Source: Candidatus Omnitrophota bacterium (GTDB lineage: Bacteria; Omnitrophota; Gorgyraeia; Zapsychrales; JANLHA01). Taken from it: DNA of 64,000 nucleotides. Positions within the stretch are counted from its first letter, which is position 1, and each line of letters opens with the position of its first letter. Under the pieces are notes generated by a model. The model searched no databases. It had not been told where the DNA came from and saw nothing but the letters and a program-made list of their open reading frames with translations. This document shows, in pieces, positions 1-64,000 of the stretch. The stretch is from NCBI GenBank assembly GCA_020632555.1, contig JACKFI010000001.1:133152-197151 (forward strand). Direction: 5' to 3'. The position numbers and the translations under genes were made by a program.

Positions 1-301
1 CCAAGAATCCAAAGGTGACAGCCAAAGCACCAAAATTAAGGCCTACGCATTGGGCCGCCAAAATAATTCCAAAAAAGACAATAGAATAATGGACAATCCG
101 CTGAAATGTATACGTGATACCTGCAGAAAGTTTCAGCTTCTTAGCAATTTGCACAGCAATAATGCGCTGCAGAATCATGGAGGTCAACAAAGCCGTAATA
201 AAAATAAAGACGGCGCTACCGATCCCCCCAAAAGTCACCGGCGTTGTCCCAATGTGCACAATGGGCAAATTGATCCATTGAACAACTTGTTCAAATGTCA
301 T
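1..301 (-). CDS. MscS-family mechanosensitive channel, N-terminal part (gene runs off the window start)
   Basis: Absent from the ORF track because it is truncated. Minus-strand ATG at 299-301 is preceded by AGGAGA (rc of 306-311). My translation MTFEQVVQWINLPIVHIGTTPVTFGGIGSAVFIFITALLTSMILQRIIAVQIAKKLKLSAGITYTFQRIVHYSIVFFGIILAAQCVGLNFGALAVTFGFLG shows the TM helices and Gly/Ala-rich pore-helix start of MscS-like channels. Confidence 0.5.
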   Translation of the reverse strand, partial: MTFEQVVQWINLPIVHIGTTPVTFGGIGSAVFIFITALLTSMILQRIIAVQIAKKLKLSAGITYTFQRIVHYSIVFFGIILAAQCVGLNFGALAVTFGFL

Positions 302-313
302 TTTATCTCCTGG

Positions 314-2290
314 TTACTGTTTCTTAAAAACAACGATGCCCAAAGGCGGCAAGGTCAACGATAAAGAATGATAAAACCCGTGAATCGCAACCGGGTCACT
401 GTCTTTGCCGCCGCAATTGCCCTGCCCGCTGCCCCCGTATTCTTGCGCGTCAGTGTTGAGAATTTCACGCCAATAACCCGATTGGGGCACACCCACCCGA
501 TACGCTAAACGAACCGCTGGCGTAAAATTACAAACAATCAAAATATCCTCGCTGGAATCCTGCGTTTTTCTTAAAAAACTAATAATACTTTGCTGAGCGT
601 CGCTGGCATCCACACAATGAAAACCCGCAGCAGAGAAATCTGTTTGATACAGCGCCGGTTCTCGTTTATACAAAGCATTCAAGTCTTTGACACACCGCTG
701 CAACCCCGAATGCGCCGGATAACTTAACAAATGCCAATCCAAACTCTTTTCATGATTCCATTCGGTCCATTGCCCTATTTCACTGCCCATAAACAATAAT
801 TTCTTGCCCGGATGGGTAAACATATAAGCAAACAATAAACGCAAATTCGCGAACTTCTGCCAAAGATCGCCGGGCATCTTATTGATCAATGACCCTTTGC
901 CGTGAACCACCTCATCATGCGACAAAGACAAAACAAAATTTTCTGTAAAAGCATACAAATAACTAAACGTCAGCTCACCGTGATGATATTTGCGATAAAT
1001 CGGATCTTGCGCAAAATAACTCAAAGTGTCATGCATCCATCCCATATTCCACTTCATCCCAAAACCCAAACCGCCCAAATACAAAGGCCGCGAAACCGAC
1101 GGCCAAGCAGTAGATTCTTCGGCAATCACTTGCGTATCCGGGAAATATTCATACACCGTTTTATTAAGTTGTTTTAAAAAATCAATCGATTCTAAATTTT
1201 CGCGTCCGCCGTATTTATTGGGAATCCATTCTCCGGCTTTACGTGAATAATCCCGATACAGCATGGAAGCGACCGCGTCAACGCGCAAGCCATCCACATG
1301 GTATTTTTCCAGCCAAAAAATAGCGCTGGAAATCAAAAACTCTTTGACCTCCACTCGCCCGCAATTGAAAATATAACTTTTCCAATCTGGATGAAAACCC
1401 TCTCGCTCATCAGCATGCTCATACAACTTGGTGCCGTCGAAATAAACCAACCCATGCTCATCCGACGGAAAATGCGATGGAACCCAATCCAAAATAACGC
1501 CAATATCATTCTGGTGCAGCATATCAATCAAAAACATAAAATCCTGCGGCGTGCCATAACGATTGGTCGGCGCGAAATACCCAATCGACTGATAACCCCA
1601 AGATCCATAAAACGGATGCTCCATCACCGGCAAAAATTCAACATGCGTGAAACCAATCTCTTTGATGTAATCCACCAACTGTTGCGCCAACTCCCGATAG
1701 GTCAAATACCGGTTGTTTTCTTCAATCACCCGACGCCAAGACCCCAAATGAATTTCATAAATTGACATCGGTTTATCCAAAGCGTTATGTTGATAACGCT
1801 TCTTCATCCACTGCTGGTCATTCCACGTATTATCCAAATCCCAAACGATCGATGCTGTCTTGGGAGGATTTTCATTAAAAAATGCGTATGGATCGCGTTT
1901 CTCTACGGAATAATTTTGATTATTCGAAACAATCGAATACTTATAAAGCGCACCCTTACCTATCCCTTCGATAAACCCTTCCCATATCCCTGAAGAATCC
2001 CAGCGGGCAAATAAAGGATGTTGTCCTTTGGTCCAATAATTAAAATCGCCGACAACCGAAACCGACTGAGCATTGGGCGCCCAAACCGCGAAATGCACAC
2101 CGCGTTTTCCATCTTTCTCAATGCAATGAGAACCCAACTTTTCATAAAGCTTTAAGTGATTACCTTCCCGAAATAAATAAATATCATGATCGGTAATAAA
2201 ACTCTGATTTTCTATCGGTACTTGCATAGTCCTTGTATTGACAATTGGCGCTACAACCGTATTCTTTATTTTGCTTTTCCCTGCCATCAT
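314..2290 (-). CDS. glgB: 1,4-alpha-glucan branching enzyme GlgB (GH13)
   Basis: 658 aa. HFAVWAPNAQSVSVVGDFNYW N-domain. GH13 catalytic strings GVILDWVPSHF, GLRVDAVASMLY, IAEESTAWP, LSHDEVVHGK. Confidence 0.95.
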   Translation of the reverse strand: MMAGKSKIKNTVVAPIVNTRTMQVPIENQSFITDHDIYLFREGNHLKLYEKLGSHCIEKDGKRGVHFAVWAPNAQSVSVVGDFNYWTKGQHPLFARWDSSGIWEGFIEGIGKGALYKYSIVSNNQNYSVEKRDPYAFFNENPPKTASIVWDLDNTWNDQQWMKKRYQHNALDKPMSIYEIHLGSWRRVIEENNRYLTYRELAQQLVDYIKEIGFTHVEFLPVMEHPFYGSWGYQSIGYFAPTNRYGTPQDFMFLIDMLHQNDIGVILDWVPSHFPSDEHGLVYFDGTKLYEHADEREGFHPDWKSYIFNCGRVEVKEFLISSAIFWLEKYHVDGLRVDAVASMLYRDYSRKAGEWIPNKYGGRENLESIDFLKQLNKTVYEYFPDTQVIAEESTAWPSVSRPLYLGGLGFGMKWNMGWMHDTLSYFAQDPIYRKYHHGELTFSYLYAFTENFVLSLSHDEVVHGKGSLINKMPGDLWQKFANLRLLFAYMFTHPGKKLLFMGSEIGQWTEWNHEKSLDWHLLSYPAHSGLQRCVKDLNALYKREPALYQTDFSAAGFHCVDASDAQQSIISFLRKTQDSSEDILIVCNFTPAVRLAYRVGVPQSGYWREILNTDAQEYGGSGQGNCGGKDSDPVAIHGFYHSLSLTLPPLGIVVFKKQ

Positions 2291-2297
2291 GGCCCCC

Positions 2298-5200
2298 TTA
2301 CGTGTCAGTGTTATTAATCGCCAAAATATACTTAATGCCTTTGATCGGAATAATCGTTTTGTCCGGCCGATTATTCAATTCATAACCCAGTTCATAAACA
2401 GCTTTATCCAAAAGGAAAATATCCAATAACAAAGCAATTTCGTCACGATCTTGCGGAATAAAACACAACGGCTGCTCAACATCCAAATAGGATTGAATAA
2501 AAAGCTGGCTGGCCCAAAAGTACCACGCGTGCGCCCACGGTTCGAGAAATTTTAAATCATCCTCCGGCAAGGTTGACTTGAGTAAAAGCGAACTCAACGC
2601 GGCATAATGAAACGACCGAATCATTCCGGCAATATCACGAAACGCTGAGCGTTTCAATTTTCGTTCAGAAACCGAACGGCTGGGCTCTCCTTCAAAATCA
2701 ATCACGGTAAAATCTTTACCGGTAAAAAGAACTTGACCCAAATGATAATCCCCATGAATACGAATTTTGGAAGCAGAAAATTTTTTATCTTTGATGCGCA
2801 TAAAACTTTTGAGAATCAATTTCTCACTGTCCATCACATCCAAAGCTTCTTTTCGCAAATGTTGCGGCAAACGGCTCTGCTGCAACTGTAACGTTTGAAA
2901 CACTCGTTTCAATTGCCCTTGCATCGACTGCAAAACAGAACGTTGATACAAAACGGTGGAATCTTCCGGAGCAAAATCAGGATCATCCTCTGAAGAAATC
3001 GCTTGATGCATCTGGCGCGTCCTTTGTCCTAATAGTTGAATCATCTGCGGGAATATCGGATCCAAAGCTTCTTGCAAAATCTTGGCACTTTCGATAGGCT
3101 CCACCTGCAATAAAGAAACAGGAACAACAGGAACCGCTTGATATTTGTCCTTATTCGACAAAATGTTTTCATAAAACCGACCCAACTGATCCATGAAATA
3201 CGCCCACGCATCTCCCTGATTAGGAACAAAATGACTTAAAAGCGCAACGGTCACCGGCTCAGATTTGGTGGACGCATATTGAATCGCGCCGGCGTACGCG
3301 GAAATATTTTTAAATCGCGTTTTTTCCGTTAAAAACTGCGTGATTTCTAAATCCGGGTTGATACCTTCTTTCACCTGCCGAAAGAACTTGAGAAACAACT
3401 CTTGCCCATAAATGATCGAAGAATTGCTTTGCTCGGCTTTCAGAACCTTTGACCCCAAAGGTTCTGGTTGACTCTTCAGCAAAGCCTTCACCGATTTACC
3501 CGGATAAAACAGCAAACGACCTTCCCGGCCGGTTAATCTTTTGCGATTAGCGATGTATTCTAAAAACAAAATTCGCAATGAAGCGCTATAAATTCCGTCG
3601 TAAAGATAGCCTTGTTCATTGTCAGAAACAACCTGCGCGATCAAACATTGCGGTTGTTCACTCACCAATCCTTCCATACGGCTTTTTTCTTCATACGCCA
3701 AAACCAAAGAATACGCTTGAGTCAACCCGTCAAATAGCACAACATTCACAAACACAAAATAAGCTTTTTGATCGGGAATATCGAAGATATCCATAATCTT
3801 GATGGTTCTAATCGAGCTGGCTTTTTGACCAAACCAGCGGCATTTTTTAAAATATTGCGGCAAAACTTGATTCTCAATTTGATCCTTCAACTCTCTTTCA
3901 AAAATCTCGCTCCAGCGATCATTGACATTCAACGTCGGCATTTCTTGTTCCTGATTAACACCGACAGACGATGTTTCTTGTTTCAACAAAAACCAAAAAT
4001 GCGTATACGAACCTAACGTCACCAGATAGGGAGATTGCGTGATCTTGGGAAACTTGTTCTGGCTAAAGATTTCTTCTGGAATATAACCGGCATAGTCGGG
4101 CAGGTTTAATTCCACTGCCTGCGAGAATCGAGACAAATTGATCACGCACAATATGGTTTCTTCTTCATATTTGCGAATAAATACCAAGACTTTTTTATTA
4201 TCTGTATAAAGAAAATCCACGCTCCCGCGGCTAAACGCTTTAAACTTTTTGCGCATATAAATCACACGACGCATCCACCATAACAAGGATGAAAGATTGG
4301 CATCTTGATTCTCGACATTCACACTGCTGTATTGATATTCTGGATCAATCACAACCGGCAAATACAAGCGCTGCGGATTAGCTTGCGAAAAACCGGCGTT
4401 TTTATCCGGGCTCCATTGCATCGGCGTACGAACCCCATTGCGATCCCCTAAATAAAAATTATCGCCCATCCCGATTTCATCGCCGTAATAAATAATGGGT
4501 GTCCCCGGCAAAGAAAACAACAGCACATTCATCAGCTCGACCTTTTTACGATTATTCCCCAAAAGCGGCACCAGCCGACGACGAATCCCCACATTAATCT
4601 TAGCTTTAGAATCCTTGGCAAAAGAGCTGTACATATAATCTCTTTCCTCATCGGTCACCATTTCCAAAGTCAACTCATCATGATTTCGCAAAAAAATCGC
4701 CCACTGGCAGGGTTCCGGAATAGCCGGTGTTTGTTCCAGAATATCTTTAATGGGAAAACTGTCTTCCATCTGCATGGCCATAAACATTCGCGGCATCAAA
4801 GGAAAATGAAACGCCATTTGGCAAGAATCCCCATCCCCAAAATACGCAGCAGCATCTTCCGGCCATTGATTGGCTTCCGCCAAAAGCATTCTGTTTTTAA
4901 ATTTACTGTCCACATACGCCCGCAACTTTTTTAGAAATGCGTACGTTTCGGGAAGATTTTCACAATTTGTTCCCTCGCGCTCATACAAATACGGCACCGC
5001 GTCCAAACGCATACCGTCGACACCCATGCCCAGCCAGAAATCAACCACTTTAAAAAGCTCTTTATGCACTTGCGGATTATCAAAATTCAAATCCGGCTGA
5101 TGCGAATAAAACCGATGCCAATAATACGATTTGGCCAGCGGATCCCACGTCCAATTGGATGTCTCGAAGTCTTTGAAAATAATGCGGGCTTCTTTGTATT

Positions 5201-5621
5201 TCTTGGGATTATCGCTCCAGACGTAATAATCGCGCAACACAGAACCCGGTTTAGCCAAACGCGCTCTCTGAAACCACGCGTGCTGGTCAGAGGTATGATT
5301 GACAACCAACTCCGTTATCACGCGAATCCCATGAGCGTGAGCGGCATTGAGAAATTCTTTAAAATCTTTAATGTTTCCATATTGCGGATGGACATCAAAG
5401 TAATCGGCAATATCATAGCCATCATCCCGCAAAGGTGACGGATAGAACGGCAATACCCAAATCGCGGTAACCCCTAACTTTTGCAAGTGATCCAATTTCT
5501 GTGTCAGTCCGCGAATATCTCCGATGCCGTCGGCATTGCTATCGTAAAAAGACTTGATATGAACCTGGTAAACAACCGCGTCTTTATACCACAAAGCATC
5601 TTCTTTAAGTTTTTTAATCAT
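2298..5621 (-). CDS. treS: Trehalose synthase fused to maltokinase (TreS-Pep2/Mak)
   Basis: 1107 aa. N-terminal GH13 TreS half (WYKDAVVYQVHIKSFYDSNADGIGD, GMRLDAVPYLYEREGT, FLRNHDELTLEMVTDEER). C-terminal kinase-like half (IRIHGDYHLGQVLF, VIDFEGEP). Lies 7 nt upstream of glgB. Confidence 0.9.
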   Translation of the reverse strand: MIKKLKEDALWYKDAVVYQVHIKSFYDSNADGIGDIRGLTQKLDHLQKLGVTAIWVLPFYPSPLRDDGYDIADYFDVHPQYGNIKDFKEFLNAAHAHGIRVITELVVNHTSDQHAWFQRARLAKPGSVLRDYYVWSDNPKKYKEARIIFKDFETSNWTWDPLAKSYYWHRFYSHQPDLNFDNPQVHKELFKVVDFWLGMGVDGMRLDAVPYLYEREGTNCENLPETYAFLKKLRAYVDSKFKNRMLLAEANQWPEDAAAYFGDGDSCQMAFHFPLMPRMFMAMQMEDSFPIKDILEQTPAIPEPCQWAIFLRNHDELTLEMVTDEERDYMYSSFAKDSKAKINVGIRRRLVPLLGNNRKKVELMNVLLFSLPGTPIIYYGDEIGMGDNFYLGDRNGVRTPMQWSPDKNAGFSQANPQRLYLPVVIDPEYQYSSVNVENQDANLSSLLWWMRRVIYMRKKFKAFSRGSVDFLYTDNKKVLVFIRKYEEETILCVINLSRFSQAVELNLPDYAGYIPEEIFSQNKFPKITQSPYLVTLGSYTHFWFLLKQETSSVGVNQEQEMPTLNVNDRWSEIFERELKDQIENQVLPQYFKKCRWFGQKASSIRTIKIMDIFDIPDQKAYFVFVNVVLFDGLTQAYSLVLAYEEKSRMEGLVSEQPQCLIAQVVSDNEQGYLYDGIYSASLRILFLEYIANRKRLTGREGRLLFYPGKSVKALLKSQPEPLGSKVLKAEQSNSSIIYGQELFLKFFRQVKEGINPDLEITQFLTEKTRFKNISAYAGAIQYASTKSEPVTVALLSHFVPNQGDAWAYFMDQLGRFYENILSNKDKYQAVPVVPVSLLQVEPIESAKILQEALDPIFPQMIQLLGQRTRQMHQAISSEDDPDFAPEDSTVLYQRSVLQSMQGQLKRVFQTLQLQQSRLPQHLRKEALDVMDSEKLILKSFMRIKDKKFSASKIRIHGDYHLGQVLFTGKDFTVIDFEGEPSRSVSERKLKRSAFRDIAGMIRSFHYAALSSLLLKSTLPEDDLKFLEPWAHAWYFWASQLFIQSYLDVEQPLCFIPQDRDEIALLLDIFLLDKAVYELGYELNNRPDKTIIPIKGIKYILAINNTDT

Positions 5622-5658
5622 ACCGTCCTCTGAATGTTAACCGGAAAGTTTCATCAAA

Positions 5659-7635
5659 CTAAGCTTGTTGAACACTAAAAATATGTGCTGGCATTTTATA
5701 AGGATTTAACTCAACAAAATTCCATTCTCCCTGCCAGCTGTACTCATCACTGGTCAACAAATCCACGACCTTATAAGATTGATCATAGGCAAAACCCCAC
5801 TGCCCTAAAGGCAACTTGACTGTACCAGCCTGCGTATTGGCGCTATCCAAATTGACAATGACCAAAATAATATTTTTCGAATCATCAGTCTTTTTATAAT
5901 ACGCAATCAGATTATCATTATTCACATCGCAAAATTTCACATTCCATGTTGTTTGCAAAGCTGGATTTCGTTTACGAATACGATTGATGCGCGTCATAAT
6001 ATCTTTAAGATTTTGCGGCTCATTCCAATTCCACTGTTTGATTTCATACTTTTCCGAATCAAAATACTCTTCTTTGCCGGCCACCGGAGTATTAACACAA
6101 AGCTCATAAGCCGGTCCATAAAGACCATAATTCGACGATAATGTCGCCGCTAAAATCAATCGGCTGATAAAAGCCGGACGGCCGCCAGTTTGCAAATGAT
6201 ACGGTAAAATATCTGGAGTATTTGGCCAAAAATTCGGCCGAAAATATTCCCGAGATTCCGTTTGCGTCAATTCGGTCATATATTCAATAAGTTCCGCCTT
6301 ACTGACCCGCCAGGTAAAATATGTATAGGATTGATGAAACCCTACTTTTCCTAATTGCTTCATAATATTCGGACGAGTAAAGGCTTCGGCGAGAAAAACA
6401 ACTTCCGGATGGTTCTTATGCGTTTCTCCAATCATCCATTGCCAAAAAGCAAATGGCTTGGTGTGCGGATTATCCACCCGAAAAATCGTAATCCCCTGGT
6501 CAATCCAAAAATCCACAATACTTTTTAACTCTTGCCATAATTCGAATGAATTCGAACAATAAAAATTGACCGGATACACATCTTCATATTTTTTAGGAGG
6601 ATTTTCGGCATATTGAATCGTGCCATCCGGCCTTTGGTAAAACCATTCGGGATGCTCTTTAACATAAGGATGATCCGGCGAACATTGATAAGCAATATCA
6701 ATCGAAACTTCTAAACCCAGCGAATTGGCTTTTTTGATAAAGCGATGAAAATCATCCATCGTTCCCAAACGAGCGTCAATAGCTTTATGGCCGCCCCCCT
6801 GACCTCCAATAGCCCAGGGACTGCCCGGATCATTGGGCCCGCCGACACGCGCATTATTCTTTCCCTTACGATGCGTTGTCCCGATCGGATGAATCGGCGG
6901 CAAATAAATCACATCAAATCCCATGCGCGCGATTTCCGGTAAAATGGCTTCACAATCTTTAAACGTTCCATGTTTCCCATTCTTGCCAAAGGAACGCGGA
7001 AAAAACTCATACCAACTGCTTAATAAAGCTTTGGGACTGTTGACCTGAACTTTTAAAACTTTGTCATAACAGACATATGAGGCCGTATCTGGTGTTGCTT
7101 GAGTTAAACTCAACAGCTGGGCACTCAATAGCAATGTCTGTTTCTGATTGGAATTGGAAGCCTTTTGTATTTCCTCCAGCAAAGATTTAATACGCTCAAC
7201 CTCTTTACCCTTTTCTTGTTCAACAATATGTTTTAAATAATTGATCCCGATCAGGATATCAACCGTGACATCTTGGCCGGCTTCAATCCGCTTTTTAAAA
7301 TCTTTTTGCCAGGTTTCAAAATGATTAACCCAGGCCTCAATGCAATATTCATGATCAGATTGTTCCGTAATCACAAAATCCGCCCGCCAACGATCATTGC
7401 CCAAACTCGTCATGGGCAATTTCTTCCAAGCTTTTTCTCCCAACTTCCTGTATAAAAGCACCGCGTTGACACTGTCATGCCCTTCGGTATAGATATCCGC
7501 CATTACCGCAACCTGCTCCTGCGGCACACGTTTAATAGGAAACACGCCCCCATCAATCTCAGGCGCAAGATGCTCAATAATCACGCGTTGAAAAGTATGT
7601 TTTGCGTTCGCCGTCTTTAACTGTGTCATAAACAC
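5659..7635 (-). CDS. glgE: alpha-1,4-glucan:maltose-1-phosphate maltosyltransferase GlgE
   Basis: 658 aa. N-terminal FPIKRV domain. GFDVIYLPPIHPIG, GSPWAIG, IFRVDNPHTKP, FLAEAFTRP. Sits at the head of the treS-glgB operon. Confidence 0.9.
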   Translation of the reverse strand: MFMTQLKTANAKHTFQRVIIEHLAPEIDGGVFPIKRVPQEQVAVMADIYTEGHDSVNAVLLYRKLGEKAWKKLPMTSLGNDRWRADFVITEQSDHEYCIEAWVNHFETWQKDFKKRIEAGQDVTVDILIGINYLKHIVEQEKGKEVERIKSLLEEIQKASNSNQKQTLLLSAQLLSLTQATPDTASYVCYDKVLKVQVNSPKALLSSWYEFFPRSFGKNGKHGTFKDCEAILPEIARMGFDVIYLPPIHPIGTTHRKGKNNARVGGPNDPGSPWAIGGQGGGHKAIDARLGTMDDFHRFIKKANSLGLEVSIDIAYQCSPDHPYVKEHPEWFYQRPDGTIQYAENPPKKYEDVYPVNFYCSNSFELWQELKSIVDFWIDQGITIFRVDNPHTKPFAFWQWMIGETHKNHPEVVFLAEAFTRPNIMKQLGKVGFHQSYTYFTWRVSKAELIEYMTELTQTESREYFRPNFWPNTPDILPYHLQTGGRPAFISRLILAATLSSNYGLYGPAYELCVNTPVAGKEEYFDSEKYEIKQWNWNEPQNLKDIMTRINRIRKRNPALQTTWNVKFCDVNNDNLIAYYKKTDDSKNIILVIVNLDSANTQAGTVKLPLGQWGFAYDQSYKVVDLLTSDEYSWQGEWNFVELNPYKMPAHIFSVQQA

Positions 7636-7671
7636 CTACTTTCTCTAAAGTTAAAACATCGGTGCATTATA

Positions 7672-8268
7672 CTATGCTTGAATCCCACGCAGGAAAATTT
7701 CCCACAAAACTTCGGCTTTATTTAATGGAAATACAGTGTAATTCGTCAAAGAGTACAAAATAATACATGTTTGAATCAGTCCAAAAAAAGCCAAACTCGC
7801 GACTTCCAAATCCGTCTCTGGACGCACTTCTTTCTGTTGCCGAGCTTGCTCAAGAATACTTCTGATCTTAAGCTGATAGCGCCGCACAACATCAAGAACT
7901 TTCTTGGTCAATACCTTATCTTTAAAATGAATCGACTCAGAAGTGATCGCAAAAAAAATGCCTTTTTTACGCTCCGAAAGAAATAAATGCGCCTTCATAA
8001 TTTCTTTGAGCTGCTCGATCGGATCAACAGTTGAAGCAATGGATTGGGCCACGCCATCACTTAAAGTTCCTTCAAAATCTTCAATCAAAGCACCTAAAAT
8101 CGCTCGTTTATTATCAAAATGCCGATACAAAGCCGGCTCAGAAATCTTCATTTTTGAAGAGAGATTCTTCATCGTCAAAGCTTTGATGCCTTGATGAATA
8201 ATCAAATCCCGAGCGGTGTCGATGATTTCTCTCTTGCGAATATCTGTGGGTTTTTTTGTCATAGTCAT
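7672..8268 (-). CDS. TetR/AcrR family transcriptional regulator
   Basis: 198 aa. N-terminal HTH ALTMKNLSSKMKISEPALYRHFDNKRAIL followed by an all-helical ligand-domain-sized C-terminus. Confidence 0.8.
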   Translation of the reverse strand: MTMTKKPTDIRKREIIDTARDLIIHQGIKALTMKNLSSKMKISEPALYRHFDNKRAILGALIEDFEGTLSDGVAQSIASTVDPIEQLKEIMKAHLFLSERKKGIFFAITSESIHFKDKVLTKKVLDVVRRYQLKIRSILEQARQQKEVRPETDLEVASLAFFGLIQTCIILYSLTNYTVFPLNKAEVLWEIFLRGIQA

Positions 8269-8343
8269 GTTAGTTAATGATAACTAACATAATGTAACAG
8301 AGTCTGATTCATCTGTCAACCACAACCTTAAAAAAGTCTTGCT

Positions 8344-9021
8344 TCACAGCACATTTTCTTTGCGACCTTTTAGGAATTTCTGCAAAACATAGACTCCTGC
8401 TAATAGGACAACAGCGACACCCACCTTCCAAATATGCTGCGGATTAGCAATAACGCTAATAAAAGAAGAGCCAAAATACACCAAAGCAAATGAGCCGGGC
8501 ATAATGCCAAAGAATGTGGCTAAAAAATAATCGCGAAACTTAACCTTGGTCAAACCTAAGCCAAGATTTTGAATATCCCAAGGCAAATTAGGAATCAACC
8601 GTATCAACAACACCGTTACAAACCCCCGTTTCTCAATAGCCACATCTATATTGCCCATTTTGCCTTTGAGCAATTTTTCAACCGCGTCCCGAGCCAGATA
8701 GCGCGCAATAAAAAATTCTCCCACCGCTGACAAATTCGCCGCAATCAATAAATACATAAAACCCTGCACGCCCCAAATCACACCAGCAGAAGCTGACAAT
8801 AGTGAAGCAGGAAAAAGAATCAACGGGCGAGCGATATAAAAAATGATATAAATCACCGGCCCCCAAATCCCGAAACCTTGGATGATTTCCCTGAATCTCT
8901 CCGGCGTCATCCCTGAAAAATCAATATGCAAAGCCCGCACCAAAATAAACATAGCCACCAGCAGATTCATCCCAATCAATAATTTCAACCACGGATTTTT
9001 CTTCATCAAGTCATCTCGCAA
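8344..9021 (-). CDS. TVP38/TMEM64 (DedA/SNARE-associated) family membrane protein
   Basis: 225 aa, multi-TM. Family-like stretch LIRLIPNLPWDIQNLGLGLTKVKFRDYFLATFFGIMPG. Lies 9 nt downstream of the flavoprotein gene. Confidence 0.7.
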   Translation of the reverse strand: MRDDLMKKNPWLKLLIGMNLLVAMFILVRALHIDFSGMTPERFREIIQGFGIWGPVIYIIFYIARPLILFPASLLSASAGVIWGVQGFMYLLIAANLSAVGEFFIARYLARDAVEKLLKGKMGNIDVAIEKRGFVTVLLIRLIPNLPWDIQNLGLGLTKVKFRDYFLATFFGIMPGSFALVYFGSSFISVIANPQHIWKVGVAVVLLAGVYVLQKFLKGRKENVL

Positions 9022-9030
9022 TTTCTCTAT

Positions 9031-10452
9031 TTATTTAAGCAAATAGGTTGCAATCTTAATCAAAGGACTTTGAGCGGCCAAATACGTCCCGCTGACCTTT
9101 TTATTAATCTGTGCCAGCGTCGGATAAACATGCATCGCTTTTTCAATTTTGCCAATGTCAACCTTGGCATGGATTGCCGCAACCCATTCATGAATCAATT
9201 CGCCGGCGTGAAGGCCAACAATTTGTGCTCCAATGATTTTCCGTTTGATATCAGTCAACAATTTGATAAATCCCTGCGTTGCCCCCTCAGCCAAAGCGCG
9301 ATCCAAATGAGCAAAGTCATATTTATAAACCTTGTATTGAATTCCCGCCTGCTGGGCCATGGTTTCATTTAAGCCAACACAAGCGACCTCTGGATCAGTA
9401 AACGTACACCACGGCACAGCAGTATAATCGGTTTTCAACAGCGGCCATGGCAATTTGGCATTTAAAGCGGCAATTCTCGCATCATATTCTGCGACATGCG
9501 TGAATAAAAACCCGCCTTTGCAATCTCCACAGGCATAAATATTTTTCGCCGTGGTTTGCAGGTTCCGATTCACTGTGATGCCCTGCGGTGCGTATTGAAC
9601 ACCCGCTTTTTCTAAATCCAATCCCGCAACATTGGGCTGCCGTCCCGTCGCAACCAGTAATCTTTGGGCTAATACCTTTTTCATATTGCCCTGATATTCC
9701 ATCGTGACTTCGATCCCCTCACCTGCTTTGCACACCTTTTGCGCTTTTGCTTGCACAAAGAACTCAATGCCTTCTTTAGCCAATAGCTCATGGACATAAG
9801 ACGAAACATCCGGGTCTTCCTTGGGCAGAATACAATCGGCAAACTCGATGACGGTGACTTTTGATCCCAAGCGCGAAAACGATTGCGCCATTTCCATACC
9901 AATGGGTCCCCCGCCCAAGACAATCAGAGATGCCGGCAACTTATCCAGCAAGAAAATTTCAACATTGGTGATAAAAGGAACATCTTTTAGTCCTTCAATG
10001 GGCAAGATCCGAGCCGATGAGCCCGTGGCTAAAATAATTTTTTTAGCAGTAATCTTTGCTCCGTTGCATTCAAGCGTGCGACTATCTAAAAATCTTGGCG
10101 AACCAAAGCGTGTTTCAATATTGTATTGCTTTTTAAATGCCTCGGGGGAATCATGCTTTTGTATGCCGGCGATAATGCCCTGAATGCGATCCCGGACCTT
10201 GGGAAAATCCACCGGTTCAATAGGAACTTTCGGCAAACCATACTGCTGGACCTGTTTCATCAAGTGATAAACGTTTGCACTTTTAATCAATGATTTCGAC
10301 GGTATACAACCATAATGCAAACAATCGCCGCCCAATTTTTCTTCTTTTTCAATCAACAATGTTTTGGAACCCAGCTGCGCTGACCAAATAGATGACGTTA
10401 ACCCTGCCGCCCCACCGCCGATCACCACCATATCAAAAGAAAAGTCTGCCAT
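9031..10452 (-). CDS. Class I pyridine nucleotide-disulfide oxidoreductase (dihydrolipoamide dehydrogenase / mercuric-reductase-like)
   Basis: 473 aa. VVIGGGAAG FAD fold, redox-active GGDCLHYGCIPSK disulfide, second GGGPIGMEMAQ NAD fold, dimerisation end HVYPTLAQ. No C-terminal Cys pair and no HMA domain. Confidence 0.85.
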   Translation of the reverse strand: MADFSFDMVVIGGGAAGLTSSIWSAQLGSKTLLIEKEEKLGGDCLHYGCIPSKSLIKSANVYHLMKQVQQYGLPKVPIEPVDFPKVRDRIQGIIAGIQKHDSPEAFKKQYNIETRFGSPRFLDSRTLECNGAKITAKKIILATGSSARILPIEGLKDVPFITNVEIFLLDKLPASLIVLGGGPIGMEMAQSFSRLGSKVTVIEFADCILPKEDPDVSSYVHELLAKEGIEFFVQAKAQKVCKAGEGIEVTMEYQGNMKKVLAQRLLVATGRQPNVAGLDLEKAGVQYAPQGITVNRNLQTTAKNIYACGDCKGGFLFTHVAEYDARIAALNAKLPWPLLKTDYTAVPWCTFTDPEVACVGLNETMAQQAGIQYKVYKYDFAHLDRALAEGATQGFIKLLTDIKRKIIGAQIVGLHAGELIHEWVAAIHAKVDIGKIEKAMHVYPTLAQINKKVSGTYLAAQSPLIKIATYLLK

Positions 10453-10462
10453 AAATCTCTCC

Positions 10463-11134
10463 TCAACGAATATTTTTGTAAAATTTTGCTAATCGCTGTG
10501 TGGACACACCTAAAATAAAACCCCAACTGAGTAAAATATTCATTAAGGTTGTTTTAACAATGCCTCGCTTTTCCCAACGCCGCGGCAAAACAGTGGCTGA
10601 TGAATCGAGAACAATGGTTTTACCTAACTGACGCAACTGTCGAGAGAAAAGCACATCTTCAAACAAAGGCACATTATCAAACCCACCGATTTGCTCAAAA
10701 ATATCTCGGCGGACAAAGATGGCTTGATCTCCATAAAAGATCTTAAATAATTCCGCACGCAAATTCCCAGACGATTCTATCCAACGATAAATCCATTTTC
10801 CAGAGTCAATCTTATGGGTAAAGCAACCGCCAACATAATTTAATAAAACTTGTTTAGCGATAATTCTCAATCCCTCCGCAGCGATGACACAGTCGGCATG
10901 TAAAAAAAGCAAAACATCTCCCTTTGCTGCACAAGCTCCCGCGTTCATTTGCACAGCTCTGCCGCGCGGGGATGTGATAACCTTCACTGAATACTGACCA
11001 ACAATATCCCTAGTCCTATCATTGCTATGACCGTCGACAACAATAACCTCAAGATCCGAAGCATAAGGCAGAGCCTTTAATGTTCTTTCAATCGCGGCCT
11101 CTTCGTTATAAACCGGAATAATAATAGAAATCAC
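10463..11134 (-). CDS. Family-2 glycosyltransferase, rSAM/ArsS-associated type (TIGR04283-like)
   Basis: GT-A strings IIIPVYNEE, VVDGHSNDRT, LLFLHADC. I moved the start to GTG 11134, which overlaps the upstream TGA stop as GTGA. The track ORF start at 11209 would overlap the upstream gene by 79 nt. Confidence 0.7.
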   Translation of the reverse strand: MISIIIPVYNEEAAIERTLKALPYASDLEVIVVDGHSNDRTRDIVGQYSVKVITSPRGRAVQMNAGACAAKGDVLLFLHADCVIAAEGLRIIAKQVLLNYVGGCFTHKIDSGKWIYRWIESSGNLRAELFKIFYGDQAIFVRRDIFEQIGGFDNVPLFEDVLFSRQLRQLGKTIVLDSSATVLPRRWEKRGIVKTTLMNILLSWGFILGVSTQRLAKFYKNIR

Positions 11135-12087
11135 TGCAAAGTTCCCTGACAACTGGATCCTGTTCCCGCGGTGCAACCAAAACAATGATTGGCGGTCAAC
11201 ACCTGCCAACTCTCCAAATCTTTTTTGGTAACATCAAAAACAGTAAGCTCATGATCCTTGCGCATTCCCATACCCAACATTTGATTAAAATCACAATCAA
11301 ACAGTTTCCCGTCCCAACCAATACTTAAGGTATTGCGACACATCAGTCCGTCTAAAGTGCCGGGATTAAAACTATTAACCAATAATTCACAATAACTTTC
11401 CAACTGATTAAATGTTTTTAAGAATTTGGCATAACGCGTAATGGGCATATTGGTGATGGTGTAAAGTTTATTAAAAACAATCCCGAAATCATCAGAAAGC
11501 CGCTGCTTGTAATCCTGTTGCAATTTCTCTTGTGCCGGTGGCAAATGCGCTCCGACGGGATTATAAACCAAATTCAACACAAGCCCACTATTGCTCTGCC
11601 CATACCCCAAGCGATTCAACTCTTGCAAAGCTTCAATAGATTTACCAAACACTCCCCTGCCTCGCTGTTGATCAACATTGTCTTGGGTATAACACGGCAA
11701 AGACGCAATCACCTCAACCTGATGCTGTGCCAGAAAATCTCCCAAGTCCTGCATGCCTTGTTCAAAGAGAATCGTTAAATTGCAACGGTCAATAATATGT
11801 ATTGCGCGCTGATGGGCTTGGTGCACCAAATAACGAAAGTGAGGATTCATTTCCGGCGCTCCACCCGTCAAATCCAAAGTCTTAGGATGAAATTCATCCA
11901 TTAACCGGACAATAGCCTGTGCTGTTCTCAAATCCATATTTTCTTTGACTTTGCTCGGCCCAGCCTCGACGTGACAATGAGAACAGGTCAAATTGCACAA
12001 CTTGCCTACATTGACTTGCAAAATGTCAATGCCCGTCTTGCGCAAATCATATTGATGTTGTGTTAATTTTTCTTTAAAGGATTTCAT
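11131..12087 (-). CDS. arsS: Radical SAM / Cys-rich-domain protein, ArsS-like (arsenosugar-type 5'-deoxyadenosyl transferase family)
   Basis: CNLTCSHC (CX3CX2C) radical-SAM cluster near the N-terminus. C-terminal Cys-rich tail NHCFGCTAGTGSSCQG matches the rSAM/selenodomain family as I recall it. Start taken at MKSFKEKL (12087). Confidence 0.75.
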   Translation of the reverse strand: MKSFKEKLTQHQYDLRKTGIDILQVNVGKLCNLTCSHCHVEAGPSKVKENMDLRTAQAIVRLMDEFHPKTLDLTGGAPEMNPHFRYLVHQAHQRAIHIIDRCNLTILFEQGMQDLGDFLAQHQVEVIASLPCYTQDNVDQQRGRGVFGKSIEALQELNRLGYGQSNSGLVLNLVYNPVGAHLPPAQEKLQQDYKQRLSDDFGIVFNKLYTITNMPITRYAKFLKTFNQLESYCELLVNSFNPGTLDGLMCRNTLSIGWDGKLFDCDFNQMLGMGMRKDHELTVFDVTKKDLESWQVLTANHCFGCTAGTGSSCQGTLQ

Positions 12088-12685
12088 GCATACTACCTGA
12101 TTTAATCTCATCTAAATCTTCTAAAACAGACACTGATTGATATTTTAATTTTAATTTTGTAATTATGTGATATGTCTGAGCTAAAACGTCGCTGGTGCTC
12201 CAACTGATATTCACGAACACTTGCGGATGATTCGCCGATAAACCAATCAAATAATAGCCGCCATCTTTAGCCGGCCCGATCACCACATCAATTTCATTAA
12301 GCAAGGCAAAACCTTGTTGAGCTATTGCAGTGGTCAAATGCAAAGTATCGCTGCCATAAGCGGCTACCCTTTTATACCCCTGAGCAAACGCCCAAGCAAA
12401 AGCCGACGTTAAACGCTGCCCCAAATCATCACCCTGCTGCGGAAGATACTCATCCGCACTGGGCAGCCACTGTTGAATTTTGTCATGATCCTCTGGCGGA
12501 TCAAAGAAAACGATCAAGTCTGTCTGCCCACAGGCCCGCAGAATAGAATAATTCTGCCCAGCCAATTGCCGATAAACTCGCGCGGCCGCTTGATCACCCA
12601 ATGTTTTGGCTAAGCGAGTCTTGACGTGTCCGGCCGTCGGATATTTCACAAAAAACAAAATCGCCTGTTGATTACGGCACGTCAT
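12074..12685 (-). CDS. DUF2064 / TIGR04282-like glycosyltransferase-fold protein (rSAM-associated transferase 1)
   Basis: 203 aa. N-terminal AILFFVKYPTAGHVKTRLA, later GDDLGQRL and DGGYYLIG, typical of DUF2064. Its 3' end overlaps the arsS-like gene. Confidence 0.7.
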   Translation of the reverse strand: MTCRNQQAILFFVKYPTAGHVKTRLAKTLGDQAAARVYRQLAGQNYSILRACGQTDLIVFFDPPEDHDKIQQWLPSADEYLPQQGDDLGQRLTSAFAWAFAQGYKRVAAYGSDTLHLTTAIAQQGFALLNEIDVVIGPAKDGGYYLIGLSANHPQVFVNISWSTSDVLAQTYHIITKLKLKYQSVSVLEDLDEIKSGSMHEIL

Positions 12686-12887
12686 TTAGTCTCCAATTTT
12701 AGGTAACTAAAAAAGCTCCACCGTCGCAGCGCCTCGCCTCAACCCCAGAACCAAAGATAAAATCAAAAAGATTTAACGCAATAATAAGAAATCCAACAAT
12801 TCAAACGGGAGTTTTTTGAACATAATTCACAAGCATTTGAATTTTTTCCAATTTGATTGTTATATTTTCCACACAAGCTCAAACCGC

Positions 12888-13481
12888 CTACGCGACGGGG
12901 ACAGAATTCTTAACACTGGGGCGCTGAGAAATTTTCTGATACCACTCATTGAGTTTGGAATGTTTTTCTGCGCGATACAAATCCGGTAAACGAAATTGCA
13001 AATAACCCAACGCGCACACAACGGCCACTGATCCCAAATGCCAAGATTCAAGATCAGCAAGGTGGCTATCAAAATATTCCAACACCCGGTCAATGGAAAC
13101 AATGTTAAGATCAATAAACTTCGCATTATAATCCTGAGGATGACGCATTTTTTCCATAACGACGCCAACCGTGATATCCATCAAACCGTCAGCTATTGCG
13201 GCCATATTAAGAACCTTCCAACGCTCAATTGAATCTTGCGGAATAAAGCGCGGCGCCGGCGTCAAAGCGTCAAGATACTCACAAATCAATGGATTATCAC
13301 AAAGACTCATGGTTTCATCGATAACCAAAGCAGGAACCTTACCGACAGGATTGGCTTTTAATAAAACCGAAGATTTATTGGCCAAATCTTCCTCGAACAG
13401 CTCTAATTTGATATTTTTTTCTTCAGCAATAATACGGGCCTTGCGAGCATAAGGCGAACGCTGGGTGTAATAAAGTTTCAT
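12888..13481 (-). CDS. Glutathione S-transferase family protein
   Basis: 197 aa. Thioredoxin-like N-domain MKLYYTQRSPYARKARI ... GKVPALV followed by a helical C-domain. Confidence 0.8.
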   Translation of the reverse strand: MKLYYTQRSPYARKARIIAEEKNIKLELFEEDLANKSSVLLKANPVGKVPALVIDETMSLCDNPLICEYLDALTPAPRFIPQDSIERWKVLNMAAIADGLMDITVGVVMEKMRHPQDYNAKFIDLNIVSIDRVLEYFDSHLADLESWHLGSVAVVCALGYLQFRLPDLYRAEKHSKLNEWYQKISQRPSVKNSVPVA

Positions 13482-13560
13482 GTTGATCTCCTATTAATAA
13501 GTTATCTAAAAGTATAAAAACTTTAACTGGACATTAACAGAAGCGGTCCTTCTCTTCTAT

Positions 13561-14868
13561 TTACTTTTCGTTACGCCACACAGAACGCAAATACGTTACA
13601 ACTTTTCGCTCTTGCCGCATTAAAGAATCAGTCCCATCACCCAAAGACATAATACCCCACCATTCATCGTGGGCCGTATGATCAGGCGTATTCCAAGACT
13701 TTGTTCCCGAATTATGTTCGGCGGGCGAACCATCCATATACCACCGATCTGTCCAATCAAAAACAACACCGCCAATTGAATTCCCAGCATGCCCGTCCAA
13801 CGAATCACGATGCTTCAAAATATCCTGCCAAGCCCCACGAGTATAATGATCCTGCCAATCTTGATCTTCACCTTTGTTTTTATTATAAGCTTGCGTACCA
13901 AACTCTAGAATAAACATTGGCCGATCAAAGATTTTCTTTGTTTCTGCCCATAAATCCCCAAAACCATACTGCCCCCGATAAGAATTATAAGCCACAATAT
14001 CAATCTCCGGCGCCAACTCGCTGTACAATTCCAAAGTCACTTCATTAAAACCAGCATCACCCTCACTGATAGCAACAGGATGATTTGGATCAAGCTCCTT
14101 AACAATTCTCGCCAATTCACCAACCAGCGTCGCATATTCCCGCGGCTTAGTCTTAGCATTGCACCGAGAAAAATCCGCCATATTATTTTCATTGCCCAAT
14201 AACCACATCAAAACATATGGCTCATCTTTATTATCCAAAACCATGGCCCGTACAGATTTCTTAATATTCTCACGATGAATAGGGTTTGCATAATCTGTCC
14301 CGGCATCCCAGCTAGCACCTGAGCCGATGGTCCAAGACCCCAAGAAATTACCCATAATCACCCTAATCCCATAATCCGAATAAAGCTGACGCAACAAGTC
14401 TTTATTAACAGGATGCGCAAATTGCAAAGCAACGCCAGGATTATTCTTATAAATGTCCCCAACAATTTTATTATTCGAAGCCACGTGATAAAGACGAATC
14501 GTATTGACCCCTAAATCTTTCATCAAAGAAAAATCGCCAATCGCCTTTTCATCGACATCCTGAACATTATTGTGATTCTTATCTAGCCAAGATTGATAAG
14601 CAAAATCATTCTGGCCATCATGATCATCATCATAATCCATCCAATTTCGCATCGTCAGCTGCTTAGGGTCTTCCCCAATCTTAACCGGAGTATACGTCAT
14701 ACCTTTGATAAAATACGGCTGGTCATCAACCAATAATTGCCAATTTCCGCTTTTATCTTTAACAACTTTGACAAAACCTTCTGTAGGTTTTATAACATCC
14801 TGACTCGATGCGTAAAAAACCTGAAAAAAAATCATCACCACCACAGACATTAGAATTCGGATCTTCAT
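13561..14868 (-). CDS. Secreted clan GH-A (beta/alpha)8 glycoside hydrolase, family unresolved
   Basis: 435 aa with an N-terminal signal peptide. LGVNTIRLYHV, WLLGNENN (candidate acid/base Glu) and MFILEFGTQ (candidate nucleophile Glu) have the spacing expected for clan GH-A. Confidence 0.55.
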   Translation of the reverse strand: MKIRILMSVVVMIFFQVFYASSQDVIKPTEGFVKVVKDKSGNWQLLVDDQPYFIKGMTYTPVKIGEDPKQLTMRNWMDYDDDHDGQNDFAYQSWLDKNHNNVQDVDEKAIGDFSLMKDLGVNTIRLYHVASNNKIVGDIYKNNPGVALQFAHPVNKDLLRQLYSDYGIRVIMGNFLGSWTIGSGASWDAGTDYANPIHRENIKKSVRAMVLDNKDEPYVLMWLLGNENNMADFSRCNAKTKPREYATLVGELARIVKELDPNHPVAISEGDAGFNEVTLELYSELAPEIDIVAYNSYRGQYGFGDLWAETKKIFDRPMFILEFGTQAYNKNKGEDQDWQDHYTRGAWQDILKHRDSLDGHAGNSIGGVVFDWTDRWYMDGSPAEHNSGTKSWNTPDHTAHDEWWGIMSLGDGTDSLMRQERKVVTYLRSVWRNEK

Positions 14869-14929
14869 ACTATCTTACCTCCCACAACATCGACGAGAAT
14901 ATTACGGGTTGAAAATGTCTTATAAATTT

Positions 14930-16165
14930 CTAGAACTTAATCCCAACATCCAAGATGACTTTTTGCGTATCTGTCAAAAAATCATCAGCATTATAGTACG
15001 CATACTTGACGGAAGTTGTAACATACTGATTGATCGGCTTTTCCAAAAAGAGACCCCACTCTTGGCCATAATCCATTGGGCCATATTCCGCCGAGAAATA
15101 ATGATACTGTGCATTAACAAGCAACCCGTTGATCATTTTAAGATTTCCTGCCAAATCCTTCACTTTATAATTTAAATCAACATAAATATCTTCCAGCCCC
15201 GCAGCGGGTGTCGTTAAAAATTTATCCGCCCATCCATTAAATTTATGTCCTGTAGCCAAAGGCGTTCTAAACGCAAACTTGCCATGATCACTGCCCAAAA
15301 CTTCATAGCCTACTGTCGTGGTTAAACCTTGCCAAACAATAGCAGGAGCAATGTGAAAATAATTAGCTCCATAATTCGTTGGATTGTCGGCAAAATCCAA
15401 TTGATGCGCATATTCTCCATAATATTTGAATTTGATATCCTCACTTAAGTCAACATCTCCGGCGAGACTTGCGCCAAATGTTTGACTGGAATTCGCAGCT
15501 GAATCACTGCCAAAATCAAAAAGATAACCATAGGTCGTAAGTTTGCCGATTGACAAACTTGTATTTGAAATATTATAGAAATGACTTTTGGAGCCCCAAT
15601 CTCCAACTAAGGATTGTTCACCAAAAATACGATTAACATTATAAATGTAACCATATTTTATTTCGGTAGCGACGATGGACTTATTCGCAATGGTCGCTGC
15701 ATCAAAGACCTGATTATTTTGCCGCCATCCCACCGCGCCAATAAACCGCTGATTATCCACGACAATCACTTGCCGCCCGCCACGAAGAGTTGTATCTGGA
15801 ATCCCGGTATACTGACCATAAGCTTGATTGACCTGTATGTTTTCGGGATCGGCCACAACTGGATAATTTGTCCGTCCGTTGACGGTATCATTATAATTAT
15901 CCTTCCCTAAATAATTGACGGATTCTCCCTCAATCACAGCAGAGACGCCATAAAATTCCCCGGTCTTCAAACCCAAAAGAGTACGCAGTGTTGAAGAATT
16001 GGCTCGTTTGACTATTGCATCTTGGTCAACATACTCATAACGCATTCTCATTTGGGCATAAAACTGGCTCTCTTTAATCGCTTCTTTTACGGTGTCACCG
16101 GCATTAGCTGGGATTGCCATGAACAACACCGCCCCAACAACCAAACCTCGTAATAATAATCTCAT
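14930..16165 (-). CDS. Outer-membrane beta-barrel porin (alginate-export/AlgE-like)
   Basis: 411 aa. Signal peptide ending ANAG, alternating amphipathic beta-strand pattern rich in Y/G/N, C-terminal aromatic residue (..DVGIKF). Confidence 0.5.
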   Translation of the reverse strand: MRLLLRGLVVGAVLFMAIPANAGDTVKEAIKESQFYAQMRMRYEYVDQDAIVKRANSSTLRTLLGLKTGEFYGVSAVIEGESVNYLGKDNYNDTVNGRTNYPVVADPENIQVNQAYGQYTGIPDTTLRGGRQVIVVDNQRFIGAVGWRQNNQVFDAATIANKSIVATEIKYGYIYNVNRIFGEQSLVGDWGSKSHFYNISNTSLSIGKLTTYGYLFDFGSDSAANSSQTFGASLAGDVDLSEDIKFKYYGEYAHQLDFADNPTNYGANYFHIAPAIVWQGLTTTVGYEVLGSDHGKFAFRTPLATGHKFNGWADKFLTTPAAGLEDIYVDLNYKVKDLAGNLKMINGLLVNAQYHYFSAEYGPMDYGQEWGLFLEKPINQYVTTSVKYAYYNADDFLTDTQKVILDVGIKF

Positions 16166-16224
16166 AAACTCCTCCGTATTATTTCTATTTAAAAATTAAC
16201 TCTGCTCAAAAGTGGGAGCTGTCG

Positions 16225-17034
16225 CTACTTTTGAACGAAATATTTCATTGCTTGCGGCATCAACTCTTTAATATTATTAATGCGGGTTTGGTCTGAAGGA
16301 TGCGAGCTTAAGAATTCTAAGTTGAAATTCCCTTGCTTTAATTTGGCCATTCTTTCCCAAAAGGCAATGGCAGCATGCGGATCATAGCCAGCCATAGACA
16401 TAAAAATCAAACCCAAGTGGTCGGCTTCGCTCTCTTGCAGACGGCTATAAGGCAATTGCACTCCATATTGGGCACCCACATTAAAAGTGGTCATCCAAAG
16501 TTTTTTTGTCTCTTCTGGTTTGTCTTTCAAGGCGATAGACAGAGCTTGACCACCCAAACTCGAAAGCACTCCCTGACTCATCCGCTCATTTCCATGCTGA
16601 GCAATTGCGTGCGCAATCTCATGAGAGAGAACAACGGCTAATCCCTTGTCATCCTCAGCGACGGGTAAAATACCGGTATAAACAACAACCTTGCCTCCCG
16701 GCATACACCAGGCATTGATCTCTTGGCTCTCCACCACATTAAATTCCCACTGATAATTTTTCAACCGATCTGACATATTATTTTCAGCCATGTATTTCTC
16801 AACAGCCGTTTGGATCTGTCGTCCAACAGTCTTAACAGATTGAACTTTAGCTGCATCCTTACTGATTGTATTCGATTTAAGAAAATCGCCATATTGTTGA
16901 AAACTTATGGAAAGCATAACGTCCGCCGGAACAATATCAAGCTGTCTTCGTCCAGTCAACGGCACCGTCGCACAAGAGGAACACGCAACACACAAGATGA
17001 ATAAAACAATAATAAATCTAAATTCATTTTTCAT
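16225..17034 (-). CDS. M48 family zinc metallopeptidase, lipoprotein
   Basis: 269 aa. Lipobox ILCVACSSC, zinc motif LSHEIAHAIAQH, downstream SRLQESEAD. Confidence 0.85.
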   Translation of the reverse strand: MKNEFRFIIVLFILCVACSSCATVPLTGRRQLDIVPADVMLSISFQQYGDFLKSNTISKDAAKVQSVKTVGRQIQTAVEKYMAENNMSDRLKNYQWEFNVVESQEINAWCMPGGKVVVYTGILPVAEDDKGLAVVLSHEIAHAIAQHGNERMSQGVLSSLGGQALSIALKDKPEETKKLWMTTFNVGAQYGVQLPYSRLQESEADHLGLIFMSMAGYDPHAAIAFWERMAKLKQGNFNLEFLSSHPSDQTRINNIKELMPQAMKYFVQK

Positions 17035-17061
17035 ATAATCCTGACTGTTTTGAATTTTTTA

Positions 17062-17616
17062 TTAAACGGTTTCATCTTCCACCGAGGCCTCGATATCAAT
17101 CACCTCATCAGATCGATCATAATTTGGCGGCACTCTTTCTTGTAATTTTGCCGACATCTTTACCCCATAAAGACGCATGCCATAAGTAAATACTACGCCA
17201 ACACATAGCAAGAATGCTGATCCTATTTGCCCCTTAAGCAACAGCCCAATCATAGCTATGGGCGCAACCAAATGAAACATAAACATAAAAAATATCGCAA
17301 TCCATCCTAAATAATAGAATATTGTCAGAAATGAATACATAAAAACTGATGCCCCGACGATATAAGACAATATAAACGACAATCCCGCCAAACGTCCCCG
17401 CAGATTTTCAAACAAAGATAATGGCAAAATGATCAACAAAAACGCGACAATCGACGCACCCGCCAATACTGAGATAACCGGATAAAGAAATTCCGAAACT
17501 TTGAGAATTCCGAAAATCAAAATAAACGGAATCAGGAGAAACCCCAAAAACAATAAGAAACCCAAAACCCTCAAACCAAAACCTTGGGCATTATTCATTA
17601 TATTTATTCTAATCAT
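17062..17616 (-). CDS. Hypothetical integral membrane protein
   Basis: 184 aa with 5-6 predicted TM helices and an acidic C-terminal tail. No recognisable family. Confidence 0.45.
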   Translation of the reverse strand: MIRINIMNNAQGFGLRVLGFLLFLGFLLIPFILIFGILKVSEFLYPVISVLAGASIVAFLLIILPLSLFENLRGRLAGLSFILSYIVGASVFMYSFLTIFYYLGWIAIFFMFMFHLVAPIAMIGLLLKGQIGSAFLLCVGVVFTYGMRLYGVKMSAKLQERVPPNYDRSDEVIDIEASVEDETV

Positions 17617-17860
17617 GAAACTTCCTTAAGTTAATTCTTAAACAGGCTGGAACACTATCGAATAATTTTAAACGGCATAATCTTTCTTTTACAATATCAA
17701 AAATCTTAACCTGGTCTTCTTAATTAATTTTGGAAACCCTTATGATATTTTTAATGGTCTCTAATTTTCCCTTACGAAAATACACACATCCTGAGGACAC
17801 TTCCGCCGCAACTTACGCAATATAAGAGGCCAATAAAAAACGGTTCAAGTTATGGCTGAT

Positions 17861-18370
17861 CTAGAACTTGCGGCTATCATAGGCCCAATGCAACAATGCC
17901 TGACGCTGTTTACGACGACATGCTAAATCTCGAGGTTTACAATTTCTCTTTATTTGGGTGACATGGCGTTGCATAGCCCGCCAACGCTTGATCTGACGAA
18001 CATCCTCATCTGGTATGCGCCGGCCCATATAATAGCGACAATACCACTGAAACCAACCTCTGGGATCAGCTGGATGAATCCACCCTTTCATGCGCCAGGT
18101 ATGTAACGATTGACTAGCCTTTACCCCAAAAAAATTCGACTTTGAATCGTGACGCAAAGGACATAATTTCGCCTTCTTAAACCAAGTCGATGGAAACTCC
18201 TTGACACAATCGGTCATATACTTTCCACCAAAAACACCCAAAGATAACATCTGTTGTGGACTCAATTCAGGTTTGAATGCTTGATCAAAGTTCTTTCCCA
18301 TCGGTTGGACGAGTTGATAGTGGTAATTCTTTTGCATATGATCGTTTACAATAACAATCCTATGTCTCAT
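17861..18370 (-). CDS. Conserved hypothetical protein (basic, Trp/Arg-rich)
   Basis: Long ORF with well-conserved-looking strings GVFGGKYMTDC and GWFQWYCRYYMGRR. The start is uncertain (M16 at 18370 or M27 at 18337). It overlaps the end of the Nudix gene. Confidence 0.45.
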   Translation of the reverse strand: MRHRIVIVNDHMQKNYHYQLVQPMGKNFDQAFKPELSPQQMLSLGVFGGKYMTDCVKEFPSTWFKKAKLCPLRHDSKSNFFGVKASQSLHTWRMKGWIHPADPRGWFQWYCRYYMGRRIPDEDVRQIKRWRAMQRHVTQIKRNCKPRDLACRRKQRQALLHWAYDSRKF

Positions 18371-18923
18371 CGCTAATCCATTGACTGACGACAAACACAT
18401 ACCAAAGATTGGCACTAATCACCACTGCTTGCTTTATGGAGTTTAATAAAAATTGTTTTATTTCATTGACCGGGATAATAATCACTTCGATATCTTCCAA
18501 TGCCCCCAAATGCTGTTTTGGATTTTGATTCACCTGAGCATTTTCATCAATATAAACAAACACAACCCGTCCAGAATCATTGATGATTCCTGCTTGTGAT
18601 TTGATTAAAGGCCCCTTGTGTTTTATAAATCCAGTATATCCCGTTTCTTCCTTAAGTTCTTTGATAATTTGGGAATCGGAATGATTGTCTATTCCGGCCG
18701 GAAATCCGAGAATATAACCATTTATCGCAGGTCGGAATTGTTTAATCAATACAAATCTCCGAGATGGAATTAATTTTGCAATTATGACCACGCTAGAAGT
18801 ATTATTTTTACGAGCAACACTTTCCCAGCGTACTAAATCACCGTTTTTATTTTCATAAACGGTCTCTTTCAGCGATAACCAGCGGCCAGAATACAAATTA
18901 TTCTCAGTTATTCTTCTCATCAT
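18360..18923 (-). CDS. NUDIX hydrolase (ADP-ribose pyrophosphatase-like)
   Basis: 187 aa. Nudix-box-like GFPAGIDNHSDSQIIKELKEETGY. Confidence 0.7.
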   Translation of the reverse strand: MMRRITENNLYSGRWLSLKETVYENKNGDLVRWESVARKNNTSSVVIIAKLIPSRRFVLIKQFRPAINGYILGFPAGIDNHSDSQIIKELKEETGYTGFIKHKGPLIKSQAGIINDSGRVVFVYIDENAQVNQNPKQHLGALEDIEVIIIPVNEIKQFLLNSIKQAVVISANLWYVFVVSQWISDET

Positions 18924-19470
18924 TAACCAGTTCCCCAGATTGTTTTTGCCAGAGTTGAGGAACTTTACGTACTTTGCTCATATCATAACCCTGGTCTTTT
19001 AACATACTGATCAGACGCTGATAATCAGCCTCAGGAATTTCGGGAGTGCGCGCCATGATCCAAAAATAATCACGTTTATTGCGGCCAATAATGGTTTGAC
19101 TATAATCCGCGTTTAAATAGGTAATCAGATACTCCGCTTTAAAAGGCCAAATAAACTGCATCGCCCAGGTTGAGTTGTTGACCTTATCGACAACAAAACC
19201 ACGCGGATTGTATCGTTTAGCCGGTCCATCAAAACCGCCTTGATTAAAAGTAAAAATCGTGTCAATCGAACCATCGTCCAGCAGCCGGTATTCTTCAATG
19301 CCGTTATAAGCTTTGGTTTCTATAAAGGTGGGAATCGCCGCCAAAACATACCAAGGCCCCATAAATCTTTTCAAATCAACTTTCTCGGCAGTCTTCAACC
19401 GAGGCAGCGAACTGGCACAGCCGGTCACAAAAAAGGTGCACATTAAAATCAATATCGCTTGTATTCTCAT
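18904..19470 (-). CDS. blc: Bacterial lipocalin (Blc-like) outer-membrane lipoprotein
   Basis: 188 aa. Lipobox FFVTGC. Lipocalin signature FMGPWYVLAAIPTFIE and later YLITYLNADYSQTIIG. Confidence 0.75.
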   Translation of the reverse strand: MRIQAILILMCTFFVTGCASSLPRLKTAEKVDLKRFMGPWYVLAAIPTFIETKAYNGIEEYRLLDDGSIDTIFTFNQGGFDGPAKRYNPRGFVVDKVNNSTWAMQFIWPFKAEYLITYLNADYSQTIIGRNKRDYFWIMARTPEIPEADYQRLISMLKDQGYDMSKVRKVPQLWQKQSGELVNDEKNN

Positions 19471-19525
19471 ATTTCTCCTTTTGGTTTTAAAATCATTCTT
19501 AATTTATTGATCGTTCTCTTTATCA

Positions 19526-20311
19526 TCATCGCCGCTTTGGCAAGGGGATAAAGAAACTTGTTGTCCGCATATATTCTTTAAAGGCCTCTCCTTTATTCTT
19601 CAAAGCTCGTGTTTCCATCAGCGGGATTCCTGTCACTTTCATTAAAAGAAAGAGCATCAATGCTGGTGCGATGAAACCCCACCATCCCTGAGGACTGCCT
19701 AAAGCGAAGATAAAATAGGCCACCCACATCAGCCATTCAAAAAAGAAATTAGGATGTCGTGAATAATTCCATAATCCTTGCTGACAAATCTTGCCTTTGT
19801 TGTTTGAATCCGCTTTAAATTTTCTTAATTGTTCATCCGCTACCGATTCGCCGATCAGACCAATCAACCATATCACCACCGCGATAAGTTCAATCACCTT
19901 AATGGTTGGATCAGTATTGAGAAACGCAATAAAAAACGGGACGGACAGCACAACATTAAAAATTGGCTGCAGTTGGAAGATCACAAAAAAATTCCGCCCA
20001 GCTTGGCGCCCCCAATCTTCTCTAAATTGAGCGTAACGACTGTCCTCGCGTCCATCATGAATGATTCGCCGCAGCAAATGCGAGGACAAACGCAAGGTCC
20101 AAATGAAAATAGGCAGCAAAATCAACCACTTCCTTAATAGAAACCCATCTAAGTTGATCGCATACCAACCAACTAAAACAGACATGCCAATACTCCAACC
20201 CACATCAGCTGTTGACGCATCTTTGGTGCGCATTTGTATGCCCCACAACACCGTCTGCATCAAGACAAGCATCAGGTACCCTTTAAAAATGATGTCAAAG
20301 TTTTCGCTCAT
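19526..20311 (-). CDS. DUF1295 / steroid-5-alpha-reductase-like membrane protein
   Basis: 261 aa, multi-TM. C-terminal GLWNYSRHPNFFFEWLMW motif of the DUF1295/ICMT-like superfamily. 4-nt overlap with the upstream gene. Confidence 0.7.
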   Translation of the reverse strand: MSENFDIIFKGYLMLVLMQTVLWGIQMRTKDASTADVGWSIGMSVLVGWYAINLDGFLLRKWLILLPIFIWTLRLSSHLLRRIIHDGREDSRYAQFREDWGRQAGRNFFVIFQLQPIFNVVLSVPFFIAFLNTDPTIKVIELIAVVIWLIGLIGESVADEQLRKFKADSNNKGKICQQGLWNYSRHPNFFFEWLMWVAYFIFALGSPQGWWGFIAPALMLFLLMKVTGIPLMETRALKNKGEAFKEYMRTTSFFIPLPKRR

Positions 20312-20754
20312 TGTGGTTTATGATGGTTCGCCATTTTGTTTTTAACAAAACGCACCATCCCTCCTAAAATTGGTATACCTTCGTAGACAAACTCACCCAG
20401 ATCAAAATAATCCCGGTGATAAATAGCTTTGCCTTCTTTTCCTCCGAATTTAATAACCGATACGCCATCAACGATAACCGGTTGACCTTTATTAAAGTTT
20501 TTGGCTATCAATGTCATCTTCCAGACCAAACTGCAACTGTTGCCATCTCTGATCTGATCAGGAATATCCCAATGGATTGATTGAACATTGTTATACATGT
20601 TCCGATAATAATCCTTCATTTGCTGGCGATTGTTGACGGCGACTAAAGGATCAAGAAATTTGATATTCTCGTCGTAAAATTGATCAACCAGATGCATGGT
20701 ATCCTTGTTGAGTGCTTCAAAAAATTCTTTGGGTGTTAAGATTTCAGCAGCCAT
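20308..20754 (-). CDS. SnoaL/NTF2-like fold protein
   Basis: 148 aa. Size and pattern (FYDENIKFLDPL ... SLVWKMTL ... GVSVIKF) fit the nuclear transport factor 2 / SnoaL-like family. Confidence 0.5.
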   Translation of the reverse strand: MAAEILTPKEFFEALNKDTMHLVDQFYDENIKFLDPLVAVNNRQQMKDYYRNMYNNVQSIHWDIPDQIRDGNSCSLVWKMTLIAKNFNKGQPVIVDGVSVIKFGGKEGKAIYHRDYFDLGEFVYEGIPILGGMVRFVKNKMANHHKPQ

Positions 20755-20777
20755 AGATAACTCTCCTTATCAGCTGA

Positions 20778-21773
20778 TTAAATAAGATTGTTGACCTTTA
20801 GTAAACCACACAACTGTTTTAATGTAAATCGCTTATTAACTGCCAAATACGTCTGCTGTTTATTCGCTTTGTAATGATCTTTATGCTGACCAATGGTCTG
20901 ATAATTGTAAAATAAACTTGTCCGATAAATCAGTTGAAATATCTTTTCTGCGAATTGTGAATATGGGAATGATTGATTGTTCCTTTGATATAAGGGCGCC
21001 AATCCTAATGATATCTGTTCGAATCCTTCTTGTTTAAATTGAAACAAAGCATTGAGTATTAAAAAATCCTGGGATCCTAAAGGCGCTTTATCAGATACCC
21101 GAAGATGTTGAAGGGTGTAACTTAACACCTGACCTGTGTTCATTTTAGAAAAAATTGGATCAAAAGTGCAAAATCCAATGATATCTTTGTTTTTGACCAT
21201 ATAGAAATATCTAACCCCTGGCTCTTTGGTCCCATTAAAGGGCCGAGCCATAAACCGCAATTCTTTAGAACCCGGTTTTACTTTGAGCCATTGATCATTG
21301 ATGTCCCAGACTTTTTGAGCGTCAGCGTTATACTCAAAAACAAAATACTTTTGATTATTCAATTTTGAAAGATAACTCTTTAAACATTTTCTTTTTTTCC
21401 AAGACACCTCAAAATCTTGAGTATTGATCACATGCTCAACACCAAACCCATTGATTGTATAATTTAAACATTTTAATACTGTTGCATAGTCATAAGAAAT
21501 CTGACAATAAACAGCATTTTTGTGCTTTTGCTCAAACAAAACGGTTGCTTTTAACATTTCACTTTTGGGTGTTATCGGATCAGAAAGCACAAAATCAACA
21601 CCCCAAACAGATGTATAAGGAATAAAGCCTTGAAACGACGGATGACGAAATTCTCGAATGTCTTTCTGAAGAGCTGAATAAGACATGCTATTGGTACCGT
21701 ATTTCAAGATATTTTCAATCTTTATATGATTGTCAAAATTTACCAATGATTTATTTAAGGTTTGTCCGCTCAT
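20778..21773 (-). CDS. DUF2156-like protein (aminoacyl-phosphatidylglycerol synthase C-terminal-domain family)
   Basis: 331 aa. Pattern GFIPYTSVWGVDFVLSDPI ... GFGVEHVINTQDFEVSWKKRKCLKSYLSK resembles the MprF/LPG-synthase C-terminal tandem-GNAT domain. Called from memory of the family. Confidence 0.45.
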   Translation of the reverse strand: MSGQTLNKSLVNFDNHIKIENILKYGTNSMSYSALQKDIREFRHPSFQGFIPYTSVWGVDFVLSDPITPKSEMLKATVLFEQKHKNAVYCQISYDYATVLKCLNYTINGFGVEHVINTQDFEVSWKKRKCLKSYLSKLNNQKYFVFEYNADAQKVWDINDQWLKVKPGSKELRFMARPFNGTKEPGVRYFYMVKNKDIIGFCTFDPIFSKMNTGQVLSYTLQHLRVSDKAPLGSQDFLILNALFQFKQEGFEQISLGLAPLYQRNNQSFPYSQFAEKIFQLIYRTSLFYNYQTIGQHKDHYKANKQQTYLAVNKRFTLKQLCGLLKVNNLI

Positions 21774-21945
21774 GATAAATTCCTCTCTGGTCTAGGCATA
21801 ATTGGGCCAAGGTCCCCCTACCAAAAAATAATTGGGTCCCATCTTTTCCTTATTGATTGTTCTCTTTGAAGGCTCTTGCTCAACAAAACAATCTTTGCAA
21901 TTTATACCGTGCAACTTTGCATAAATTGTTTGCGCTAATCTTTTT

Positions 21946-23214
21946 TTATCCAATAGTGTTTGTGCACACATGATTCATCTCCCTTTTTAGTTTATGTGTT
22001 CTTCCGTATTTCTTATGGGCTTGAGTAAAGTGTCCGGCCGCAATGGCAGCCGCAATTGAGATTTCTCCTGCCAGAACAGTGGCGGCACAAATTTCAGCAA
22101 ACTTTTTTGATTTATCTTTTCCATAACAATCCATCAGTTCTAAACATTCTTTCTGAGTGGGAAGATGCGTTCCTCCACCCACAGTGCCCACAATCAAATT
22201 GGGCAATGAAATGGAGATATAAAGATCCCCTTGTTTGGTTAACTCCGCCCTGGAGGTCCCTGTTGAGGACTCAGCAACACAAGCAGCATCTTGACCACAA
22301 GCAATAAAAAGAGCTGTCAAAGCATTGGAGAAATGCGCATTGACCCCAATAGAACCACTGTGAATGCCGCCGACCATAGCCATATTGCTATACTCAACAA
22401 ATTCTTCAGGCGTTGTATGCAAAAACTTTTTGACTAGCAATTTATTGATAGTAACTTCGGCCAACATATTTTTTCCTCTACCTGCATATTGAGATAGCCT
22501 AGTGGCCTTTTTATCTCCAGAAAGATTGGCATCGATATACCATTTATTGGGTTTAATGGGACTGAACTTTTCAATATAGTGACAAATCGCGTCGGTGGCG
22601 ATAGTCACCATATTCTGCCCAGCCGCATCCCCGCTAACAAACTTAAAGTTAATCCAAACATATTTACCGTCTATCTTAGAATCAAAATCTTCAAGGTGAC
22701 CATAACGGGTTGTTGTTGTAACGATATCTCTTAAAATAGTAAAATGCTCTGATACCCAAGCCACAAATTGCGCGGACTCAAAAATACTATTAAAAATAAA
22801 TCCAGGCGAGCGCGTTATCGTTTCGGAAATACACAAAACATTCGCTCCACCACTGAGTGTTATAATCTTTGCTCCTCTGTTATAGGAGGCCACCAAAGCC
22901 CCTTCAGTGGTCGCTAATGGGACGTGCCATGAGCCACCCGCATAAGCCCCATTGACTCTCAAGGGACCAATCAATCCAATTGGAATCTGAGCCATACCAT
23001 AAAAGTTCTCTATATTCCCATCAAAAATACTGGGATCTTGAATCTTCTTGATTCCAGCCAAATAAGGCCCAGCTGGCGGTTGCTGATTTTTCATAGGTTT
23101 TACCCCAATCCCGTGATTCTTAATGTTATTTTTTATTTGACCTAAAACTTCCGAATCAATGATTGTATTTAACCTCGTTTTCATTTGACTTTTTGATATA
23201 TACATTTCGCTCAC
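21946..23214 (-). CDS. Hydroxymethylglutaryl-CoA reductase
   Basis: 422 aa. ENFYGMAQIPIGLIGPLRVNG, PLATTEGALVAS, SGDAAGQNM, GTVGGGTHLPTQ. Its start abuts the stop of the upstream gene (23214/23215). Confidence 0.9.
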   Translation of the reverse strand: MSEMYISKSQMKTRLNTIIDSEVLGQIKNNIKNHGIGVKPMKNQQPPAGPYLAGIKKIQDPSIFDGNIENFYGMAQIPIGLIGPLRVNGAYAGGSWHVPLATTEGALVASYNRGAKIITLSGGANVLCISETITRSPGFIFNSIFESAQFVAWVSEHFTILRDIVTTTTRYGHLEDFDSKIDGKYVWINFKFVSGDAAGQNMVTIATDAICHYIEKFSPIKPNKWYIDANLSGDKKATRLSQYAGRGKNMLAEVTINKLLVKKFLHTTPEEFVEYSNMAMVGGIHSGSIGVNAHFSNALTALFIACGQDAACVAESSTGTSRAELTKQGDLYISISLPNLIVGTVGGGTHLPTQKECLELMDCYGKDKSKKFAEICAATVLAGEISIAAAIAAGHFTQAHKKYGRTHKLKREMNHVCTNTIG

Positions 23215-23823
23215 CTACCTTTCCACTCGCATGGCGAGTTGCTCTTGACGAAAGTTCTGGTCATTTTTTAACCCTAGGATTTGATTTTTTAAATTCTGAT
23301 CAAATGGTTTTTCCCCAATCCATACCGAAAATAAAGCCTTGGCAAAATCATTGCCTTGAATAACTCCGGTGAGTTGATCATTATGAGCAAACTTTGTACC
23401 AACTCCGGGAATATACGTTAATGAAAATCTATCGCCGGGTTTTAAATCAACAAAATATTGGCCCATTAAATCAACTTCTGCGGCAATGCTGTTGAATTGC
23501 TCATTGGTTATATTTTCTTTCATCGTATCAATTGTAAAATTGTTGAGTTTTTTGCCAGGGATTTTAACGAAATACTCAACTTCAATTCTTTTTGCTGTCT
23601 GGCCGAGAACAATTTCTTGATCAATCGCATCTGTATAAAAACCAGCAACAAAGGCCTTAAAAAAGACCACGGTCTTTAAACCTGTTCCTTGAAGAGTCAT
23701 GCTAATGCCTTCGTCTTGATAAGTCTCTTCAAAATTAACGCCAACAATCTGTGCCGCATTGGCATTGAATGAAATAAAAATGCTGCACAAAAAAGTTGTG
23801 ACAAAAATATTAATTTTCTTCAT
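23215..23823 (-). CDS. Secreted chalcone-isomerase-like (fatty-acid-binding fold) protein
   Basis: Start moved to MKKINIF (23823). Signal peptide ..FNANAAQ. VAGFYTD and C-terminal KALFSVWIGEKPFDQNLKNQILG resemble the bacterial Chalcone_3 family. Confidence 0.5.
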   Translation of the reverse strand: MKKINIFVTTFLCSIFISFNANAAQIVGVNFEETYQDEGISMTLQGTGLKTVVFFKAFVAGFYTDAIDQEIVLGQTAKRIEVEYFVKIPGKKLNNFTIDTMKENITNEQFNSIAAEVDLMGQYFVDLKPGDRFSLTYIPGVGTKFAHNDQLTGVIQGNDFAKALFSVWIGEKPFDQNLKNQILGLKNDQNFRQEQLAMRVER

Positions 23824-24313
23824 TTGACCTCCCCTGACTATTGGCACTGTTTAAGATGGATGAAGTCGTATAATTAAAAGCAACTCCTAAATAACCCATG
23901 CTCTTGGACTGCATAGAACCTTTGAAATAATTTTGGCTTTGTTGATACTCTAGCTGGTCGGGGAAAAACATAGCCGCGATATATTGACAGCTTATGGTAA
24001 ATTTTCTTTTTGGAGAGACCAGAACACTAAAATATCTATCCGTCAAATCCGGCACTATCCGACTTTCCTCAATATCCCAAAAAAGGAAATTATTAACCAT
24101 CACGGGAAAGTCATTGGGATTAAATATCGTTATTAATATGTCGTGGCGTGTTCTCAGTTCACCATGCTGATCTGTAGTTCCACAAATAAAATCAGCCCGA
24201 TTCTCATACTCAATAGGATCTTGAATATATGCTTGGACGCTGACAACAGTGCTGGCCGCAATGATTGCAGCAAAAAGTAGAATTTTGATAAGTTGATTGA
24301 TTTTGACTGTCAT
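23810..24313 (-). CDS. Hypothetical secreted protein
   Basis: Start moved to MTVKINQL (ATG 24313), preceded by AAGGAG. N-terminal signal/TM helix. No recognisable domain. Confidence 0.5.
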   Translation of the reverse strand: MTVKINQLIKILLFAAIIAASTVVSVQAYIQDPIEYENRADFICGTTDQHGELRTRHDILITIFNPNDFPVMVNNFLFWDIEESRIVPDLTDRYFSVLVSPKRKFTISCQYIAAMFFPDQLEYQQSQNYFKGSMQSKSMGYLGVAFNYTTSSILNSANSQGRSNEEN

Positions 24314-24431
24314 TGCTCTGCTCTCCTTTATGTTGCTAGAATAGCAGGCTCCAAAAAACAATCAACGCCGCATGATACACTACATAACATGTATATAAAA
24401 GTAAGTGTTTAGTATATTTCTTGAAATCTTC

Positions 24432-25256
24432 TTAAAGCGTTTGAAGATAAGTGGTTAGGTTAACATCCTTGTTTGTTATACCTAATTTATTGCGGATTCT
24501 GTTCCGATGAGTCTCTACAGTCTTGGAAGAAATGTTTAACATTTCTACAATTTCTTTGCTGCTAACTCCGTTTTTAATGAGATTGGCGATCTCGACTTCA
24601 CGTGGGGATAATTTCAACTGCTGCTCAGAAACCTTAATGCCAAAAGTTGAAGTTAAGTCTTTCAAGTTCTTCTCTAAAATGTCAATATACTTTTTGTCTA
24701 AGCGGGTTCCTTTTCGCTTGATTTTCTTTAAAGCGGGAATCAAAACTTCCTCGACATTCATCACAACCCCTTCTTTGATTCTTTTTTTCTCTAATTCTAT
24801 TTGCTCCAAAATCTCCTTCAATGCCCCATTTTTTTGCTCGATAGCTTGCTCTGATTTCTTGCGATCGGTTATGTCATGCTGAATAGCGATATAATGAGTC
24901 AAATTCCCCGATTCATCCTTGATGGGCTCAATATGCCACTCATTCCAAAACTCGGAACCATCTTTGCGATAGTTAATGGCTTGCCCATAAAACACTTCTC
25001 CGGCTTCTAATGCTGCTCTAAGCCTGCGGGTAACAGATTGATCTGTCTTTGGCCCTTGTAGGATGCGAGGCGTCTTTCCCAGCACGTCCTCGGGCAAATA
25101 GCCGGTCATCCTTGTAAAACCCGGATTCACATAAAGAATTTTAGGGCCGGGCGGATCCAAATCTTTTGTTGTGACAATAATCGAATCTTGAGTAAAGTGA
25201 ACCACAGAGGCCAGAAGCTTTTCATCTGCTTGATATTTTGAATTGTATTGACTCAT
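24432..25256 (-). CDS. LOV-like PAS domain + LuxR-type HTH transcriptional regulator
   Basis: PAS core PKILYVNPGFTRMTGYLPEDVLGKTPRILQGPKTDQ ... INYRKDGSEFWNEWHIEPI ... HYIAIQHDITDRK. Coiled linker. C-terminal LSPREVEIANLIKNGVSSKEIVEMLNISSKTVETHRNRIRNKLG. Start taken at MSQYNSKY (25256, AGGAAA upstream); the track ORF extends to 25325. Confidence 0.85.
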   Translation of the reverse strand: MSQYNSKYQADEKLLASVVHFTQDSIIVTTKDLDPPGPKILYVNPGFTRMTGYLPEDVLGKTPRILQGPKTDQSVTRRLRAALEAGEVFYGQAINYRKDGSEFWNEWHIEPIKDESGNLTHYIAIQHDITDRKKSEQAIEQKNGALKEILEQIELEKKRIKEGVVMNVEEVLIPALKKIKRKGTRLDKKYIDILEKNLKDLTSTFGIKVSEQQLKLSPREVEIANLIKNGVSSKEIVEMLNISSKTVETHRNRIRNKLGITNKDVNLTTYLQTL

Positions 25257-25497
25257 GCTTGTGAAATTTCCTAAAGTTTTAATCACTTTTCCCCTAATTC
25301 TACGTTGACTTGTGCAACATGACAAGTGAATTTACGAGCCTGAAAACATCCCTTGATCATTCTTTTCTCATGACTATTAATAGTGGTTTTATTGTCAAAA
25401 GGCGGGATAGAACTATCTTCGATAGGTTCAGGTTATGAAAGGTCTAGCCTGATTCCCAACCTGTTTAATAACAATATGTTGCGTGATGGTCAAAAAA

Positions 25498-25515
25498 ATG
25501 TGCCAGATTTGTGCC
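25498..25515 (-). promoter_or_regulatory. sigma54-promoter-like motif, copy 1
   Basis: Minus strand reads ATAGGCACAAATCTGGCACATTT (GGCAC-N5-TGGCA, compared with consensus TGGCAC-N5-TTGCA). About 240 nt upstream of the PAS-LuxR start and 40 nt downstream of the fic stop. Confidence 0.4.
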
Positions 25516-25556
25516 TATCCTAAAGAGCTACTTTTTTTGATGATAAGCCGACCTGA

Positions 25557-26690
25557 TTAAGTGTCCTTCAATGCGTAACTTGTGCTGCGCCCACCCGCGG
25601 TTTCTTTTACTAAAATACCCTTTTCAACAAGATCGAGAATATCGCGCAACGCCGTGTCCTGTGAACACTGGGTGATCTTCGCCCATTTAGAAGAAGTGAG
25701 CTTGCCTTCAAAACCATCAAACAACTTATTGATGATCATCTTCTGCCTCTCGTTAAGGGATTGGGCAGGATGAGATTCCCAAAAACGCGCTTTCTTAAAT
25801 ACACCCGACAAAGTATTTTCAGTTGCATCCAACGCCCGACCCAAACAGCTCAGGAACCACACAAGCCATGGCGTAATATCAATGCCGTCTTTTGTGGCAC
25901 GGTTACTTTTCTGTGTTTTTTCAAGAATATCATAATAGGCATTCCGTTCCTGCCGGATCTGATTCGACATGCTGTAAAAACGCTCCCGGCTGCCGTCGGC
26001 ACGTGCCAGTTGCATATCGGCAATAGCCCGGGCAATTCTTCCGTTACCATCATCAAAAGGATGAAGTGTCACAAACCACAAATGCCCAATACCAGCTTTG
26101 AGCACAGGATCTAAATCCTTTGTGAGCGAAATCGAAGTGTTAAACCATTTCAGAAATTCCTTCATTTCACTTTTAAGACGGTTGGCCTGCGGTGCTTTAT
26201 AATGAACCTTCTCCCGGCCGATAGGACCAGACACAACTCTCATGGGACCATGCTTATCGTCGCGCCAATCAGCCACTGTAATTTTATGCATTCCGCTTCT
26301 ACCGGTTGGGAATAAACTGGCATGCCAGCCAAACATTCGATCCTGCGTAAGGGGCTTGTCAAATTTCTGTGTGGCATCGAGCATCATTTCCACCACTCCA
26401 TCCACATGACGATCAGAAGGCACAAGTCCACCGATGTCCATGCCCAGCCTGCGTGCAATGGATGACCGCACTTTGGCAGGGTCAAGAATCTCACCTTCAA
26501 TTTCACTACTTTTTAAAACATCAAGGGTGAGAGTCTGCAGGATTGCCTCGGAACGCAAAGAAAAACCCAATGCTTCCATTCTTCCAATCAGTCGCCCTTG
26601 GCGATTGCGGACAGTCCCCAAGATAGACGCGACCTTTTCGTGATCCCATGTCAATTTAGGCCAAATGGTTAATTCATGAATGTATTTCAT
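25557..26690 (-). CDS. Fic/DOC family protein (AMPylase-type) with N-terminal DUF4172-like region and C-terminal winged helix
   Basis: 377 aa. Fido motif HPFDDGNGRIARA. N-terminal WPKLTWDHEKV. C-terminal ..ALRDILDLVEKGILVK. Confidence 0.9.
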   Translation of the reverse strand: MKYIHELTIWPKLTWDHEKVASILGTVRNRQGRLIGRMEALGFSLRSEAILQTLTLDVLKSSEIEGEILDPAKVRSSIARRLGMDIGGLVPSDRHVDGVVEMMLDATQKFDKPLTQDRMFGWHASLFPTGRSGMHKITVADWRDDKHGPMRVVSGPIGREKVHYKAPQANRLKSEMKEFLKWFNTSISLTKDLDPVLKAGIGHLWFVTLHPFDDGNGRIARAIADMQLARADGSRERFYSMSNQIRQERNAYYDILEKTQKSNRATKDGIDITPWLVWFLSCLGRALDATENTLSGVFKKARFWESHPAQSLNERQKMIINKLFDGFEGKLTSSKWAKITQCSQDTALRDILDLVEKGILVKETAGGRSTSYALKDT

Positions 26691-26721
26691 GGCAAATTCC
26701 TGCGGTGAATAGTCTCATTAT

Positions 26722-26765
26722 TCTACGCATACTATGCGGAGAATATACCATGTTTTCTCCGCATA
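26722..26765. promoter_or_regulatory. Candidate operator upstream of fic
   Basis: Palindrome TCTACGCATA-c-TATGCGGAGA (26722-26742) plus a third half-site TCTCCGCATA (26756-26765), 30-75 nt upstream of the fic ATG. Confidence 0.35.
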
Positions 26766-26877
26766 CACAAGAGAGATTTAAATCTATATTGCTCCCTACT
26801 AAAAGAAAGCGTCATTGGATATAACGGCTATGTCCAATCATATCCAATTATTGAATCTTTCCATGAGATTTGAAACG

Positions 26878-26895
26878 ATGTGCCGGATTCCTGCC
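26878..26895 (-). promoter_or_regulatory. sigma54-promoter-like motif, degenerate copy 4, fused to an 18-nt palindrome
   Basis: Minus strand reads GTAGGCAGGAATCCGGCACATCG (3 differences from the 18-nt core). About 190 nt upstream of fic. Overlaps CCTGCCTACCGGCAGGCA (26890-26907). Confidence 0.25.
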
Positions 26896-26918
26896 TACCG
26901 GCAGGCAGGTGTGCCAAG

Positions 26919-27866
26919 TTATAATCGATCTGAATATTGTGAGATTGTACTTAAAATTTCATCAAACGATATTTGCCCCTGATAATACAATGTTGCAGTT
27001 TTTAGGCACTCCTTCTTAAATTGATCTCTTATCTTCGTATCTTTCAGCAAAAAAGCCTCCTGCTTTGCAATAGGAAACTTTTGATCTGCGACGGGAAATC
27101 TCTTCTTCTTATGCTCGTTGTATTCTGAAGTCCCGATAAACTTCTGAACCGTATCGTTTTGCAAAAGGCAAGCAACATCGTAATAATGCCGGATAAAATT
27201 AGCAGGCATCTTTCCGGACTCTTGCAGTTTCCGAAACTTTGTTGCGATTGTTTGCAATTTCTCAACAAACGTATAACCCAGATGATAGCACAAAACACCA
27301 CCAGCTCTATTATCCTTAACCTTGAGTCCATTCTGCAATGCAAAATCAAGCGCCCAAGAGCTAATATCCATCGGGCTGTTGGGCGTCACCTCATCAAACC
27401 CAACTTCGAGCAATACACCCTCTTTTATGCCGCCGGCAACAGAGAAAGCACTTTTGTAAAAAAGCCGTATTCCACCGCTAAAGAATTTTTCATTATCAAA
27501 TTCCGTGTCACGAATAATTCTTTGTATCCCATCAATATTAATTTTCTTCGCCAACCAGTCATAGTATTTCTTACGGCTTGCACAATGATCTGGTTTTATA
27601 TGGTTTGGACCTGTCTTGACTTCCATGCCGGCAGGCGGTTCGATACGAATATCAATGTCCTCAGAAAATCGATGAATAATGCCATACCCTTTTGAGAGCG
27701 ACGTACCTCCTTTGAGCTCGAAGGTAAATCCCCCTTGTTGCAAACCATATAAAACATGCATGATCCAATAATCTTTTTCAACCAGACTACGCTCTATCTT
27801 TTTTTCATGCTCTACAGCTCGCAAGAGTTCTTTAAATTCAGCGTGGTTATGTAAATAATCAGACAT
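26919..27866 (-). CDS. AbiEii/AbiGii nucleotidyltransferase toxin (type IV TA, DUF1814)
   Basis: 315 aa. LKGGTSLSKGYGIIHRFSEDIDI nucleotidyltransferase motif. 8-nt overlap with the upstream antitoxin-like gene. Confidence 0.85.
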   Translation of the reverse strand: MSDYLHNHAEFKELLRAVEHEKKIERSLVEKDYWIMHVLYGLQQGGFTFELKGGTSLSKGYGIIHRFSEDIDIRIEPPAGMEVKTGPNHIKPDHCASRKKYYDWLAKKINIDGIQRIIRDTEFDNEKFFSGGIRLFYKSAFSVAGGIKEGVLLEVGFDEVTPNSPMDISSWALDFALQNGLKVKDNRAGGVLCYHLGYTFVEKLQTIATKFRKLQESGKMPANFIRHYYDVACLLQNDTVQKFIGTSEYNEHKKKRFPVADQKFPIAKQEAFLLKDTKIRDQFKKECLKTATLYYQGQISFDEILSTISQYSDRL

Positions 27867-28452
27867 GTGCTAAGTTTCCCTCTAACATCCATTGATTAAA
27901 TAAAGTTTTTGTTCTTTCTCCTGCATAAACATTGACCGCGCGCTTCATCTGAGATTCTGGTTCTTTCAGCACTTTTTCCTTAACACTTCGCAAAACACTT
28001 TCCCGATCTTCCGCTAACTCATTTAAATTGTTCAGTAAATCAACCAGTAGAAATTCTTCGGACAATTCTCTGGGGAATTTATGCTTTAATCGAAAATCAA
28101 ACTCCTTTCCACCAAGAACGAATTGACCATGCCGTTTATGATTATAAACAAAGCGCGTATTGTACAACTGCGTAGTTCCCACTCCTAAAGAATTGTAAAG
28201 GTTAGGCGAGGTTAAAAGAAAATCATCGCTTTTTAAGAAGGCCCGTACCAATTTTTCGTCTTCCGGTGGCACAGAGCCAAACGAGGCTTTTGCAGGATAA
28301 TAGTACAATCCCTGTGACATTTTTTGCAAGGTCCCCTCATCAACCAGTTGCTTTAAATGCCGATCAACCGCGGTTGACCATTGCTCCAGATCAACCCTGC
28401 GATAAACCTGTCCCGGTTTTAAATGCCTTTTAAGTTCGCTAAGCGCGTCCAC
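27859..28452 (-). CDS. AbiEi-family antitoxin-like protein (wHTH)
   Basis: 197 aa. N-terminal wHTH-like HLKQLVDEGTLQKMSQGLYYYP. Positioned directly upstream of AbiEii and overlapping it. Confidence 0.65.
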   Translation of the reverse strand: MDALSELKRHLKPGQVYRRVDLEQWSTAVDRHLKQLVDEGTLQKMSQGLYYYPAKASFGSVPPEDEKLVRAFLKSDDFLLTSPNLYNSLGVGTTQLYNTRFVYNHKRHGQFVLGGKEFDFRLKHKFPRELSEEFLLVDLLNNLNELAEDRESVLRSVKEKVLKEPESQMKRAVNVYAGERTKTLFNQWMLEGNLAHV

Positions 28453-28568
28453 GTCTTCTGCCTCCTACTTACCTCAAGTATAAAGAGTTTTCTCTAAGAA
28501 TGCAACAATATTAATTTAAAATTCATGCAAATAAAGTGGAAGGACGCACCCAAGATGCTGATATAAAT

Positions 28569-29918
28569 CTAATTGTGATGATTAGCCATCATCCAATCAA
28601 GCACCCCTTTAACACGACGCCAGACAGTAGCCATCTCATGGGCATAATACCGAGCCTCATCCTCTCCGCCCATAGATAAATAATCAGGAATCGCCTTCAA
28701 ACGGAAACCTTTGACAAGATAATTAGGAATAAATTTATTTGTTTTAAAAGCGCGCGCCATCATTTCCCTTGATTGCAACGAATCACCTTCTTTAATAAAC
28801 CACACCAACGCCCTCGTGTAGCACCATGGCGCGGAGCAATCATTCGCATACGGCCCATCCTCCATGAATTGTTCAAGTTCCGCAAATTTCGATCTCTTTG
28901 CCAGATAGCCTGCAAGAACATAGCGCATTCCCTGATTGTCATTCTCATTCAAACACAGCATATCGCGACACACCTCAATCGCTTCGGCATGCTTACCAAG
29001 CTCCCATAAAATTTCCTGAAGTCCAGCCAAAGCGCGCATATACGGCCTTGATTCCAGCAAAGCCCAAAATTGTCCGGCATTCTCTATAAAAAATTTTTGC
29101 CCTAATGCTTCTTTGCCAACCCTAACCCCTTGTAAAAAGTAGGTTGCGGCTTCGTCAAGATACTCTGCTGAATCACCTAAAACAACGTAGGCATCCGTGC
29201 AATTCGGATCAAGATTTAAAGCTTTTTGAGCCAAACCAACACGCTCATCAGAATCAGCCCGCTCCCATGCTTCATAAATCAACTCTTGAGCGATACGTGC
29301 AGGCGACGCATCTGCGAGCTCAGAGGCGGCTTCACCCAATTCTCTTCTTAAGTAAGTCTTCAAATCTTCCTCTTTTGGAATACCCCAAAGAATATTTCTA
29401 AGATCTGGTGGGACCTTGTAACCGTAAAGTGCCGAAAACGTCTCGATCGGAAACCCGTATTTCAGCGCTCCCATGGGCATGCCATTCAATTGAGCGGCTA
29501 CGACGGCCGCAGGATCCTCGTCCTTCTTAGCTTTACTCAGCCACCAGCGGGAATTTAAGACCATCTGGTTCATGGAGGCAAGCACACTGCGATCATTGGC
29601 TTTATCGACGACAATCTCGTCACAGCCTTGCAAAACTTTCTGCATCATTTCACTTGGACAATGCGTATGAAACATAGCACGCGAAAGCCCTTTGTAAAAA
29701 AGTTCACGAAGGTTTTTGAGATCCTTTTTCTTCACTCCCGCGACAAGGAAAGAAAACAGCGTCGATCGATGAGTAAAAAGCAGCTGCTTCTTGTGCTCAT
29801 GATAAAATAAATTCACGAACCATTCTGAAACAGATGGACTATCAGTGTTCAAAGATAAAGACTGAGGCTTGATACCGCTAAACAATAAAAACTTTTGTGT
29901 CCCACGTAAAAGAATCAT
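28569..29918 (-). CDS. Hypothetical protein with C-terminal TPR-like helical repeats
   Basis: 449-aa ORF, coherent with no internal stops. C-terminal half is helical-repeat-like (AQELIYEAWERADSDERVGLAQKALNLDPNCTDAYVVLG). No function assignable. Confidence 0.55.
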   Translation of the reverse strand: MILLRGTQKFLLFSGIKPQSLSLNTDSPSVSEWFVNLFYHEHKKQLLFTHRSTLFSFLVAGVKKKDLKNLRELFYKGLSRAMFHTHCPSEMMQKVLQGCDEIVVDKANDRSVLASMNQMVLNSRWWLSKAKKDEDPAAVVAAQLNGMPMGALKYGFPIETFSALYGYKVPPDLRNILWGIPKEEDLKTYLRRELGEAASELADASPARIAQELIYEAWERADSDERVGLAQKALNLDPNCTDAYVVLGDSAEYLDEAATYFLQGVRVGKEALGQKFFIENAGQFWALLESRPYMRALAGLQEILWELGKHAEAIEVCRDMLCLNENDNQGMRYVLAGYLAKRSKFAELEQFMEDGPYANDCSAPWCYTRALVWFIKEGDSLQSREMMARAFKTNKFIPNYLVKGFRLKAIPDYLSMGGEDEARYYAHEMATVWRRVKGVLDWMMANHHN

Positions 29919-29994
29919 TTTTTAATAACCTAACGTTGTTAAATCACCTACAAGCGCCCTCGTTTTGTCATACACTGCGTAATGGTCAATAAAA

Positions 29995-30012
29995 ATGTGC
30001 CAGATTTGTGCC
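29995..30012 (-). promoter_or_regulatory. sigma54-promoter-like motif, copy 2
   Basis: Minus strand reads TGTGGCACAAATCTGGCACATTT (TGGCAC-N5-TGGCA). 77 nt upstream of the 449-aa ORF start. It shares a further ~17 nt (TTGACCATYACGCA) with copy 1. Confidence 0.45.
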
Positions 30013-30017
30013 ACATG

Positions 30018-30443
30018 CTATATGAGTTTTTCCATTTTTTCTATAGCAGCATAGTAAATACTCAAAAACTTATCTTTTATTGTAAAAAGCTCGTCCATCA
30101 TTTTTTCAGAATGGGACTTATTCTCATATTCAAAAGGATAAAACCGAATACCCTTTTTATAAAATCCGCCTTCATAATTAATTTGAAAAAAATAATCTCG
30201 GTCAACAAGAGATCGATGCTTACTCAAGTTACAAAAACTCCTCACGTAGCCAAACTCATCTGAGTCAATCCATTCTCCTATAGCATTCTCTAAATCCGGA
30301 GCGATACCTTTCAATTGTTTACTCACTTTATAAATTGTAACTTTGCTTCGGGGCAGCGTAGAAGATAGGATTACCATATTGATTACCTGTGCGCAAATAT
30401 CAGGAGCCAAAGAGAATATTTCCAAACGTGCCATATTCAGCAC
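30018..30443 (-). CDS. Hypothetical protein
   Basis: 141-aa ORF beginning 103 nt downstream of rtcA on the same strand. No recognisable motif. Confidence 0.4.
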   Translation of the reverse strand: MLNMARLEIFSLAPDICAQVINMVILSSTLPRSKVTIYKVSKQLKGIAPDLENAIGEWIDSDEFGYVRSFCNLSKHRSLVDRDYFFQINYEGGFYKKGIRFYPFEYENKSHSEKMMDELFTIKDKFLSIYYAAIEKMEKLI

Positions 30444-30546
30444 AAACCTGCCGAAGGACGAGCAAGTCCGCCAGAAGCAAATGAACCCGACACTCCTGGA
30501 AATGTTCTCTTTTACTCTCTTTTGAGTTTCTTTAGAATTTTATTTT

Positions 30547-31560
30547 TCATATTGAAACGTGGCATTGCCCATTGCCAAGATCAACAAAATTAATTTTAAC
30601 ATCCATGAACTTCTCAATAATCTCGGCATTGGTAAGGCTGTGCAGCGTCAGGGCCGTAGTTTTAAATTCTCCACCTTTGGCCAAAGCAAACGGGATCAAA
30701 AGCTGATCAGCCAAATACGTCCCCACCGGAGCATCGATTTGTAAATATTTCTTTACTTGTTCAATGGCTTCATGCGCTACTGCTTCCGCGCTTTTACGCA
30801 ATTCTCCGAAACCCACAAACATTTCCCTGATATTTTCACTATCAACCTCAACCGTAAAAATATTTCCCGGACCTTGAGAATCCATGGCTTGAAAAATCTC
30901 ACTTTGATCATCTTCCAGAGAAAAATGTTTTTTAGCGACCGCGATTTCTCTGACAGCAACATTGCCAGGGATTTGGGCAAAGAGTGATCTTGCCTTTATG
31001 CCTTTAAGTTTGCCGCGCTCTAACAAAAATATGGGTTTTAATTTCTTTATAGGCACAATTTTAGCTTCGATCTTTCCGCCGCCGGCCGGGTAAAAACCGT
31101 GGCGATGCAAAGTCACTTCTAAATCCACACCCATTTGTTTGAGAATCGGCGCAAAAACTATTTTTAAAAAATCCACCGGGGGTGCGAAAGGATTATGCGT
31201 TCCTCCTTCGATCACAATTATGGATGGTGAGTCCGCGATCATCAAAGCCGGTAAAATGGTTTGCAAAACAAGAGTCGCGCTACCCGCCGTCCCAACTGAA
31301 AAATGGTATTCCCCTGCGGTGACTTCTCCCGGATAGAAAGTCAGCTTTTGCGAGCCGATAACATTCCCATCGACCTTTGCATCTCCAATCTTCGTAGCTG
31401 CTTCGACAGCCGTTAAATGCTGGCGTAAAAGCCCCGGCTTACTACGCTTAGCGCGGATATTCTCAATCGTAAACGGCTCGCCCGTTACTAAGGACAACCC
31501 GAGAGCTGTCCTTAGTATTTGGCCCCCGCCTTCACCGATTGAACCGTCGATTTTAATCAT
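30547..31560 (-). CDS. rtcA: RNA 3'-terminal phosphate cyclase RtcA
   Basis: 337 aa. MIKIDGSIGEGGGQILRTALGLSLVTGEPFTIENIRAKRSKPGLLRQHL, HRHGFYPAGGG, YLADQLLIPFALA. ATGA overlap with the upstream SPFH gene. Confidence 0.92.
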   Translation of the reverse strand: MIKIDGSIGEGGGQILRTALGLSLVTGEPFTIENIRAKRSKPGLLRQHLTAVEAATKIGDAKVDGNVIGSQKLTFYPGEVTAGEYHFSVGTAGSATLVLQTILPALMIADSPSIIVIEGGTHNPFAPPVDFLKIVFAPILKQMGVDLEVTLHRHGFYPAGGGKIEAKIVPIKKLKPIFLLERGKLKGIKARSLFAQIPGNVAVREIAVAKKHFSLEDDQSEIFQAMDSQGPGNIFTVEVDSENIREMFVGFGELRKSAEAVAHEAIEQVKKYLQIDAPVGTYLADQLLIPFALAKGGEFKTTALTLHSLTNAEIIEKFMDVKINFVDLGNGQCHVSI

Positions 31561-32306
31561 TTGACCTCTTTGGTTCTCACCGGAACGACTTGACCCGATA
31601 CTCCTAAGACAATCGTACTTCCCGGTGATTGTAAAGCTCGCAATTGCAATAACGCAGGATTGTCTTCCAACACTTTAGAAACATTGGCCAAATTGCGCAA
31701 AGACGCGGTTTCTCCGCGGGCACGTTCCAATGCCGCCAACCCTTCTTTTTGCGCCTCAACAACCTTAGCAAAGATTTTCTTTAATTCACCCGGAAACATA
31801 ACGTCCTTAACGCCGATGAGCGTAATTTTTAAACCGATTTCCTTCGCTTTGGCAACCGTCGCTTCCATCAACTTTTGATTAATCGTTGCTCGCTGTGCCA
31901 AAACCTCATCGATCGCTAAAGAGCCAATGATGTCACGAACTGCCAATTGTACCACCGCGTATAAAGCCTCGGTGTAACTAGCGATCTTATTAACGGCGAT
32001 GTTGGCATCTTCGATCTCATATTGCGCCGTAATGCTGACCTTTAAGGACACATTGTCCGAACTTAAGACTTCCTGCCCCGGGATCGTGATGACTCGAGGA
32101 CGAACATCGATCTTAACGATGATCGTATTCTGAGAAAACTTAAAATAACGACCCGGTTCCAAAATTCCGACAAATTTTCCCTTGCGATATTTTAAACCCT
32201 TCTCATATTCAAGAATAGTGACAAAATATTTTGCACTAAAAACCGCAATGACGACCCAACCGATAAAGCCGAGCACCGCCATGCTTACTAATGTTGATAA
32301 TGTCAT
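31557..32306 (-). CDS. SPFH/band-7 (stomatin/slipin-like) membrane protein
   Basis: 249 aa. N-terminal TM helix. SPFH core VDVRPRVITIPGQEVLSSDNVSLKVSITAQYEI, then a coiled AKVVEAQKEGLAALERARGETA segment. Confidence 0.85.
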   Translation of the reverse strand: MTLSTLVSMAVLGFIGWVVIAVFSAKYFVTILEYEKGLKYRKGKFVGILEPGRYFKFSQNTIIVKIDVRPRVITIPGQEVLSSDNVSLKVSITAQYEIEDANIAVNKIASYTEALYAVVQLAVRDIIGSLAIDEVLAQRATINQKLMEATVAKAKEIGLKITLIGVKDVMFPGELKKIFAKVVEAQKEGLAALERARGETASLRNLANVSKVLEDNPALLQLRALQSPGSTIVLGVSGQVVPVRTKEVK

Positions 32307-32602
32307 TTCTTTCTCCTTTTGTTTTTAAAAGTTCTGTCTTAAAAAAATTGTAGAATCGCAGTGGAGGTTGTTGACCTGCAAGACGGCTTTTCTACGAGCA
32401 ACTTTCTTAAGACAGAACGTGGGGATTTGAACCCCTCGGATTACTCCTTGACCAGGGCGAGCGTTTATCTGCAAAATGATATGGCCGATGCCATGTCATC
32501 GCACTGGATTCGCTCGCATATTTTTTTATCCCAATTTTTGCTAAAGGATTTTGCTTTTGGTAAATTGGGATTACGCAAATTTTTTCTATCGAAAATCTGC
32601 CT
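32307..32602 (-). ncRNA. Structured non-coding spacer between rtcB and the SPFH gene, with a tRNA T-arm-like motif (candidate ncRNA or tRNA remnant)
   Basis: No ORF. On the minus strand: 10-bp hairpin ATCCCAATTT/AAATTGGGAT (32528-32571); 7-bp stem GCGAGCG/CGCTCGC (32457-32517); exact T-arm GGGGTTCAAATCCCC (rc of 32421-32435); 12-bp stem GTTCTGTCTTAA/TTAAGACAGAAC (32331-32342 with 32407-32418) followed by TTTT. Confidence 0.35.
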
Positions 32603-34120
32603 TTAAGCTGCTCCTTTTAAACTTTTATCTTCATCTTTAATAACAAACCGCGCTTTTAACTTTGCCACAGGACTCGCCAGCCCGGCGCTCTCGATTGATC
32701 TCAAAACTTCTTTGAAATCTTTATAAGCCGCAGGGGCTTCATCCAAAGGATATTGCCGGCAATTAGACAGAATGTCATTGTCTTTGAAACTCTGGTCGAC
32801 TTCCTGTTGGACCAAAGTTCTCATCGCCGCCTTCCGTCCCAACGCACGACCAGCGCCGTGATTAACGCTGTAACAACTTTTTTCTGCGCCCGGATCAGCA
32901 ACCATAACAACCGAGCCATCTTTAGGATTACCCGGAAGCAAAATCGGATGTCCGGTATCAGCAAACAAAGTGTCCTTTAATGCAAAGTGTCCCGCCGGGA
33001 AAGCCCGCGTCGCCCCTTTGCGGTGGACCCAGACTTTTTGATTGTCCACCACTTCCTGCCGGGCAATGTTATGGCTGATAAAATAAACCAACTGCCCTTT
33101 TGTTCCAGGAACCACCTCTTGAAACGCTTCTAAAACCAAAGCATTGATTAACAGATGATTGATCGTCGCAAAATTAGCGCCCAAGGCCATGTCATTCAAG
33201 TAGGCATCTGCTTCGGGCGTTCCCAAGGGCGCATACACCAACTCCTTATCCTCGCCCGGCAATGGAATATCCCAAACCGAGAATTTATTTTGCAAGGTCT
33301 TGAATTGATGCTGCGCTAAATGATAACCAAAACCGCGCGAACCGCAATGCGAGAGAAAGGCTACCTTGTTATCTTGAAGCCCAAAGACTTCGGCCACCTT
33401 CTTGGCGCGCTCATCATTCTCGATTTCAACAACTTCGCATTCTCCAAAGTGATTTCCACCACCATAAGAACCCAATTGCGAAATCTTTTTCTCAAAATTA
33501 TCGAACAATCCCGTATCGATCAAAAATTGCAATCTTTGACCTAAGGCATCGGCTGTTCCATCATGCCCGACGTGAAAAGCATCTTCGCAACGCAAAGCCC
33601 AATCCACAGGAATGCCTAATTGCTCGCAGACCGAAGCCGAAGCACCCTGGATAGCGACTTGTTTACCCAGGATTTCATTGACCCGTCTCGCCTTCTTAAC
33701 TGAACGCTGCCCCTGCCCCGCACCCGTCGGGGTTCTTTCAAGGATCGCGTTAATTAAAGCCCGACGGGTGCTTTGATCAATGACGGCATTTGCCGGCAAA
33801 TCCATTTGCAATAAACTCATCGAACACTTAATGTCCACACCAACCGGACCAGGATATATATGAGTAGGTGACACCAGAACACAACCAACCGGTGCGCCGT
33901 ACCCGCAGTGAGCATCTGGGTTCAATACTAAATCGGTAACCCCGGGAGCGCCGCGAGAATTTAAAGCTTGTTGAATACAAAGGTCATCAAAAGTTTTTCT
34001 GATCGCCTCGGTTCCAATCACCGTGATTGGTTTTCCTTCACTATTATGCATAGGAAGAAAACCCGTTGCTTCCCCGGTGGCATGAATTCTTGAAGTTGAT
34101 TCGTTCGTTTGTTCTGACAT
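32603..34120 (-). CDS. rtcB: RNA 3'-phosphate ligase RtcB
   Basis: 505 aa. DAHCGYG, HCGSRGFGYHLAQH, ISHNIARQE, VHRKGATRAFP, NHGAGR. Confidence 0.95.
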   Translation of the reverse strand: MSEQTNESTSRIHATGEATGFLPMHNSEGKPITVIGTEAIRKTFDDLCIQQALNSRGAPGVTDLVLNPDAHCGYGAPVGCVLVSPTHIYPGPVGVDIKCSMSLLQMDLPANAVIDQSTRRALINAILERTPTGAGQGQRSVKKARRVNEILGKQVAIQGASASVCEQLGIPVDWALRCEDAFHVGHDGTADALGQRLQFLIDTGLFDNFEKKISQLGSYGGGNHFGECEVVEIENDERAKKVAEVFGLQDNKVAFLSHCGSRGFGYHLAQHQFKTLQNKFSVWDIPLPGEDKELVYAPLGTPEADAYLNDMALGANFATINHLLINALVLEAFQEVVPGTKGQLVYFISHNIARQEVVDNQKVWVHRKGATRAFPAGHFALKDTLFADTGHPILLPGNPKDGSVVMVADPGAEKSCYSVNHGAGRALGRKAAMRTLVQQEVDQSFKDNDILSNCRQYPLDEAPAAYKDFKEVLRSIESAGLASPVAKLKARFVIKDEDKSLKGAA

Positions 34121-34163
34121 TTGTTTTTCCCTTATATTGCCCCTTTCCTTTATCGTTGCTTAA

Positions 34164-34192
34164 AGCATACCCTATCCAAAGCCAAATGTCAA
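34164..34192 (-). promoter_or_regulatory. sigma70-type promoter candidate for rtcB
   Basis: Minus strand reads TTGACA (rc of 34187-34192), a 17-nt spacer, then TATGCT (rc of 34164-34169), about 45 nt upstream of the rtcB ATG. Confidence 0.4.
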
Positions 34193-34243
34193 ATTTATTT
34201 TTATTTTCTTGTATAAATGTTTATCCTGTGATATATTTATACC

Positions 34244-35842
34244 ATGAATACAAAAATTGCTATTGGGCTACTTGGGACAACCCTCGATCAAGGGAAAGAT
34301 GAAAATCGCTGGAACAAGTGGCGTCCGACCATCTCCCTTTTTCAGCACGAAGACCTCTTGATCCATCGTTTTGACTTGCTATACGAAAAAAAATTTCAAG
34401 ATCTTGCCGAGCAAGTTATTTCTGACATCAAATCCATCTCCCCTGAAACCAGAGTTGTGCCCCACATTATTGAAGTGAAAGACGCGTGGGATTTTGAGAA
34501 TATGTACAGCGTCCTTTTTGACTTTGCCCGCAATTATCCTTTTAATATAGAGAAAGAAGAATATCTCATCCACATCACCACCGGATCGCACGTAGCGCAA
34601 ATTTGTGAATTTCTTTTAACTGAAAGCCGATACTTCCCAGCTAAACTCATCCAGACCTCCCCTTCCAAAACCGAAGGCTTTAAAGGCGAATACCGCATCA
34701 TTGATCTTGACCTTTCTAAGTACGACAACATCGTCAAGCGATTCCGTAAAGAACAAAGAGAAAATTTATCATTTCTTAAATCCGGGATAGCGACTCGCAA
34801 TAGTAAATATAATCGGCTCATTGAACAAATCGAACGCGCGACGATCAACTCTAATGCCCCGCTTCTTCTCACCGGCCCGACCGGTGCCGGAAAATCACAT
34901 CTTGCCCGACAAATTTTTGAACTCAAAAAGATTCACAACCAAATCAAAGGCCAATTTATCGAAGTCAACTGCGCGACTCTGCGCGGAGAAATGTCGGCCT
35001 CCACCCTTTTTGGGCATGTCAAAGGAGCATTTAACTGCGCCATCAAAGACCGAATGGGATTATTACGCGAAGCCAATGAAGGGGTTTTATTTCTCGACGA
35101 GATTGGAGAATTAGGGATCGATGAGCAAGCCATGCTTCTTAAAGCATTGGAAGAACAAAAATTCTTGCCCATCGGCAGCGACGAGGAAGTTGAAAGTAAA
35201 TTTCAGTTAATTGCCGGGACGAATTTAGACCTTGGCATTGAAGTTGATAAAGGCAATTTTCGCACCGACCTCTACTCCCGAATCAATCTTTGGACATTCT
35301 CATTGCCTTCTCTTAAGGACCGTCCTGAAGATATCGATGCCAACATTGAATTTGAATTAGAAAAGTTTTCACAAACACACAATATCAACGCCACCATCAA
35401 TAAAGAAGCCAAAGATGCCTATTTGAAATTTGCGACATCAGAGAAAGCATTATGGAAAGCGAACTTCCGTGACTTGAATGCCTCCATCATTCGCATGACC
35501 ACATTAGCCGACGGCGGGAGAATCAATATTGAACTTGTGCAGGAAGAAATTGACCGGTTAAATAAACTTTGGAAGAGAAGCGAAGATACTCAAGAAGCGG
35601 AGATACTCGAACGTTTACTAACTCAAGAACAACTGCAAAAGCTAGACCGGATTGAAAAAATCCAATTGATTGAAGTTATAAAGATTTGCCGCGAATCACG
35701 CAACCTGTCTGAAGCCGGCCGCATTTTATACAATGCTTCCCGCACACTCAAATCAAGCACCAATGACGCCGATCGACTTAAAAAACTTCTCGCCCGCCAC
35801 GATCTATCCTGGGACCAAATTAAAAACGCTTCCGTACTATGA
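34244..35842 (+). CDS. rtcR: RtcR: CARF-domain / AAA+ bacterial-enhancer-binding-type regulator of the rtc operon
   Basis: 532 aa, divergent from rtcB. N-terminal ~185 aa RtcR-type CARF region. Walker A LLTGPTGAGKSHLA. LFLDEIGELGIDEQAMLLKALEE. C-terminal HTH. The L1 loop reads GAFNCA (35024-35041) instead of GAFTGA. Confidence 0.9.
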   Translation: MNTKIAIGLLGTTLDQGKDENRWNKWRPTISLFQHEDLLIHRFDLLYEKKFQDLAEQVISDIKSISPETRVVPHIIEVKDAWDFENMYSVLFDFARNYPFNIEKEEYLIHITTGSHVAQICEFLLTESRYFPAKLIQTSPSKTEGFKGEYRIIDLDLSKYDNIVKRFRKEQRENLSFLKSGIATRNSKYNRLIEQIERATINSNAPLLLTGPTGAGKSHLARQIFELKKIHNQIKGQFIEVNCATLRGEMSASTLFGHVKGAFNCAIKDRMGLLREANEGVLFLDEIGELGIDEQAMLLKALEEQKFLPIGSDEEVESKFQLIAGTNLDLGIEVDKGNFRTDLYSRINLWTFSLPSLKDRPEDIDANIEFELEKFSQTHNINATINKEAKDAYLKFATSEKALWKANFRDLNASIIRMTTLADGGRINIELVQEEIDRLNKLWKRSEDTQEAEILERLLTQEQLQKLDRIEKIQLIEVIKICRESRNLSEAGRILYNASRTLKSSTNDADRLKKLLARHDLSWDQIKNASVL

Positions 35843-35934
35843 TCAATCCCTAATTTAATCATCCGTGATAGTTTATTTGAGAATTTATTGTAACCCCAAG
35901 AAGTGGCGTCAGGGGGGATTTTTGGTGCCAAAAC

Positions 35935-35952
35935 ATGTGCCAGATTTGTGCC
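35935..35952 (-). promoter_or_regulatory. sigma54-promoter-like motif, copy 3
   Basis: Minus strand reads TATGGCACAAATCTGGCACATGTT. Lies 25 nt downstream of the HEPN gene and points antisense into the 3' end of rtcR. No downstream minus-strand gene. Confidence 0.35.
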
Positions 35953-35976
35953 ATAGCAAAATGCCATCTTTTTGTA

Positions 35977-36384
35977 TCACTTTCCCATCATCTCTCTGAC
36001 CCATTGATAAACCCGGGTAGTCACCTTGACCATTTCATCAGCATCGGCTCGATTAACACTACGGCATTCATACTGGATCACATTCTTTCGGGCAATGATT
36101 TTGCGTAATTGCTTGGCTTTTTCAGCAGCGCCATCAATCGGCAATTTTGAAACCAGCTCACAGACATCCAAGTGATCTTGGGAAATTGACCGAACACCTT
36201 TTTCATTCACACAAATCGCATCCGCCGAAGAAATCGCACATTGCAATGCCAACGTTGCCGCGGCGTTCCAATTCTCAGCATGAAAAGCAATGAGCATTTG
36301 ATCGTAATTGTCCGATGCCTTTTTCAGATATTCACTAGCGGCAGATTTGCTCTCTTCTCTCACCTTCATTTCACGCGCTGTCAC
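35977..36384 (-). CDS. HEPN-domain protein (HepT-like toxin of a HEPN/MNT module)
   Basis: 135 aa, all-helical. Rx4-6H-type motif RSISQDH. Lies immediately downstream (1-nt gap) of the MNT gene. Confidence 0.7.
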   Translation of the reverse strand: MTAREMKVREESKSAASEYLKKASDNYDQMLIAFHAENWNAAATLALQCAISSADAICVNEKGVRSISQDHLDVCELVSKLPIDGAAEKAKQLRKIIARKNVIQYECRSVNRADADEMVKVTTRVYQWVREMMGK

Positions 36385-36385
36385 A

Positions 36386-37015
36386 TCACACCTCCAAAGG
36401 TTCTTTTCCGTATAAAACTGAATAGGATTTCATTAATGTTGATATCGGCGGAAGATTCTTTTTAAGACGTTCACGAAATTCAGCCGCTGACTTTACATAA
36501 AAATCCAAATGAATACCAAAATATGACTTAAACCGATCCGCAATGCTTGAATTAAAAACCTCCGCAACCTGCTTCGTATGGCTTGCCTTATCGACAACAA
36601 CGGCCACATCAACATCGCTTTTTTTATTTGCTGTACCTTGCTGAACACTTCCATAAAGGATCAAAGAAACAATATCCGTCTTGATCCCGCCTTTCTTTAT
36701 CTCCTCCAAGAGCAGATCGCGGATCTCTCCCTTATAATTACTCTCCGCCTCGAACATCGGGCGAATAATTTTTTGAACGATGCGGTCCTCTTCATTCAAA
36801 GAATAGATATGCTGTTTTCCGATGACTTCGACATTAAGAATATTGTGTGCCTGAAGATTCTTTAATGATTCGTGGGTAGCAGGCACAGAAAAACCAGACA
36901 ATTTAGCAATCTCGCGGCCCGTGGCTCTTAATCCTTTACGGATAGTCAGAACACGCAGGATGGCCACCGCTGACTGCGTCCCAACAATTTCACTGATTTG
37001 GAAAGGAGAATCCAT
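36386..37015 (-). CDS. Minimal nucleotidyltransferase (MntA-like antitoxin) with N-terminal winged-helix domain
   Basis: 209 aa. N-terminal wHTH (GREIAKLSGFSVPATHESLKNLQAHNIL). NTase motif LILYGSVQQGTANKKSDVDVAVVV. Confidence 0.8.
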   Translation of the reverse strand: MDSPFQISEIVGTQSAVAILRVLTIRKGLRATGREIAKLSGFSVPATHESLKNLQAHNILNVEVIGKQHIYSLNEEDRIVQKIIRPMFEAESNYKGEIRDLLLEEIKKGGIKTDIVSLILYGSVQQGTANKKSDVDVAVVVDKASHTKQVAEVFNSSIADRFKSYFGIHLDFYVKSAAEFRERLKKNLPPISTLMKSYSVLYGKEPLEV

Positions 37016-37020
37016 AAACT

Positions 37021-37058
37021 TTACCTAACATATGTAAGGTTAACCTAACACGTAAAGT
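37021..37058. promoter_or_regulatory. Candidate operator upstream of the MNT/HEPN pair
   Basis: TTACCTAACATATGTAAGGTTAACCTAACACGTAAAGT: imperfect palindrome CCTAACAT/ATGTAAGG plus a repeated ACCTAACA, starting 6 nt upstream of the MNT start codon. Confidence 0.3.
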
Positions 37059-37346
37059 ATAACATTGTTTCCAGAACTGTCAAATTTATACTGCTCCACG
37101 GTGATATACCGTATTGTGTGTAAATTAACTGTCATCCCCGAAATTTTTTATCGGGGAACCATTTAAAAGTAGTAAAAAAAGGCGTATCTTTCTGTTTGGA
37201 AATGTTTAACCGGGTTGACCCATGTCAGCCCAGAACAGAAAGGATACGCCCATGTACCAAACATTTGATACTTTAAAACATCGCGGAGCCGGGTCAAGGA
37301 TTTCATTAATTATACCCAACCGAAAGATTTTTGGATCGATATTAAT

Positions 37347-38471
37347 ATGCATCTTAGAAAACTAACCAAAAGTTTTATTGAAGAAACTCTCGACGAAGAA
37401 ATGACCCAATATCAACAACGAGAAAAACATCAGCGGTTAAAGAAAATGATCGATTACCGAAACGGACATTATCAACGCAACCTCGATACGACCATCGGCC
37501 CTCTTGATAATATTGCCGTTCCGCGTTCACGAAGCGGACTATTTAAACCTACGGTTTTTAAGCGTTACCAAAGACGCCAAGAAGCTGTTAACACCGTCAT
37601 CTGCAATGCCTTCCTGCGCGGCATATCCACCCGTGAAGTCGCTGGCGCTTTAAAACCAATCCTTGACACCAACATCTCCGCTTCCGCCGTCTCACGAATA
37701 ACAAAATCTTTAAATGCCCAAGTTAAAGCATTCCATCAACGTCAACTGCTCGACGAATATCAGTTTTTATTCCTAGACGGTATTGCTATCTCAGTCAAAG
37801 GAGCGCTTAAAGCCAAGAAAATTCTTGTCCTAACTGCTTATGGCATTACGATCTTCGGTAAAAAAGAGCTCATCGCCTTTAGAATCTCTAACAGCGAGTC
37901 AAATCAAGCCTGCGAAGGATTTTTAAATGATCTATTTAAACGCGGCCTGCAAGGCAAAAACCTTAAATTGATTATCACCGACGGGTCCAAAGGCTTTATT
38001 AACGCCGTCGACCTCGTTTACCCTCACGTCAAACATCAGCGCTGCTGGGTTCATAAACTTCGTAATTGCACTAAACATCTTAAGAAATGCGATATTGATG
38101 CATTTAAAAATGATGCCCGCAAGATTTACAATGCCTCGACTCATCGAGATGCTGTCGCGGCTTTTAAGAGTTTACGCCAACATTGGGTCAAAGATTATCC
38201 GCAAGTTGTCAAACTCATCGAACAGGATTTAGATAGTCTTTTGGCTTTTTTAGAAATTCCAATCAAGGAACAATACCGCGAATTTATCCGTCGTCGAATT
38301 CGTACAACCAACATCATCGAGCGTTCATTCCGGGAAATCAGACGCCGCACCAGACCCATGGGATGTTTTGCAAATATTGATAGCGTCAGCAGGATTATTT
38401 ATGCGATATTTAATCGCTTAAACACCAAATGGCAGGAGAAACCTTTAACCCAATTTACACAATTTATTTGA
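37347..38471 (+). mobile_element. IS256-family (mutator-type) transposase gene; IS ends not delimited
   Basis: 374 aa. FLFLDGIAISVK, IITDGSKGFINAVDLVYPHVKHQRCWVHKLRN, TTNIIERSFREIRRR (DDE region). N-terminus somewhat short for the family. I could not identify convincing terminal inverted repeats. Confidence 0.8.
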
Positions 38472-38549
38472 CATTACCGCAAATTGAAAGGTGCGGTTAA
38501 AACAAGAAAACCCCGTCTCTCCTCGACGGAAAACAGGGTTTTATATTGG

Positions 38550-38563
38550 TTGCGGGGACAGGA
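38550..38563 (-). repeat. 14-nt duplicate of the tRNA-fMet 3' end
   Basis: TTGCGGGGACAGGA is identical to 38731-38744 (discriminator, 3' acceptor strand and start of the T stem), 181 bp from the intact gene. It runs directly into the palindrome CCTGCCTACCGGCAGGCA (38564-38581). Confidence 0.6.
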
Positions 38564-38695
38564 CCTGCCTACCGGCAGGCAAGTTTGAATGGTTTCGCGG
38601 CTTCGCTTACGCTCAACCATTTCCTCGCCTAACGGCTCGGTCACCTGCGCTCGCTTTCGCTCGCTGCACGTCCATTCACCCATCCCACTAATAAA

Positions 38696-38725
38696 TTAAG
38701 AAGGCCCCAATTGGGGCCTTCTTAA
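38696..38725 (-). terminator. Rho-independent terminator downstream of tRNA-fMet
   Basis: Perfect 30-nt palindrome TTAAGAAGGCCCCAATTGGGGCCTTCTTAA, 6 nt after the tRNA 3' end, followed on the minus strand by TTTATT. Confidence 0.7.
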
Positions 38726-38730
38726 TTTAA

Positions 38731-38804
<74 letters not shown>

Positions 38805-38827
38805 GCTATTCTTAGTAATAATATCTT

Positions 38828-39040
38828 GAGGTAGCCGCGGCACTTCCTCGGGTATTAAGCGTCTGTCGGCCTCGCCACGGTGGGCTCGGCACTCCTTCGC
38901 ACTTTACGTGCTCAGTCGCCCGCTTTGGTACTAAATACATCTTAATATAACGGCGGCACTTCCTCGGGCATTAAGCGTCTGTCGGCCTCGCCACGGTGGG
39001 CTCGGCACTCCTTCGCACTTTACGTGCTCAGTCGCCCGCT
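38828..39040. repeat. GC-rich tandem repeat, two ~96-bp copies with 116-bp period, immediately 5' of tRNA-fMet
   Basis: CGGCACTTCCTCGGGYATTAAGCGTCTGTCGGCCTCGCCACGGTGGGCTCGGCACTCCTTCGCACTTTACGTGCTCAGTCGCCCGCTTTGGTACTA occurs at 38828 and 38944, nearly identical. A degenerate related stretch lies at ~38585-38690. Confidence 0.85.
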
Positions 39041-39084
39041 TTGGTACTAATGCTATCTTTTGATACTATAAATATCTTTAAATC

Positions 39085-39225
39085 TTTATGCAGATCCCCA
39101 ATAAAATCCTTCGGGGATGACAACTAATTAGGATTGCCGCGCCCCTTCGGGGCCCGCAATGACAAATCTTTTCGATTTGGTTCTCGTCGAAAAGGGACTC
39201 ACTGCGTTCGCAATGACAACACTTC
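39085..39225. repeat. Three hairpin units each ending in ATGACAA (small REP/MITE-like family)
   Basis: ATCCCC..CCTTCGGGGATGACAAC; ATTGCCGCGCCCCTTCGGGGCCCGCAATGACAAA; ..CACTGCGTTCGCAATGACAACA. An inverted relative, CTGTCATCCCCGAAATTTTTTATCGGGG, lies at 37129-37157. Confidence 0.6.
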
Positions 39226-39230
39226 TAATT

Positions 39231-39512
39231 CTATCTTTTCTCGCTATTAGCGGGTTGGTTGATTCGATAAACCACTTCACCATTGCGAATCAGGCCCATC
39301 TTTTCGCGGCCTACTTTTTCTAAATAAATCGGGTCTTCTTCCAAGCGCCGCTTTTCTTCTAACATCTTAATTTTACGCAACTTAAGCGCCTCAATCTTGT
39401 CGCTATACTCCACATTCTTCTGTCGCAAATCTTGAAGTTTTGTATAAGACGGCAAAAAAATATAAAGAGCGAGAATCGCAAAACCAAAAAGCCAAAGGGC
39501 GTTTTTTATCAT
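39231..39512 (-). CDS. ftsB: Cell division protein FtsB/DivIC (septum formation initiator)
   Basis: 93 aa. N-terminal TM helix followed by a coiled coil. Classical position directly downstream of eno. Confidence 0.7.
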   Translation of the reverse strand: MIKNALWLFGFAILALYIFLPSYTKLQDLRQKNVEYSDKIEALKLRKIKMLEEKRRLEEDPIYLEKVGREKMGLIRNGEVVYRINQPANSEKR

Positions 39513-39579
39513 CGTAATCAGAAGTTAGAATTTAGTGGAAAATATTTTTTCCCAACTAGCCGCTAACCACCCGTTGCTA

Positions 39580-40854
39580 TTAATATATCTTGCCCCACAA
39601 AGCGCCGGCATAAACTGCTTTTTTGCCAAGCTGTTCTTCAATACGCAAAAGTTCATTATACTTGCAAAGCCGATCGGTGCGCGATAAAGATCCGGTCTTA
39701 ATCTGCCCAACGCCGGTGGCAACAGCCAAATGCGCAATGGTGGTGTCTTCTGTCTCGCCTGAGCGATGAGAAATAATCGATGTATATTTGTTCTTTTTAG
39801 CCAAATTCACGGTATCCAATGTTTCGGACAAACTGCCGATCTGATTGACTTTAACCAAAATCGAATTGGCAACGCCCCTATTAATACCGTCTTTTAAACG
39901 TTTGACATTGGTCACAAACAAATCATCTCCAACCAGCTGAACTTTCGCAGCTAATTTATCAGTCATAACCTTCCAACCGTCCCAATCATTTTCATCCAAA
40001 CCATCTTCGATAGAAACAATCGGATAATTCTTGAGCATGCTGGCATATACCGCGATCATTTCGTCAGCGGTATTAATTTTGCCATTGTAATTGTAACCAC
40101 CTTTTTTATCAAAAAAGGAAGCCGCCGCGCAATCTAACGCGATAGAAATATCTTTGCCTGGTTTATAACCGGCTTTGCTGATCGCGTCGATAATCAAAGA
40201 CAAGGCTTCTTCATTCTTGCCCAAGTTCGGCGCGAAACCACCTTCGTCACCGACGGAGGTAGAAAGTTTTTTGTCATGCAAAATTTTCTTTAAGTTATGA
40301 AAAACTTCGGTCGCCATGCGAATCGCTTCGCTAAACGTTGGTGCGCCGATGGGAGCGATCATAAATTCTTGAATGTCCAGATTATTGTCCGCGTGCAAAC
40401 CGCCGTTTAAAATATTCATCAAAGGCACCGGCAAGATGCTGGCCCGATTGCCACCCAAATAACGATACAGCGGTTCTTCCTTATCTTCTGCGGTCGCCTT
40501 GGCAACAGCCATCGAAACGCCCAAAATCGCATTGGCGCCCAATTTGGATTTGTTTTCAGTGCCGTCTAAATCTAATAAAATTTGATCGATATCTTGGAAG
40601 TCAGCCTTTTGGCCTTTGATTTTTTTAGCAATCAAGGTGTTCACATTGTCAACAGCTTTGGTAACGCCTTTGCCCATCCAACGGCTTTTGTCCCCGTCGC
40701 GCAATTCGATAGCTTCGTATTCTCCCGTCGATGCGCCTGATGGAACCGCTGCGCGTCCGAAAGCGCCGCTGCCCAAAAGAACGTCAACCTCAACGGTTGG
40801 ATTACCACGAGAATCAATGATCTGTCTTGCTTTCACTGCTTTAATTTTTGCCAT
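39580..40854 (-). CDS. eno: Enolase
   Basis: 424 aa. [55 protein letters not shown]. Confidence 0.97.
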
Positions 40855-41031
40855 GTCGCTATCCTTTTGAAAAATAATTTATAATGAACTCTAAAAGTGG
40901 AGAAAACTGCGATTTACCTGCTTTAAGAATATGGACAAGTTATCATAGTTCCTTTTTAAAGTCAAGGTTTGTGAACTTTATGCTATACTTTAACCTGCAA
41001 TCTTAAGAGAACTTTTACCCAAGGACACGCT

Positions 41032-42720
41032 ATGAAGCGCCTCGTTATCTATCTTAAACTTTATTGGTTAAGAATCATTTTTGCCACAATCATCCTCATT
41101 GGAATATATTTCACAATACAATTTTTAATTTATTGCGTTCACAACTTTAATATGCTGGAAGATTTCAGTAAACGGCAGATTTCTGGTCAAATGGCGCTGC
41201 TTTTGCCGATGTTTGTTCTGGTCAACCTGATCGCACTACCTATTATGCTCGGGATGCAATATTATTTTATGCAAGGCGGATTGGCTGGCTCAATGGGCCG
41301 GGAAAAATTAGATCGCGAAAAAGTCAATGTTCATTGGTCAGAAGTTATTGGCATGGAAAGTGCCAAACGCGAGGCCTGGGAATTGGTCAAACTTCTCAAA
41401 GACCGTCATCTAGTCAAAGTCATTGGCGGAAAAATCATCAAAGGAACCATGATGATCGGCCCGCCGGGCTGCGGAAAAACTTATCTGGCCAAAGCCATTG
41501 CCACCGAATGCGGTTTCCCTTTTTTATCTGCCGTCGGTAGTGAATTCGTCGGAATTTTTATCGGCGTTGGTGCCGCACGCATGAAATCAATGTTTAAGCA
41601 AGCTCGCGCCTTGGCGAAGATGGAAGGCGGATGTCTCATTTTTATCGATGAAATTGATTCTTTTGCTCGACCACGCCAAGCTGAACGCGGATTCGGCGGA
41701 GCAACAGATCACAATGCCACCATCAATCAGTTTTTAACTGAACTCGATGGTTTACGAAAAACAGAAAACAATGTCGTTGTCATCGCGGCAACCAATGTGC
41801 CTGAAAATGAATTAGACCCAGCTATTATGCGGTCTGGACGCTTTGACCGCAAAATCCATATCACGCTCCCAAATCTCGAAGAACGCGTCGAGCTTTTTAA
41901 ATTTTATTTAAACCGTATCAAATGCGATGCCTCCGTCGATGCCCAACTCTTGGCAAGAAAAGCTTTATGGTTTACTCCATCGGATATTGATTCCATGGTG
42001 CGTGAAGCCGTTTTAATCGCCTTGCGAGATATCCGTGATGTTATTTCAACAAAAGACATTTCCGAAGCTTATGATCGAGTCACCTTTGGATTGAAAGCCA
42101 ATATCACTTTATCTGAAAAAGAAAAAATCTGGACCGCCTATCACGAAGCTGGTCACGCTGTCATTTCTTATCTGACGCATCCTTCTAACGACGTTATTAA
42201 AGCTTCTATAATTCCTCACAAAGGAAACCTAGGTTTTGTTTTTCAACGCCCAACGGAAGAACTGCATTCTTCTAACCGCGAACACTTACTAGCAAATATT
42301 AAAGTCAGCGTTGCCAGTTTTGTCGCCGAACAAATGAAATTCAACTCCACCTCCAGTGGTGTCGGCGGCGGCCGCGGCAGTGACTTTGATACGGCCATGC
42401 GCATTGCCCACGCGATGGTTTGGCAATACGGCATGGGCAAATCTGGCTTGCTGGGCGATTTTCATGCCATCAGCACTCAGCAAGAACTTCCCTTGGTATC
42501 CGAAAAAACAAAAGAAATTCTCGACCACGACGTACAAGACATTTTACAATCCTGCATCAAAGAGGTTCGCGAAATCCTGACAGCCAAAAATGAAATTCTT
42601 GAACACTTTGCCCAAGAACTTTTACGCAAAGGCGAATTAGAATACGATGAGATTGAAGCTATTTTCAATAAGTTCGGCGCCCGAGCGGCATCACGACCAA
42701 TACAAAGCAATGAAATATAA
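41032..42720 (+). CDS. FtsH-family AAA+ zinc metalloprotease (short N-terminal region)
   Basis: 562 aa. Two N-terminal TM helices. Walker A GPPGCGKT, Walker B IFIDEIDS, SRH TNVPENELDPAIMRSGRFDRKIHI, zinc site HEAGHAV. Confidence 0.85.
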   Translation: MKRLVIYLKLYWLRIIFATIILIGIYFTIQFLIYCVHNFNMLEDFSKRQISGQMALLLPMFVLVNLIALPIMLGMQYYFMQGGLAGSMGREKLDREKVNVHWSEVIGMESAKREAWELVKLLKDRHLVKVIGGKIIKGTMMIGPPGCGKTYLAKAIATECGFPFLSAVGSEFVGIFIGVGAARMKSMFKQARALAKMEGGCLIFIDEIDSFARPRQAERGFGGATDHNATINQFLTELDGLRKTENNVVVIAATNVPENELDPAIMRSGRFDRKIHITLPNLEERVELFKFYLNRIKCDASVDAQLLARKALWFTPSDIDSMVREAVLIALRDIRDVISTKDISEAYDRVTFGLKANITLSEKEKIWTAYHEAGHAVISYLTHPSNDVIKASIIPHKGNLGFVFQRPTEELHSSNREHLLANIKVSVASFVAEQMKFNSTSSGVGGGRGSDFDTAMRIAHAMVWQYGMGKSGLLGDFHAISTQQELPLVSEKTKEILDHDVQDILQSCIKEVREILTAKNEILEHFAQELLRKGELEYDEIEAIFNKFGARAASRPIQSNEI

Positions 42721-43693
42721 CTTTCTTTTTCTTTGTTTGCTCAGCGGACTCATTTGCACGCCTTTGGCTTGTGCACCCCAAAACGTACCCCAAAAAGTTT
42801 CACTGACCTCTGCGCAGGAAAAATTTCTTAAACTCTGCCATGAAGAGCTCAAGTACGAGGTCTCCGTGTTTCCCAAGGGCAAAACGCTGTGGGTTTATGT
42901 TCCGCTGTCTGATAATATCAGCATTCTCAAAGCGGCACCCAAAAACCAAACACCGCCGGCGGATACCATAGAAAGCTGGTCCATCAATTTTCTAAAAAGC
43001 ACGTTTGAAAACAAAACATTTGTGATCAGCTATGACATTACGCCGACTAAGAAATATGATCAACCCCTAACATATAAAAATAGCTATTCCGATGAATATT
43101 CGAAGAAACAAAGAGAAGTCTTAACCGCTTTGACGCGCGCGTATTTTGATGTCGGGCAAAAGAACATCGACAGTTCTTTGACCGTTGGCAATCAAGCCGA
43201 TACGACCAGCGATAAACCCCTAGTCAAAAACATTGCCGAGGGCATTTTGCCGCCAGAGAAAGAAGCCGCGCCTCCCGAATTCTTTGTCACAATCTTTGCC
43301 GACATCAAAAACGGGGTCGCGGTAAAAACCACCAACTATTTTGAAGATATGCGCATGGCTCTCTCAAACCCGCCGGCTATTTCTAACGACGAATATGCCA
43401 AACGTTTTGTTTATGAAATATTGGGAGATGAGAAGATGATTGGCAATACAACCGGTACCAATCTAGAAATGAATGAAATCATTTTGAGCGATTTTTTGGC
43501 CAAACAAATCGAAACCCGCATCAAATACCAGTTCACGCAAAGTAATTTTCCTCCCACGGGACAAGTGCTAGATGAGATTTGGACTATCGTCGGAGAAACC
43601 TGCCGTTTGTATCAATTCAAGGATTTCGAGAAAATCAAACTCATTGACCTGCAGACTCAAAAAGAATCAACTTTCGATAAAAGCCAACTTTAG
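42710..43693 (+). CDS. Hypothetical lipoprotein
   Basis: Start moved to MKYNFLFLCLLSGLICTPLAC (lipobox LAC). This ATG (42710) overlaps the FtsH-like stop. No known domain. Confidence 0.55.
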   Translation: MKYNFLFLCLLSGLICTPLACAPQNVPQKVSLTSAQEKFLKLCHEELKYEVSVFPKGKTLWVYVPLSDNISILKAAPKNQTPPADTIESWSINFLKSTFENKTFVISYDITPTKKYDQPLTYKNSYSDEYSKKQREVLTALTRAYFDVGQKNIDSSLTVGNQADTTSDKPLVKNIAEGILPPEKEAAPPEFFVTIFADIKNGVAVKTTNYFEDMRMALSNPPAISNDEYAKRFVYEILGDEKMIGNTTGTNLEMNEIILSDFLAKQIETRIKYQFTQSNFPPTGQVLDEIWTIVGETCRLYQFKDFEKIKLIDLQTQKESTFDKSQL

Positions 43694-44535
43694 AACTCCA
43701 CGCCCACTTTCATGCCGACGATAATTGAAGTATTCTCGAATTCTTGCTGTGATTTAGCCGCTTGCACGCCGGTGTGGAAAACGGGCTTCACCTCCGAGCT
43801 GTCGATGCTCCAATAATCCACGTAAGGCTCAAAAATATAATTTTTGTCACTCATTTCTTTACGAATTTGGATAGAAATTTTAAAACCATACCCGGAATCT
43901 TGGTCATTATCAACATCACCAAATAAAGGGTCCAAATCACTCAAATAGGTCGTTTGTTTGCCAGACCAAAAGAAATCATATTCTGCCTTGACTCCAGCCG
44001 ACCAACCTTTGGCTAATGGGGTATTGGTTTCAAAACCCAACGGCGTGTACAAATATTCAGAAACTCGTCGATATCCCGCATTAACTTTTTGCAATTGATC
44101 TTTCAAATAACGATAACCAATCCCGGCAAATGGCGTGATCGTCGTGTCTGAAAATATCGAAAAATCATAGCCAGCCAAACCGCGAAATTCACTGATAAAG
44201 TTTTTAACATCCTGAATCTCATAATAACGATCATCATAAAGATAACCGTTAAAATCAACTCTGCCGAAGATAATGCGGCCATCAACTTTGAGCATAACCT
44301 TGGAAAATTGTTCCACCCACGATTCTCCCCGATACGTGTACGAACCCGACAAACCATACAAAAATCCATTTTCTTCCATAGCTGTTTCTTTAAAATCGTA
44401 ATAGCCCGCCTCGGGACTTAAAGTGATGGTATGTGTTTTAGGTTCCAAAGCGTCGACCGCACCAGGAGCCAAAGCACAAACTAAAAATAATACAACAATC
44501 AATATCGCAAACCTTGGCATAATCAACCTCCTCAA
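43690..44535 (-). CDS. Hypothetical outer-membrane beta-barrel protein
   Basis: 281 aa. Signal peptide, alternating beta-strand pattern rich in Y/G/D, C-terminal ..MKVGVEF. Confidence 0.5.
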   Translation of the reverse strand: MRRLIMPRFAILIVVLFLVCALAPGAVDALEPKTHTITLSPEAGYYDFKETAMEENGFLYGLSGSYTYRGESWVEQFSKVMLKVDGRIIFGRVDFNGYLYDDRYYEIQDVKNFISEFRGLAGYDFSIFSDTTITPFAGIGYRYLKDQLQKVNAGYRRVSEYLYTPLGFETNTPLAKGWSAGVKAEYDFFWSGKQTTYLSDLDPLFGDVDNDQDSGYGFKISIQIRKEMSDKNYIFEPYVDYWSIDSSEVKPVFHTGVQAAKSQQEFENTSIIVGMKVGVEF

Positions 44536-44568
44536 AAATTAAAATAAAACATACGTTGCCGTCCCATT

Positions 44569-44961
44569 TTATTGCCTGGGCAGAACAAAAAGCGGTAAAG
44601 ACGCACAATTGATTCCGTCAACGGCCAAATCAATAGAATACTCGCCGATCCTTTCAACTTTTAATCCATGAATATTAAGAATCAAATTGGCTGAACCTGT
44701 CCGTTGTTGATCAGGAAAATTCACATGAATCACTCCTGTTGTAGACGGAATAATGTGCTTGCCGTCGATATCCACAAAATTGACCGTAATGCGATGCTCT
44801 CCGCGCTCCTGATTATTAAATCGAATGCGCAAAACAACCGCGCATTGAGGATGAACTCCAGGAACTTGCTTAATCCACAACGTGTCAAACGCGCCTAAAA
44901 TATTTAATTTGCCGGTATCATTGGTCGCGGCATCACAAAGAGAAAACACTTCAATATTCAT
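44569..44961 (-). CDS. Hypothetical protein
   Basis: ORF with the ATG at 44961 (MNIEVFSL) preceded by AAAGGG. The track start at 44982 is a TTG. No recognisable domain. Confidence 0.4.
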   Translation of the reverse strand: MNIEVFSLCDAATNDTGKLNILGAFDTLWIKQVPGVHPQCAVVLRIRFNNQERGEHRITVNFVDIDGKHIIPSTTGVIHVNFPDQQRTGSANLILNIHGLKVERIGEYSIDLAVDGINCASLPLFVLPRQ

Positions 44962-45034
44962 AAGCCCAAACCCTTTCTTCAAAAGTCACGGCTTGGATTA
45001 TAGCATTGAAACGAATATGAGAAAATTATTTGAT

Positions 45035-45191
45035 CCCAAATTTTGCATTACAACACAGTGCGCGACGATACGTTGCGCACAAAAAAGTGAAATGCAAAAT
45101 TTGCCTTCGGTTCTGGTTTTTCTCGAGACATGCGGCCCTTTGGGCGAAGTTTGCTTGGCCTCGCAGAGGCGAGGCTAATGCAAAATTCGGG
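45035..45191 (-). repeat. 157-bp inverted-repeat-bounded element (MITE-like or structured RNA) downstream of purN
   Basis: 16-nt arms CCCAAATTTTGCATTA (45035-45050) and TAATGCAAAATTCGGG (45176-45191). The single mismatch becomes a G-U pair only on the minus strand. Internal GC hairpins GTGCGC..GCGCAC and GCCTCGCagagGCGAGGC. Confidence 0.5.
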
Positions 45192-45234
45192 TTAATTACG
45201 ACAAGCATCAGGAAGAATCAACGTGCATGAGAAT

Positions 45235-45870
45235 TTATTGCGAGTTTTCTGCTTTAACTTCGGGCTTTTCTAAAATTGTGACGCGTCGGCCTTTGACTTT
45301 CAACCGCTGATCAGCCATCAAAACCACAGCTTGTGGATAAATTCGATGCTCGACACGATGGATTTTGGCTTCCAAAGTTTCTAAGGTGTCCTCTTCATTG
45401 ATCTTAACAGTATCCTGTAAAATAATCGGGCCATTGTCCATTTTTTCATTGACAAAATGCACAGTCACGCCGGTCTGCTTGACACCGTAAGTAAACGCGT
45501 CTTTAATGCCGTGAGCGCCTTTAAATGATGGCAGCAATGACGGGTGGACGTTAATAATTTTATTGGGGTACTCTTTGATAAAATACGGGGTCAATAAGCG
45601 CATATAACCGGCTAAAACAAGAAAATCAATTTTATGCTCTTTGAGCGCGATCACAATATCACGGTCAACACTTTGTCGATTGGTGTAATTGTCAGGAGAG
45701 AAGACCAGAGTTTTGATGCCAGCTTTTTCAGCACGCTTGAGACCAAAGGCTTTATCAGTGCTGGAAATGACCAAAGACAATTCAGCTTTGATCTCACCGT
45801 TTGCGACGCTATCAATAATCGCTTGCAAATTGCTGCCATTGCCTGAAATAAAAACCGCAAACTTTTGCAT
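45235..45870 (-). CDS. purN: Phosphoribosylglycinamide formyltransferase PurN
   Basis: 211 aa. FAVFISGNGSNLQAIID, VLAGYMRLL, INVHPSLLPSFKG, GVTVHFV. Confidence 0.9.
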   Translation of the reverse strand: MQKFAVFISGNGSNLQAIIDSVANGEIKAELSLVISSTDKAFGLKRAEKAGIKTLVFSPDNYTNRQSVDRDIVIALKEHKIDFLVLAGYMRLLTPYFIKEYPNKIINVHPSLLPSFKGAHGIKDAFTYGVKQTGVTVHFVNEKMDNGPIILQDTVKINEEDTLETLEAKIHRVEHRIYPQAVVLMADQRLKVKGRRVTILEKPEVKAENSQ

Positions 45871-45974
45871 ATCAATCTCTTGTCCTTTTTGCTGACTTAC
45901 TTAAAGTACGTCAATTATGCCCTGTTTTGGTCGAAAAATCAAGGTAAGCGGATAAAAGAACTTAAAAAGAACAA

Positions 45975-47996
45975 TTAAGGACGATGTTGAAGTTTTTTCT
46001 CGAGGGTTTGCAATTGCAGTTCAATTTTTTCAAAGGTCTGATCTTGTAAGCGCATTTGATTGTTCTGCTCTTTGAGCGCGCCGGTTAGAACCGCGGTAAT
46101 GCCCATCGGATCAACACTTCTGCGACCTTCTTCAGCGACGAACTCCGGAACATCTTCGGCAATAAACCCGACGTGATGTTCCTCATGATTGACTTTATAA
46201 TTATAAGTCACAGGCTGCAATTCTTTGACCACTTCTAAAGCTTGGCGGGTATCTAATGGATAGATATGCTCTTTATACTCGCGGCTGGATAAAGTCATCC
46301 ACGTTCCAACATCGTCCAAATGCGCATTATTACCAAAATGCAAAGGGTAGGCCGGATCAGGTCGTCCAACACCAATTCGACCATTATTTTTAACCATAAA
46401 AATATCTCCAGCGGTTGCGGAGTTCTGTGAAGTCACAGCAAAAAAATCGTCCCCATTATTAATTTTTATATCTAAAATCGCACTGGGCGCAGTGTTACGA
46501 ATACCGAATTTGGGATTATTGGTACTGGGCGCAATAATAAACGCATCCGAGGCTGAAATCGAAACAGCTGATATGGAATACCCCCACACAAAAGATCGAT
46601 TTGCGCTATTAATCAAATTCATATAACGTCCTCCTGCCCATGAATAATCGCCCAAAACCGTATTATTTCGACCATTGCTAATGACTGAATAATTTCCTGA
46701 AACATCATTATTCACACCACCAACAACTATTGAAGAACGTCCAGCCCTATTATTAGCCCCTCCCCAAATAACCGCATAATCCCCAGATGTCACATTTCCT
46801 GTTCCACCCATAATCGCCGACCAAGAGCCATTAACTGTATTGCTCCTGCCTCCATCAATCACTGAATACAAACCATTCGCGGTATTGGTCAATCCTCCCG
46901 CAATAAATGAATAACTCGCCAACGCATTATTTGATTGCCCCCCGCCGACCACAGCATAAGGACCAGCTGAATTTTGACAACCGCCACTGACCACAGAATA
47001 AATACCGGGATCGTGATGCAATGTGCCGCCGGAAATAGTAAAATAATCGGCCGCAACAGTTTTGGTCGGATCCGTTAAACAATTTGGAAAAACCCATTGC
47101 GCATTATTACTACTGCCGCCGGTGATCGTCGCACCGACTCCTGCCGCAACATTACAAGAACCACTAAAAACAACATTATAATCATTTCGTGTTTGGCTTG
47201 ATTCTCCACCGACAACAGAAGCTCTCCCCTGCACATCACTTCGCTCACCCCAATTGACAGCATACTGACTGAAAACATCTGTTTTTAAACCGCCCAAATT
47301 AGCTGAATAATCTCCGGAAGCTTTTGAATACCGTCCAAATGCAACTGCAGCTAACCCACTGGCCTTAATATTGTCTTTACCTAAAGCAATTGAATAATCG
47401 CCAATATTGCCATCATTCCAAGCATCGGAAAAATCTTCTTCCCCCCAAAAATGCGTTAAATGTCCAACACGAAAAGCCGCTTTACGAGGATACCAAATCA
47501 TTTGCACCGCCCCTTCAAAACTAGACTCAGCAATAGCAGGCAAGTCAGGCAAAAGTTGGCCACTGCCCAATTGCCCCATCGCTAAAATACCGCCATCATT
47601 TTCTAAAGTCAGCTTGAATTCCGGAACAGTCGTGCCAATACCCACAAAAATATTGGGATTGGTGACTATCGCAGTTGGAAAAACATCATTGCCCGACTGG
47701 GTCCAAGAGCTTTCCAACAATGTCCATTGTCCATTTCCACTGCCATCATCAAAACAATAATGCAATTGATCTGTCCCCTGCTTAACAGACAATGTCCCAA
47801 GCGCACAAGGGGTGGATAATACTTGCGGCAATAAAGTCACTCGATCATAAGCGCCTTGCGGTGCCGGATAATATGTCGTTAATGTAAGACTCTCAGCCAA
47901 CGCAGACAAAGAACTCAATACAATCAAAGCGACGCTGATCGCCCCAATTTGAATTGAGCGTAAAAAACCATCGTCTCTGTGCTGAGCCTTTTGCAT
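45975..47996 (-). CDS. Secreted tail-fibre-like Gly-rich beta-helix repeat protein with C-terminal peptidase-S74 / intramolecular chaperone domain (paralog 1)
   Basis: 673 aa. Signal peptide ..LSALAESL. N-module TTYYPAPQGAYDRVTLLPQ..C..G..C. Many GGxxNxaxGxYSxixGG repeats. C-terminal LSSREYKEHIYPLD..LQPVTYNYK..HVGFIAEDVP then a coiled coil. Confidence 0.75.
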   Translation of the reverse strand: MQKAQHRDDGFLRSIQIGAISVALIVLSSLSALAESLTLTTYYPAPQGAYDRVTLLPQVLSTPCALGTLSVKQGTDQLHYCFDDGSGNGQWTLLESSWTQSGNDVFPTAIVTNPNIFVGIGTTVPEFKLTLENDGGILAMGQLGSGQLLPDLPAIAESSFEGAVQMIWYPRKAAFRVGHLTHFWGEEDFSDAWNDGNIGDYSIALGKDNIKASGLAAVAFGRYSKASGDYSANLGGLKTDVFSQYAVNWGERSDVQGRASVVGGESSQTRNDYNVVFSGSCNVAAGVGATITGGSSNNAQWVFPNCLTDPTKTVAADYFTISGGTLHHDPGIYSVVSGGCQNSAGPYAVVGGGQSNNALASYSFIAGGLTNTANGLYSVIDGGRSNTVNGSWSAIMGGTGNVTSGDYAVIWGGANNRAGRSSIVVGGVNNDVSGNYSVISNGRNNTVLGDYSWAGGRYMNLINSANRSFVWGYSISAVSISASDAFIIAPSTNNPKFGIRNTAPSAILDIKINNGDDFFAVTSQNSATAGDIFMVKNNGRIGVGRPDPAYPLHFGNNAHLDDVGTWMTLSSREYKEHIYPLDTRQALEVVKELQPVTYNYKVNHEEHHVGFIAEDVPEFVAEEGRRSVDPMGITAVLTGALKEQNNQMRLQDQTFEKIELQLQTLEKKLQHRP

Positions 47997-48011
47997 ATTT
48001 TTATCCCTGTC

Positions 48012-50006
48012 TTATTTCTCTAACCTTGTCCGCAATACTTTAATTCTTTCTTCAATCAGCTGAATCTTGTGTTCCCGTTGTTCAATTTCAGATTGTTGAT
48101 TTTGAACAACCTTGGTTAAAACGGCAACAATATCCATTGTGCTCAAAGTTTTGCGGTCTTTAACCGCAACTAAACTCGGAACATCTTCGGCAATAAATCC
48201 AATATTCGTATGATCAGGATCATTTTTATATTCAAATGTAACCGGATTTAATTGCTCAAAAGCTTGCTGGGCATCTGCTCCTGTCAGCGGAATAATATTT
48301 TCTTTAAGCTTGCGGCTAGATCCATTTTCCCAGGATCCTCCAGAACTCACATAAGCCCCATTGCCAAACTCCATTGCATAAGTAGGATTTGTTGGCATTA
48401 TTTTTTGGCTGCCAATATAACCATTTCTTTTCACAATAAAAACATCCCCAGAAGTTATTTTTCCCAAAGCCAAGAAATTATCAGCAGTTCCGTTGGCATT
48501 AACTTCTAAAACACCAACCGGATTAGTATCCCTGATCCCAACTCTGGGATTCCAAACAACTCCGCCAATCGTTCCCGGCGCAATAATAAATGCATCCGGC
48601 ACAACAATAGAAACCGCTGTATCAGAATATCCCCACGCAAAAGTTCGCTGCGCGGTACTTGTCAAATTCATAAAACGTCCCCCAGCCCAAGAATAATCGC
48701 CATCTACTATATTGTCCGTCCCACCCATGATCGTAGAATACCCGCCGTAAGCTCTGTTTCGCTCACCCCCCGCGATCACAGAATAATTATAGCTAGCATC
48801 ATTTTGCCACCCACCACCTATAATCTGGCCGAAACCTCCGCGAATCACATTCGTGCGTCCACTAGAAATAAACGAATACCTATTACCAGTTAAAATGGAA
48901 TTGCTGTCCCCACCGGAAATTCGCACATATTCACCAGCTGGACTAAACACAGAAACGTATTCACCGGTTTTATTCGCCAAGCCACCGCCAATGCTTGAAT
49001 AAGGTCCCTCAACAATATTGCCCTCACCCCCCAAAACAATAGAATAATCAGATCTGACTTTATTGTCCTTACCCCCACCAATCAGCGAATACCCCGTCGG
49101 AACACCAAAATCAGTAAAATCAATTAAATTATTAAAACCACCATTGATGTTTGAATATGGAATTGTGACACGATTTTGTGCCCCGCCGGCAACAACACTA
49201 TAAATCGCAGTGGCCTGATTATCTAAACCCCCAAGAATCGCAGAAAAATCTCCGGAAACCACATTGTTTTCTCCACCCCAAAGTGCCGCATATCGACCAC
49301 TGGCCATATTGTCCTTGCCACCGCCAACCGCTGAAAAATCCGCACTGGCCGTGTTCCTAAATCCACTGCCAACCACAGAATATAATGCACTGGCAATATT
49401 TCCATCGCCGCCGCCGATAGCTGAATAATGTCCACTGGCCCTTGTATTCTTTCCAAAAGCCGTGGAATAATTGCCGATATTCCCATTGTCCCATTGAGCC
49501 CCATCAACATAACCGGCGCGAATCGCGGCTTTACGCGGATACCAAATAAACCGGCTGCCCGCTCCTAAATTCGGCAAGGTCGCGCCACTGCCAAATGTCC
49601 CCTTAGCCATAATCCCGCCATCTTTTATTAAAGTCAGTTTTGAATCCGGCGTGTTGGTCCCAATCCCAACACGCAATAAAGGATTGCTCAAAGTATCTTT
49701 CAAATAAATATCATCATTCGTTTGCATCCAAACATCACTAAGCGCTTCCCACGCACCATTACCGCTGCCATCATTGTGACAATACTGAAGACTCCCCAAA
49801 GAATTCACATACAAAGATCCAATCGGACAAGCCGCAGTCAAGTCTGCGCGTGGCAGTAAACGAAAAGTGTCATATTCCCCTACCAATGAAGGATAATAAA
49901 TATCCATTTTCATTTCTGGGCTCGCCTGCGCAACGGGGACAAACACAAATCCCGTACAAATGAGGAGAAGAATTAGGAAAAGTTTTTTTGAATTATTTAT
50001 CATCAT
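48012..50006 (-). CDS. Secreted tail-fibre-like repeat protein with C-terminal S74 chaperone domain (paralog 2)
   Basis: 664 aa. Signal peptide ..PVAQASPE. DIYYPSLVGEYDTFRLLPR. Same repeat core. C-terminal GSSRKLKENIIPL..LNPVTFEYK..NIGFIAEDVP. Confidence 0.75.
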   Translation of the reverse strand: MMINNSKKLFLILLLICTGFVFVPVAQASPEMKMDIYYPSLVGEYDTFRLLPRADLTAACPIGSLYVNSLGSLQYCHNDGSGNGAWEALSDVWMQTNDDIYLKDTLSNPLLRVGIGTNTPDSKLTLIKDGGIMAKGTFGSGATLPNLGAGSRFIWYPRKAAIRAGYVDGAQWDNGNIGNYSTAFGKNTRASGHYSAIGGGDGNIASALYSVVGSGFRNTASADFSAVGGGKDNMASGRYAALWGGENNVVSGDFSAILGGLDNQATAIYSVVAGGAQNRVTIPYSNINGGFNNLIDFTDFGVPTGYSLIGGGKDNKVRSDYSIVLGGEGNIVEGPYSSIGGGLANKTGEYVSVFSPAGEYVRISGGDSNSILTGNRYSFISSGRTNVIRGGFGQIIGGGWQNDASYNYSVIAGGERNRAYGGYSTIMGGTDNIVDGDYSWAGGRFMNLTSTAQRTFAWGYSDTAVSIVVPDAFIIAPGTIGGVVWNPRVGIRDTNPVGVLEVNANGTADNFLALGKITSGDVFIVKRNGYIGSQKIMPTNPTYAMEFGNGAYVSSGGSWENGSSRKLKENIIPLTGADAQQAFEQLNPVTFEYKNDPDHTNIGFIAEDVPSLVAVKDRKTLSTMDIVAVLTKVVQNQQSEIEQREHKIQLIEERIKVLRTRLEK

Positions 50007-50008
50007 AT

Positions 50009-51943
50009 TTACTCAAAGTGCCTGTTTAATTGCTCTAGCTCATTTAATAAATCTTCACTTTTTTGCTTCTGTTGCTCAATTTTCTCTTGTTGATAAGCAA
50101 CAACCTTGGTTAAAACCGCAGCAATATCCATTGGGGCTAATCCTTGGCGTTGTTTTTGAACAACCAAAGCAGGAACATCTTCGGCAATAAAACCAACATA
50201 TTCTTCATCTTTTTGTAATTTATAATTAAACCGTACCGGATTTAAACCACGCAATGTTTCTAAAGCTTGATCCAGGTCCAAAGCCGTAATATTTTCTTTA
50301 TATTCACGACTTGATGAAGGCATGAATTTACCACTGGCATCAACATAGGCACCGTTACCAAAATCCATAATGTATTGCGGATTACTCTTATTAACCCCAA
50401 TGCAACCATTGCAACTGCCGCCTTTCTTGATGGTAAAAATATCACCCACAACAGAACTAGAGTTGCTGGTAAAGTTTAAATAATCATCCGCAGAATTATT
50501 GCCATTAATTTCCAACCCAGCGGCAGGAGTTATATCGCGAATACCCATTCTGCCAGAATAAATGATAAAAGCATTGGCTGTCGAAATATCTGCAGGCGCT
50601 GCAGAATATCCCCACAAAAAAGTATTATTAGCCCCAGTGGTCAATCTCATATTTCGACCAGCAACAAATGAATATGGGCCAACAATAGAATTATCAGCCC
50701 CACCGGCAATCATCGAACAATCAGAAGCCGCCTCAACCCTATTGAGCTTACCCCCCATAACCGTTGCATAAGGACTCAAAACGCCATTGTCTTCTCCTGC
50801 GCCAATCACAGAATAATCCTGACTCACAGTATTTCTATGCCCACCACCGACGACCGAATAAAGACCCTGAACAAGATTATCACTGCCGCCGGCAATAACC
50901 GAATACTGTCCAGAAATAACATTTGACTTCCCACCGGAATTAACAGAATATGAAGCGCTGGACGAATTTAAATGCCCCCCCGCAATAACAGTCCGATCCG
51001 TTACATTGACAAAGGTGTTGGCCCGACCGCCGCTAATGACCCCATAACTGCTAACCTGACTTGGCGAAAAAGAATTATCCCCACCACCTGAAATTATTTG
51101 ATAATCATAATAAGTCTTATTATTGTTCCCACCCGCAATAATTCTAAAACGAGAATAATTATCCGACCCGCGCGGGTGAGAATTATCTCTCCCTCCGCCG
51201 ATATCAGACCACACGTCCCCCGCACTATTATTAAAACCGGCTAGTCCTCCCTCCCAACAATCATCACGGCAAACATTGTTTTCTCCACCAAGAATAATTC
51301 CGCCCTTAGCTGCATTCGATTTACCTCCTAAAATCATTCCCCATCTGGCATCGTTATTCTCGCCACCTAAAACAAACATCCCTCTGCTGCCATATCCCAT
51401 AACTACACTGCCTGGATCAATATTCCCAACATCCCATTCATTCCCGGCAGCATACCCGGAACGAAAAGCTTTTTTCGATGGAATCCACATCAAGCGCGTA
51501 CCGGCTCCCGCAGTAACTAAGGCTGTCCCACTGGCCCAACTGGGCGTAAACCATCGCGATAAAATTCCACCATCACCGGCGAGCGTTAACTTAAACTGCG
51601 GCATCATTGTTCCAATCCCAACTTTTTTAGCTGCTGGATTCGTCGTATCGGCAAGATGGAGATTGTCTCCTGTCAATACCCACGTACCAGAGACAAGCAC
51701 GTATTTAGAAAACGGAGTGTCCTTAACACAATAATAAAGTCTGCCTAGGTCTGTCGCATTGGCATACAATGTACCAACAGGACAATTTGTATTTGGAGTA
51801 ATAGCTGGCTGAGGATTTAATCTGAGTTTGCTGTAATTTCCCGTTGGAGCAGGATAGTAGGACGTCATTTCCAAACCGCTGCAAGCTGCACAGGCGATAA
51901 ACGCGAACGAAAAAAACAAATATGCTGAAAATATTCTTCGCAT
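50009..51943 (-). CDS. Secreted tail-fibre-like repeat protein with C-terminal S74 chaperone domain (paralog 3)
   Basis: 644 aa. Signal/lipobox-like FIACAACSG. TSYYPAPTGNYSKLRLNPQ. Same repeat core. C-terminal PSSREYKENITALD..LNPVRFNYK..YVGFIAEDVP. 2-nt gap to paralog 2. Confidence 0.75.
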   Translation of the reverse strand: MRRIFSAYLFFSFAFIACAACSGLEMTSYYPAPTGNYSKLRLNPQPAITPNTNCPVGTLYANATDLGRLYYCVKDTPFSKYVLVSGTWVLTGDNLHLADTTNPAAKKVGIGTMMPQFKLTLAGDGGILSRWFTPSWASGTALVTAGAGTRLMWIPSKKAFRSGYAAGNEWDVGNIDPGSVVMGYGSRGMFVLGGENNDARWGMILGGKSNAAKGGIILGGENNVCRDDCWEGGLAGFNNSAGDVWSDIGGGRDNSHPRGSDNYSRFRIIAGGNNNKTYYDYQIISGGGDNSFSPSQVSSYGVISGGRANTFVNVTDRTVIAGGHLNSSSASYSVNSGGKSNVISGQYSVIAGGSDNLVQGLYSVVGGGHRNTVSQDYSVIGAGEDNGVLSPYATVMGGKLNRVEAASDCSMIAGGADNSIVGPYSFVAGRNMRLTTGANNTFLWGYSAAPADISTANAFIIYSGRMGIRDITPAAGLEINGNNSADDYLNFTSNSSSVVGDIFTIKKGGSCNGCIGVNKSNPQYIMDFGNGAYVDASGKFMPSSSREYKENITALDLDQALETLRGLNPVRFNYKLQKDEEYVGFIAEDVPALVVQKQRQGLAPMDIAAVLTKVVAYQQEKIEQQKQKSEDLLNELEQLNRHFE

Positions 51944-52033
51944 AAGCGGTTTTGAAAAAGACCAACTGATATAAAAAAAACACTTTTTTATACTATAGGA
52001 GAAGTATACCTGAAAAAATGACTAGTCACAATG

Positions 52034-53317
52034 TCAAGAATGCATCTTTTCAGTCAAAAAGGCAAGATCGCCGCCGTGGCGATAACGAATCATACCGGCA
52101 ATGCCTACAATGGTAAAAATCGCGCCCACCGAAACCAAAATCCAAAACGCGTCAATACGTTCAGCTAGCCATGAACTGATCAACATGGAGGTCAAAAACG
52201 CAAAATGAATAACGATTTCCAACGCGCTAAAAACTTTTCCTCGCATCGCCTCATCACTGGCCACATGAACAATCGTATTAGACGCGATAAAAATCGGACC
52301 AATCACAATACCCAATAAAAACGCCAGAATCCCAGCCAAAAAAACACTTGGGTATTGCTGGACGGTCGTCGCGAAAACAATAACCATCGCTCCGCCAGCC
52401 ATCAAGCTCAAAAAAATCGTACGCGACCACAAAACTTTTTTGCCCCAACGCCCATAAAGCAAAGCGCCAATAAAGAGCCCCACACCTAAGCAAACAGCCA
52501 AAACACCCAAGTCCCGCGTGACCGTGTTAAAAGCTTTTTGAATAAAAACGATAATGACTACATAAATAGCACCAGCTGCGGACAAAAGAATAAAAAACAT
52601 ATTCATCACGAAACGAATCTGACGCTGGCTAAACAAATACTGCAAGCCTTCTTTGATTTCTGAAAAAAAAGATTTCTCAATCGCAAGAAATTCCTTGCCC
52701 TTATCAATGATTTGTTTTTTACTCAATTCGACATGAAACTTAGCACCCATTGATCCAATTAATAACGCTGAAAAAAAGTATGTTGCTCCATCACCAAAAA
52801 AACCTGCTTTCACGCCAACTTTATCAACCAAAAAACCACCTAATGCACAACCCAAGACAAAAGCCAACATACCTGTGGTCGTCAAAAGCGAATTGGCCAT
52901 CAAAATATTTTCGGCGGGAACAAGTTCAGGAACAATAGACATTTTAGCGGGCACATAAAAACGGCTAAAACAAAAAATCAGAAAAACAATAATATAAATT
53001 TCGATCATGGATTGTTTATACAAAAAGAAAAAAGGAATGATCAAAACCAGAAGTCCACGAACCAAATCACATACAAATAATGTCTTGCGTTTGTCCCAAC
53101 GATCCACATAAACGCCGGCAATAGGCCCGACGATAAAAACGGGAATAATCGTAAACGACAACAGTTTGGCCAAGCTGTAAGCTGAACCAGGTTCACGCTG
53201 GGCAATCAAACCAATCAAGGCCATTTGATTTAAGCGATCTCCAAACTGCGAAATCAGCTGTGCCCACCACAGACGCATAAACTGCTTATTTTTTTTATCA
53301 AAAATAAAACGCAACAT
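52034..53317 (-). CDS. MFS transporter
   Basis: 427 aa, about 12 TM helices. GVYVDRWDKRKT loop motif between TM2 and TM3. Confidence 0.85.
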   Translation of the reverse strand: MLRFIFDKKNKQFMRLWWAQLISQFGDRLNQMALIGLIAQREPGSAYSLAKLLSFTIIPVFIVGPIAGVYVDRWDKRKTLFVCDLVRGLLVLIIPFFFLYKQSMIEIYIIVFLIFCFSRFYVPAKMSIVPELVPAENILMANSLLTTTGMLAFVLGCALGGFLVDKVGVKAGFFGDGATYFFSALLIGSMGAKFHVELSKKQIIDKGKEFLAIEKSFFSEIKEGLQYLFSQRQIRFVMNMFFILLSAAGAIYVVIIVFIQKAFNTVTRDLGVLAVCLGVGLFIGALLYGRWGKKVLWSRTIFLSLMAGGAMVIVFATTVQQYPSVFLAGILAFLLGIVIGPIFIASNTIVHVASDEAMRGKVFSALEIVIHFAFLTSMLISSWLAERIDAFWILVSVGAIFTIVGIAGMIRYRHGGDLAFLTEKMHS

Positions 53318-53320
53318 AAT

Positions 53321-55126
53321 TTAAAGCTTCTCAATACGCCGGGCCATATCGGCCAAATGCATAGTCGCCAGACGATCCAATTCATCAGGACCGGACTTGA
53401 GCAACAAAACACGCTCATAAAACGCGATCGCTTTTTCCCGTTGCCCCAGCATTTGATACGTTGAAGCGAGGTTAAATAAAGCTTCTTTCAAATTTCCATC
53501 TAATGAAATTGCTTTTTCGTAATACTCAATGGCCCGCCGGGGATCAGATAATTTCGAATACAAAATCCCCAAACTATGGTAACCGCGCGCATTATCGGGT
53601 TTTTCTCTCATCAAACGTTCATAATGTGAAACCAAAAACAATTCCGTAGACTTGATATTATCGTCAAGCAAGTTCTTCAAATCGCCCGGATCGGTAATCT
53701 TATCATATTCGCGCAAACCTTCCCAAAACTTACCTTGATCACATAAGGATTTACCCAAACCAATGCGCGCCCGGATATTAAAAGGTTCAACATCCAAAAC
53801 TTTTCGAAAATTATGTTCAGCCAGATCAAACCGATTGCGCTTAGCATAAGATAAAGCCAAAGAATTGCGAATACGCGTATTGGTCGGATTAATGGACAAA
53901 GTGCGCTCGAACATTGCGATTTCATTGCTGGAATAAATGTTGTATTGAATCGTTAAAAGAATCAAAAATAAAGAAAACCCTATCACACCAGAGCGAATCA
54001 TGAAAGGAGAAATCAATTTACGGCGCGCACAGGCTTTTTTGTAATGCTCAAAGAGCACCATGGCTAAAACAAAAATACCAATGCTGGGCACATATAAAAA
54101 ATGCTCCGCTGTTGAAATATAGCCCGGCTGGACTCCCACTGTTGTAATAATCTGAGAAACAGGTAAAAGTTCAATAAAAAACCAGCTCACACAAAAAGCT
54201 TGCAACCCTGTGATTTTCTCGCGCTTAATCCAAGCCATCGCCATTAAGGCCAAGAAAAATAGCACAGTCAGAATCACCTGAGTGTCCATGAAACTAATAA
54301 AAATCGGCTGAGAACGATCAAAATAAAGATCAACCGGAAAAATGAAAAGGCGCAAATCGATGATCACACTTTTTAAAAATGTCAAAAAACCCAAAACCAT
54401 TTCACTCGCCGATCGCCACGGAAAAGTTCTCGTAATGCCTAAAATATGGCGTATCCCCAAATAAACTCCGGCGACAGCAGCGTAAGGAACAAGGCCAACG
54501 AAAAGTTTTTTAAAATGAAAGCTTTGTTTTTCCTTAATAAAATAAGAATAACTTAAAAACACCAATGGAAGAATACCCGCGGATTCTTTGCACAGCAGCG
54601 CCAAAGCAAACGCGATCAGTGAAAAATACGAATAATATTTCCGGCGGTCGGAATAAATAAAAAAATAAAATGACGCCAGCCCATAAAAAGCGCACAAAAG
54701 AATAGAACGCCCGGGAATATTAGACACCGCCTCCCATTGAATCGGATGCAAAGCAAACAAAAATGCCGCTCCCAAGGCCATGGCTCGTCGATCTGTCAAA
54801 GCAAAAACAATCGCAAAAACCCAGAAAGCGTTGAGAATATGAATAAGAATATTGTCTACATAATACGGAACGGGATCGAGTTTAAAAAAATGGTATTCCT
54901 TCATAAAACTCAGCGTAACCAATGGCCGATAATAAGCCTCCCCACTAAAAAAAGCGCTGGTCATCACTTTGGGAATATTACGAAAACTGCGAACATCTTC
55001 ATTGCGGACAATTGAATAATCATCATCCAGCGTCTTAAAAGCGCCATTAATGCTAAACGAATAGACAAAACATGTCATAAACGCCAACAAAATCAACCCA
55101 ACAAGTGTTTTACGTTTTTCAATCAT
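53321..55126 (-). CDS. GT-C-fold membrane glycosyltransferase with C-terminal TPR repeats (TMTC/PMT-like), paralog A
   Basis: 601 aa. First-loop acidic motif FKTLDDDYSIVRNEDV, YYRPLVTLSF, about 10 TM helices, then 4-5 TPR units (..YHSLGILYSKLSDPRRAIEYYEKAISLD..). Confidence 0.7.
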   Translation of the reverse strand: MIEKRKTLVGLILLAFMTCFVYSFSINGAFKTLDDDYSIVRNEDVRSFRNIPKVMTSAFFSGEAYYRPLVTLSFMKEYHFFKLDPVPYYVDNILIHILNAFWVFAIVFALTDRRAMALGAAFLFALHPIQWEAVSNIPGRSILLCAFYGLASFYFFIYSDRRKYYSYFSLIAFALALLCKESAGILPLVFLSYSYFIKEKQSFHFKKLFVGLVPYAAVAGVYLGIRHILGITRTFPWRSASEMVLGFLTFLKSVIIDLRLFIFPVDLYFDRSQPIFISFMDTQVILTVLFFLALMAMAWIKREKITGLQAFCVSWFFIELLPVSQIITTVGVQPGYISTAEHFLYVPSIGIFVLAMVLFEHYKKACARRKLISPFMIRSGVIGFSLFLILLTIQYNIYSSNEIAMFERTLSINPTNTRIRNSLALSYAKRNRFDLAEHNFRKVLDVEPFNIRARIGLGKSLCDQGKFWEGLREYDKITDPGDLKNLLDDNIKSTELFLVSHYERLMREKPDNARGYHSLGILYSKLSDPRRAIEYYEKAISLDGNLKEALFNLASTYQMLGQREKAIAFYERVLLLKSGPDELDRLATMHLADMARRIEKL

Positions 55127-56927
55127 TTTTTTTCTCTGCCTGGTTAAGGTAATTTTCTACCGCTTTTAAATTCATATCCCCATCAAACTTTTCTTGAGCT
55201 TTTGCCAATACCGTCCGCGCTTGCGGCAAATCACCGGCCTCAATGTTAATATGTATCACAAAAACATAAGCCAGTACCGATTGAGAATCAACTGCCATGG
55301 CCTGCAAAGCACAATCTTTTGCCGACACATAATCTTTTTTAATCAAATAATTCCTCGAAAGCTCCAAATACAATCCCGAAAAACCGGGAGCCAACTCAAT
55401 GGCTTTCTTCAAATAACCAATCGCGGCGTCGGGAGTAGCAGCCGCTTTACTTAGAAGATGATAAGTCATAAATTTTTCTTTGTCACTGGAAATAAACGGA
55501 TTATTCATCGCGACTTTAAGATGTTGTGTAAGATATTTAACCGCCTGCGGCGAATGACCTGCCAAATAACTATCCAAGCCTAAAATCCAATACGGGCGAG
55601 AACTATCCGGATACCGGCGAATCATTTCGCGGCAAGCCACAAAATTATTTCTAAAGAAATCATTATTGGCAATGGTTAAAATAATCAAAAACCCTGTCCA
55701 AACTCCTGGCAATATCAATCTCATGTTCAACGTAATATGTCGTCGAGTAAACCACTGCGCAAGATGGTCTATACCAATCGCAAATAACAAAAAAAATCCA
55801 ATCGACGGCAAATACAAGAAACGAAATGCTAAAGGATTAAGCAAAGGAAAGATCCCAGAAGCCGGGAAATAATTGACAAAAAACCACACAAACCCAAAAG
55901 TAATAATTTTATCGCGTCGAAAAAAATTAACGGCTAAAATTATGGACAATAAGCTAACAACCAACGGCACCATCAATTCCCAAATCGGCATTGGAAAAAT
56001 TGGCGGGGCATACAAGGGAGGAAGAACAGAAACTTTAAACGGCAAAACCAGCGCCACGCAGTACTGTAAGAAAAGTTTAAGCATCAAGACAATTTGCGCT
56101 AAACCTTTTAAAGCATAAGGCGAAGGCTGTAAATAAAATACATTAGGAATTAAAATGAAGTACACACATAAATAAAAGATCGTGATTCCAGCCAAAACCG
56201 CGTAAAGCCCCTTCTTTTGACCAAGAATCTGTCGACCCTTTTGCGCTGAAAGAAAGAACCAGTCGACAATAAAAATAATAAATGGAAAAGTTACTGCTGT
56301 TTCTTTTGAAAACAAAGCCAAAAAATATGACACTCCGACAAGACCAAACCAGAGGCCTTTTCTTTTAGCCTCACTAAAGCGCGCATAAGCTAAAACCGCG
56401 CACAAATAAAACATCGTCATCAAAATATCCGAACGATACCCGCTGGCATTGACAACTTCCGACTGAATTGGATGGACTGCGAAAAAACTTGCCGCCCAAA
56501 AAGCTATTTTTTTATTGCCGGAAATCCGCAGGATAAAATAAAAAACCAAAATGCAGGTCAAAAAATGAAGAAATATATTACTAAAATGATGCCCCGTCGG
56601 ATTGTTCTTCCATAAAGCGTAATCTATAAAAAAGGTCGCAGCGCTAACCGGACGATAAGAAACGCACCCGGAAAAAGATTGAGTCTTTTGTGAAGCATCA
56701 TAAGTCGACGGATTCATGACCAAATCTTGTGAGAAAATCTTTGGGAAATTGGTCAGACTTTTATAAAATTCATTGCCGCTAAAAAGAGCCTTGTCGTCGC
56801 CAACAAAGTCATTTTGCAAACAATTGTGAAAAGCGGCTGCAACAAAAAGCGCTAAAAGAAAAATAATTAATCGATTGGTGAAGGGAATTTTTGTGAAGGA
56901 AAAATTTTTCAAGGCACGAAGAATCAA
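55119..56927 (-). CDS. GT-C-fold membrane glycosyltransferase with C-terminal TPR repeats (TMTC/PMT-like), paralog B
   Basis: 602 aa. NDFVGDDKALFSGNEF, SYRPVSAATFF, multi-TM core, C-terminal TPR units. 8-nt overlap with paralog A. Confidence 0.7.
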   Translation of the reverse strand: MILRALKNFSFTKIPFTNRLIIFLLALFVAAAFHNCLQNDFVGDDKALFSGNEFYKSLTNFPKIFSQDLVMNPSTYDASQKTQSFSGCVSYRPVSAATFFIDYALWKNNPTGHHFSNIFLHFLTCILVFYFILRISGNKKIAFWAASFFAVHPIQSEVVNASGYRSDILMTMFYLCAVLAYARFSEAKRKGLWFGLVGVSYFLALFSKETAVTFPFIIFIVDWFFLSAQKGRQILGQKKGLYAVLAGITIFYLCVYFILIPNVFYLQPSPYALKGLAQIVLMLKLFLQYCVALVLPFKVSVLPPLYAPPIFPMPIWELMVPLVVSLLSIILAVNFFRRDKIITFGFVWFFVNYFPASGIFPLLNPLAFRFLYLPSIGFFLLFAIGIDHLAQWFTRRHITLNMRLILPGVWTGFLIILTIANNDFFRNNFVACREMIRRYPDSSRPYWILGLDSYLAGHSPQAVKYLTQHLKVAMNNPFISSDKEKFMTYHLLSKAAATPDAAIGYLKKAIELAPGFSGLYLELSRNYLIKKDYVSAKDCALQAMAVDSQSVLAYVFVIHINIEAGDLPQARTVLAKAQEKFDGDMNLKAVENYLNQAEKKND

Positions 56928-56951
56928 ATTTTAATGAAACATCAAAAAACA

Positions 56952-57024
56952 AGCTGGCGGTCAGGGTTGAACTGACGGCCTGCGCATTACGAATGCGCTG
57001 CTCTACCGACTGAGCTACGCCAGC
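56952..57024 (-). tRNA. tRNA-Thr (CGT)
   Basis: rc = GCTGGCGTAGCTCAGTCGGTAGAGCAGCGCATTCGTAATGCGCAGGCCGTCAGTTCAACCCTGACCGCCAGCT. All four stems pair. Anticodon loop TTCGTAA. Confidence 0.9.
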
Positions 57025-57483
57025 GAATTACCTTAAAATAATCAAAACAAACCTTAAGAAAAATTCGCCAGTACTGTTTTCCTTATATCTTTTTACAGAA
57101 AAAACAGTGCGCCAGCAAACTTCCACTAAACTTACAAAATTTACCCTTAGAACAGTTTGCCAGTACTGCCTTCTACTTTTACTATCTTGAGAAGGCATGT
57201 ACGCCAGCGAATTACCTTAAAATCATCAAAACAACCTTAAGAAAAATTTGCCAGTACTGTTTTCCTTATATCTTTTTACAGAAAAAACAGTGCGCCAGCA
57301 AACTTCCACTAAACTTACAAAATTTACCCTTAGAACAGTTTGCCAGTACTGCCTTCTACTTTTACTATCTTGAGAAGGCATGTACGCCAGCGAATTACCT
57401 TAAAATCATCAAAACAAACCTTAAGAAAAATTTACCAGTACTGTTTTCCTTATATCTTTTTACAGAAAAAACAGTGCGCCAGC
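57017..57483. repeat. Tandem repeat, about 2.6 copies of 183-184 bp, starting inside the 5' end of tRNA-Thr
   Basis: ACGCCAGCGAATTACCTTAAAAT recurs at 57017, 57201 and 57384. Each unit holds two ~91-bp sub-units: a hairpin (ACTGTTTTCC..GAAAAAACAGT or TGCCTTCT..AGAAGGCA) bracketed by GCCAGTACTG and CGCCAGC, then an A-rich spacer. Confidence 0.9.
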
Positions 57484-57503
57484 ATTTACATCAAATTTTT
57501 CGC

Positions 57504-57650
57504 GGGAAACCGGGACATCACCCACCGAACAACATTGCACCAAACTAAAAAAAAAGAATGGTGCCGAGACTAAGGGATTGTTGTGGGAAACCGGGATTTC
57601 ACCCACCGAACAACAAAGCACCAAACTAAAAAAAAGAATGGTGCCGAGAC
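57504..57650. repeat. 81-bp tandem duplication carrying the 3' end of tRNA-Phe
   Basis: GGGAAACCGGGAYWTCACCCACCGAACAACAWWGCACCAAACTAAAAAAAA(A)GAATGGTGCCGAGAC occurs at 57504-57570 and 57585-57650. The second copy runs into the intact tRNA; the first ends in a 12-nt tRNA 3' fragment. Confidence 0.85.
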
Positions 57651-57714
57651 CCGGAATTGAACCGGGGACGCACGGCTTTTCAGGCCGTCGCTCTACCGAC
57701 TGAGCTATCTCGGC
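57639..57714 (-). tRNA. tRNA-Phe (GAA), CCA encoded
   Basis: rc = GCCGAGATAGCTCAGTCGGTAGAGCGACGGCCTGAAAAGCCGTGCGTCCCCGGTTCAATTCCGGGTCTCGGCACCA. All stems pair. Anticodon loop CTGAAAA. Confidence 0.9.
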
Positions 57715-57973
57715 ACAACTGCTGCTACAAATAAAAGGTTGCTACCTTAGAAGTTTTGCTTTGAATAGCTTTTGTCCCGCTTGCGGGACTGAGCTACTCA
57801 AGCGTTTGCATCTAAATCTTTTCTGAGAAAACGCCAGTGCCGCACAATTAGCGGCGCTCGGCACAACTATCTTTTAAGATATTAAATCCAAATCAAAGAC
57901 CAGTGATTCTATCCAACCTCATCCCAAATGTCAACCGCGAAAGCCCACAACGACCACCGCGACACAATCACAA

Positions 57974-58375
57974 CTACGGATGCGACCGTTGAACAATCTT
58001 GGTATAAATATCCTGAGCTAATTTAATTCTTGGCATCATGCCCCGACGAGCTTTGACTCGTAGTTTTACAGTATCTGCGACCGGTTCAGCCACTGTCACC
58101 GTAATATGAGCCCCAGAAACCTTAGCAACAACCACTCCGGCAATTTCATTCTTCTCTTCAATCAGCCCCATAATGGATACTGTATCAACCGCGGCCTGCC
58201 AAATATCCTGCATGGTATATCCACTGACCATGCCCTCAACCGTGTCTGGACTAATCGCATAACCGCCCAAAGCCCCGACGCCGCCAATTACCAAATAAAA
58301 ACAGCCACTGCCGGTCAATAAAAATAAAACCAACGCTATCGAAAAAAAACTTTTCTTAACAGAAAACCTTTCCAC
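57974..58375 (-). CDS. Hypothetical lipoprotein
   Basis: 133 aa. Lipobox LLTGSGC followed by a Gly-rich segment GGVGALGGYA. Confidence 0.5.
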   Translation of the reverse strand: MERFSVKKSFFSIALVLFLLTGSGCFYLVIGGVGALGGYAISPDTVEGMVSGYTMQDIWQAAVDTVSIMGLIEEKNEIAGVVVAKVSGAHITVTVAEPVADTVKLRVKARRGMMPRIKLAQDIYTKIVQRSHP

Positions 58376-58426
58376 CCTTTATCTCCCAACCAAATGAGCA
58401 ATCCATTACAGCGTCAAGATTTTTGC

Positions 58427-58507
58427 TTATCCCTTGCAAGGCTTACGGCCATGATTGGCTTTTTTTGATCGCCAATTCAATTTGCCAACTTTACTTTTAC
58501 GTCCCAT
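58427..58507 (-). CDS. Possible 26-aa highly basic small protein
   Basis: Not in the ORF track (too short). My translation is MGRKSKVGKLNWRSKKANHGRKPCKG. The ATG is preceded by AAGGAGGGGA at optimal spacing. Confidence 0.3.
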   Translation of the reverse strand: MGRKSKVGKLNWRSKKANHGRKPCKG

Positions 58508-58562
58508 TCTGATCCCCTCCTTAATAATTTAAGGTACCATCGTACTACGCGACACGAAAAAA

Positions 58563-59216
58563 TCAAAGCAAAAATTTTCTCACCTGATAAACATTCTCAA
58601 CTACGGCCAAAGGCTTTAAAGCTGTTAATTCTGCAATTGTACTGGAACCTGTTGCTACCGCTACGGTTTTAACTCTCGCCCGCCGGCCGGTCAAAACATC
58701 AATCCCCATATCTCCCACATAGAGAGCTTGAGACGGCTTGAGCTTAAACTTCTTTAAAATCGCCTTAAGAATATCCGCCGCCGGCTTAGGACGCGCCACC
58801 TTATCCCCACATAAAACATAATCGAAGAAAATATTGATTTTTAAATACCTTATCGCAATCAGCGAAAACTTAGTCGGGCGATTGCTGGCCACTGCGATTC
58901 TTAATCCTTGCGCCTGCAAATATTGTAGAATTTTCAACGCGCCCGGCAATAGCTTGGTATCTTTGCGCAAAGCTAAAGCATGATGCTGTCGATAAACACT
59001 CAGCGCTCGGTCAATATCTTTGTCTCCGATTTTGTCCCCCAGAAAAGACTGCAACAAATGCCGGTCACCCCAACCCACTGTGCGTTTAATCGTCGAGTGC
59101 GCAATTGGGGCAAAACCAAATTTATCGACGGTATAATTGACACTGCGATAAACCGCCGGATAAGCGTTCATCAAAGTCCCATCAAGATCAAAAACAACAA
59201 GTTTGATTTTTTTCAT
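58563..59216 (-). CDS. HAD-superfamily hydrolase (phosphoglycolate phosphatase-like)
   Basis: 217 aa. Motif I VVFDLDGTL, motif II VASNR, motif III/IV K..YVGDMGIDV. Confidence 0.85.
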   Translation of the reverse strand: MKKIKLVVFDLDGTLMNAYPAVYRSVNYTVDKFGFAPIAHSTIKRTVGWGDRHLLQSFLGDKIGDKDIDRALSVYRQHHALALRKDTKLLPGALKILQYLQAQGLRIAVASNRPTKFSLIAIRYLKINIFFDYVLCGDKVARPKPAADILKAILKKFKLKPSQALYVGDMGIDVLTGRRARVKTVAVATGSSTIAELTALKPLAVVENVYQVRKFLL

Positions 59217-59376
59217 AGTCGAATATTATAATTTAGAAATATTTTAGAAACTCATCTTATCATCGATTAACTAAATTGCTTGCCTTAGTGCTACAATTTT
59301 ATTTCGATGCTAAGACAAAAAAATCCCGCATGCCGATTTTCCAACATGCGGGATTGTGACGCAATGACTAATGAAC

Positions 59377-62300
59377 TTACAACTTGGGCGAAAGAACAAT
59401 AACGCCAGATTTTACAGTACTGGTATCCTGATCTTGCGGATAAGCCGCAACAACCGTATCTCCACTTAAAGCAATACTCTGCCCAAAATTGAGAATACCG
59501 GCTCCTGCTAAATTATACGCCCAGGCAAAAGAATTATTGGCCTGACGTTTAAAAACAATCACTGAATCCGTTGTATGTATCGAACCTAACGAGAAGGTTT
59601 TAGGATGCATCGCAACGGCGACAGTATTGTCTTTGGCCGTAAGGCTGATAATCGCACTGCTCGAATGCCACGGCAAGCTTAAGCGAGAATACGATGTATT
59701 CCACGTGCTAACCGGCGCTCCATACGGAGCATTGCGCATTTCATTAAAAATAAAAACATTACTCAAAAGAGTAATATCAGGAACAGCACTCAACGCAACA
59801 ATAAGCTGATGACCAACAACCTTGGTTGCCGTCAAAACAGCCTCAGCATTCTGCGGCGTTAATAACCCTATCTCTTGACCAAAATTAGCTATATCGTTTT
59901 CATACGTTTTTTCTAATGTCCAGAGACCTTGTCCTTTGTAACGATAGATAAAGATTTTACTCTTTTCGGTTTCCGAAGCTTTGGGCGCGCCAACTGCAAT
60001 AATCCCATCACCGACAGCTACCGATTGAGCAAATTGAACTTTACCAGCTTCCACTCCAGACAACTTCAATGTGGCCGCATAAGCCCATGCACCATTGTTA
60101 CGACTGATCACATACACAACTTTAGCCGACGGTAAAGAAACCGCCAAGCTGTCTGACGAAAGAGCCAGTTTCATATTACTAACTAAAGCTGGATCTAAAT
60201 TATCAATTTTACTAAGATCCAATTTATTGCCAGCTTGAACCCAAGCATTATTAACTTTGGAGAAAAAATAAAGACTGCTCTGCGCTTGCACAACCAACGC
60301 ATCTTTATTAGCCGCCAAAGTCTTGCCAAACTGATCACCATCTGCCAAACCTACAGGCGCGATAATCGCGGGCACAGGCACAGACTGTGTTGCATCAACA
60401 GGCATGCTCTTATATTGATAAACAACACCTTTGCCATTAACACTAGGGGCTCCGACGAATAATTCATTGCTCTCTTGCAAAACAGCAACGCTTTGCGCAA
60501 AACCAATGTTAAACTGCGGCGTTGCCAAACGGCCTGCTGACAGATTATCCAAATTGCTATAATACTCACCAACCGTGATTTTATCAGCTGGCTTTTTTAT
60601 AGCAGCAATAAATGAATCCATCACAAATTTTGCTTTCGCAGGATCTTTTAATGCCCAAATATTTTGAAAATACTTATTCATTGCATACTTTGTGTTCCAA
60701 AGCATTTTACTATCATAATAGTTACCAACGTTTGTTTTATCTGCCGGATTAAGAACTACGGCTATAATGGATTCCATCACAAACTTCTCTTTGGCAGGAT
60801 CCTTCGCCTGCGCCAAAATCGAAACATAACTATTGATTGCCGCTTGAGCTTTAAGCACAGCCGTTTGATCATAATACTGCCCAATTGTGGTTTTATCCGC
60901 AGGATTTAAAACTGTGGCCAACAATGATGTCATCACAAACTTCGCCTTAGCTGGATCTTCGTTCCCAGCCGATAAAACTGTGAAATAATTGTCAATCGCG
61001 ACTTTCGCTTTTGTCACCGCCACTTGATCCAAATACTGACCAATTGCGGTTTTGTCGGCAGGATTTAAAACTGTGGCCAACAATGATGTCATCACAAACT
61101 TCGCCTTAGCTGGATCTTCGTTCCCAGCCGATAAAACTGTGAAATAATTGTCAATCGCGGCTTTCGCTTTTGTCACCGCCACTTGATCCAAATACTGACC
61201 AATTGCGGTTTTGTCGGCAGGATTTAAAACTGTGGCCAACAATGATGTCATCACAAACTTCGCCTTAGCTGGATCTTCGTTCCCAGCCGATAAAACTGTG
61301 AAATAATTGTCAATCGCGGCTTTCGCTTTTGTCACCGCCACTTGATCCAAATACTGACCAATTGCGGTTTTGTCGGCAGGATTTAAAACTGTGGCCAACA
61401 ATGATGTCATCACAAACTTCGCCTTAGCTGGATCTTCGTTCCCAGCCGATAAAACTGTGAAATAATTGTCAATCGCGGCTTTCGCCTTTGTCACCGCCAC
61501 TTGATCCAAATACTGACCAATCGCGGTTTTGTCGGCGGGATTTAAAACCGTCGCAATCACTCTATCCATAACCAATTTTGCATTAACTGGATTTTGTACC
61601 GCAGCCAATAAAACCTGAAAATAATTATCAATTGTAATTTTAGAATTTGTTACCGCAGATTGATTGTAATAATCTCCAACAATCGCTTTTTCTGCAGGAT
61701 TCAAAACTGCAGCAATAGCCGAATCCATCGCCAGTTTTGCTTGCGCTGGATTTTTGGTAACAATCAACAATGTCGCAAAATAATCATCAATCGCAGCTTT
61801 AGCTTTATTAACAGCCATCTGAGACATTCCAATGCTGTAATAATTTGCAACAATGGTTTTGTCAGCAGCATTAAGAACCGTCGCCATTACAGCCTCCATA
61901 ACAGCTTTTGCCGTTGCTGGATTTTGCCCAGCGGCCAAAGCAGAAAAATAATTATCAATCGCAACTTTGGCCTTCACAATAGCTGTTTGGCCGTAATAAT
62001 TATTAACAATAAGTCTATCCGATGGATTAAGAACCGCCGCCATAGCGGCTTCCATGACAGTTTTCGCTATTGCTGGATTTTGCGCAGCCATCAAAGCAGA
62101 AAAATAATTATCAACCGCAGCTTTGGCCTTCACAATAGCCGTTTGGCCGTAATAATTATTAACAATAAGTTTATCTGATGGATTAAGAACCGCCGCCATA
62201 GCGGCTTCCATGACAGTTTTCGCTATTGCTGGATTTTGCGCAGCCATTAAAGCAGCAAAATACTTATCAATCGCCGCTTTGGCCTTCACAATAGCCGTTT

Positions 62301-63051
62301 GGCCGTAATAATTATTAACAATAAGTCTATCTGATGGATTAAGAACCGCCGCCATAGCGGCTTCCATGACAGTTTTCGCTATTGCTGGATTTTGCGCAGC
62401 CATCAAAGCAGCAAAATAATTATCAACCGCCGCTTTGGCCTTCACAATAGCTGTTTGGCCGTAATAATTACTAACAATAAGTTTATCTGATGAATTAAGA
62501 ACCGCCGCTATAGCGGCTTCCATGACAGTTTTCGCTATTGCTGGATTTTGCGCAGCCATCAAAGCAGCAAAATACTTATCAATCGCAGCTTTGGCCTTCA
62601 CAATAGCTGTTTGGCCGTAATAATTACTAACAATAAGTTTATCTGATGGATTAAGAACCGCCGCCATAGCGGCTTCCATGACAGTTTTCGCTATTGCTGG
62701 ATTTTGCGCAGCCATCAAAGCAGCAAAATAATTATCAACCGCCGCTTTGGCCTGAATAATAGCTGTTTGACCATAATAATTATTCACGATAGATCTATCT
62801 GCCGTGTTAACTACGGCAGCCATGGCCTGATCCATTGCAACCTTAGCTGCTGATGGATTCTGTCCACTCAACAAGACGCTAAAGTAATTGTCAATAGCCA
62901 CTTTAGCAGCTTCGACAGAAGTCAACTGCACTGCTGTCCCCACACTTGAACTTTGAGCATACACCATACTGGGCAATGCCAGCATGCCAAAACCAGCGCA
63001 CGCTCCCAACAATACAACAACAACCTTCTTAACCAAACTCTTTCGATTCAT
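59377..63051 (-). CDS. Large secreted repeat protein: about 15 tandem 52-54-aa helical repeats plus a C-terminal FG-GAP-like beta-propeller region
   Basis: 1224 aa. Signal peptide ..PSMVYAQ. Repeats of the form AKAAIDNYFxxLxAxxxPAxAKxVMxxxxAxVLNPxDKxxxxxYYxQxAxxK. C-terminal ~390 aa has FAQSVAV..VGAP, FGKTLA, FAQSVAVGDGIIAVGAP, FGQEIGL, FGQSIALSGDTVVAAYP. Confidence 0.8.
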   Translation of the reverse strand: MNRKSLVKKVVVVLLGACAGFGMLALPSMVYAQSSSVGTAVQLTSVEAAKVAIDNYFSVLLSGQNPSAAKVAMDQAMAAVVNTADRSIVNNYYGQTAIIQAKAAVDNYFAALMAAQNPAIAKTVMEAAMAAVLNPSDKLIVSNYYGQTAIVKAKAAIDKYFAALMAAQNPAIAKTVMEAAIAAVLNSSDKLIVSNYYGQTAIVKAKAAVDNYFAALMAAQNPAIAKTVMEAAMAAVLNPSDRLIVNNYYGQTAIVKAKAAIDKYFAALMAAQNPAIAKTVMEAAMAAVLNPSDKLIVNNYYGQTAIVKAKAAVDNYFSALMAAQNPAIAKTVMEAAMAAVLNPSDRLIVNNYYGQTAIVKAKVAIDNYFSALAAGQNPATAKAVMEAVMATVLNAADKTIVANYYSIGMSQMAVNKAKAAIDDYFATLLIVTKNPAQAKLAMDSAIAAVLNPAEKAIVGDYYNQSAVTNSKITIDNYFQVLLAAVQNPVNAKLVMDRVIATVLNPADKTAIGQYLDQVAVTKAKAAIDNYFTVLSAGNEDPAKAKFVMTSLLATVLNPADKTAIGQYLDQVAVTKAKAAIDNYFTVLSAGNEDPAKAKFVMTSLLATVLNPADKTAIGQYLDQVAVTKAKAAIDNYFTVLSAGNEDPAKAKFVMTSLLATVLNPADKTAIGQYLDQVAVTKAKVAIDNYFTVLSAGNEDPAKAKFVMTSLLATVLNPADKTTIGQYYDQTAVLKAQAAINSYVSILAQAKDPAKEKFVMESIIAVVLNPADKTNVGNYYDSKMLWNTKYAMNKYFQNIWALKDPAKAKFVMDSFIAAIKKPADKITVGEYYSNLDNLSAGRLATPQFNIGFAQSVAVLQESNELFVGAPSVNGKGVVYQYKSMPVDATQSVPVPAIIAPVGLADGDQFGKTLAANKDALVVQAQSSLYFFSKVNNAWVQAGNKLDLSKIDNLDPALVSNMKLALSSDSLAVSLPSAKVVYVISRNNGAWAYAATLKLSGVEAGKVQFAQSVAVGDGIIAVGAPKASETEKSKIFIYRYKGQGLWTLEKTYENDIANFGQEIGLLTPQNAEAVLTATKVVGHQLIVALSAVPDITLLSNVFIFNEMRNAPYGAPVSTWNTSYSRLSLPWHSSSAIISLTAKDNTVAVAMHPKTFSLGSIHTTDSVIVFKRQANNSFAWAYNLAGAGILNFGQSIALSGDTVVAAYPQDQDTSTVKSGVIVLSPKL
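60902..61537. repeat. 4 x 159-bp nearly identical in-frame tandem repeats inside the 1224-aa gene
   Basis: GGATTTAAAACTGTGGCCAACAATGATGTCATCAC.. recurs at 60902, 61061, 61220 and 61379. Only about 1-6 nt differ between copies by eye. Confidence 0.9.
61972..62751. repeat. 5 x 156-bp highly similar in-frame tandem repeats inside the 1224-aa gene
   Basis: CATAGCGGCTTCCATGACAGTTTTCGCTATTGCTGGATTTTGCGCAGCCAT recurs with a 156-bp period (for example 62041 and 62197). Encodes repeat copies 2-6. Confidence 0.9.
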
Positions 63052-63402
63052 ATAAACTCTCCTGTAAAATTAGTTTTCATTGAATATTTAAAAAAACTTA
63101 AGCATCAAAGGTTAATGCTTGGTCGCCAAACCACGCCAGATCCATCGATTGTTATATAGGGAAGGGTGCAACAGGTGATTTAGCTTGAAGGCTCCATTTA
63201 AGGAAGCTTGAATCTTAACCAATGATCCTAAAGTCTTACTAGAAGCACAGGACTCTGAAAAAGAGCATTGAAATCATTACGTCAAATGTAACATGCCAAT
63301 TGAAAATTGGCAAATTAATTTGACTAACCCAAAAATCTGATATTAAGTGATTAATTAACACAAAAAACAACCCTAGAAAAGGGCTGAGAAATGGGTGCTT
63401 TG

Positions 63403-63588
63403 CTACTTTTGCAGCAAATACAAAATCAACAAACCGCCCAGAGCCAACAAAACGCCAATAAATCCGCGAAAAACGACCATTACATCATTCCACCACAACA
63501 AAACCAAGGTTATACCCGCAATCATCACTGATAACCCAAGAATAAAACGCAGAATCTTGCCAAATGTGGATGATGACTTAGGCTGCAT
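63403..63588 (-). CDS. Possible small membrane protein (61 aa)
   Basis: Internal start MQPKSSSTFGKILRFILGLSVMIAGITLVLLWW.. has two TM helices. The ATG at 63588 overlaps the acyltransferase stop. The longer track ORF (to 63723) would overlap that gene extensively. Confidence 0.3.
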   Translation of the reverse strand: MQPKSSSTFGKILRFILGLSVMIAGITLVLLWWNDVMVVFRGFIGVLLALGGLLILYLLQK

Positions 63589-64000
63589 AATCAGACTCCT
63601 TATCCGTCTGTCGATTTTCAGGCACCTGCGTCTTCCACCGCCTGTGCATCCAGCCCCATTCATGCGGATATTTGCGAATATATCCTTCAATGATTTTTGT
63701 AATCTTGGCGACATTGGCAACAATCATCTCTTGGCTATCTTCACGCTGTTCCAATTGCATTTCCGGTTCAATGGCAATTTTATTAACATCATCTTCTTGA
63801 CGGCGAATAAAAATCGGCACAATCGGAGCCCCGGCTCTTTGCGCTAAAACAATCGGACCCGGCGCGGTTGCCGCTTTTTGTCCAAAAAAATCAACAAAAA
63901 CTCCGCCGCTGCTGCCAAAATTTTGATCCATTAAAATAAACACAATCTCATTATTACGCAAAGCTTTGAGCGTATCCATCACGGCTTTTTTGCGCGGCAA
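63578..64000 (-). CDS. LpxL/HtrB-type lysophospholipid (lipid A) acyltransferase, C-terminal part (gene runs off the window end)
   Basis: 140 aa visible. IVFILMDQNFG, GVFVDFFGQKAATAPGPIVLAQRAGAPIVPIFIRR, typical of the late lipid A acyltransferase family. Confidence 0.65.
   Translation of the reverse strand: MPRKKAVMDTLKALRNNEIVFILMDQNFGSSGGVFVDFFGQKAATAPGPIVLAQRAGAPIVPIFIRRQEDDVNKIAIEPEMQLEQREDSQEMIVANVAKITKIIEGYIRKYPHEWGWMHRRWKTQVPENRQTDKESDYAA

Follow-up and report, generated by a model that had tools for sequence, protein, structure and literature searches.

The closest described counterparts of the proteins analysed here are the mosaic adhesive trimer (MAT) fibres, cell-encoded trimeric adhesion fibres that the predator Bdellovibrio uses for gripping its prey (PMC10769870). 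These fibres are surface-located, and cleavage by their S74 domain has been demonstrated experimentally (Caulton 2024, PMC10769870). A capping-loop consensus, V-G-G/N-pi-x-x-P-x-x-x-L, occurs in their shaft and again before the S74 domain, and Supplementary Table S3 of the same study lists an Omnitrophica S74-like MAT protein of 713 aa (Caulton 2024, PMC10769870). The proteins described below follow the same plan and are of this already known kind. What is new is their organization as an ordered triad, the presence of the cassette as an indel between close relatives, and an N-terminal module that was not found in viral contigs yet heads many non-S74 proteins.

I analysed a stretch of 64,000 nucleotides (hereafter the window) from an uncultured Omnitrophota MAG. 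It contains a 6-kb chromosomal operon of three co-directional minus-strand genes, in the order C, B, A, with the following features.

45871..52038, no strand: fibre cassette, 6.2 kb, present or absent among close relatives (blastn)
52003..52031, minus: candidate sigma-70-like promoter, TTGTGA-17-TATACT, within the 90-bp spacer preceding gene C (consensus match alone)
50009..51943, minus: gene C, first in the operon, C-type fibre, 644 aa, MCB9756963.1 (ORF; C-type clade; PF13884 38.4 bits)
48012..50006, minus: gene B, second in the operon, B-type fibre, 664 aa, MCB9756962.1 (ORF; PF13884 39.7 bits)
45975..47996, minus: gene A, third in the operon, A-type fibre, 673 aa, MCB9756961.1 (ORF; PF13884 43.2 bits)

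A preliminary description, made from the sequence alone, had reported three adjacent paralogues of 644–673 aa, and the open reading frames were recovered at exactly these minus-strand positions. They are 35–38% identical pairwise, gene B starting 2 nt past the stop of C, and gene A 15 nt past the stop of B. The NCBI record of B, at 633 aa, is called from M32 and is missing the leader. In a blastn search of the window, the flanks are 89–96% identical to three related loci (L016, L017 and L018), where purN directly follows the MFS gene after a 98-bp spacer, the cassette being absent from the same site. Homology to these relatives ends at 52039, the end of the MFS gene, and restarts at 45870, the start codon of purN; no common word of 8 or more bases was found at the two junctions. 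The genes of the window are otherwise housekeeping, among them an enolase 100% identical to the one of a Candidatus Omnitrophica MAG, and the sole mobile-element gene is an IS256/Mutator-type transposase at 37347–38471.

All three proteins share a five-part architecture, consisting of a Sec-type leader, an N-terminal module (N-module), a beta-roll, a short stalk and a Peptidase_S74 domain. The first two parts were delineated as follows.

51881..51943, minus: C leader peptide, residues ~1–21 (two K/R, then a hydrophobic 12-mer, Kyte-Doolittle mean 2.37)
49923..50006, minus: B leader peptide, residues 1–28, ...VAQA↓S (sequence reading; 2.98)
47895..47996, minus: A leader peptide, residues 1–34, ...ALA↓E (sequence reading; 2.59)
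51623..51880, minus: C N-module, residues 22–107, YYPxPxGxY..LxP..C..G.LY..C..W (local HMM, domain E 1.3e-25)
49671..49922, minus: B N-module, residues 29–112
47646..47894, minus: A N-module, residues 35–117 (local HMM, E 3.4e-28)

The Sec-type signal peptide proposed earlier for each protein is borne out by the layout of the leaders, in which a K/R n-region precedes 12 hydrophobic residues (mean Kyte-Doolittle >2.3) and a small-x-small site lies some 6 residues ahead of the YYP motif. This layout is present in 14 out of 14 triad proteins examined, from a total of 24, the site reading AYA↓E or GQA↓E in C-type orthologues. A Sec leader delivers a protein to the periplasm and no further, and neither an anchor partner nor an outer-membrane export route was identified within the window.

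The N-module spans ~80 aa and contains the YYP motif and the two cysteines already noted, with nine positions (Y42, Y43, P44, G48, Y50, L55, P57, C64 and C81 in protein A numbering) invariant in A, B and C. It was found directly after the leader in 1400 cluster representatives, starting around residue 20–30 in the ~150 of them listed. The proteins it heads are mosaic: 32 of 134 representatives examined possess an S74 end, and the remainder carry other ends, among which three or more non-S74 types recur and some are singletons. No match to its fold was found in the PDB or BFVD. It was also not found in the viral contigs matched, which share, of the N-terminal 148 aa, only the first capping loop and the WYPRKAAFR segment. 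In some relatives the core hairpin of the N-module also lies C-terminally, and in giant proteins it is repeated in tandem. This seemingly lineage-specific domain may therefore serve for binding and not for anchoring.

The central part of the proteins comprises a first capping loop, the repeat core and a pre-S74 stalk.

51404..51622, minus: C first capping loop VGIGTMMPQFKLTL and W(I/Y)PxKxAFRxG segment (three-protein alignment)
49467..49670, minus: B first capping loop VGIGTNTPDSKLTL and WYPRKAAIRAG segment (alignment; weak profile alignment to Bd2133 capping loops)
47412..47645, minus: A first capping loop VGIGTTVPEFKLTL and WYPRKAAFRVG segment (alignment)
50660..51403, minus: C beta-roll core, residues ~181–428, ~15-residue GGxxN repeats (repeat register)
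48681..49466, minus: B beta-roll core, residues ~181–442 (repeat register; 3pr7 match; Foldseek)
46632..47411, minus: A beta-roll core, residues ~196–455, with a ~30-aa loop insertion (repeat register)
50315..50659, minus: C pre-S74 stalk, WGYS...AFII...GIRDITP...IGVNKSNPQYIMDF (alignment; PHROGs tail-fibre families cover this half)
48321..48680, minus: B pre-S74 stalk, containing VGIRDTNPVGVLEV and IGSQKIMPTNPTYAMEF, two motifs resembling capping loops (alignment; PHROGs)
46290..46631, minus: A pre-S74 stalk, FGIRNTAPSAILDI and IGVGRPDPAYPLHF (alignment; loop aligns weakly to Bd3182 and Bd2133 loops)

The GGxxN repeats of the preliminary description are present, with a period of 15 residues and ~17–19 turns, but the generic beta-helix it had proposed for them is not retained. 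By sequence and predicted fold, the core belongs specifically to the left-handed beta-rolls of the YadA/UspA1 type. The best match of the core, in PDB sequence as well as in fold, is UspA1, whose head (3pr7) is matched by the B core with an E-value of 2.4e-15 for sequence and 2.6e-6 for fold (Foldseek). Further Foldseek matches of the B core were obtained (3wp8, 9gh5; AtaA and CbpF heads), and its residues 200–290 are modelled with pLDDT >90. The Pfam YadA_head and LbR_Ice_bind matches in the A core are below threshold. The beta-roll is also the region that differs most among the three proteins. The capping-loop motifs of the alignment, VGIGTxxPxxKLTL, (V/F)GIR(D/N)TxPxxxL and IGVGRPDPAYPL, have a spacing one residue over the published MAT consensus, and HMM alignments onto the Bd2133 and Bd3182 loops are sub-threshold.

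At the C-terminus, the following features were mapped.

50009..50314, minus: C S74 domain and C-terminal helix, residues 544–644 (PF13884 over 544–592; local S74 HMM 8.5e-41)
48012..48320, minus: B S74 domain and helix, residues 563–664 (PF13884 over 563–610)
45975..46289, minus: A S74 domain and helix, residues 570–673 (PF13884 over 570–624)
50312..50314, minus: codon of the predicted C nucleophile S544, with K549 (S-x4-K spacing)
48318..48320, minus: codon of the predicted B nucleophile S563, with K568 (S-x4-K spacing)
46287..46289, minus: codon of the predicted A nucleophile S570, with K575 (S-x4-K spacing)

The S74 assignment, as well as the S-x4-K spacing, had been read from the sequence in the preliminary description. 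Run against Pfam, the C-termini of all three proteins match PF13884 (Peptidase_S74) at 38.4–43.2 bits, for a curated gathering score of 22 bits, and the spacing is kept in each. The Ser-x4-Lys dyad is invariant in the family alignment (38/38); across the 24 triad proteins the nucleophile position is Ser in 23 and Cys, likewise a nucleophile, in one. Protein A also aligns with the MyRF ICA structure 7dc3 (E 0.0044), where S570 falls at the S587A position and K575 at K592, residue for residue. A C-terminal helix is predicted for residues 623–663 of B. The full-length monomer model has a mean pLDDT of 66.8 and resolves the stalk and S74 regions poorly.

I then compared the gene arrangement with that of related genomes. 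In all 12 triads, from 9 genomes, the gene order is C-type, B-type, A-type. The copy numbers are 3 in six genomes and 6 in the other three, never 1, 2, 4 or 5. The three types form three deep ortholog clades, with intact genes that are 42–59% identical across genomes. Within triads the gaps range from -4 to +15 nt, with a single exception of 212 nt in one locus (L019), ahead of a gene with an apparently miscalled start, while neighbouring triads are separated by 159–334 nt. Judged from these comparisons, the fibre genes are an ancient, co-inherited, translationally coupled ordered triad, duplicated only as whole triads. The earlier wording 'diversified by duplication' is therefore misleading, since an old, ordered triad with three deep clades is not a locally expanding paralogue family.

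Taken together, the operon probably encodes three exported subunits of MAT-type fibres, most likely cell-surface adhesion fibres, as suggested by the sequence matches, the fold models and the analogy with MAT. Each chain would leave the cytoplasm via Sec. In the envelope, as in other members of the family, the C-terminal S74 domain would nucleate a parallel trimer, and then release itself by cleavage at the conserved Ser, with the help of the Lys five positions further along, leaving a mature fibre of ~520–535 aa. If the MAT and phage fibres are a guide, the N-module, with a short strand and a two-Cys beta domain, would fix the fibre on a cell-envelope partner, while the YadA/UspA1-like beta-roll and the cleavage-exposed stalk may bind ligands on surfaces, host or prey cells. 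The three types would be non-redundant and co-produced in fixed proportion, and the cassette would be moved or lost as one unit. The cell-encoded surface fibre proposed in the preliminary description is thus partly upheld: its structural part agrees with the S74 matches, the non-phage flanks and the export signals, while trimerisation, self-cleavage, surface display and adhesion are predicted. A predatory or symbiotic lifestyle of the source organism is assumed, from phylum-level literature.

The triad arrangement also bears on an alternative in which the three proteins are obliged to assemble together, either as one ABC heterotrimer, its chains selected by cognate S74 domains that are later cleaved, or as three homotrimers joined 1:1:1 through their N-modules. 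Chain-selecting parts that are later cleaved off are known from the procollagen propeptides, which provide a model for the heterotrimer. Fibres of these folds are trimeric, and exactly three gene types are always present; the constant order, the copy numbers of 3 or 6, the whole-triad duplication and the start and stop codons that overlap or almost touch within triads, against the wide gaps between them, are all consistent with this idea, as is the conserved signature that each type retains in its S74 C-terminal helix. However, the spacing between YYP and the catalytic Ser varies within triads by up to 55 residues (e.g. 503/534/558), and in-register packing of three beta-rolls would therefore be hard, unless the excess consists of loops. 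The terminal helix shows no charge complementarity specific to type, heterotrimeric S74 fibres are without precedent in the literature searched, and the conserved order could reflect simple inheritance of an old operon. I regard obligate co-assembly as rather unlikely.

Less likely still is release of the proteins without anchoring, in which case they might depolymerise polysaccharides in the manner of tailspikes, act as binders resembling bacteriocins, or serve in ice binding or in a matrix. In favour of this, numerous S74 proteins are enzymes that cleave glycans, the endosialidase tailspikes among them; in addition, no anchor was found within the window, and there is a match to 3ult. The accompanying LbR_Ice_bind (PF21300) matches are weak, as their scores in the three proteins (18.4, 22.5 and 12.2 bits) lie under the 30-bit cut-off. 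The best matches are to adhesin heads, not to enzyme beta-helices, and no glycosidase or lyase family was matched. The occurrence of the N-module in more than 1000 proteins with differing ends also fits common docking better.

The absence of phage genes noted in the preliminary description was confirmed, as genes for capsid, terminase, tail or integrase were not detected when every ORF ≥150 aa of the 64 kb was scanned with Pfam or PHROGs. Around eight related loci, 10 kb of flanking sequence likewise showed no larger prophage or tailocin cluster, and none of the genes for capsid, terminase, sheath, tube, baseplate or integrase. These loci lie in housekeeping surroundings, some of them between acpP-smc and fabV. 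Phage and tailocin fibres assemble cytoplasmically and lack export signals. That these are fibres of a phage-derived particle (a prophage remnant, tailocin or eCIS/PVC-like device) with its remaining genes beyond the window is the least probable reading: PHROGs tail-fibre families do match the C-terminal halves, viral contigs hold the loop, WYPRKAAFR and YadA-like segment within phage fibre genes, the NCBI product name is 'tail fiber domain-containing protein' and the cassette is an indel among close relatives, but all nine loci, examined with 10-kb flanks, are devoid of phage structural and integrase genes, the proteins carry Sec leaders, the N-module stands in place of a phage attachment domain and is missing from the viral contigs found and from BFVD, and the three genes are intact at 42–59% identity across genomes.

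As exported adhesion fibres, the proteins combine features of three known systems. With the trimeric autotransporter adhesins (YadA, UspA1, AtaA, CbpF) they share the head-type left-handed parallel beta-roll and its GGxxNxAxGxxSxIxGG repeats. However, the polarity is reversed, with a presumed N-terminal anchor and a C-terminus predicted to be a cleavable chaperone. YadA_anchor, the C-terminal 12-stranded beta-barrel translocator, gave no match at E up to 1, and the C-terminus is instead S74 and helix; the proteins are therefore not trimeric autotransporter adhesins, and type Vc secretion is ruled out. With S74 phage fibres and tailspikes (K1F endosialidase, T5 pb1) and the eukaryotic MyRF, they share the Ser-Lys dyad spacing, the capping-loop stalk before S74 and the C-terminal helix. 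In contrast to these, a Sec leader and a non-viral N-module replace the virion-attachment or DNA-binding domain, and the context is chromosomal and housekeeping.

The MAT S74 subgroup of Bdellovibrio bacteriovorus (e.g. Bd3182) is likewise cell-encoded, with no phage context. In both, a conserved beta-rich N-domain without a solved homologue comes directly after a signal peptide, a likeness of layout, and then follow a beta-structured shaft (its trimeric state being predicted here) carrying capping loops of the form VG(I/G)Gxx(x)PxxxL and a C-terminal S74 chaperone-protease with the S-x4-K dyad. One N-domain is joined either to S74 or to non-S74 tips, so that the mosaic ends of the N-module proteins mirror the S74/non-S74 split of the MAT family. 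Surface location and S74 cleavage, described for the MAT fibres, are predicted for the Omnitrophota fibres. The latter are also shorter (644–673 aa, against typically ~1000), possess a YadA/UspA1-type beta-roll with 15-residue repeats in contrast to the intertwined beta-helix of Bd3182, and are encoded in a coupled ordered triad, whereas the Bdellovibrio MAT fibres are encoded by 21 scattered genes.

The fibre genes singled out in the preliminary description are real and were correctly described. Three open reading frames were found where it had placed them, all on the minus strand (hereafter the triad):

50009-51943, minus strand: gene C, 644 aa
48012-50006, minus strand: gene B, 664 aa
45975-47996, minus strand: gene A, 673 aa

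Transcription runs from C through B to A, with a spacing of 2 nt from C to B and 15 nt from B to A, and the products share 35-38% pairwise identity. All three are deposited at NCBI (MCB9756961.1 to MCB9756963.1) under the label 'tail fiber domain-containing protein'. Protein B is 633 aa long in that deposit (MCB9756962.1), with its start at M32 (start region 49911-50006) and its leader thereby lost; the longer ORF from 50006 agrees with the paralogs and orthologs, all of which bear a leader. The sequence elements picked out earlier were recovered: the YYPxxxGxYxxxxLxP motif and the two cysteines are invariant in A, B and C, the GGxxN repeats follow a 15-residue period over about 17-19 turns, and the C-terminal SSR(E/K)xKE...PV..(Y/F)xYK...GFIAEDVP block is present, followed by a predicted long helix. 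Recent repeat expansion was considered for the fibre genes and rejected, as none of the three contains tandem repeats at the DNA level.

From the N- to the C-terminus, the proteins consist of five parts, namely a Sec-type leader, the N-module (a segment of ~80 residues), a beta-roll, a stalk and a Peptidase_S74 intramolecular chaperone domain (hereafter S74). The leader pattern, found in all 14 triad proteins checked, combines a K/R n-region, a hydrophobic 12-mer with a Kyte-Doolittle mean >2.3, and a small-x-small site ~6 residues before YYP. In an AlphaFold model from 43 sequences, the two-cysteine beta domain of the N-module is predicted with a pLDDT of 85-94, and the YYP strand heading it with low confidence (pLDDT 50-63). 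The beta-roll is preceded by a capping loop (VGIGTxxPxxKLTL) together with a WYPRKAAFRxG segment, and is best matched by the head of UspA1, a trimeric adhesin, both by sequence (3pr7, E 2.4e-15) and by fold (Foldseek E 2.6e-6), followed in the latter case by AtaA and CbpF. The predicted model exceeds a pLDDT of 90 across residues 200-290. The stalk contains two further capping-loop-like motifs.

The C-terminal domain, earlier assigned to S74 from its motif, scores above the Pfam curated threshold in A, B and C. The Ser-x4-Lys dyad of this domain is kept by all 38 members of a family alignment, and aligns to the catalytic positions of MyRF in 7dc3. The nucleophile position is occupied by serine in 23 of 24 triad proteins and by cysteine, a nucleophile too, in the remaining one. 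This lone exception is an A-type protein of 708 aa (TCSREYK), encoded at 12022-14148 of the related locus L020. A YadA_anchor barrel is absent from A, B and C according to Pfam, and these proteins are therefore not autotransporters.

Sequence features and knowledge of the families suggest that the proteins would be exported through Sec, and that S74 would then nucleate trimerisation and self-cleave before the conserved serine, freeing a fragment of ~101-104 aa. By analogy, the N-module would retain the fibre on the envelope, where the beta-roll and exposed stalk may bind a ligand. This succession of export, trimerisation with cleavage, retention and ligand binding is the most likely course.

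In nine genomes, each fibre gene was assigned to a type by comparison with A, B and C. Six genomes have three copies and three have six, each set of six being two complete triads, and the order C-type, B-type, A-type is kept in 12 of 12 triads. When the first 24 proteins were placed in a neighbour-joining tree, the three types came out as three clades. Gaps within triads range from -4 to +15 nt, with the sole exception of a 212-nt gap in the related locus L019, which precedes a gene with an apparently miscalled start, while gaps between triads are 159-334 nt. Given this constant order, the separate clades, the copy numbers and the short gaps, the genes, earlier proposed to have been diversified by duplication, are better regarded as an old, co-inherited and co-translated set of three non-redundant types. 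Behind the second triad of another locus (L022, 14302-14667) lies an orphan 121-aa ORF consisting of an A-type S74 domain alone (...SSRELKEN...GFIAEDAP...), which resembles what is left of a fibre gene that was lost or has recombined.

The strict three-gene rule, with exactly three paralogs that are invariant, ordered and translationally coupled, suggests another reading, in which each chain is an obligate partner of the other two. One possibility is an A-B-C heterotrimer, with register and chain choice dictated by the three cognate self-removing S74 chaperones, much like chain selection by the procollagen C-propeptide; the other is a fixed complex of three fibres docked via their N-modules. 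However, chain lengths within triads differ by up to 55 residues, and no charge complementarity was found in the terminal helix; both lean against a strict in-register heterotrimer, and obligate partnership in either form appears rather unlikely. S74 and YadA-like fibres are otherwise known only as homotrimers, and either form, if true, would mean a new mode of assembly for such fibres. The regularity of the triad rule calls for explanation and merits testing, and the question it raises on fibre assembly can be tested directly.

The genes are not present in all close relatives. In three contigs (L016, L017 and L018), the flanks are 89-96% identical to the window at the DNA level and gene order is unchanged, but fibre genes are missing, and the MFS transporter gene adjoins purN with a 98-bp spacer. 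Homology to these contigs ends at 52039 and restarts at 45870, and the cassette thus is a 6.2-kb presence/absence polymorphism. An independent Logan assembly likewise places B beside a TPR gene, so that the arrangement is not a mis-assembly. Site-specific insertion was rejected, since the two junctions share no common word of at least 8 bases and no integrase accompanies the cassette, the nearest transposase being 7.5 kb away. Presence or absence among close relatives suggests that the fibres belong to a gene pool that is variable and may determine host range.

The window is variable at a second site too, just past a tRNA-Met, at which it has an IS256/Mutator-family transposase (37347-38804, E 1.2e-89) and close relatives have a Vsr endonuclease and a DNA cytosine methylase (L016 19868-21806).

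Two sets of neighbours were considered as partners of the fibres and rejected. The two TPR plus GT-C/PMT_2-like membrane proteins and the MFS transporter upstream do not form a fibre glycosylation or export operon, because these genes, in unchanged order, flank purN in cassette-free relatives. Similarly, an OMP-like 281-aa gene (43690-44535) and DUF6941 were discarded as anchor partners because both occur without the cassette. The TPR genes (53321-55126 and 55119-56927) are overlapping paralogs, kept in relatives with or without the cassette, whose roughly 600-aa products have C-terminal TPR repeats; the former shows a weak match to PMT_2 (ArnT-like GT-C glycosyltransferase), the latter TPR matches only.

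Pfam or PHROGs scans covered all window ORFs of 150 aa or more. The gene content is housekeeping and accessory, and includes glycogen/maltose enzymes, rtcBA, rtcR, enolase, an FtsH-like protease, purN, an MFS transporter, TPR/GT-C proteins, tRNAs, an AbiE pair, Fic and one IS256-type transposase. The enolase is 100% identical to one on a 197-kb contig of an NCBI 'Candidatus Omnitrophica bacterium' MAG. A complete RNA-repair module occupies 30547-35842 (rtcB, a Band_7/SPFH gene and rtcA, with the sigma-54 activator rtcR divergently transcribed). At 26919-28452 and 25557-26690 lie a gene for an AbiEii-type toxin, an overlapping gene for a 197-aa partner and, adjoining these, a DUF4172-Fic gene; the partner matches phrog_21852 (unknown function, E 7e-39) and is probably the AbiEi antitoxin. 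A 1224-aa ORF (59377-63051), conserved in close relatives (L016 2481-6155), carries near-perfect tandem repeats that keep the reading frame, in two arrays (60865-61806, 159 nt x 4.3 copies, 98% matches; 61870-62801, 156 nt x 6.0 copies, 93%), and its Pfam and PHROGs matches are all weak and partial, with no full-domain alignment.

The scan found no capsid, terminase, tail or integrase genes among these ORFs, in agreement with the earlier statement that such genes are missing from the 64 kb. None were found at eight related loci either (10-kb flanks each), seven of which lie between acpP-smc and fabV and one elsewhere. With this consistent lack of phage genes and with the leaders present, it is very improbable that the fibres are part of a particle. 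Released enzymes or ice-binding proteins would be a further reading, for which matches were sub-threshold only.

Viral contigs do have the loop and WYPRKAAFR segment inside phage fibre genes, but no N-module. In fibre proteins of 1274 and 559 aa from the IMG/VR contigs L005 (6885-10709) and L011 (7464-9143), the VGIGT loop, WYPRKAAFRxG and a YadA-like repeat segment are all internal, and this part of the Omnitrophota fibres is therefore shared with phages. The N-module has no match at E <=0.1 among BFVD viral models. A homologous-protein search with the N-module alignment gave no matches, and a genome-contig search with protein B returned only a Chitinophagales relative of the beta-roll. Of 1.84 billion cluster representatives, 1400 matched an N-module-only profile (502 at E <=1e-10), with the module almost always starting at about residue 20-30. 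Among 134 representatives examined, 32 have an S74-like end, the remainder having other recurrent or unique ends. In one homolog search, the five module-bearing proteins with an organism name are all Omnitrophica or Omnitrophota. Its core (...PR..C..G.LY.....L.(Y/F)C..G.W, profile positions about 18-60) recurs as the C-terminal tip of six N-module proteins (P0122, P0123, P0140, P0154, P0164, P0189), and in 7-23 tandem copies in giant proteins of 1000-1700 aa (P0134, P0136, P0217), one tandem-copy protein being from a Gammaproteobacteria MAG. The core hairpin thus behaves as an independent small domain, so that the N-module may serve for binding and not as an anchor.

Omnitrophota are widespread, uncultured and very small, and many are suspected predators or parasites of other microbes; attention to date has gone mainly to giant ORFs and type IV pili. 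Host-recognition molecules are not known from this phylum, for which the triads are compact, conserved and experimentally tractable candidate host-recognition fibres. No main-text literature linking Omnitrophota with S74 or tail fibres was found. The triad organisation, the cassette polymorphism and the N-module family are the new elements of the finding.

The closest known system is that of the mosaic adhesive trimer (MAT) fibres of Bdellovibrio bacteriovorus, whose surface location and S74 self-cleavage were shown by experiment, cleavage being blocked in Bd3182 S782A (PMC10769870). In both, a leader is followed by a conserved N-domain that lacks homologues of solved structure, then by a beta shaft that bears capping loops and is trimeric (the trimer being predicted in A, B and C) and by an S74 or alternative tip, and phage context is absent. 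A, B and C differ from MAT in their YadA/UspA1-type beta-roll shaft, small size and triad organisation. Since the plan matches, and an Omnitrophica 713-aa 'S74-like' protein is listed as MAT in Supplementary Table S3 of that paper (PMC10769870), A, B and C probably represent a kind already described in recent work and not a new kind, and the triads would carry the MAT concept to a second, unrelated lineage.

Follow-up and report, generated by a model that had tools for sequence, protein, structure and literature searches.

A higher-order tandem array of a tRNA-Thr(CGU) 5'-leader module in the tRNA-Phe–tRNA-Thr spacer of an Omnitrophota bacterium

In the spacer between a tRNA-Phe and a co-oriented tRNA-Thr gene of a Candidatus Omnitrophota genome, the module that forms the 5' leader of tRNA-Thr(CGU) has been amplified to a higher-order tandem array. 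Its basic monomer of about 46 nt consists of CTGGCR followed by a hairpin-forming A/T-rich stretch and comes in two kinds, one (H) carrying a strong hairpin of 12-13 bp and the other (L) being leader-like. H and L together constitute a 92-nt sub-unit, and two diverged sub-units make up a unit of 183 bp that is present in the assembly in 2.6 copies of about 98% identity. The feature is real but lineage-specific, and it has more in common with the long-known repeats in the tyrT tRNA operon of E. coli than with anything new. Our best explanation, held with moderate confidence, is that of a co-transcribed, amplified leader module, which in thermodynamic models competes with the folding of the acceptor stem of pre-tRNA-Thr.

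Results

Organization of the array

Within the window, which refers to the entire stretch of 64,000 nucleotides that was analysed, the array is located in the internal spacer of the tRNA-Phe–tRNA-Thr pair, where it adjoins tRNA-Thr(CGT) on the upstream side. TRF delineates it at positions 57016-57484 with a period of 183, 2.6 copies, 98% matches and a score of 910, in agreement with the period of 183-184 bp and the roughly 2.6 copies described in an initial annotation of this DNA. The same region was also scored at period 92 (5.1 copies, 67% matches), which reflects the two diverged sub-units of about 91 bp per copy that had been recognized before and each of which splits further into H and L. 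Only 3-4 positions distinguish the three 183/184-bp copies. Since tRNA-Thr occupies positions 56952-57024 on the minus strand, the array overlaps the tRNA and begins within its first 9 nt. At the period of 183 bp the identity is about 98%, at 92 bp it is 67%, and at 46 bp only motifs are shared. Nested periods with an identity that is highest at the largest of them are also found in satellite-type higher-order repeats, although in this case they concern a bacterial intergenic array of 0.46 kb inside a presumed transcription unit rather than a chromosomal satellite.

On the tRNA strand, ten CTGG(C/T) sites follow each other at a spacing of alternately 44 and 48 nt. They comprise five GCTGGCG pseudo-starts alternating with five ACTGG(C/T) and mark the boundaries between ten hairpins, five of them strong (H) and five A/T-rich and of the leader type (L). 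The five GCTGGCG sites, which share 7-9 nt with the tRNA (9 nt, GCTGGCGTA, in B-type and 7 nt in A-type units), bear out the proposed reiteration of the tRNA 5' end in at least five pseudo-starts. The unit pattern CCAGTACTG-N-RYRCGCCAGC matches five times in the array, nowhere else in the window and not once in 100 dinucleotide-preserving shuffles. The array is not CRISPR-like, which had been correctly noted at the outset, because its spacers are repeats as well, with about 98% identity.

All modules are encoded on the minus strand. In the direction of tRNA-Thr, the first is the H module A1 at 57439..57483, consisting of GCTGGCGCAC, the hairpin UGUUUU/AAAACA and GUA (CM score of 64.2 bits), and it is followed by the L module a1 at 57392..57438, which begins with CTGGT and contains an A/T-rich hairpin of the leader type. 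The H module B1 at 57347..57391 combines GCTGGCGTAC with the hairpin UGCCUUCU/AGAAGGCA and GUA (73.1 bits), and the L module b1 at 57300..57346 extends from CTGGCAAAC to GTTT and forms a closing helix of 10 bp with the next GCTGG. The series continues with the H module A2 (57255..57299, 69.4 bits), the L module a2 (57209..57254), the H module B2 (57164..57208, 73.1 bits), the L module b2 (57117..57163) and the H module A3 (57072..57116, 68.3 bits), and it ends with the L module a3 (57025..57071), which is the actual 5' leader of tRNA-Thr. The tRNA-Thr(CGT) gene itself (56952..57024, minus strand) was identified by ARAGORN and Infernal with 68.4 bits; it does not encode CCA and is followed by a T-run.

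Relationship of the modules to leader and tRNA

The H segments resemble the type-c leader, with z up to 5.2, and not the body of the tRNA. The initial annotation had considered amplified promoter or leader units, and it is the leader part of this suggestion that is upheld. It had also raised the possibility of a decayed tandem array of tRNA-Thr genes, in which each 92-bp sub-unit would represent a dead tRNA with its spacer. The length of the sub-unit of 91-92 bp, which is close to that of a tRNA of 73 nt plus a spacer of 17-22 nt, would be in line with this proposal, as would the fact that its first 7-9 nt correspond to the tRNA 5' end. However, ARAGORN and Infernal detect no cloverleaf signal and nothing else that is tRNA-like within 57025-57483, even at E<=10, and a 3' acceptor strand is missing from the place where it would be expected. 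Moreover, the second motif, ACTGGCR, runs in the same direction as GCTGGCG and pairs with it only through G-U, and the sub-unit splits into two halves of about 46 nt, each beginning with CTGGC, of which the one with the hairpin aligns with the leader instead of the tRNA body. A decayed gene array is thus largely refuted and, in our estimate, barely conceivable.

Context within the tRNA-Phe–tRNA-Thr operon

The only strong promoter-like site, TTGACA-17-TAGAAT with 11/12 matches, is found upstream of tRNA-Phe at 57906..57934 on the minus strand, with the array downstream of it, and presumably marks the start of the Phe-Thr operon transcript. Equivalent sites are kept in two relatives (L005, L132) and visible in two others (L006, L008), and the order of the 133-aa gene, tRNA-Phe, tRNA-Thr and the TPR gene is conserved in relatives, as is the promoter. 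Upstream of tRNA-Phe, the region 57715..57868 (minus strand, repeat D15), which has homologues in L130, L008 and L135, contains chimeric pseudo-start modules. The first of these joins GCCGAG and the hairpin CGCCGC/GCGGC to ACTGGCG and a Thr-type leader, and the second GCTTGAGTAGCTCAG and the hairpin TCCCG/CGGGA to AAAAGC and the Phe leader. The tRNA-Phe(GAA) gene (57639..57714, minus strand; ARAGORN, Infernal, 73.1 bits) has an encoded CCA end, after which two trailer units of 81 bp are located at 57497..57638 on the same strand (TRF 57504-57668, period 81 x 2.0; repeats D3 and D9). In the first unit, a pseudo T-arm with an inserted hairpin precedes a pseudo 3' end GTCTCGGCACCA, a layout that is also found in L005 and L132. 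Some form of leader-acceptor pairing and end reiteration is seen at each of the three tRNAs in the window.

No terminator-like site was detected between tRNA-Phe and tRNA-Thr of the window. A short module in L005 (GTCCCGAAAACGGGAC TGGCGTTTTT) was flagged as terminator-like, and none was flagged in the window array. The B units carry weak antisense promoter-like sites (TTGCCA-17-TACTAT, 9/12). Two minus-strand ORFs (57028-57198 and 57226-57381) that lack a ribosome-binding site were rejected as genes; in a comparison by hand, the peptide encoded in the array is not conserved in L130 and L131 and the start codon is absent in L005, L006 and L135.

We regard it as most unlikely that the units act as tandem promoters or that the array is an artefact of assembly. 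Strong or multiple promoters often drive tRNA genes; no -35/-10 pair resembling a sigma-70 site was detected on the tRNA strand in any unit of the window array, and likewise none in L005, which does not support the promoter part of the suggestion described above. Assemblers are known to fail at tandem repeats and the short-read contigs of L130 and L131 end inside the array, but at least ten independent assemblies contain modules and the source MAG (locus tags H6753_), judged from the neighbouring locus-tag series of HK-STAS-OMNI-2, probably belongs to the Shatin activated-sludge set, a hybrid assembly of Nanopore and Illumina reads (PMC8518188).

Distribution and turnover among relatives

Comparison of the locus in related Omnitrophota genomes of identical gene order gave 0, 2, 4 or 7 sites at the same position. 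Homologous modules are found there in the independent Omnitrophota assemblies L005, L006, L130, L131, L132 and L135-L140. The spacer between tRNA-Phe and tRNA-Thr measures 17 nt in L008 and 22 nt in L133, both of which contain no modules, 119 nt in L135 (2 sites), 174 nt in L006 (4 sites), 403 nt in L005 (7 sites) and 614 nt in the window (10 sites as assembled). In a neighbour-joining tree of one gene, module-free lineages are placed beside module-bearing ones, and loss is evidently easy. A pseudo-Phe unit of 100 bp is either present or absent among contigs whose neighbouring protein is identical.

A covariance model of H (R1) recovers every module, long and short, and on the tRNA strand only. 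In 206 kb of the window and relatives it finds nothing outside the Phe-Thr spacer, in agreement with motif searches, and over this span the confinement speaks against a dispersed REP- or MITE-like element. In Rfam, only the two tRNAs were matched, both at gathering thresholds and at E<=10, and there was no match to RtT near tRNA-Met. Neither the short module nor the L-to-H junction was found in scans of viral contigs (0 matches), and a blastn search with the whole spacer against phage and plasmid collections gave no match. The loose pattern GCTGGCG-N-GNACTGGCR-N-GCTGGCG was used in metagenomes, where those low-G+C-ranked matches that were inspected among the ones listed were due to chance and sat in other, mostly G+C-rich DNA.

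These searches bear on the interpretation of the modules as recombination sites for islands upstream of tRNA-Thr, with the array being the remainder of repeated integration and deletion, which we consider quite unlikely. Such a role is suggested by L132, where an island of 4 kb, containing a DUF3859-like gene, ParE and Fic-HTH_17, sits between two short modules GCTGGCG(G/T)CCCGAGAACGGGACTGGCGAATTTTT and where the Fic-HTH_17 gene belongs to the cargo of an integrase-bearing island elsewhere. In addition, the window contains partial copies of the 3' ends of tRNA-Phe and tRNA-Met that are similar in appearance to classical att remnants; attL/attR remnants, too, consist of partial copies of tRNA ends beside an intact gene. 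L132 is, however, a single case without an integrase, and its island is flanked by duplications of about 100 bp of the host spacer, which is what insertion into a pre-existing array would produce. Other Fic homologues reside in unrelated contexts without modules, such as the integrase-bearing island, which contains no tRNA-Thr modules, and a position next to priA/fmt, and the trail of these genes gives no support for site-specific targeting. Unlike att remnants, the Thr array reiterates the 5' end of the tRNA, whereas integrases that target tRNA genes are said to duplicate its 3' part. The array is strictly periodic (44/48 nt, and regular also at 92 and 183), without foreign DNA, with no integrase or island around 55-59 kb of the window, and its module is absent from the viral, phage and plasmid collections searched. 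The earlier proposal of integration or excision scars is thus not supported for this array, although in view of L132 it may apply as a side phenomenon.

RNA structure and folding models

In the alignment of H, 89% of the helix is paired and three pairs change on both sides (CG to UA or the reverse, four against four). When the 3' partners are slid by 1-3 columns, pairing of the whole tested structure drops from 82% to 35-55%. The covariation score is matched by 25/500 shuffles in statistics that comprise 8 distinct H sequences from related lineages. The two innermost pairs of the core (columns 22-41 and 23-40) contain 8 G-U cells and, by our own reading of alignment A1, the core as a whole contains no A-C cells, which fits an RNA of the sense of the tRNA. 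The computed stability of the H hairpins ranges from -18 to -29 kcal/mol, and their loops and A/T-rich parts are poorly conserved. CAG.ACTGGC does not vary between lineages in which the neighbouring protein shares only about 70% identity.

The L module that adjoins the true tRNA displays 9-10 uninterrupted pairs in each of the window, L005, L006, L135 and L132, with the leader hairpin being closed by pairing of CUGGC plus 4-5 nt with 4-5 nt plus the GCUGG of the tRNA 5' end. In the window, the predicted helix of a3 pairs CUGGCGAAUU with AAUUC and GCUGG (tRNA nt 1-5) in 10 uninterrupted base pairs, and this tRNA-adjacent copy carries the one substitution, a G at 57066, by which the helix becomes perfect. 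The closing helix is found in three mutually compensated versions (GAAUU/AAUUC, GUUU/AAAC and AAAC/GUUU). Since duplication of a spacer of the form T-run...AAAC together with GCTGGCG yields part of this helix free, only the alternative versions argue for selection. The array has a folding energy of -169.1 kcal/mol on the sense and -129.9 on the antisense strand, but the latter is also strongly structured compared to shuffles (z of -7.0 against -5.1) and z-scores thus do not discriminate between the strands. In partition functions calculated with ViennaRNA, the true acceptor pairs form with a mean probability of 0.002-0.29 in precursors with modules, compared to 0.70-0.97 in the module-free L008 and L133. 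This equilibrium model ignores co-transcriptional folding, the tertiary structure of the tRNA and the processing enzymes. Taken at face value, it predicts harm, and it could equally be compatible with the array as a tolerated nuisance.

Discussion

The distinct features of the array can be accommodated in a model that we favour with moderate confidence, in which a leader module has been amplified and is co-transcribed with the tRNA. Because GCUGGC is self-complementary through G-U, the arms of the RNA helix are direct repeats (CTGGCG...GCTGGCG) in the DNA. At a distance of about 46 bp, such repeats would invite replication slippage and unequal crossing-over, which would explain the 0 to 10 sites among relatives. 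Transcription from the promoter upstream of tRNA-Phe would read through the array as part of the pre-tRNA and its transcript would fold as a chain of hairpins, with the last L masking nucleotides 1-5 of tRNA-Thr as well as the site at which RNase P cleaves, and with the upstream GCUGGCG pseudo-starts being perfect competitors for the 3' acceptor strand of the tRNA. The array would therefore act in cis on the kinetics of pre-tRNA-Thr folding and processing, where it may provide a brake or buffer on tRNA-Thr maturation, and the array RNA would afterwards be chopped up by tRNA-processing nucleases. Pairing of the 5' leader can hinder RNase P, and as in leaders with this effect, the pairing predicted here spans the cleavage site and the first five nucleotides of tRNA-Thr. 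We know of no earlier description of a bacterial tRNA gene that regularly features a conserved, amplified anti-acceptor hairpin in its leader.

An array that has originated from the same slippage or crossing-over between CTGGCG repeats might as well be a neutral satellite without any role, whose hairpins and leader-tRNA pairing are by-products of duplication or kept by gene conversion among the copies, an explanation that we find possible although doubtful. The near-identical 183-bp copies, with about 98% identity, and the rapid turnover among relatives, with module-free lineages beside module-bearing ones, would be signs of low constraint in the sequence, as expected for a neutral satellite. 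The GUUU/AAAC version of the closing helix arises automatically upon duplication of the spacer, and module-free relatives evidently cope without an array. Conversely, the compensatory changes of the H stem, whose G-U intermediates occur on a single strand, the three compensated versions of the L-closing helix, the invariance of CAG.ACTGGC despite the divergence of the neighbouring protein and the G at 57066, which perfects the helix of the tRNA-adjacent copy, speak against this explanation.

A stronger functional claim, which we find rather improbable, would view the leader as a genuine anti-acceptor switch, with the amplified bank of pseudo-acceptors gating or titrating the maturation of tRNA-Thr(CGU) and with modules that might double as landing sites for islands, as in L132. 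The conserved hairpin would conceal the site of RNase P cleavage together with the first five nucleotides of the ACG-decoding tRNA-Thr(CGU). If true, the switch would constitute a cis-regulatory device for a single tRNA.

The closest known counterpart of the leader array is the tyrT-tyrV operon of E. coli (NC_000913.3), where 3.1 copies of a 178-bp repeat with 95% matches are located within a tRNA operon on the tRNA strand. In both cases, a tandem repeat resides on the tRNA strand within a tRNA unit, whose transcription is inferred for the window, and the repeated unit combines a terminal piece of a tRNA with hairpins that replace its body. Unequal crossing-over between tandem copies of the tRNA is the classical explanation for the tyrT repeats. 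These reiterate the 3' end (19 nt including CCA) downstream of the gene, whereas the window array reiterates the 5' end (7-9 nt) upstream, and their units are G+C-rich with a remnant of the T-arm, whereas those of the window are A/T-rich and leader-derived. There is no similarity in sequence or by covariance model to tyrT/RtT (Rfam RF00391), even at E<=10, and the nested periodicity of 46/92/183 and the junction that is self-complementary through G-U are not features of tyrT. In tyrT, the reiterated tRNA end serves as a processing signal, at whose pseudo-CCA rttR ends.

This precedent bears on whether processing enzymes would free H, or H and L together, as stable RNAs of 45-92 nt acting elsewhere, like rtT RNA or the 3'ETS-leuZ sponge, which we deem unlikely. 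The E. coli 3'ETS-leuZ and ITS sponges illustrate that functional, structured RNA can reside in the transcribed spacers of tRNA operons and be freed by tRNA processing; these sponges exist in a single copy, have known Hfq-dependent sRNAs as pairing partners and contain no reiterated tRNA ends. The rttR RNA, whose end coincides exactly with the pseudo-CCA in the first of the 178-bp repeats that follow tyrV, offers a precedent in E. coli, and RtT RNAs were described as freed from tRNA operon transcripts (PMC4986893). The stability and conservation of the H hairpins would be compatible with such a product, but no Rfam family, RtT included, matches the array, its loops and A/T-rich parts are poorly conserved and module-free relatives exist.

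Collectively, the array opens no long-standing question and it may prove to be a tolerated satellite. The orthologous site provides a natural allele series of 0, 2, 4, 7 and 10 sites, which could serve to test the effects of leader structure and pseudo-acceptors on RNase P processing and tRNA folding. If the reading as an amplified leader module holds, it would add a second case to the more than 40-year-old tyrT/rtT paradigm, as its mirror image with repeats upstream at the 5' rather than downstream at the 3' end, and it would offer a simple molecular reason for such arrays, in which a leader-acceptor helix that is self-complementary through G-U is at the same time a pair of slipping direct repeats in the DNA.

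Organization and identity of the array

The tandem repeat located upstream of tRNA-Thr(CGT) at positions 57016-57484 was recovered by TRF with a period of 183, 2.6 copies and 98% matches, confirming both its existence and its description in the initial annotation, and a period of 92 also scored across the same interval (5.1 copies, 67% matches). Since tRNA-Thr occupies positions 56952-57024 and tRNA-Phe(GAA) positions 57639-57714, both assigned to the minus strand by ARAGORN and Rfam, the array starts inside tRNA-Thr, within nine nucleotides of its 5' end, and takes up most of the 614 nt separating the two genes. Only 3-4 positions distinguish its three 183/184-bp copies. Besides the true tRNA 5' end, the tRNA strand contains ten CTGG(C/T) sites (57482, 57438, 57390, 57346, 57298, 57254, 57207, 57163, 57115 and 57071), whose distances alternate between 44 and 48 nt. 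Strong-hairpin segments (H), composed of GCTGGCG(Y)AC, a 12-13-bp hairpin and GTA, alternate with leader-type segments (L), composed of CTGGCRAA, an A/T-rich hairpin and TTC or TTT. Monomers of about 46 nt are nested in 92-nt H+L dimers, which have diverged into types A and B, and these in turn in a 183-nt tetramer, which is the most recently amplified level. The dimers correspond to the two diverged sub-units of about 91 bp recognized previously, in an array that is more regular than noted, and the proposed unit grammar has five matches in the array, none in 100 shuffles and none elsewhere in the window.

The proposal of amplified promoter or leader units survives in its leader part. H segments align to the type-c leader found directly 5' of tRNA-Thr in relatives (CTGGCG TTTTTTCTTAGAAAAGATTTAGATGTAAAC G) with z up to 4.5-5.2 against composition-matched shuffles, and the hairpin half therefore looks like an altered leader copy and not like a piece of the tRNA. 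The promoter part was abandoned, as a scan found no promoter-like sites on the tRNA strand within the array, which argues against tandem promoters. An origin as decayed tRNA genes is contradicted by the missing tRNA-model signal (E<=10), the missing 3' acceptor strand and the 46-nt substructure, and a CRISPR array, already discounted at the outset, is ruled out by 'spacers' that are themselves repeated. The array matched no known RNA family in Rfam and the modules had no match in viral, phage and plasmid collections. Two minus-strand ORFs inside the array were rejected as coding, lacking a ribosome-binding site and encoding protein that a hand comparison found not to be conserved in the relatives L130 and L131.

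The surrounding window is a bacterial chromosome segment encoding GlgE, amylases, HMG-CoA reductase, enolase, RtcR/RtcB/RtcA and an FtsH-like protease. Around the tRNA genes, a single strong sigma-70-like site (TTGACA-17-TAGAAT, 57934-57906) is found, upstream of tRNA-Phe, and a scan between tRNA-Phe and tRNA-Thr detected no terminator-like sites. From a promoter restricted to this position and the absence of internal promoters and terminators, we infer that the array would be an internal transcribed spacer of a Phe-Thr operon.

Distribution in relatives

Syntenic loci, recovered by a genome-collection scan and exact-protein look-ups, share the order 133-aa gene, promoter, tRNA-Phe, tRNA-Thr and TPR/PMT-like gene. 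The comparison with related genomes proposed initially located modules at the same spacer in several relatives, and two loci, L008 and L133, without modules, where the spacer measures 17 and 22 nt, respectively. The number of sites is 2 in the 119-nt spacer of L135-L140, 4 in 174 nt (L006), 7 in 403 nt (L005) and 10 in the window, and at least 3 in L130 and L131 (about 90% relatives), where the contig ends within the array. A covariance model built from 8 distinct H modules recovered every long and short module, exclusively on the tRNA strand and with 24-73 bits, and across 206 kb of window and relatives gave no match outside modules at E below 0.1. Within this sequence, the family thus appears to be confined to the Phe-Thr spacer rather than constituting a dispersed element. 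An approximate NJ tree of one gene places L133 and L008, which lack modules, beside module-bearing lineages, and this weak tree fits an old origin of the modules with easy loss and expansion.

Directly 5' of tRNA-Thr, L005 (2967-2992) and L006 (9733-9760) contain a short module, GTCCCGAAAACGGGAC followed by TGGCGTTTTTT, that was flagged as terminator-like and could be an attenuator in these lineages.

Proposed origin

An origin of the array from a leader module amplified in tandem is well supported. GCUGGC pairs with itself via two G-U pairs, and the arms of the leader helix would therefore be direct repeats in DNA (CTGGCG ... GCTGGCG), about 46 bp apart. Such repeats would be prone to replication slippage and unequal crossing-over, which would account for the monomer length, the copying of precisely tRNA nucleotides 1 to 7-9 and the nested higher-order pattern. 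Gain or loss by direct-repeat recombination is directly seen for a neighbouring 100-bp pseudo-tRNA-Phe unit, which is present in L135, L136, L138, L139 and L140 and missing from L137, all six encoding an identical 133-aa protein.

The suggestion that the modules are scars of island integration draws on L132, where the short module GCTGGCG(G/T)CCCGAGAACGGGACTGGCGAATTTTT occurs on either side of a 4-kb island (5713-9900) upstream of tRNA-Thr, the right-hand copy being followed by an L and tRNA-Thr. The island encodes a DUF3859-like protein, two unknowns, a ParE toxin and Fic-HTH_17, and is flanked by duplications of about 100 bp of host spacer; a TTGACG-17-TATAAA site upstream of the right-hand module was seen by eye and not reported by the promoter scan. 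However, this is a single case, equally explained by insertion into a pre-existing two-module array, no integrase was detected in the island, and homologues of its Fic protein occur without modules both as cargo of an integrase-bearing island (L145) and in another unrelated context. We assign integration scars a low probability.

Comparison to the E. coli tyrT-tyrV locus

The closest precedent for this organization is the E. coli tyrT-tyrV locus (NC_000913.3), whose direct inspection revealed 3.1 copies of a 178-bp unit downstream of tyrV, each ending in the 3'-terminal AATCCTTCCCCCACCACCA of tRNA-Tyr and containing G+C-rich hairpins that break up a pseudo T-loop. The annotation of the rttR RNA stops precisely at the first pseudo-CCA, and release of RtT RNAs from tRNA operon transcripts has been described (PMC4986893). 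The two layouts are mirror images, with the array copying the 5' end upstream of the tRNA and the E. coli units the 3' end downstream, and the array is A/T-rich and leader-derived whereas the E. coli hairpins are G+C-rich. Given this layout and the failure of an RtT covariance model to match the array, we do not place it in the RtT family.

Other repeats and neighbouring genes

All three tRNAs of the window show partial end duplications, and the 3' pseudo-ends of tRNA-Phe and tRNA-Met are much closer in layout to the tyrT units than is the Thr array. Two 81-bp trailer units following tRNA-Phe (57497-57638, minus strand) share the layout of the 178-bp tyrT units, the first containing a pseudo T-arm with a loop broken by a hairpin and terminating in a duplicate of the 3' end of tRNA-Phe (GTCTCGGCACCA). 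The same layout is found at L005 2615-2720 and L132 5580-5697, and the trailer may have arisen by decay of a tRNA-Phe copy or may be left over from an old att site. Pseudo 5' parts of tRNA-Phe precede the real gene (57715-57868, minus strand) and comprise GCCGAGATAGCTCAG, a GTCCCG..CGGGAC hairpin, AAAAGC and a leader; they are also present at L008 9597-9696 and L135 about 1955-2045, and in the window recombination has joined them to Thr-type pieces (GCCGAG-hairpin-ACTGGCG-Thr leader).

Reiterated pieces (38540-39050) also flank tRNA-Met (38731-38804, minus strand), including a 116-bp tandem repeat of 1.8 copies upstream (38837-39050) and, about 180 bp downstream and beyond a hairpin, a second occurrence of its final 14 nt (TCCTGTCCCCGCAA, 38551-38564). 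An adjacent gene (37347-38471) encodes an IS256/Mutator-family transposase. Upstream of tRNA-Met (39100-39220, minus strand), short G+C-rich motifs are found repeatedly (TTGTCATTGCG..., GGGGATGACA...); in the sister genome L008 they build 18-27-bp tandem arrays (1320-1419, 3803-3960 and 6514-6598), which looks like a separate small intergenic repeat family of these Omnitrophota.

A 1224-aa ORF (59377-63051, minus strand) with weak Pfam matches only consists mostly of long in-frame tandem repeats with periods of 156-159, 318 and 477 bp, in up to 6 copies of 93-98% identity (TRF). Three adjacent paralogues of about 650-670 aa (45975-51943, minus strand) each carry a terminal Peptidase_S74 (endosialidase chaperone) domain, and periodic CTGGC motifs near 49300 are coding sequence of one of them. 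An RNA-repair locus (30547-35842) comprises genes for RtcA and RtcB, a 249-aa ORF (31557-32306) and the divergent sigma-54 activator RtcR. The minus-strand interval 25557-27866 encodes a DUF4172-Fic protein and, close to it, an AbiEii-type nucleotidyltransferase toxin, both defence or toxin-antitoxin cargo; toxins of the AbiEii/MenT type are known to target tRNA acceptor ends.

RNA structure and predicted effect on tRNA-Thr

The H helix is 89% paired in the alignment and shows changes on both sides in three pairs, one being CG in 4 sequences and UA in 4. Sliding the 3' partners by 1-3 columns reduced pairing of the whole tested structure from 82% to 35-55%, and the covariation score, modest for eight related sequences, was equalled in 25 of 500 shuffles. 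The two innermost core pairs contain eight G-U cells and the core no A-C cells (alignment read by eye); the helix appears to work on the sense RNA, as the antisense strand would be mismatched. In the helix closing L, CUGGC and the following 4-5 nt pair with 4-5 nt and GCUGG, and the L abutting the true tRNA forms 9-10 uninterrupted pairs in all five lineages (window, L005, L006, L135 and L132). Among the few substitutions that set the tRNA-adjacent copy of the window apart from the other two, G at 57066 perfects its L helix. Three mutually compensated versions are found (GAAUU/AAUUC, GUUU/AAAC and AAAC/GUUU); GUUU/AAAC is an automatic product of duplicating the T-run...AAAC spacer together with GCTGGCG, and it is only the other versions that would argue for selection on this helix.

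In partition-function calculations with ViennaRNA, which leave out kinetics, tertiary structure and enzymes, module-free precursors reach a mean probability of 0.97 (L008) and 0.70 (L133) over the seven true acceptor pairs, against 0.002-0.29 in module-bearing ones; the window precursor gives 0.012 when the entire spacer is included and 0.002 when the leader is limited to its last 56 nt. The predicted drop arises because tRNA nucleotides 1-5 and the RNase P site are tied up in the last L helix, and because the upstream GCUGGCG pseudo-starts, copies of the tRNA 5' end, are perfect Watson-Crick partners of the 3' acceptor strand, which in the global MFE structure is paired with the most distal of them. 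In H folded alone, the flanking GCU(GG) pairs with (CU)GGC, which would conceal pseudo-starts during transcription. A neutral satellite that is simply tolerated at this position is a serious alternative. Our best guess, based on these folding models, is that the array would act in cis on the folding and processing of pre-tRNA-Thr.

Follow-up and report, generated by a model that had tools for sequence, protein, structure and literature searches.

A single gene in the 64,000-nucleotide stretch of DNA analyzed here (the window) encodes a 1224-amino-acid (aa) protein in which a Sec signal peptide is followed by a rare repeat, present in 15 tandem copies (aa 46-839), and then by a C-terminal domain of 385 aa that belongs to the FG-GAP_2 family. 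The protein, recorded at NCBI as "hypothetical" (MCB9756969.1, from a Candidatus Omnitrophota MAG), is best read as a Sec-exported rod-plus-head protein, in which a length-setting rod would carry a propeller as binding head for extracellular or cell-surface adhesion or binding. We place the probability of this reading at about 0.5.

The open reading frame occupies positions 59377..63051 of the minus strand and begins with an ATG, with an AGGAG ribosome-binding site 7 nt 5' of it. Its features and those of its flanks are as follows:

63368-63386, terminator-like hairpin of the upstream gene, preceding the promoter-like site of the repeat-propeller gene
63285..63313, minus strand, promoter-like site (TTGCCA, 17-nt spacer, TACATT, with TG), from a consensus scan only
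62956..63051, minus strand, putative signal peptide (aa 1-32; MNRKSLVKK / VVVVLLGACAGFGMLALPSMV / YA↓QS), read from the sequence
62917..62955, minus strand, short mature N-terminal segment (aa 33-45; QSSSVGTAVQLTS), ahead of the first repeat
60535..62916, minus strand, 15 tandem DNYF repeats of 52-56 aa each, covering aa 46-839
61981..62760, minus strand, block A, a recent amplification of units 2-6 at aa 98-357 with a 156-bp period
60859..61494, minus strand, block B, a recent amplification of units 10-13 at aa 520-731 with a 159-bp period
59380..60534, minus strand, predicted seven-bladed FG-GAP_2 (integrin-alpha-like) beta-propeller (aa 840-1224), with approximate blades at aa 854-897, 912-945, 961-996, 1010-1052, 1057-1130, 1133-1182 and 1192-1222
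59322..59355, minus strand, hairpin resembling an intrinsic terminator, its 15-bp stem containing 7 GC pairs, with a T-run after it

The promoter-like site and the downstream hairpin, which begins 22 nt past the stop codon, suggest a stand-alone transcription unit, and the reading frame, the ribosome-binding site and the flanking terminators likewise point to a stand-alone gene. The length of 1224 aa agrees in two independent assemblies (NCBI MAG and JGI contigs); the assembled count of 15 units may nonetheless be off, because units 11 and 12 do not differ at any of their 159 bp.

The N terminus has the anatomy of a signal peptide, as had been claimed at the outset, with a basic n-region, a hydrophobic core and a V-Y-A↓Q cleavage site at aa 30-33. 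Cleavage sites of the A-x-A↓Q type recur in all full-length relatives (P0042, P0044, P0046, P0050 and the L003 ortholog), and a Sec signal peptide is plausible. A lipoprotein reading of the motif LLGAC (Cys18) was rejected, since the motif is unconserved (LLGAY in the L003 ortholog) and is followed by the canonical site. The 1224-aa protein has no separate N-terminal domain, and the gap between the cleavage site and the first repeat is about 13 residues in every family member.

The array spans 794 aa, 21% of which are alanine, and a profile of the unit recovers all 15 copies at 81-93 bits each. Each unit runs from helix A through a Q-N-P turn to a short helix B, and from there through an L-N-P-x-D turn to helix C; the invariant residues are Y11, P21, K25, M28, A33 and Y47. 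The original prediction of about 15 tandem, Ala-rich, helix-predicting repeats of roughly 50 aa in at least three sub-families was borne out, the sub-families being units 2-6, units 10-13 and a diverged remainder. Within block A, pairwise DNA identity is 94-97% (TRF: period 156, 6.0 copies, 93% matches), and within block B it is 93-100% (TRF: period 159, 4.3 copies, 98% matches), with units 11 and 12 at the upper limit. Units 1, 7, 8, 9, 14 and 15 have diverged to 54-77% DNA identity.

Because the repeats are nearly identical at the DNA level, recombination or slippage could add or remove units, such that rod length may vary between strains. Three alleles of a sister cluster (P0057, P0046 and P0059) contain 5, 6 and 9 units between flanks that are 100% identical (90 N-terminal and 495 C-terminal aa), differences that come from metagenome assemblies and may be artefacts of short-read collapse; an N-gap lies inside the array of the L003 ortholog. 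The window allele and the JGI alleles have 15 units each and do not differ in length. Scans of metagenome contigs came back empty and thus supplied no extra alleles for comparison; a scan of viral contigs also found nothing, giving no sign of a phage origin.

The repeat, which the original prediction did not recognize as a named family, belongs to none, and no match to it exists in Pfam, NCBIfam or the PDB (the unit profile produced two chance hits to PDB sequences, E>0.3). An exhaustive profile search of 1.84 billion representative proteins returned 14 hits, of which about 8 (clusters) are real, and their named sources are Omnitrophota or PVC MAGs. A scan of genome contigs with a two-unit alignment recovered only the already known ortholog contig, and an indexed homolog search with the whole protein, in which the repeats swamp the word index, matched only the protein itself.

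Several apparent identities for the repeat were rejected. The score of HCBP_related (PF06594) exceeds its cutoff (32.8 versus 21.4), yet only positions 6-21 of the 42-position profile match and single units reach at best E 0.037; the score is a repeat-summed short-motif artefact. Misleading hits of this kind occur because the DNYF family is absent from Pfam, into which it could be curated. Similarly, the RTX proteins P0047-49 and P0053 match only unit positions 29-51, at 7-8 bits per stretch, through a common motif D-[KR]-[IL]-T-V-x-x-Y-F-x-Q-D-A. THP2, RNaseH_C and TPR_14 scored slightly above cutoff with no stretch passing alone, and were regarded as repeat or Ala-rich artefacts. The Leptospira family LIC_10421 (NCBIfam NF047526), for which no functional literature was found, reached 40.9 bits against a cutoff of 90 and matched 2 of 40 single units (E 0.007). 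None of FIVAR, GA and DUF1542 matched in a Pfam comparison of 40 single units at E<=1.

An AlphaFold model covering four of the 15 units (7-10) is all-helical (pLDDT 92, pTM 0.80), with helices at residues 2-16, 22-33, 38-71, 79-90, 95-126, 131-142, 148-179, 184-196 and 201-214. Every unit boundary in the model is crossed by a helix of 32-34 residues, and the return helices are 12 residues long. DNYF units are thus predicted to be small three-helix bundles joined by continuous helices, a pattern that fits the extended stalk of the original prediction. Because helix C of one unit would run unbroken into helix A of the next, the array would form a continuous stiff rod, with a length that we estimate, from the helix pattern rather than from measured coordinates, at ~3 nm per unit and ~45 nm for 15 units.

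The 385-aa C-terminal domain was predicted to resemble an FG-GAP propeller, and the prediction held. With Pfam FG-GAP_2 (PF14312), whose cutoff is 23 bits, the domain scores 27.9 bits over 3 stretches (37.3 bits in the relative P0044). The AlphaFold model, in which blades 5-6 are of low confidence, contains seven groups of 3-4 strands (pTM 0.72; pLDDT >90 in blades 1-4), and in a Foldseek search of the PDB, ranks 1-29 are integrin alpha propellers, with E values down to 3e-10. The blades are degenerate, with three of the seven recognized by Pfam, and blade 5 (aa 1057-1130) contains a long low-confidence insert. At least five F(A/G) motifs ending in GAP or AYP had been claimed: there are exactly five F[AG][QK][STE][VIL] motifs (FAQSV twice, FGKTL, FGQEI and FGQSI), three GAP and one AYP, but the GAP at aa 1111 lies inside the blade 5 insert and ends no blade. 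The classical integrin FG-GAP family (PF01839) is absent among the Pfam hits, and the whole protein has zero D-x-[DN]-x-[DN]-G motifs of the integrin Ca2+-loop type.

The repeat and the propeller are recurrent partners, occurring together in most family members (P0002, P0044, P0046, P0052 and P0059), and the alignment to P0044 is colinear (25% identity, E 3e-12). In P0042, the rod is fused to a different, small Cys-containing C-terminal domain, and in P0043, a large, multidomain, secreted and apparently enzymatic protein with a HEYGH zincin-like motif recognized by eye, the repeats lie between FN3 and six CARDB domains. From these architectures, the DNYF repeat is, by all appearances, a portable extracellular module.

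After Sec export and cleavage of the signal peptide, the 15 units would fold into the rod, which would bear the propeller at its C-terminal end as the likely ligand-binding module. The polarity might instead be reversed, with the propeller as an anchor gripping the envelope of the cell that makes it (LPS, capsule or S-layer glycan), while the rods point outward as a brush or fibrillar coat that would space, shield or coat that cell. Such an arrangement would suit a protein that has no N-terminal anchor and whose first repeat follows the cleavage site so closely in every member; the C-terminal module also varies among architectures, as cell-wall-binding modules often do, and the P0042 rod ends in a small domain and not in a large head. 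The repeats of P0043, however, are internal spacers and not a free distal end, and no envelope-binding motif was recognized by Pfam scan in the propeller. FG-GAP propellers are known above all for binding ligands as head domains, a role established for integrins, and we consider the reversed polarity unlikely.

Motif, Pfam and NCBIfam scans of the protein and its relatives found no LPXTG, PEP-CTERM, conserved lipobox or beta-barrel, and the five loci of family members share no adjacent secretion or partner gene. A conserved operon (T2SS, pilus or other partner) was rejected since the neighbors at the five loci are unrelated housekeeping genes. The original prediction of a stalk presenting a head stood as a structural reading; no anchor, secretion partner or conserved neighborhood was found, nor a nameable ligand, and its final step, to an adhesin, is on that account something we infer.

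The lack of an anchor of any kind would also suit an untethered, released protein that bridges or agglutinates, or that binds or acts on carbohydrates, with the rod merely separating or solubilizing the propeller. This reading agrees with the gene standing alone, between a promoter-like site and a terminator of its own, and with the apparently enzymatic relative P0043; Omnitrophota, moreover, are reported to carry T2SS-like loci commonly (bioRxiv 10.1101/2023.11.21.568195). The L003 ortholog has a prepilin peptidase gene 1.2 kb upstream of it, but this arrangement is not conserved at the other loci, and neither Pfam nor NCBIfam detected a catalytic family in the propeller. A long, rigid, length-variable rod fits best as a setter of distance at a surface (the Periscope concept, PMC9704523), which makes release a doubtful explanation.

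In diderms, a Sec signal alone takes a protein to the periplasm only. The protein carries no other export signal and no dedicated exporter in cis, and the neighbors of the window gene include genes of envelope biogenesis (an LpxL-type acyltransferase, Lnt and PMT-like glycosyltransferases), all of which would be compatible with a periplasmic spacer or scaffold that is never exported past the outer membrane. Against this, the estimated 45-nm rod exceeds the typical periplasmic width (from the model and PMC7587433), the repeat's partner domains (FN3, CARDB and FG-GAP) are typical of extracellular proteins, and exposed proteins characteristically vary in length between strains (PMC9704523). A periplasmic role is accordingly the least probable of these alternatives, and a very improbable one.

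On the rod-plus-head reading, the most likely role would be binding to another cell, a polymer or a surface, with the rod as a length-setting spacer. Omnitrophota are uncultivated, mostly ultra-small bacteria that are thought to be attached to or to prey on cells, and they are proposed to rely on large secreted proteins for attaching themselves to other cells; their contact-mediating proteins are largely unannotated (PMC10066038; bioRxiv 10.1101/2023.11.21.568195). The DNYF protein is a candidate surface or secreted marker for such cell-cell contact, and its units, being small and helical, make a tractable recombinant target for rod mechanics. A bolder and rather improbable proposal is that the repeat is an Omnitrophota-specific helical "molecular ruler" that sets and, as repeats come and go, tunes the distance between a propeller or other effector domain and a host or prey cell, and that is held on the diderm surface through an export or attachment route as yet unrecognized. 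If so, helical Periscope-type systems would for the first time extend beyond cultured pathogens, and the repeat would offer a handle on how ultra-small, host-dependent bacteria dock to their partners.

Among known systems, the propeller is comparable to bacterial FG-GAP_2 (PF14312) proteins and the integrin alpha head, with which it has in common seven predicted blades and the F-G/A...G-A-P blade signature. It differs in its degenerate blades, its lack of integrin-type Ca2+ loops and the long insert in blade 5. Nitrospira, Haliangium and others encode its homologs (E 1e-17 to 1e-4), secreted FG-GAP_2 proteins that have cadherin-like beta-sandwich or other beta N-terminal domains and never the DNYF repeat.

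The predicted rod resembles the FIVAR-GA "FG-repeats" of Ebh (S. aureus) and Embp (S. epidermidis), which are exported, extracellular proteins with many near-identical repeats that form small three-helix bundles in tandem along a single chain. In Ebh and Embp, a long helix shared by adjacent bundles produces a rigid rod of ~2.9 nm per bundle (PMC7587433, citing Tanaka et al. 2008), and the 12 bundles of six FG-repeats reach a length of 34.8 nm (PMC7587433). No sequence kinship was detected (Pfam FIVAR/GA, PDB chains of Ebh or Embp). The DNYF unit is one 52-aa bundle, whereas that of Ebh and Embp is a 125-aa pair of unlike bundles. Ebh and Embp bind fibronectin through the repeats themselves and have a C-terminal membrane or wall anchor, of which none was found in the DNYF protein, and the DNYF host belongs to a diderm candidate phylum. 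Spectrin repeats are likewise tandem three-helix bundles that form an elongated rod with helix C continuous into helix A; they have no Pfam match to the protein or its single units, and they are eukaryotic, cytoskeletal and ~106 aa long, twice the size of the secreted, bacterial DNYF units.

Also comparable are the Periscope Proteins (SasG, Rib, Sgo_0707 SHIRT and others), in which a rod-like array bears a terminal globular domain and the number of repeats changes from one related strain to another; three-helix-bundle repeats are an accepted fold class among them (PMC9704523). The DNYF protein has the high DNA identity among repeats that characterizes this group (94-97% in units 2-6; 93-100% in units 10-13) and, by prediction, the anisotropic array. 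The allelic differences in repeat number occur in the sister cluster only and come from metagenome assemblies as opposed to long reads of related strains, and it lacks a recognizable means of cell-surface attachment (sortase motif, beta-barrel, lipid or other). Periscope Proteins have so far come from cultured Gram-positive and proteobacterial pathogens, not from Omnitrophota. Secreted stalk-plus-head proteins and three-helix-bundle rods are already known, and no concept is overturned; what is new is a compact, very rare and previously unnamed repeat family of ~52 aa, with a confident predicted fold, a recurrent propeller partner and signs of length polymorphism.

The gene lies on the minus strand with exactly the extent and length given in the original prediction. 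Its promoter-like site, the upstream hairpin and its own terminator together make it look like a stand-alone transcription unit, and the encoded protein divides into a signal peptide, an array of helical repeats named for their DNYF motif, and a C-terminal propeller.

63313-63285, minus strand: promoter-like site, 3' of the upstream gene's terminator-like hairpin
7 nt 5' of the ATG, minus strand: ribosome-binding site AGGAG
59377-63051, minus strand: ORF of 1224 aa
Beginning 22 nt past the stop codon, minus strand: strong terminator with a 15-bp stem
aa 1-32: signal peptide with a V-Y-A|Q site
Between signal peptide and first unit: segment of 13 residues
aa 46-839: DNYF array, 15 tandem units of 52-56 aa
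aa 840-1224: FG-GAP_2 propeller domain

An identical NCBI entry (MCB9756969.1, H6753_00935; "hypothetical protein") belongs to a Candidatus Omnitrophota MAG in which 10 other proteins of the window are also found. JGI metagenome contigs of up to 1.1 Mb carry an allele at 99% identity, likewise of 1224 aa; both alleles have 15 units, and 8 residues differ. A 133-aa ORF two genes downstream (57974-58375, minus strand) has a lipoprotein-type N-terminus (LLTGSG|C) and no Pfam family.

Residues Y11, P21, K25, M28, A33 and Y47 are invariant among the units of this protein, and the Y-F and Y-Y pairs are kept in at least 90% of 40 diverse units drawn from the whole family. DNA identity reaches 94-97% among units 2-6 and 93-100% among units 10-13, as opposed to just 54-77% for the remaining units, indicating that two recent block amplifications were added to an older, diverged array. 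The rest of the 64-kb window contains no DNYF repeat. Antisense ORFs of 81 and 172 aa (60664-62178, plus strand) and promoter- and terminator-like matches recurring every 156 or 159 bp in the array were discarded as by-products of the repeat, being neither genes nor signals.

The repeat had not been recognized as a named family, and it corresponds to no known family in Pfam or NCBIfam scans or among solved structures. When the 40 diverse units were scanned separately against Pfam, no family recurred (best isolated E >0.004), and a unit profile retrieved none of the sequences of solved structures. The whole-protein Pfam matches above gathering scores (HCBP_related, THP2, RNaseH_C and TPR_14) are sums of weak matches over 15 alanine-rich repeats, and NCBIfam LIC_10421 scored far under its cutoff and was matched by only 2 of the 40 units. 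The same four misleading Pfam labels appear in public precomputed annotations of the protein.

The repeat does occur in other genomes, but it is rare. When 1.84 billion representative proteins were searched exhaustively with the unit profile (HMMER, E<=0.001), 14 matched. Four of these are RTX toxins in which the match is confined to a motif of 20 residues (D-[KR]-[IL]-T-V-x-x-Y-F-x-Q-D-A), and two are unrelated repeat proteins. This leaves about 8 true members (database proteins P0002, P0042 to P0046, P0050 and P0052), whose named sources are Omnitrophota (twice) and one MAG labelled "uncultured Planctomycetales." No relative was found on viral contigs.

The architectures of these relatives vary. 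The ortholog, on a contig of GCA_964474085.1 (gene at 8331-11298), starts with a signal peptide, which is followed by at least 4.5 units, a run of Ns, 4.5 more units and a propeller of the same type; because the N-run splits the array, P0002, deposited with 625 aa, is an N-terminally truncated fragment. The gene of 190 aa annotated on the other strand at 8631-9203 is probably spurious, an antisense ORF inside the repeats. Directly 3' of the ortholog (11365-17363) lie two paralogous secreted proteins of ~1000 aa without a Pfam domain, which have in common an N-terminal region and the C-terminal motif GGI[ND]F[DN]P..LNLQIKRD..GVPLPLPQQN...INIEGL.PVI.NI.PV. In P0044, from an Omnitrophica MAG (MBF0571786.1), 5 units are joined through a helical linker to a propeller, which can be aligned along its whole length to that of the 1224-aa protein (25% identity, E 3e-12). 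P0052 joins 1 unit to a P0044-type propeller (53% identity to P0044) and an additional C-terminal domain; P0046 has 6 units followed by a propeller and a Cys-rich tail; and P0042 has ~13 units together with a small domain that contains Cys. In P0043, a giant secreted JGI protein of 1984 aa, five units (aa 1278-1537) are flanked by two FN3 domains; the protein also has six CARDB domains and, in its N-terminal region, a HEYGH zincin-like motif. Its JGI label, "subtilase family serine protease/ribosomal protein S20," is unsupported by a Pfam scan. Given this variety, the repeat is a portable module of exported proteins; a propeller is its preferred but not its obligatory partner.

The number of units also differs among close relatives. 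P0057, P0046 and P0059, which fall in one 90% cluster and are 100% identical over the first 90 and the last 495 aa, have 5, 6 and 9 units, differing in length by exactly 52 and 156 aa, although these are metagenome assemblies in which near-identical repeats may collapse, and the ortholog's array has a scaffold gap. Such a pattern of repeat-number differences defines the Periscope Proteins (PMC9704523, PMC8201768).

An AlphaFold model of units 7-10, for which family members were aligned as four-unit windows in register, reached pLDDT 92 and pTM 0.80, with helices at 2-16, 22-33, 38-71, 79-90, 95-126, 131-142, 148-179, 184-196 and 201-214. In each modeled unit a Q-N-P turn connects helix A to helix B, which has 12 residues, and an L-N-P-x-D turn connects helix B to helix C; the last runs unbroken into helix A of the next unit to form helices of 32-34 residues. 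The conserved N-Y-Y and D-N-Y-F clusters are ~16 residues apart on one such helix, so that, judging by sequence, the two would be turned toward different bundles. Foldseek matched the rod to nothing significant in the PDB (best E, 0.27); its helices are predicted to connect as they do in spectrin repeats and the Ebh/Embp FG-repeat. Embp has one helix common to two bundles, and six of its repeats (12 bundles) measure 34.8 nm by SAXS (PMC7587433); scaled by this value and the modeled helix lengths, a DNYF unit is estimated at ~3 nm and 15 units at ~45 nm.

The C-terminal domain, originally described as FG-GAP-like, matches Pfam FG-GAP_2 at 27.9 bits (cutoff, 23), and AlphaFold gives it seven blades, a propeller topology. 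This model rests on an alignment of 41 sequences and has a pTM of 0.72, with pLDDT >90 in blades 1-4 and low confidence in a long blade 5 insert and parts of blade 6. Its top Foldseek matches are integrin alpha-subunit propellers (E 3e-10); the protein has no integrin-type Ca2+ loops. Indexed homologs of the domain comprise the single ortholog P0002 (66% identity) and ordinary secreted FG-GAP_2 proteins of Nitrospira, Haliangium and others (E 1e-17 to 1e-4), which, unlike the protein described here, have beta-sandwich N-terminal domains and never a DNYF repeat.

The view of the protein as an adhesin stalk and head holds for its architecture, a repeat array with a propeller, but gains nothing from anchors or gene neighborhoods. 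No family member has an LPXTG, PEP-CTERM, conserved lipobox, beta-barrel or other anchor (the LLGAC of this protein is not conserved as a lipobox), and the five loci examined have no common neighbor genes, each gene lying amid housekeeping genes. The missing anchor is compatible with a freely released factor or with a reversed polarity in which the propeller itself serves as the anchor, two readings that are unlikely to the same degree. Omnitrophota are diderms, in which a Sec signal by itself does not place a protein outside, and LpxL-type and Lnt genes are present in the window and its surroundings; a periplasmic scaffold would fit such a signal but, for an array predicted to extend ~45 nm, is the least likely of these alternatives. 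As to role, the protein is best read as one that binds outside the cell or at its surface (probability about 0.5). Attachment of Omnitrophota through large secreted proteins and T2SS-like or pilus systems has been proposed (PMC10066038; bioRxiv 10.1101/2023.11.21.568195), and the published work on this attachment contains no description of the DNYF family.

Two other gene groups in the window are built of adjoining paralogs.

45975-51943, minus strand: tandem array of three paralogous ORFs (673, 664 and 644 aa), annotated at NCBI as "tail fiber domain-containing protein" (MCB9756961-63)
53321-56927, minus strand: two adjoining paralogs of ~600 aa that combine several transmembrane segments with TPR repeats and weakly match PMT_2 glycosyltransferase
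56952-57024 and 57642-57714: two tRNA genes, after the ~600-aa paralogs

Each member of the first group ends in a Peptidase_S74 intramolecular-chaperone domain (Pfam E 5e-11 to 1.6e-9), and these proteins may be cell-encoded trimeric fibers in an Omnitrophota chromosome. The second region is intact in one JGI strain (contig L002) but called as seven short ORFs in another (L001), which suggests frameshifts, pseudogenization or assembly errors in the latter.

Overall, the predicted architecture is well supported: an exported alpha-helical rod built from units of a new repeat family, apparently variable in length and ending in an FG-GAP_2 propeller. What is new is the DNYF repeat family; stalk-plus-head proteins and three-helix-bundle rods are already known, and the protein joins them without founding a new category.
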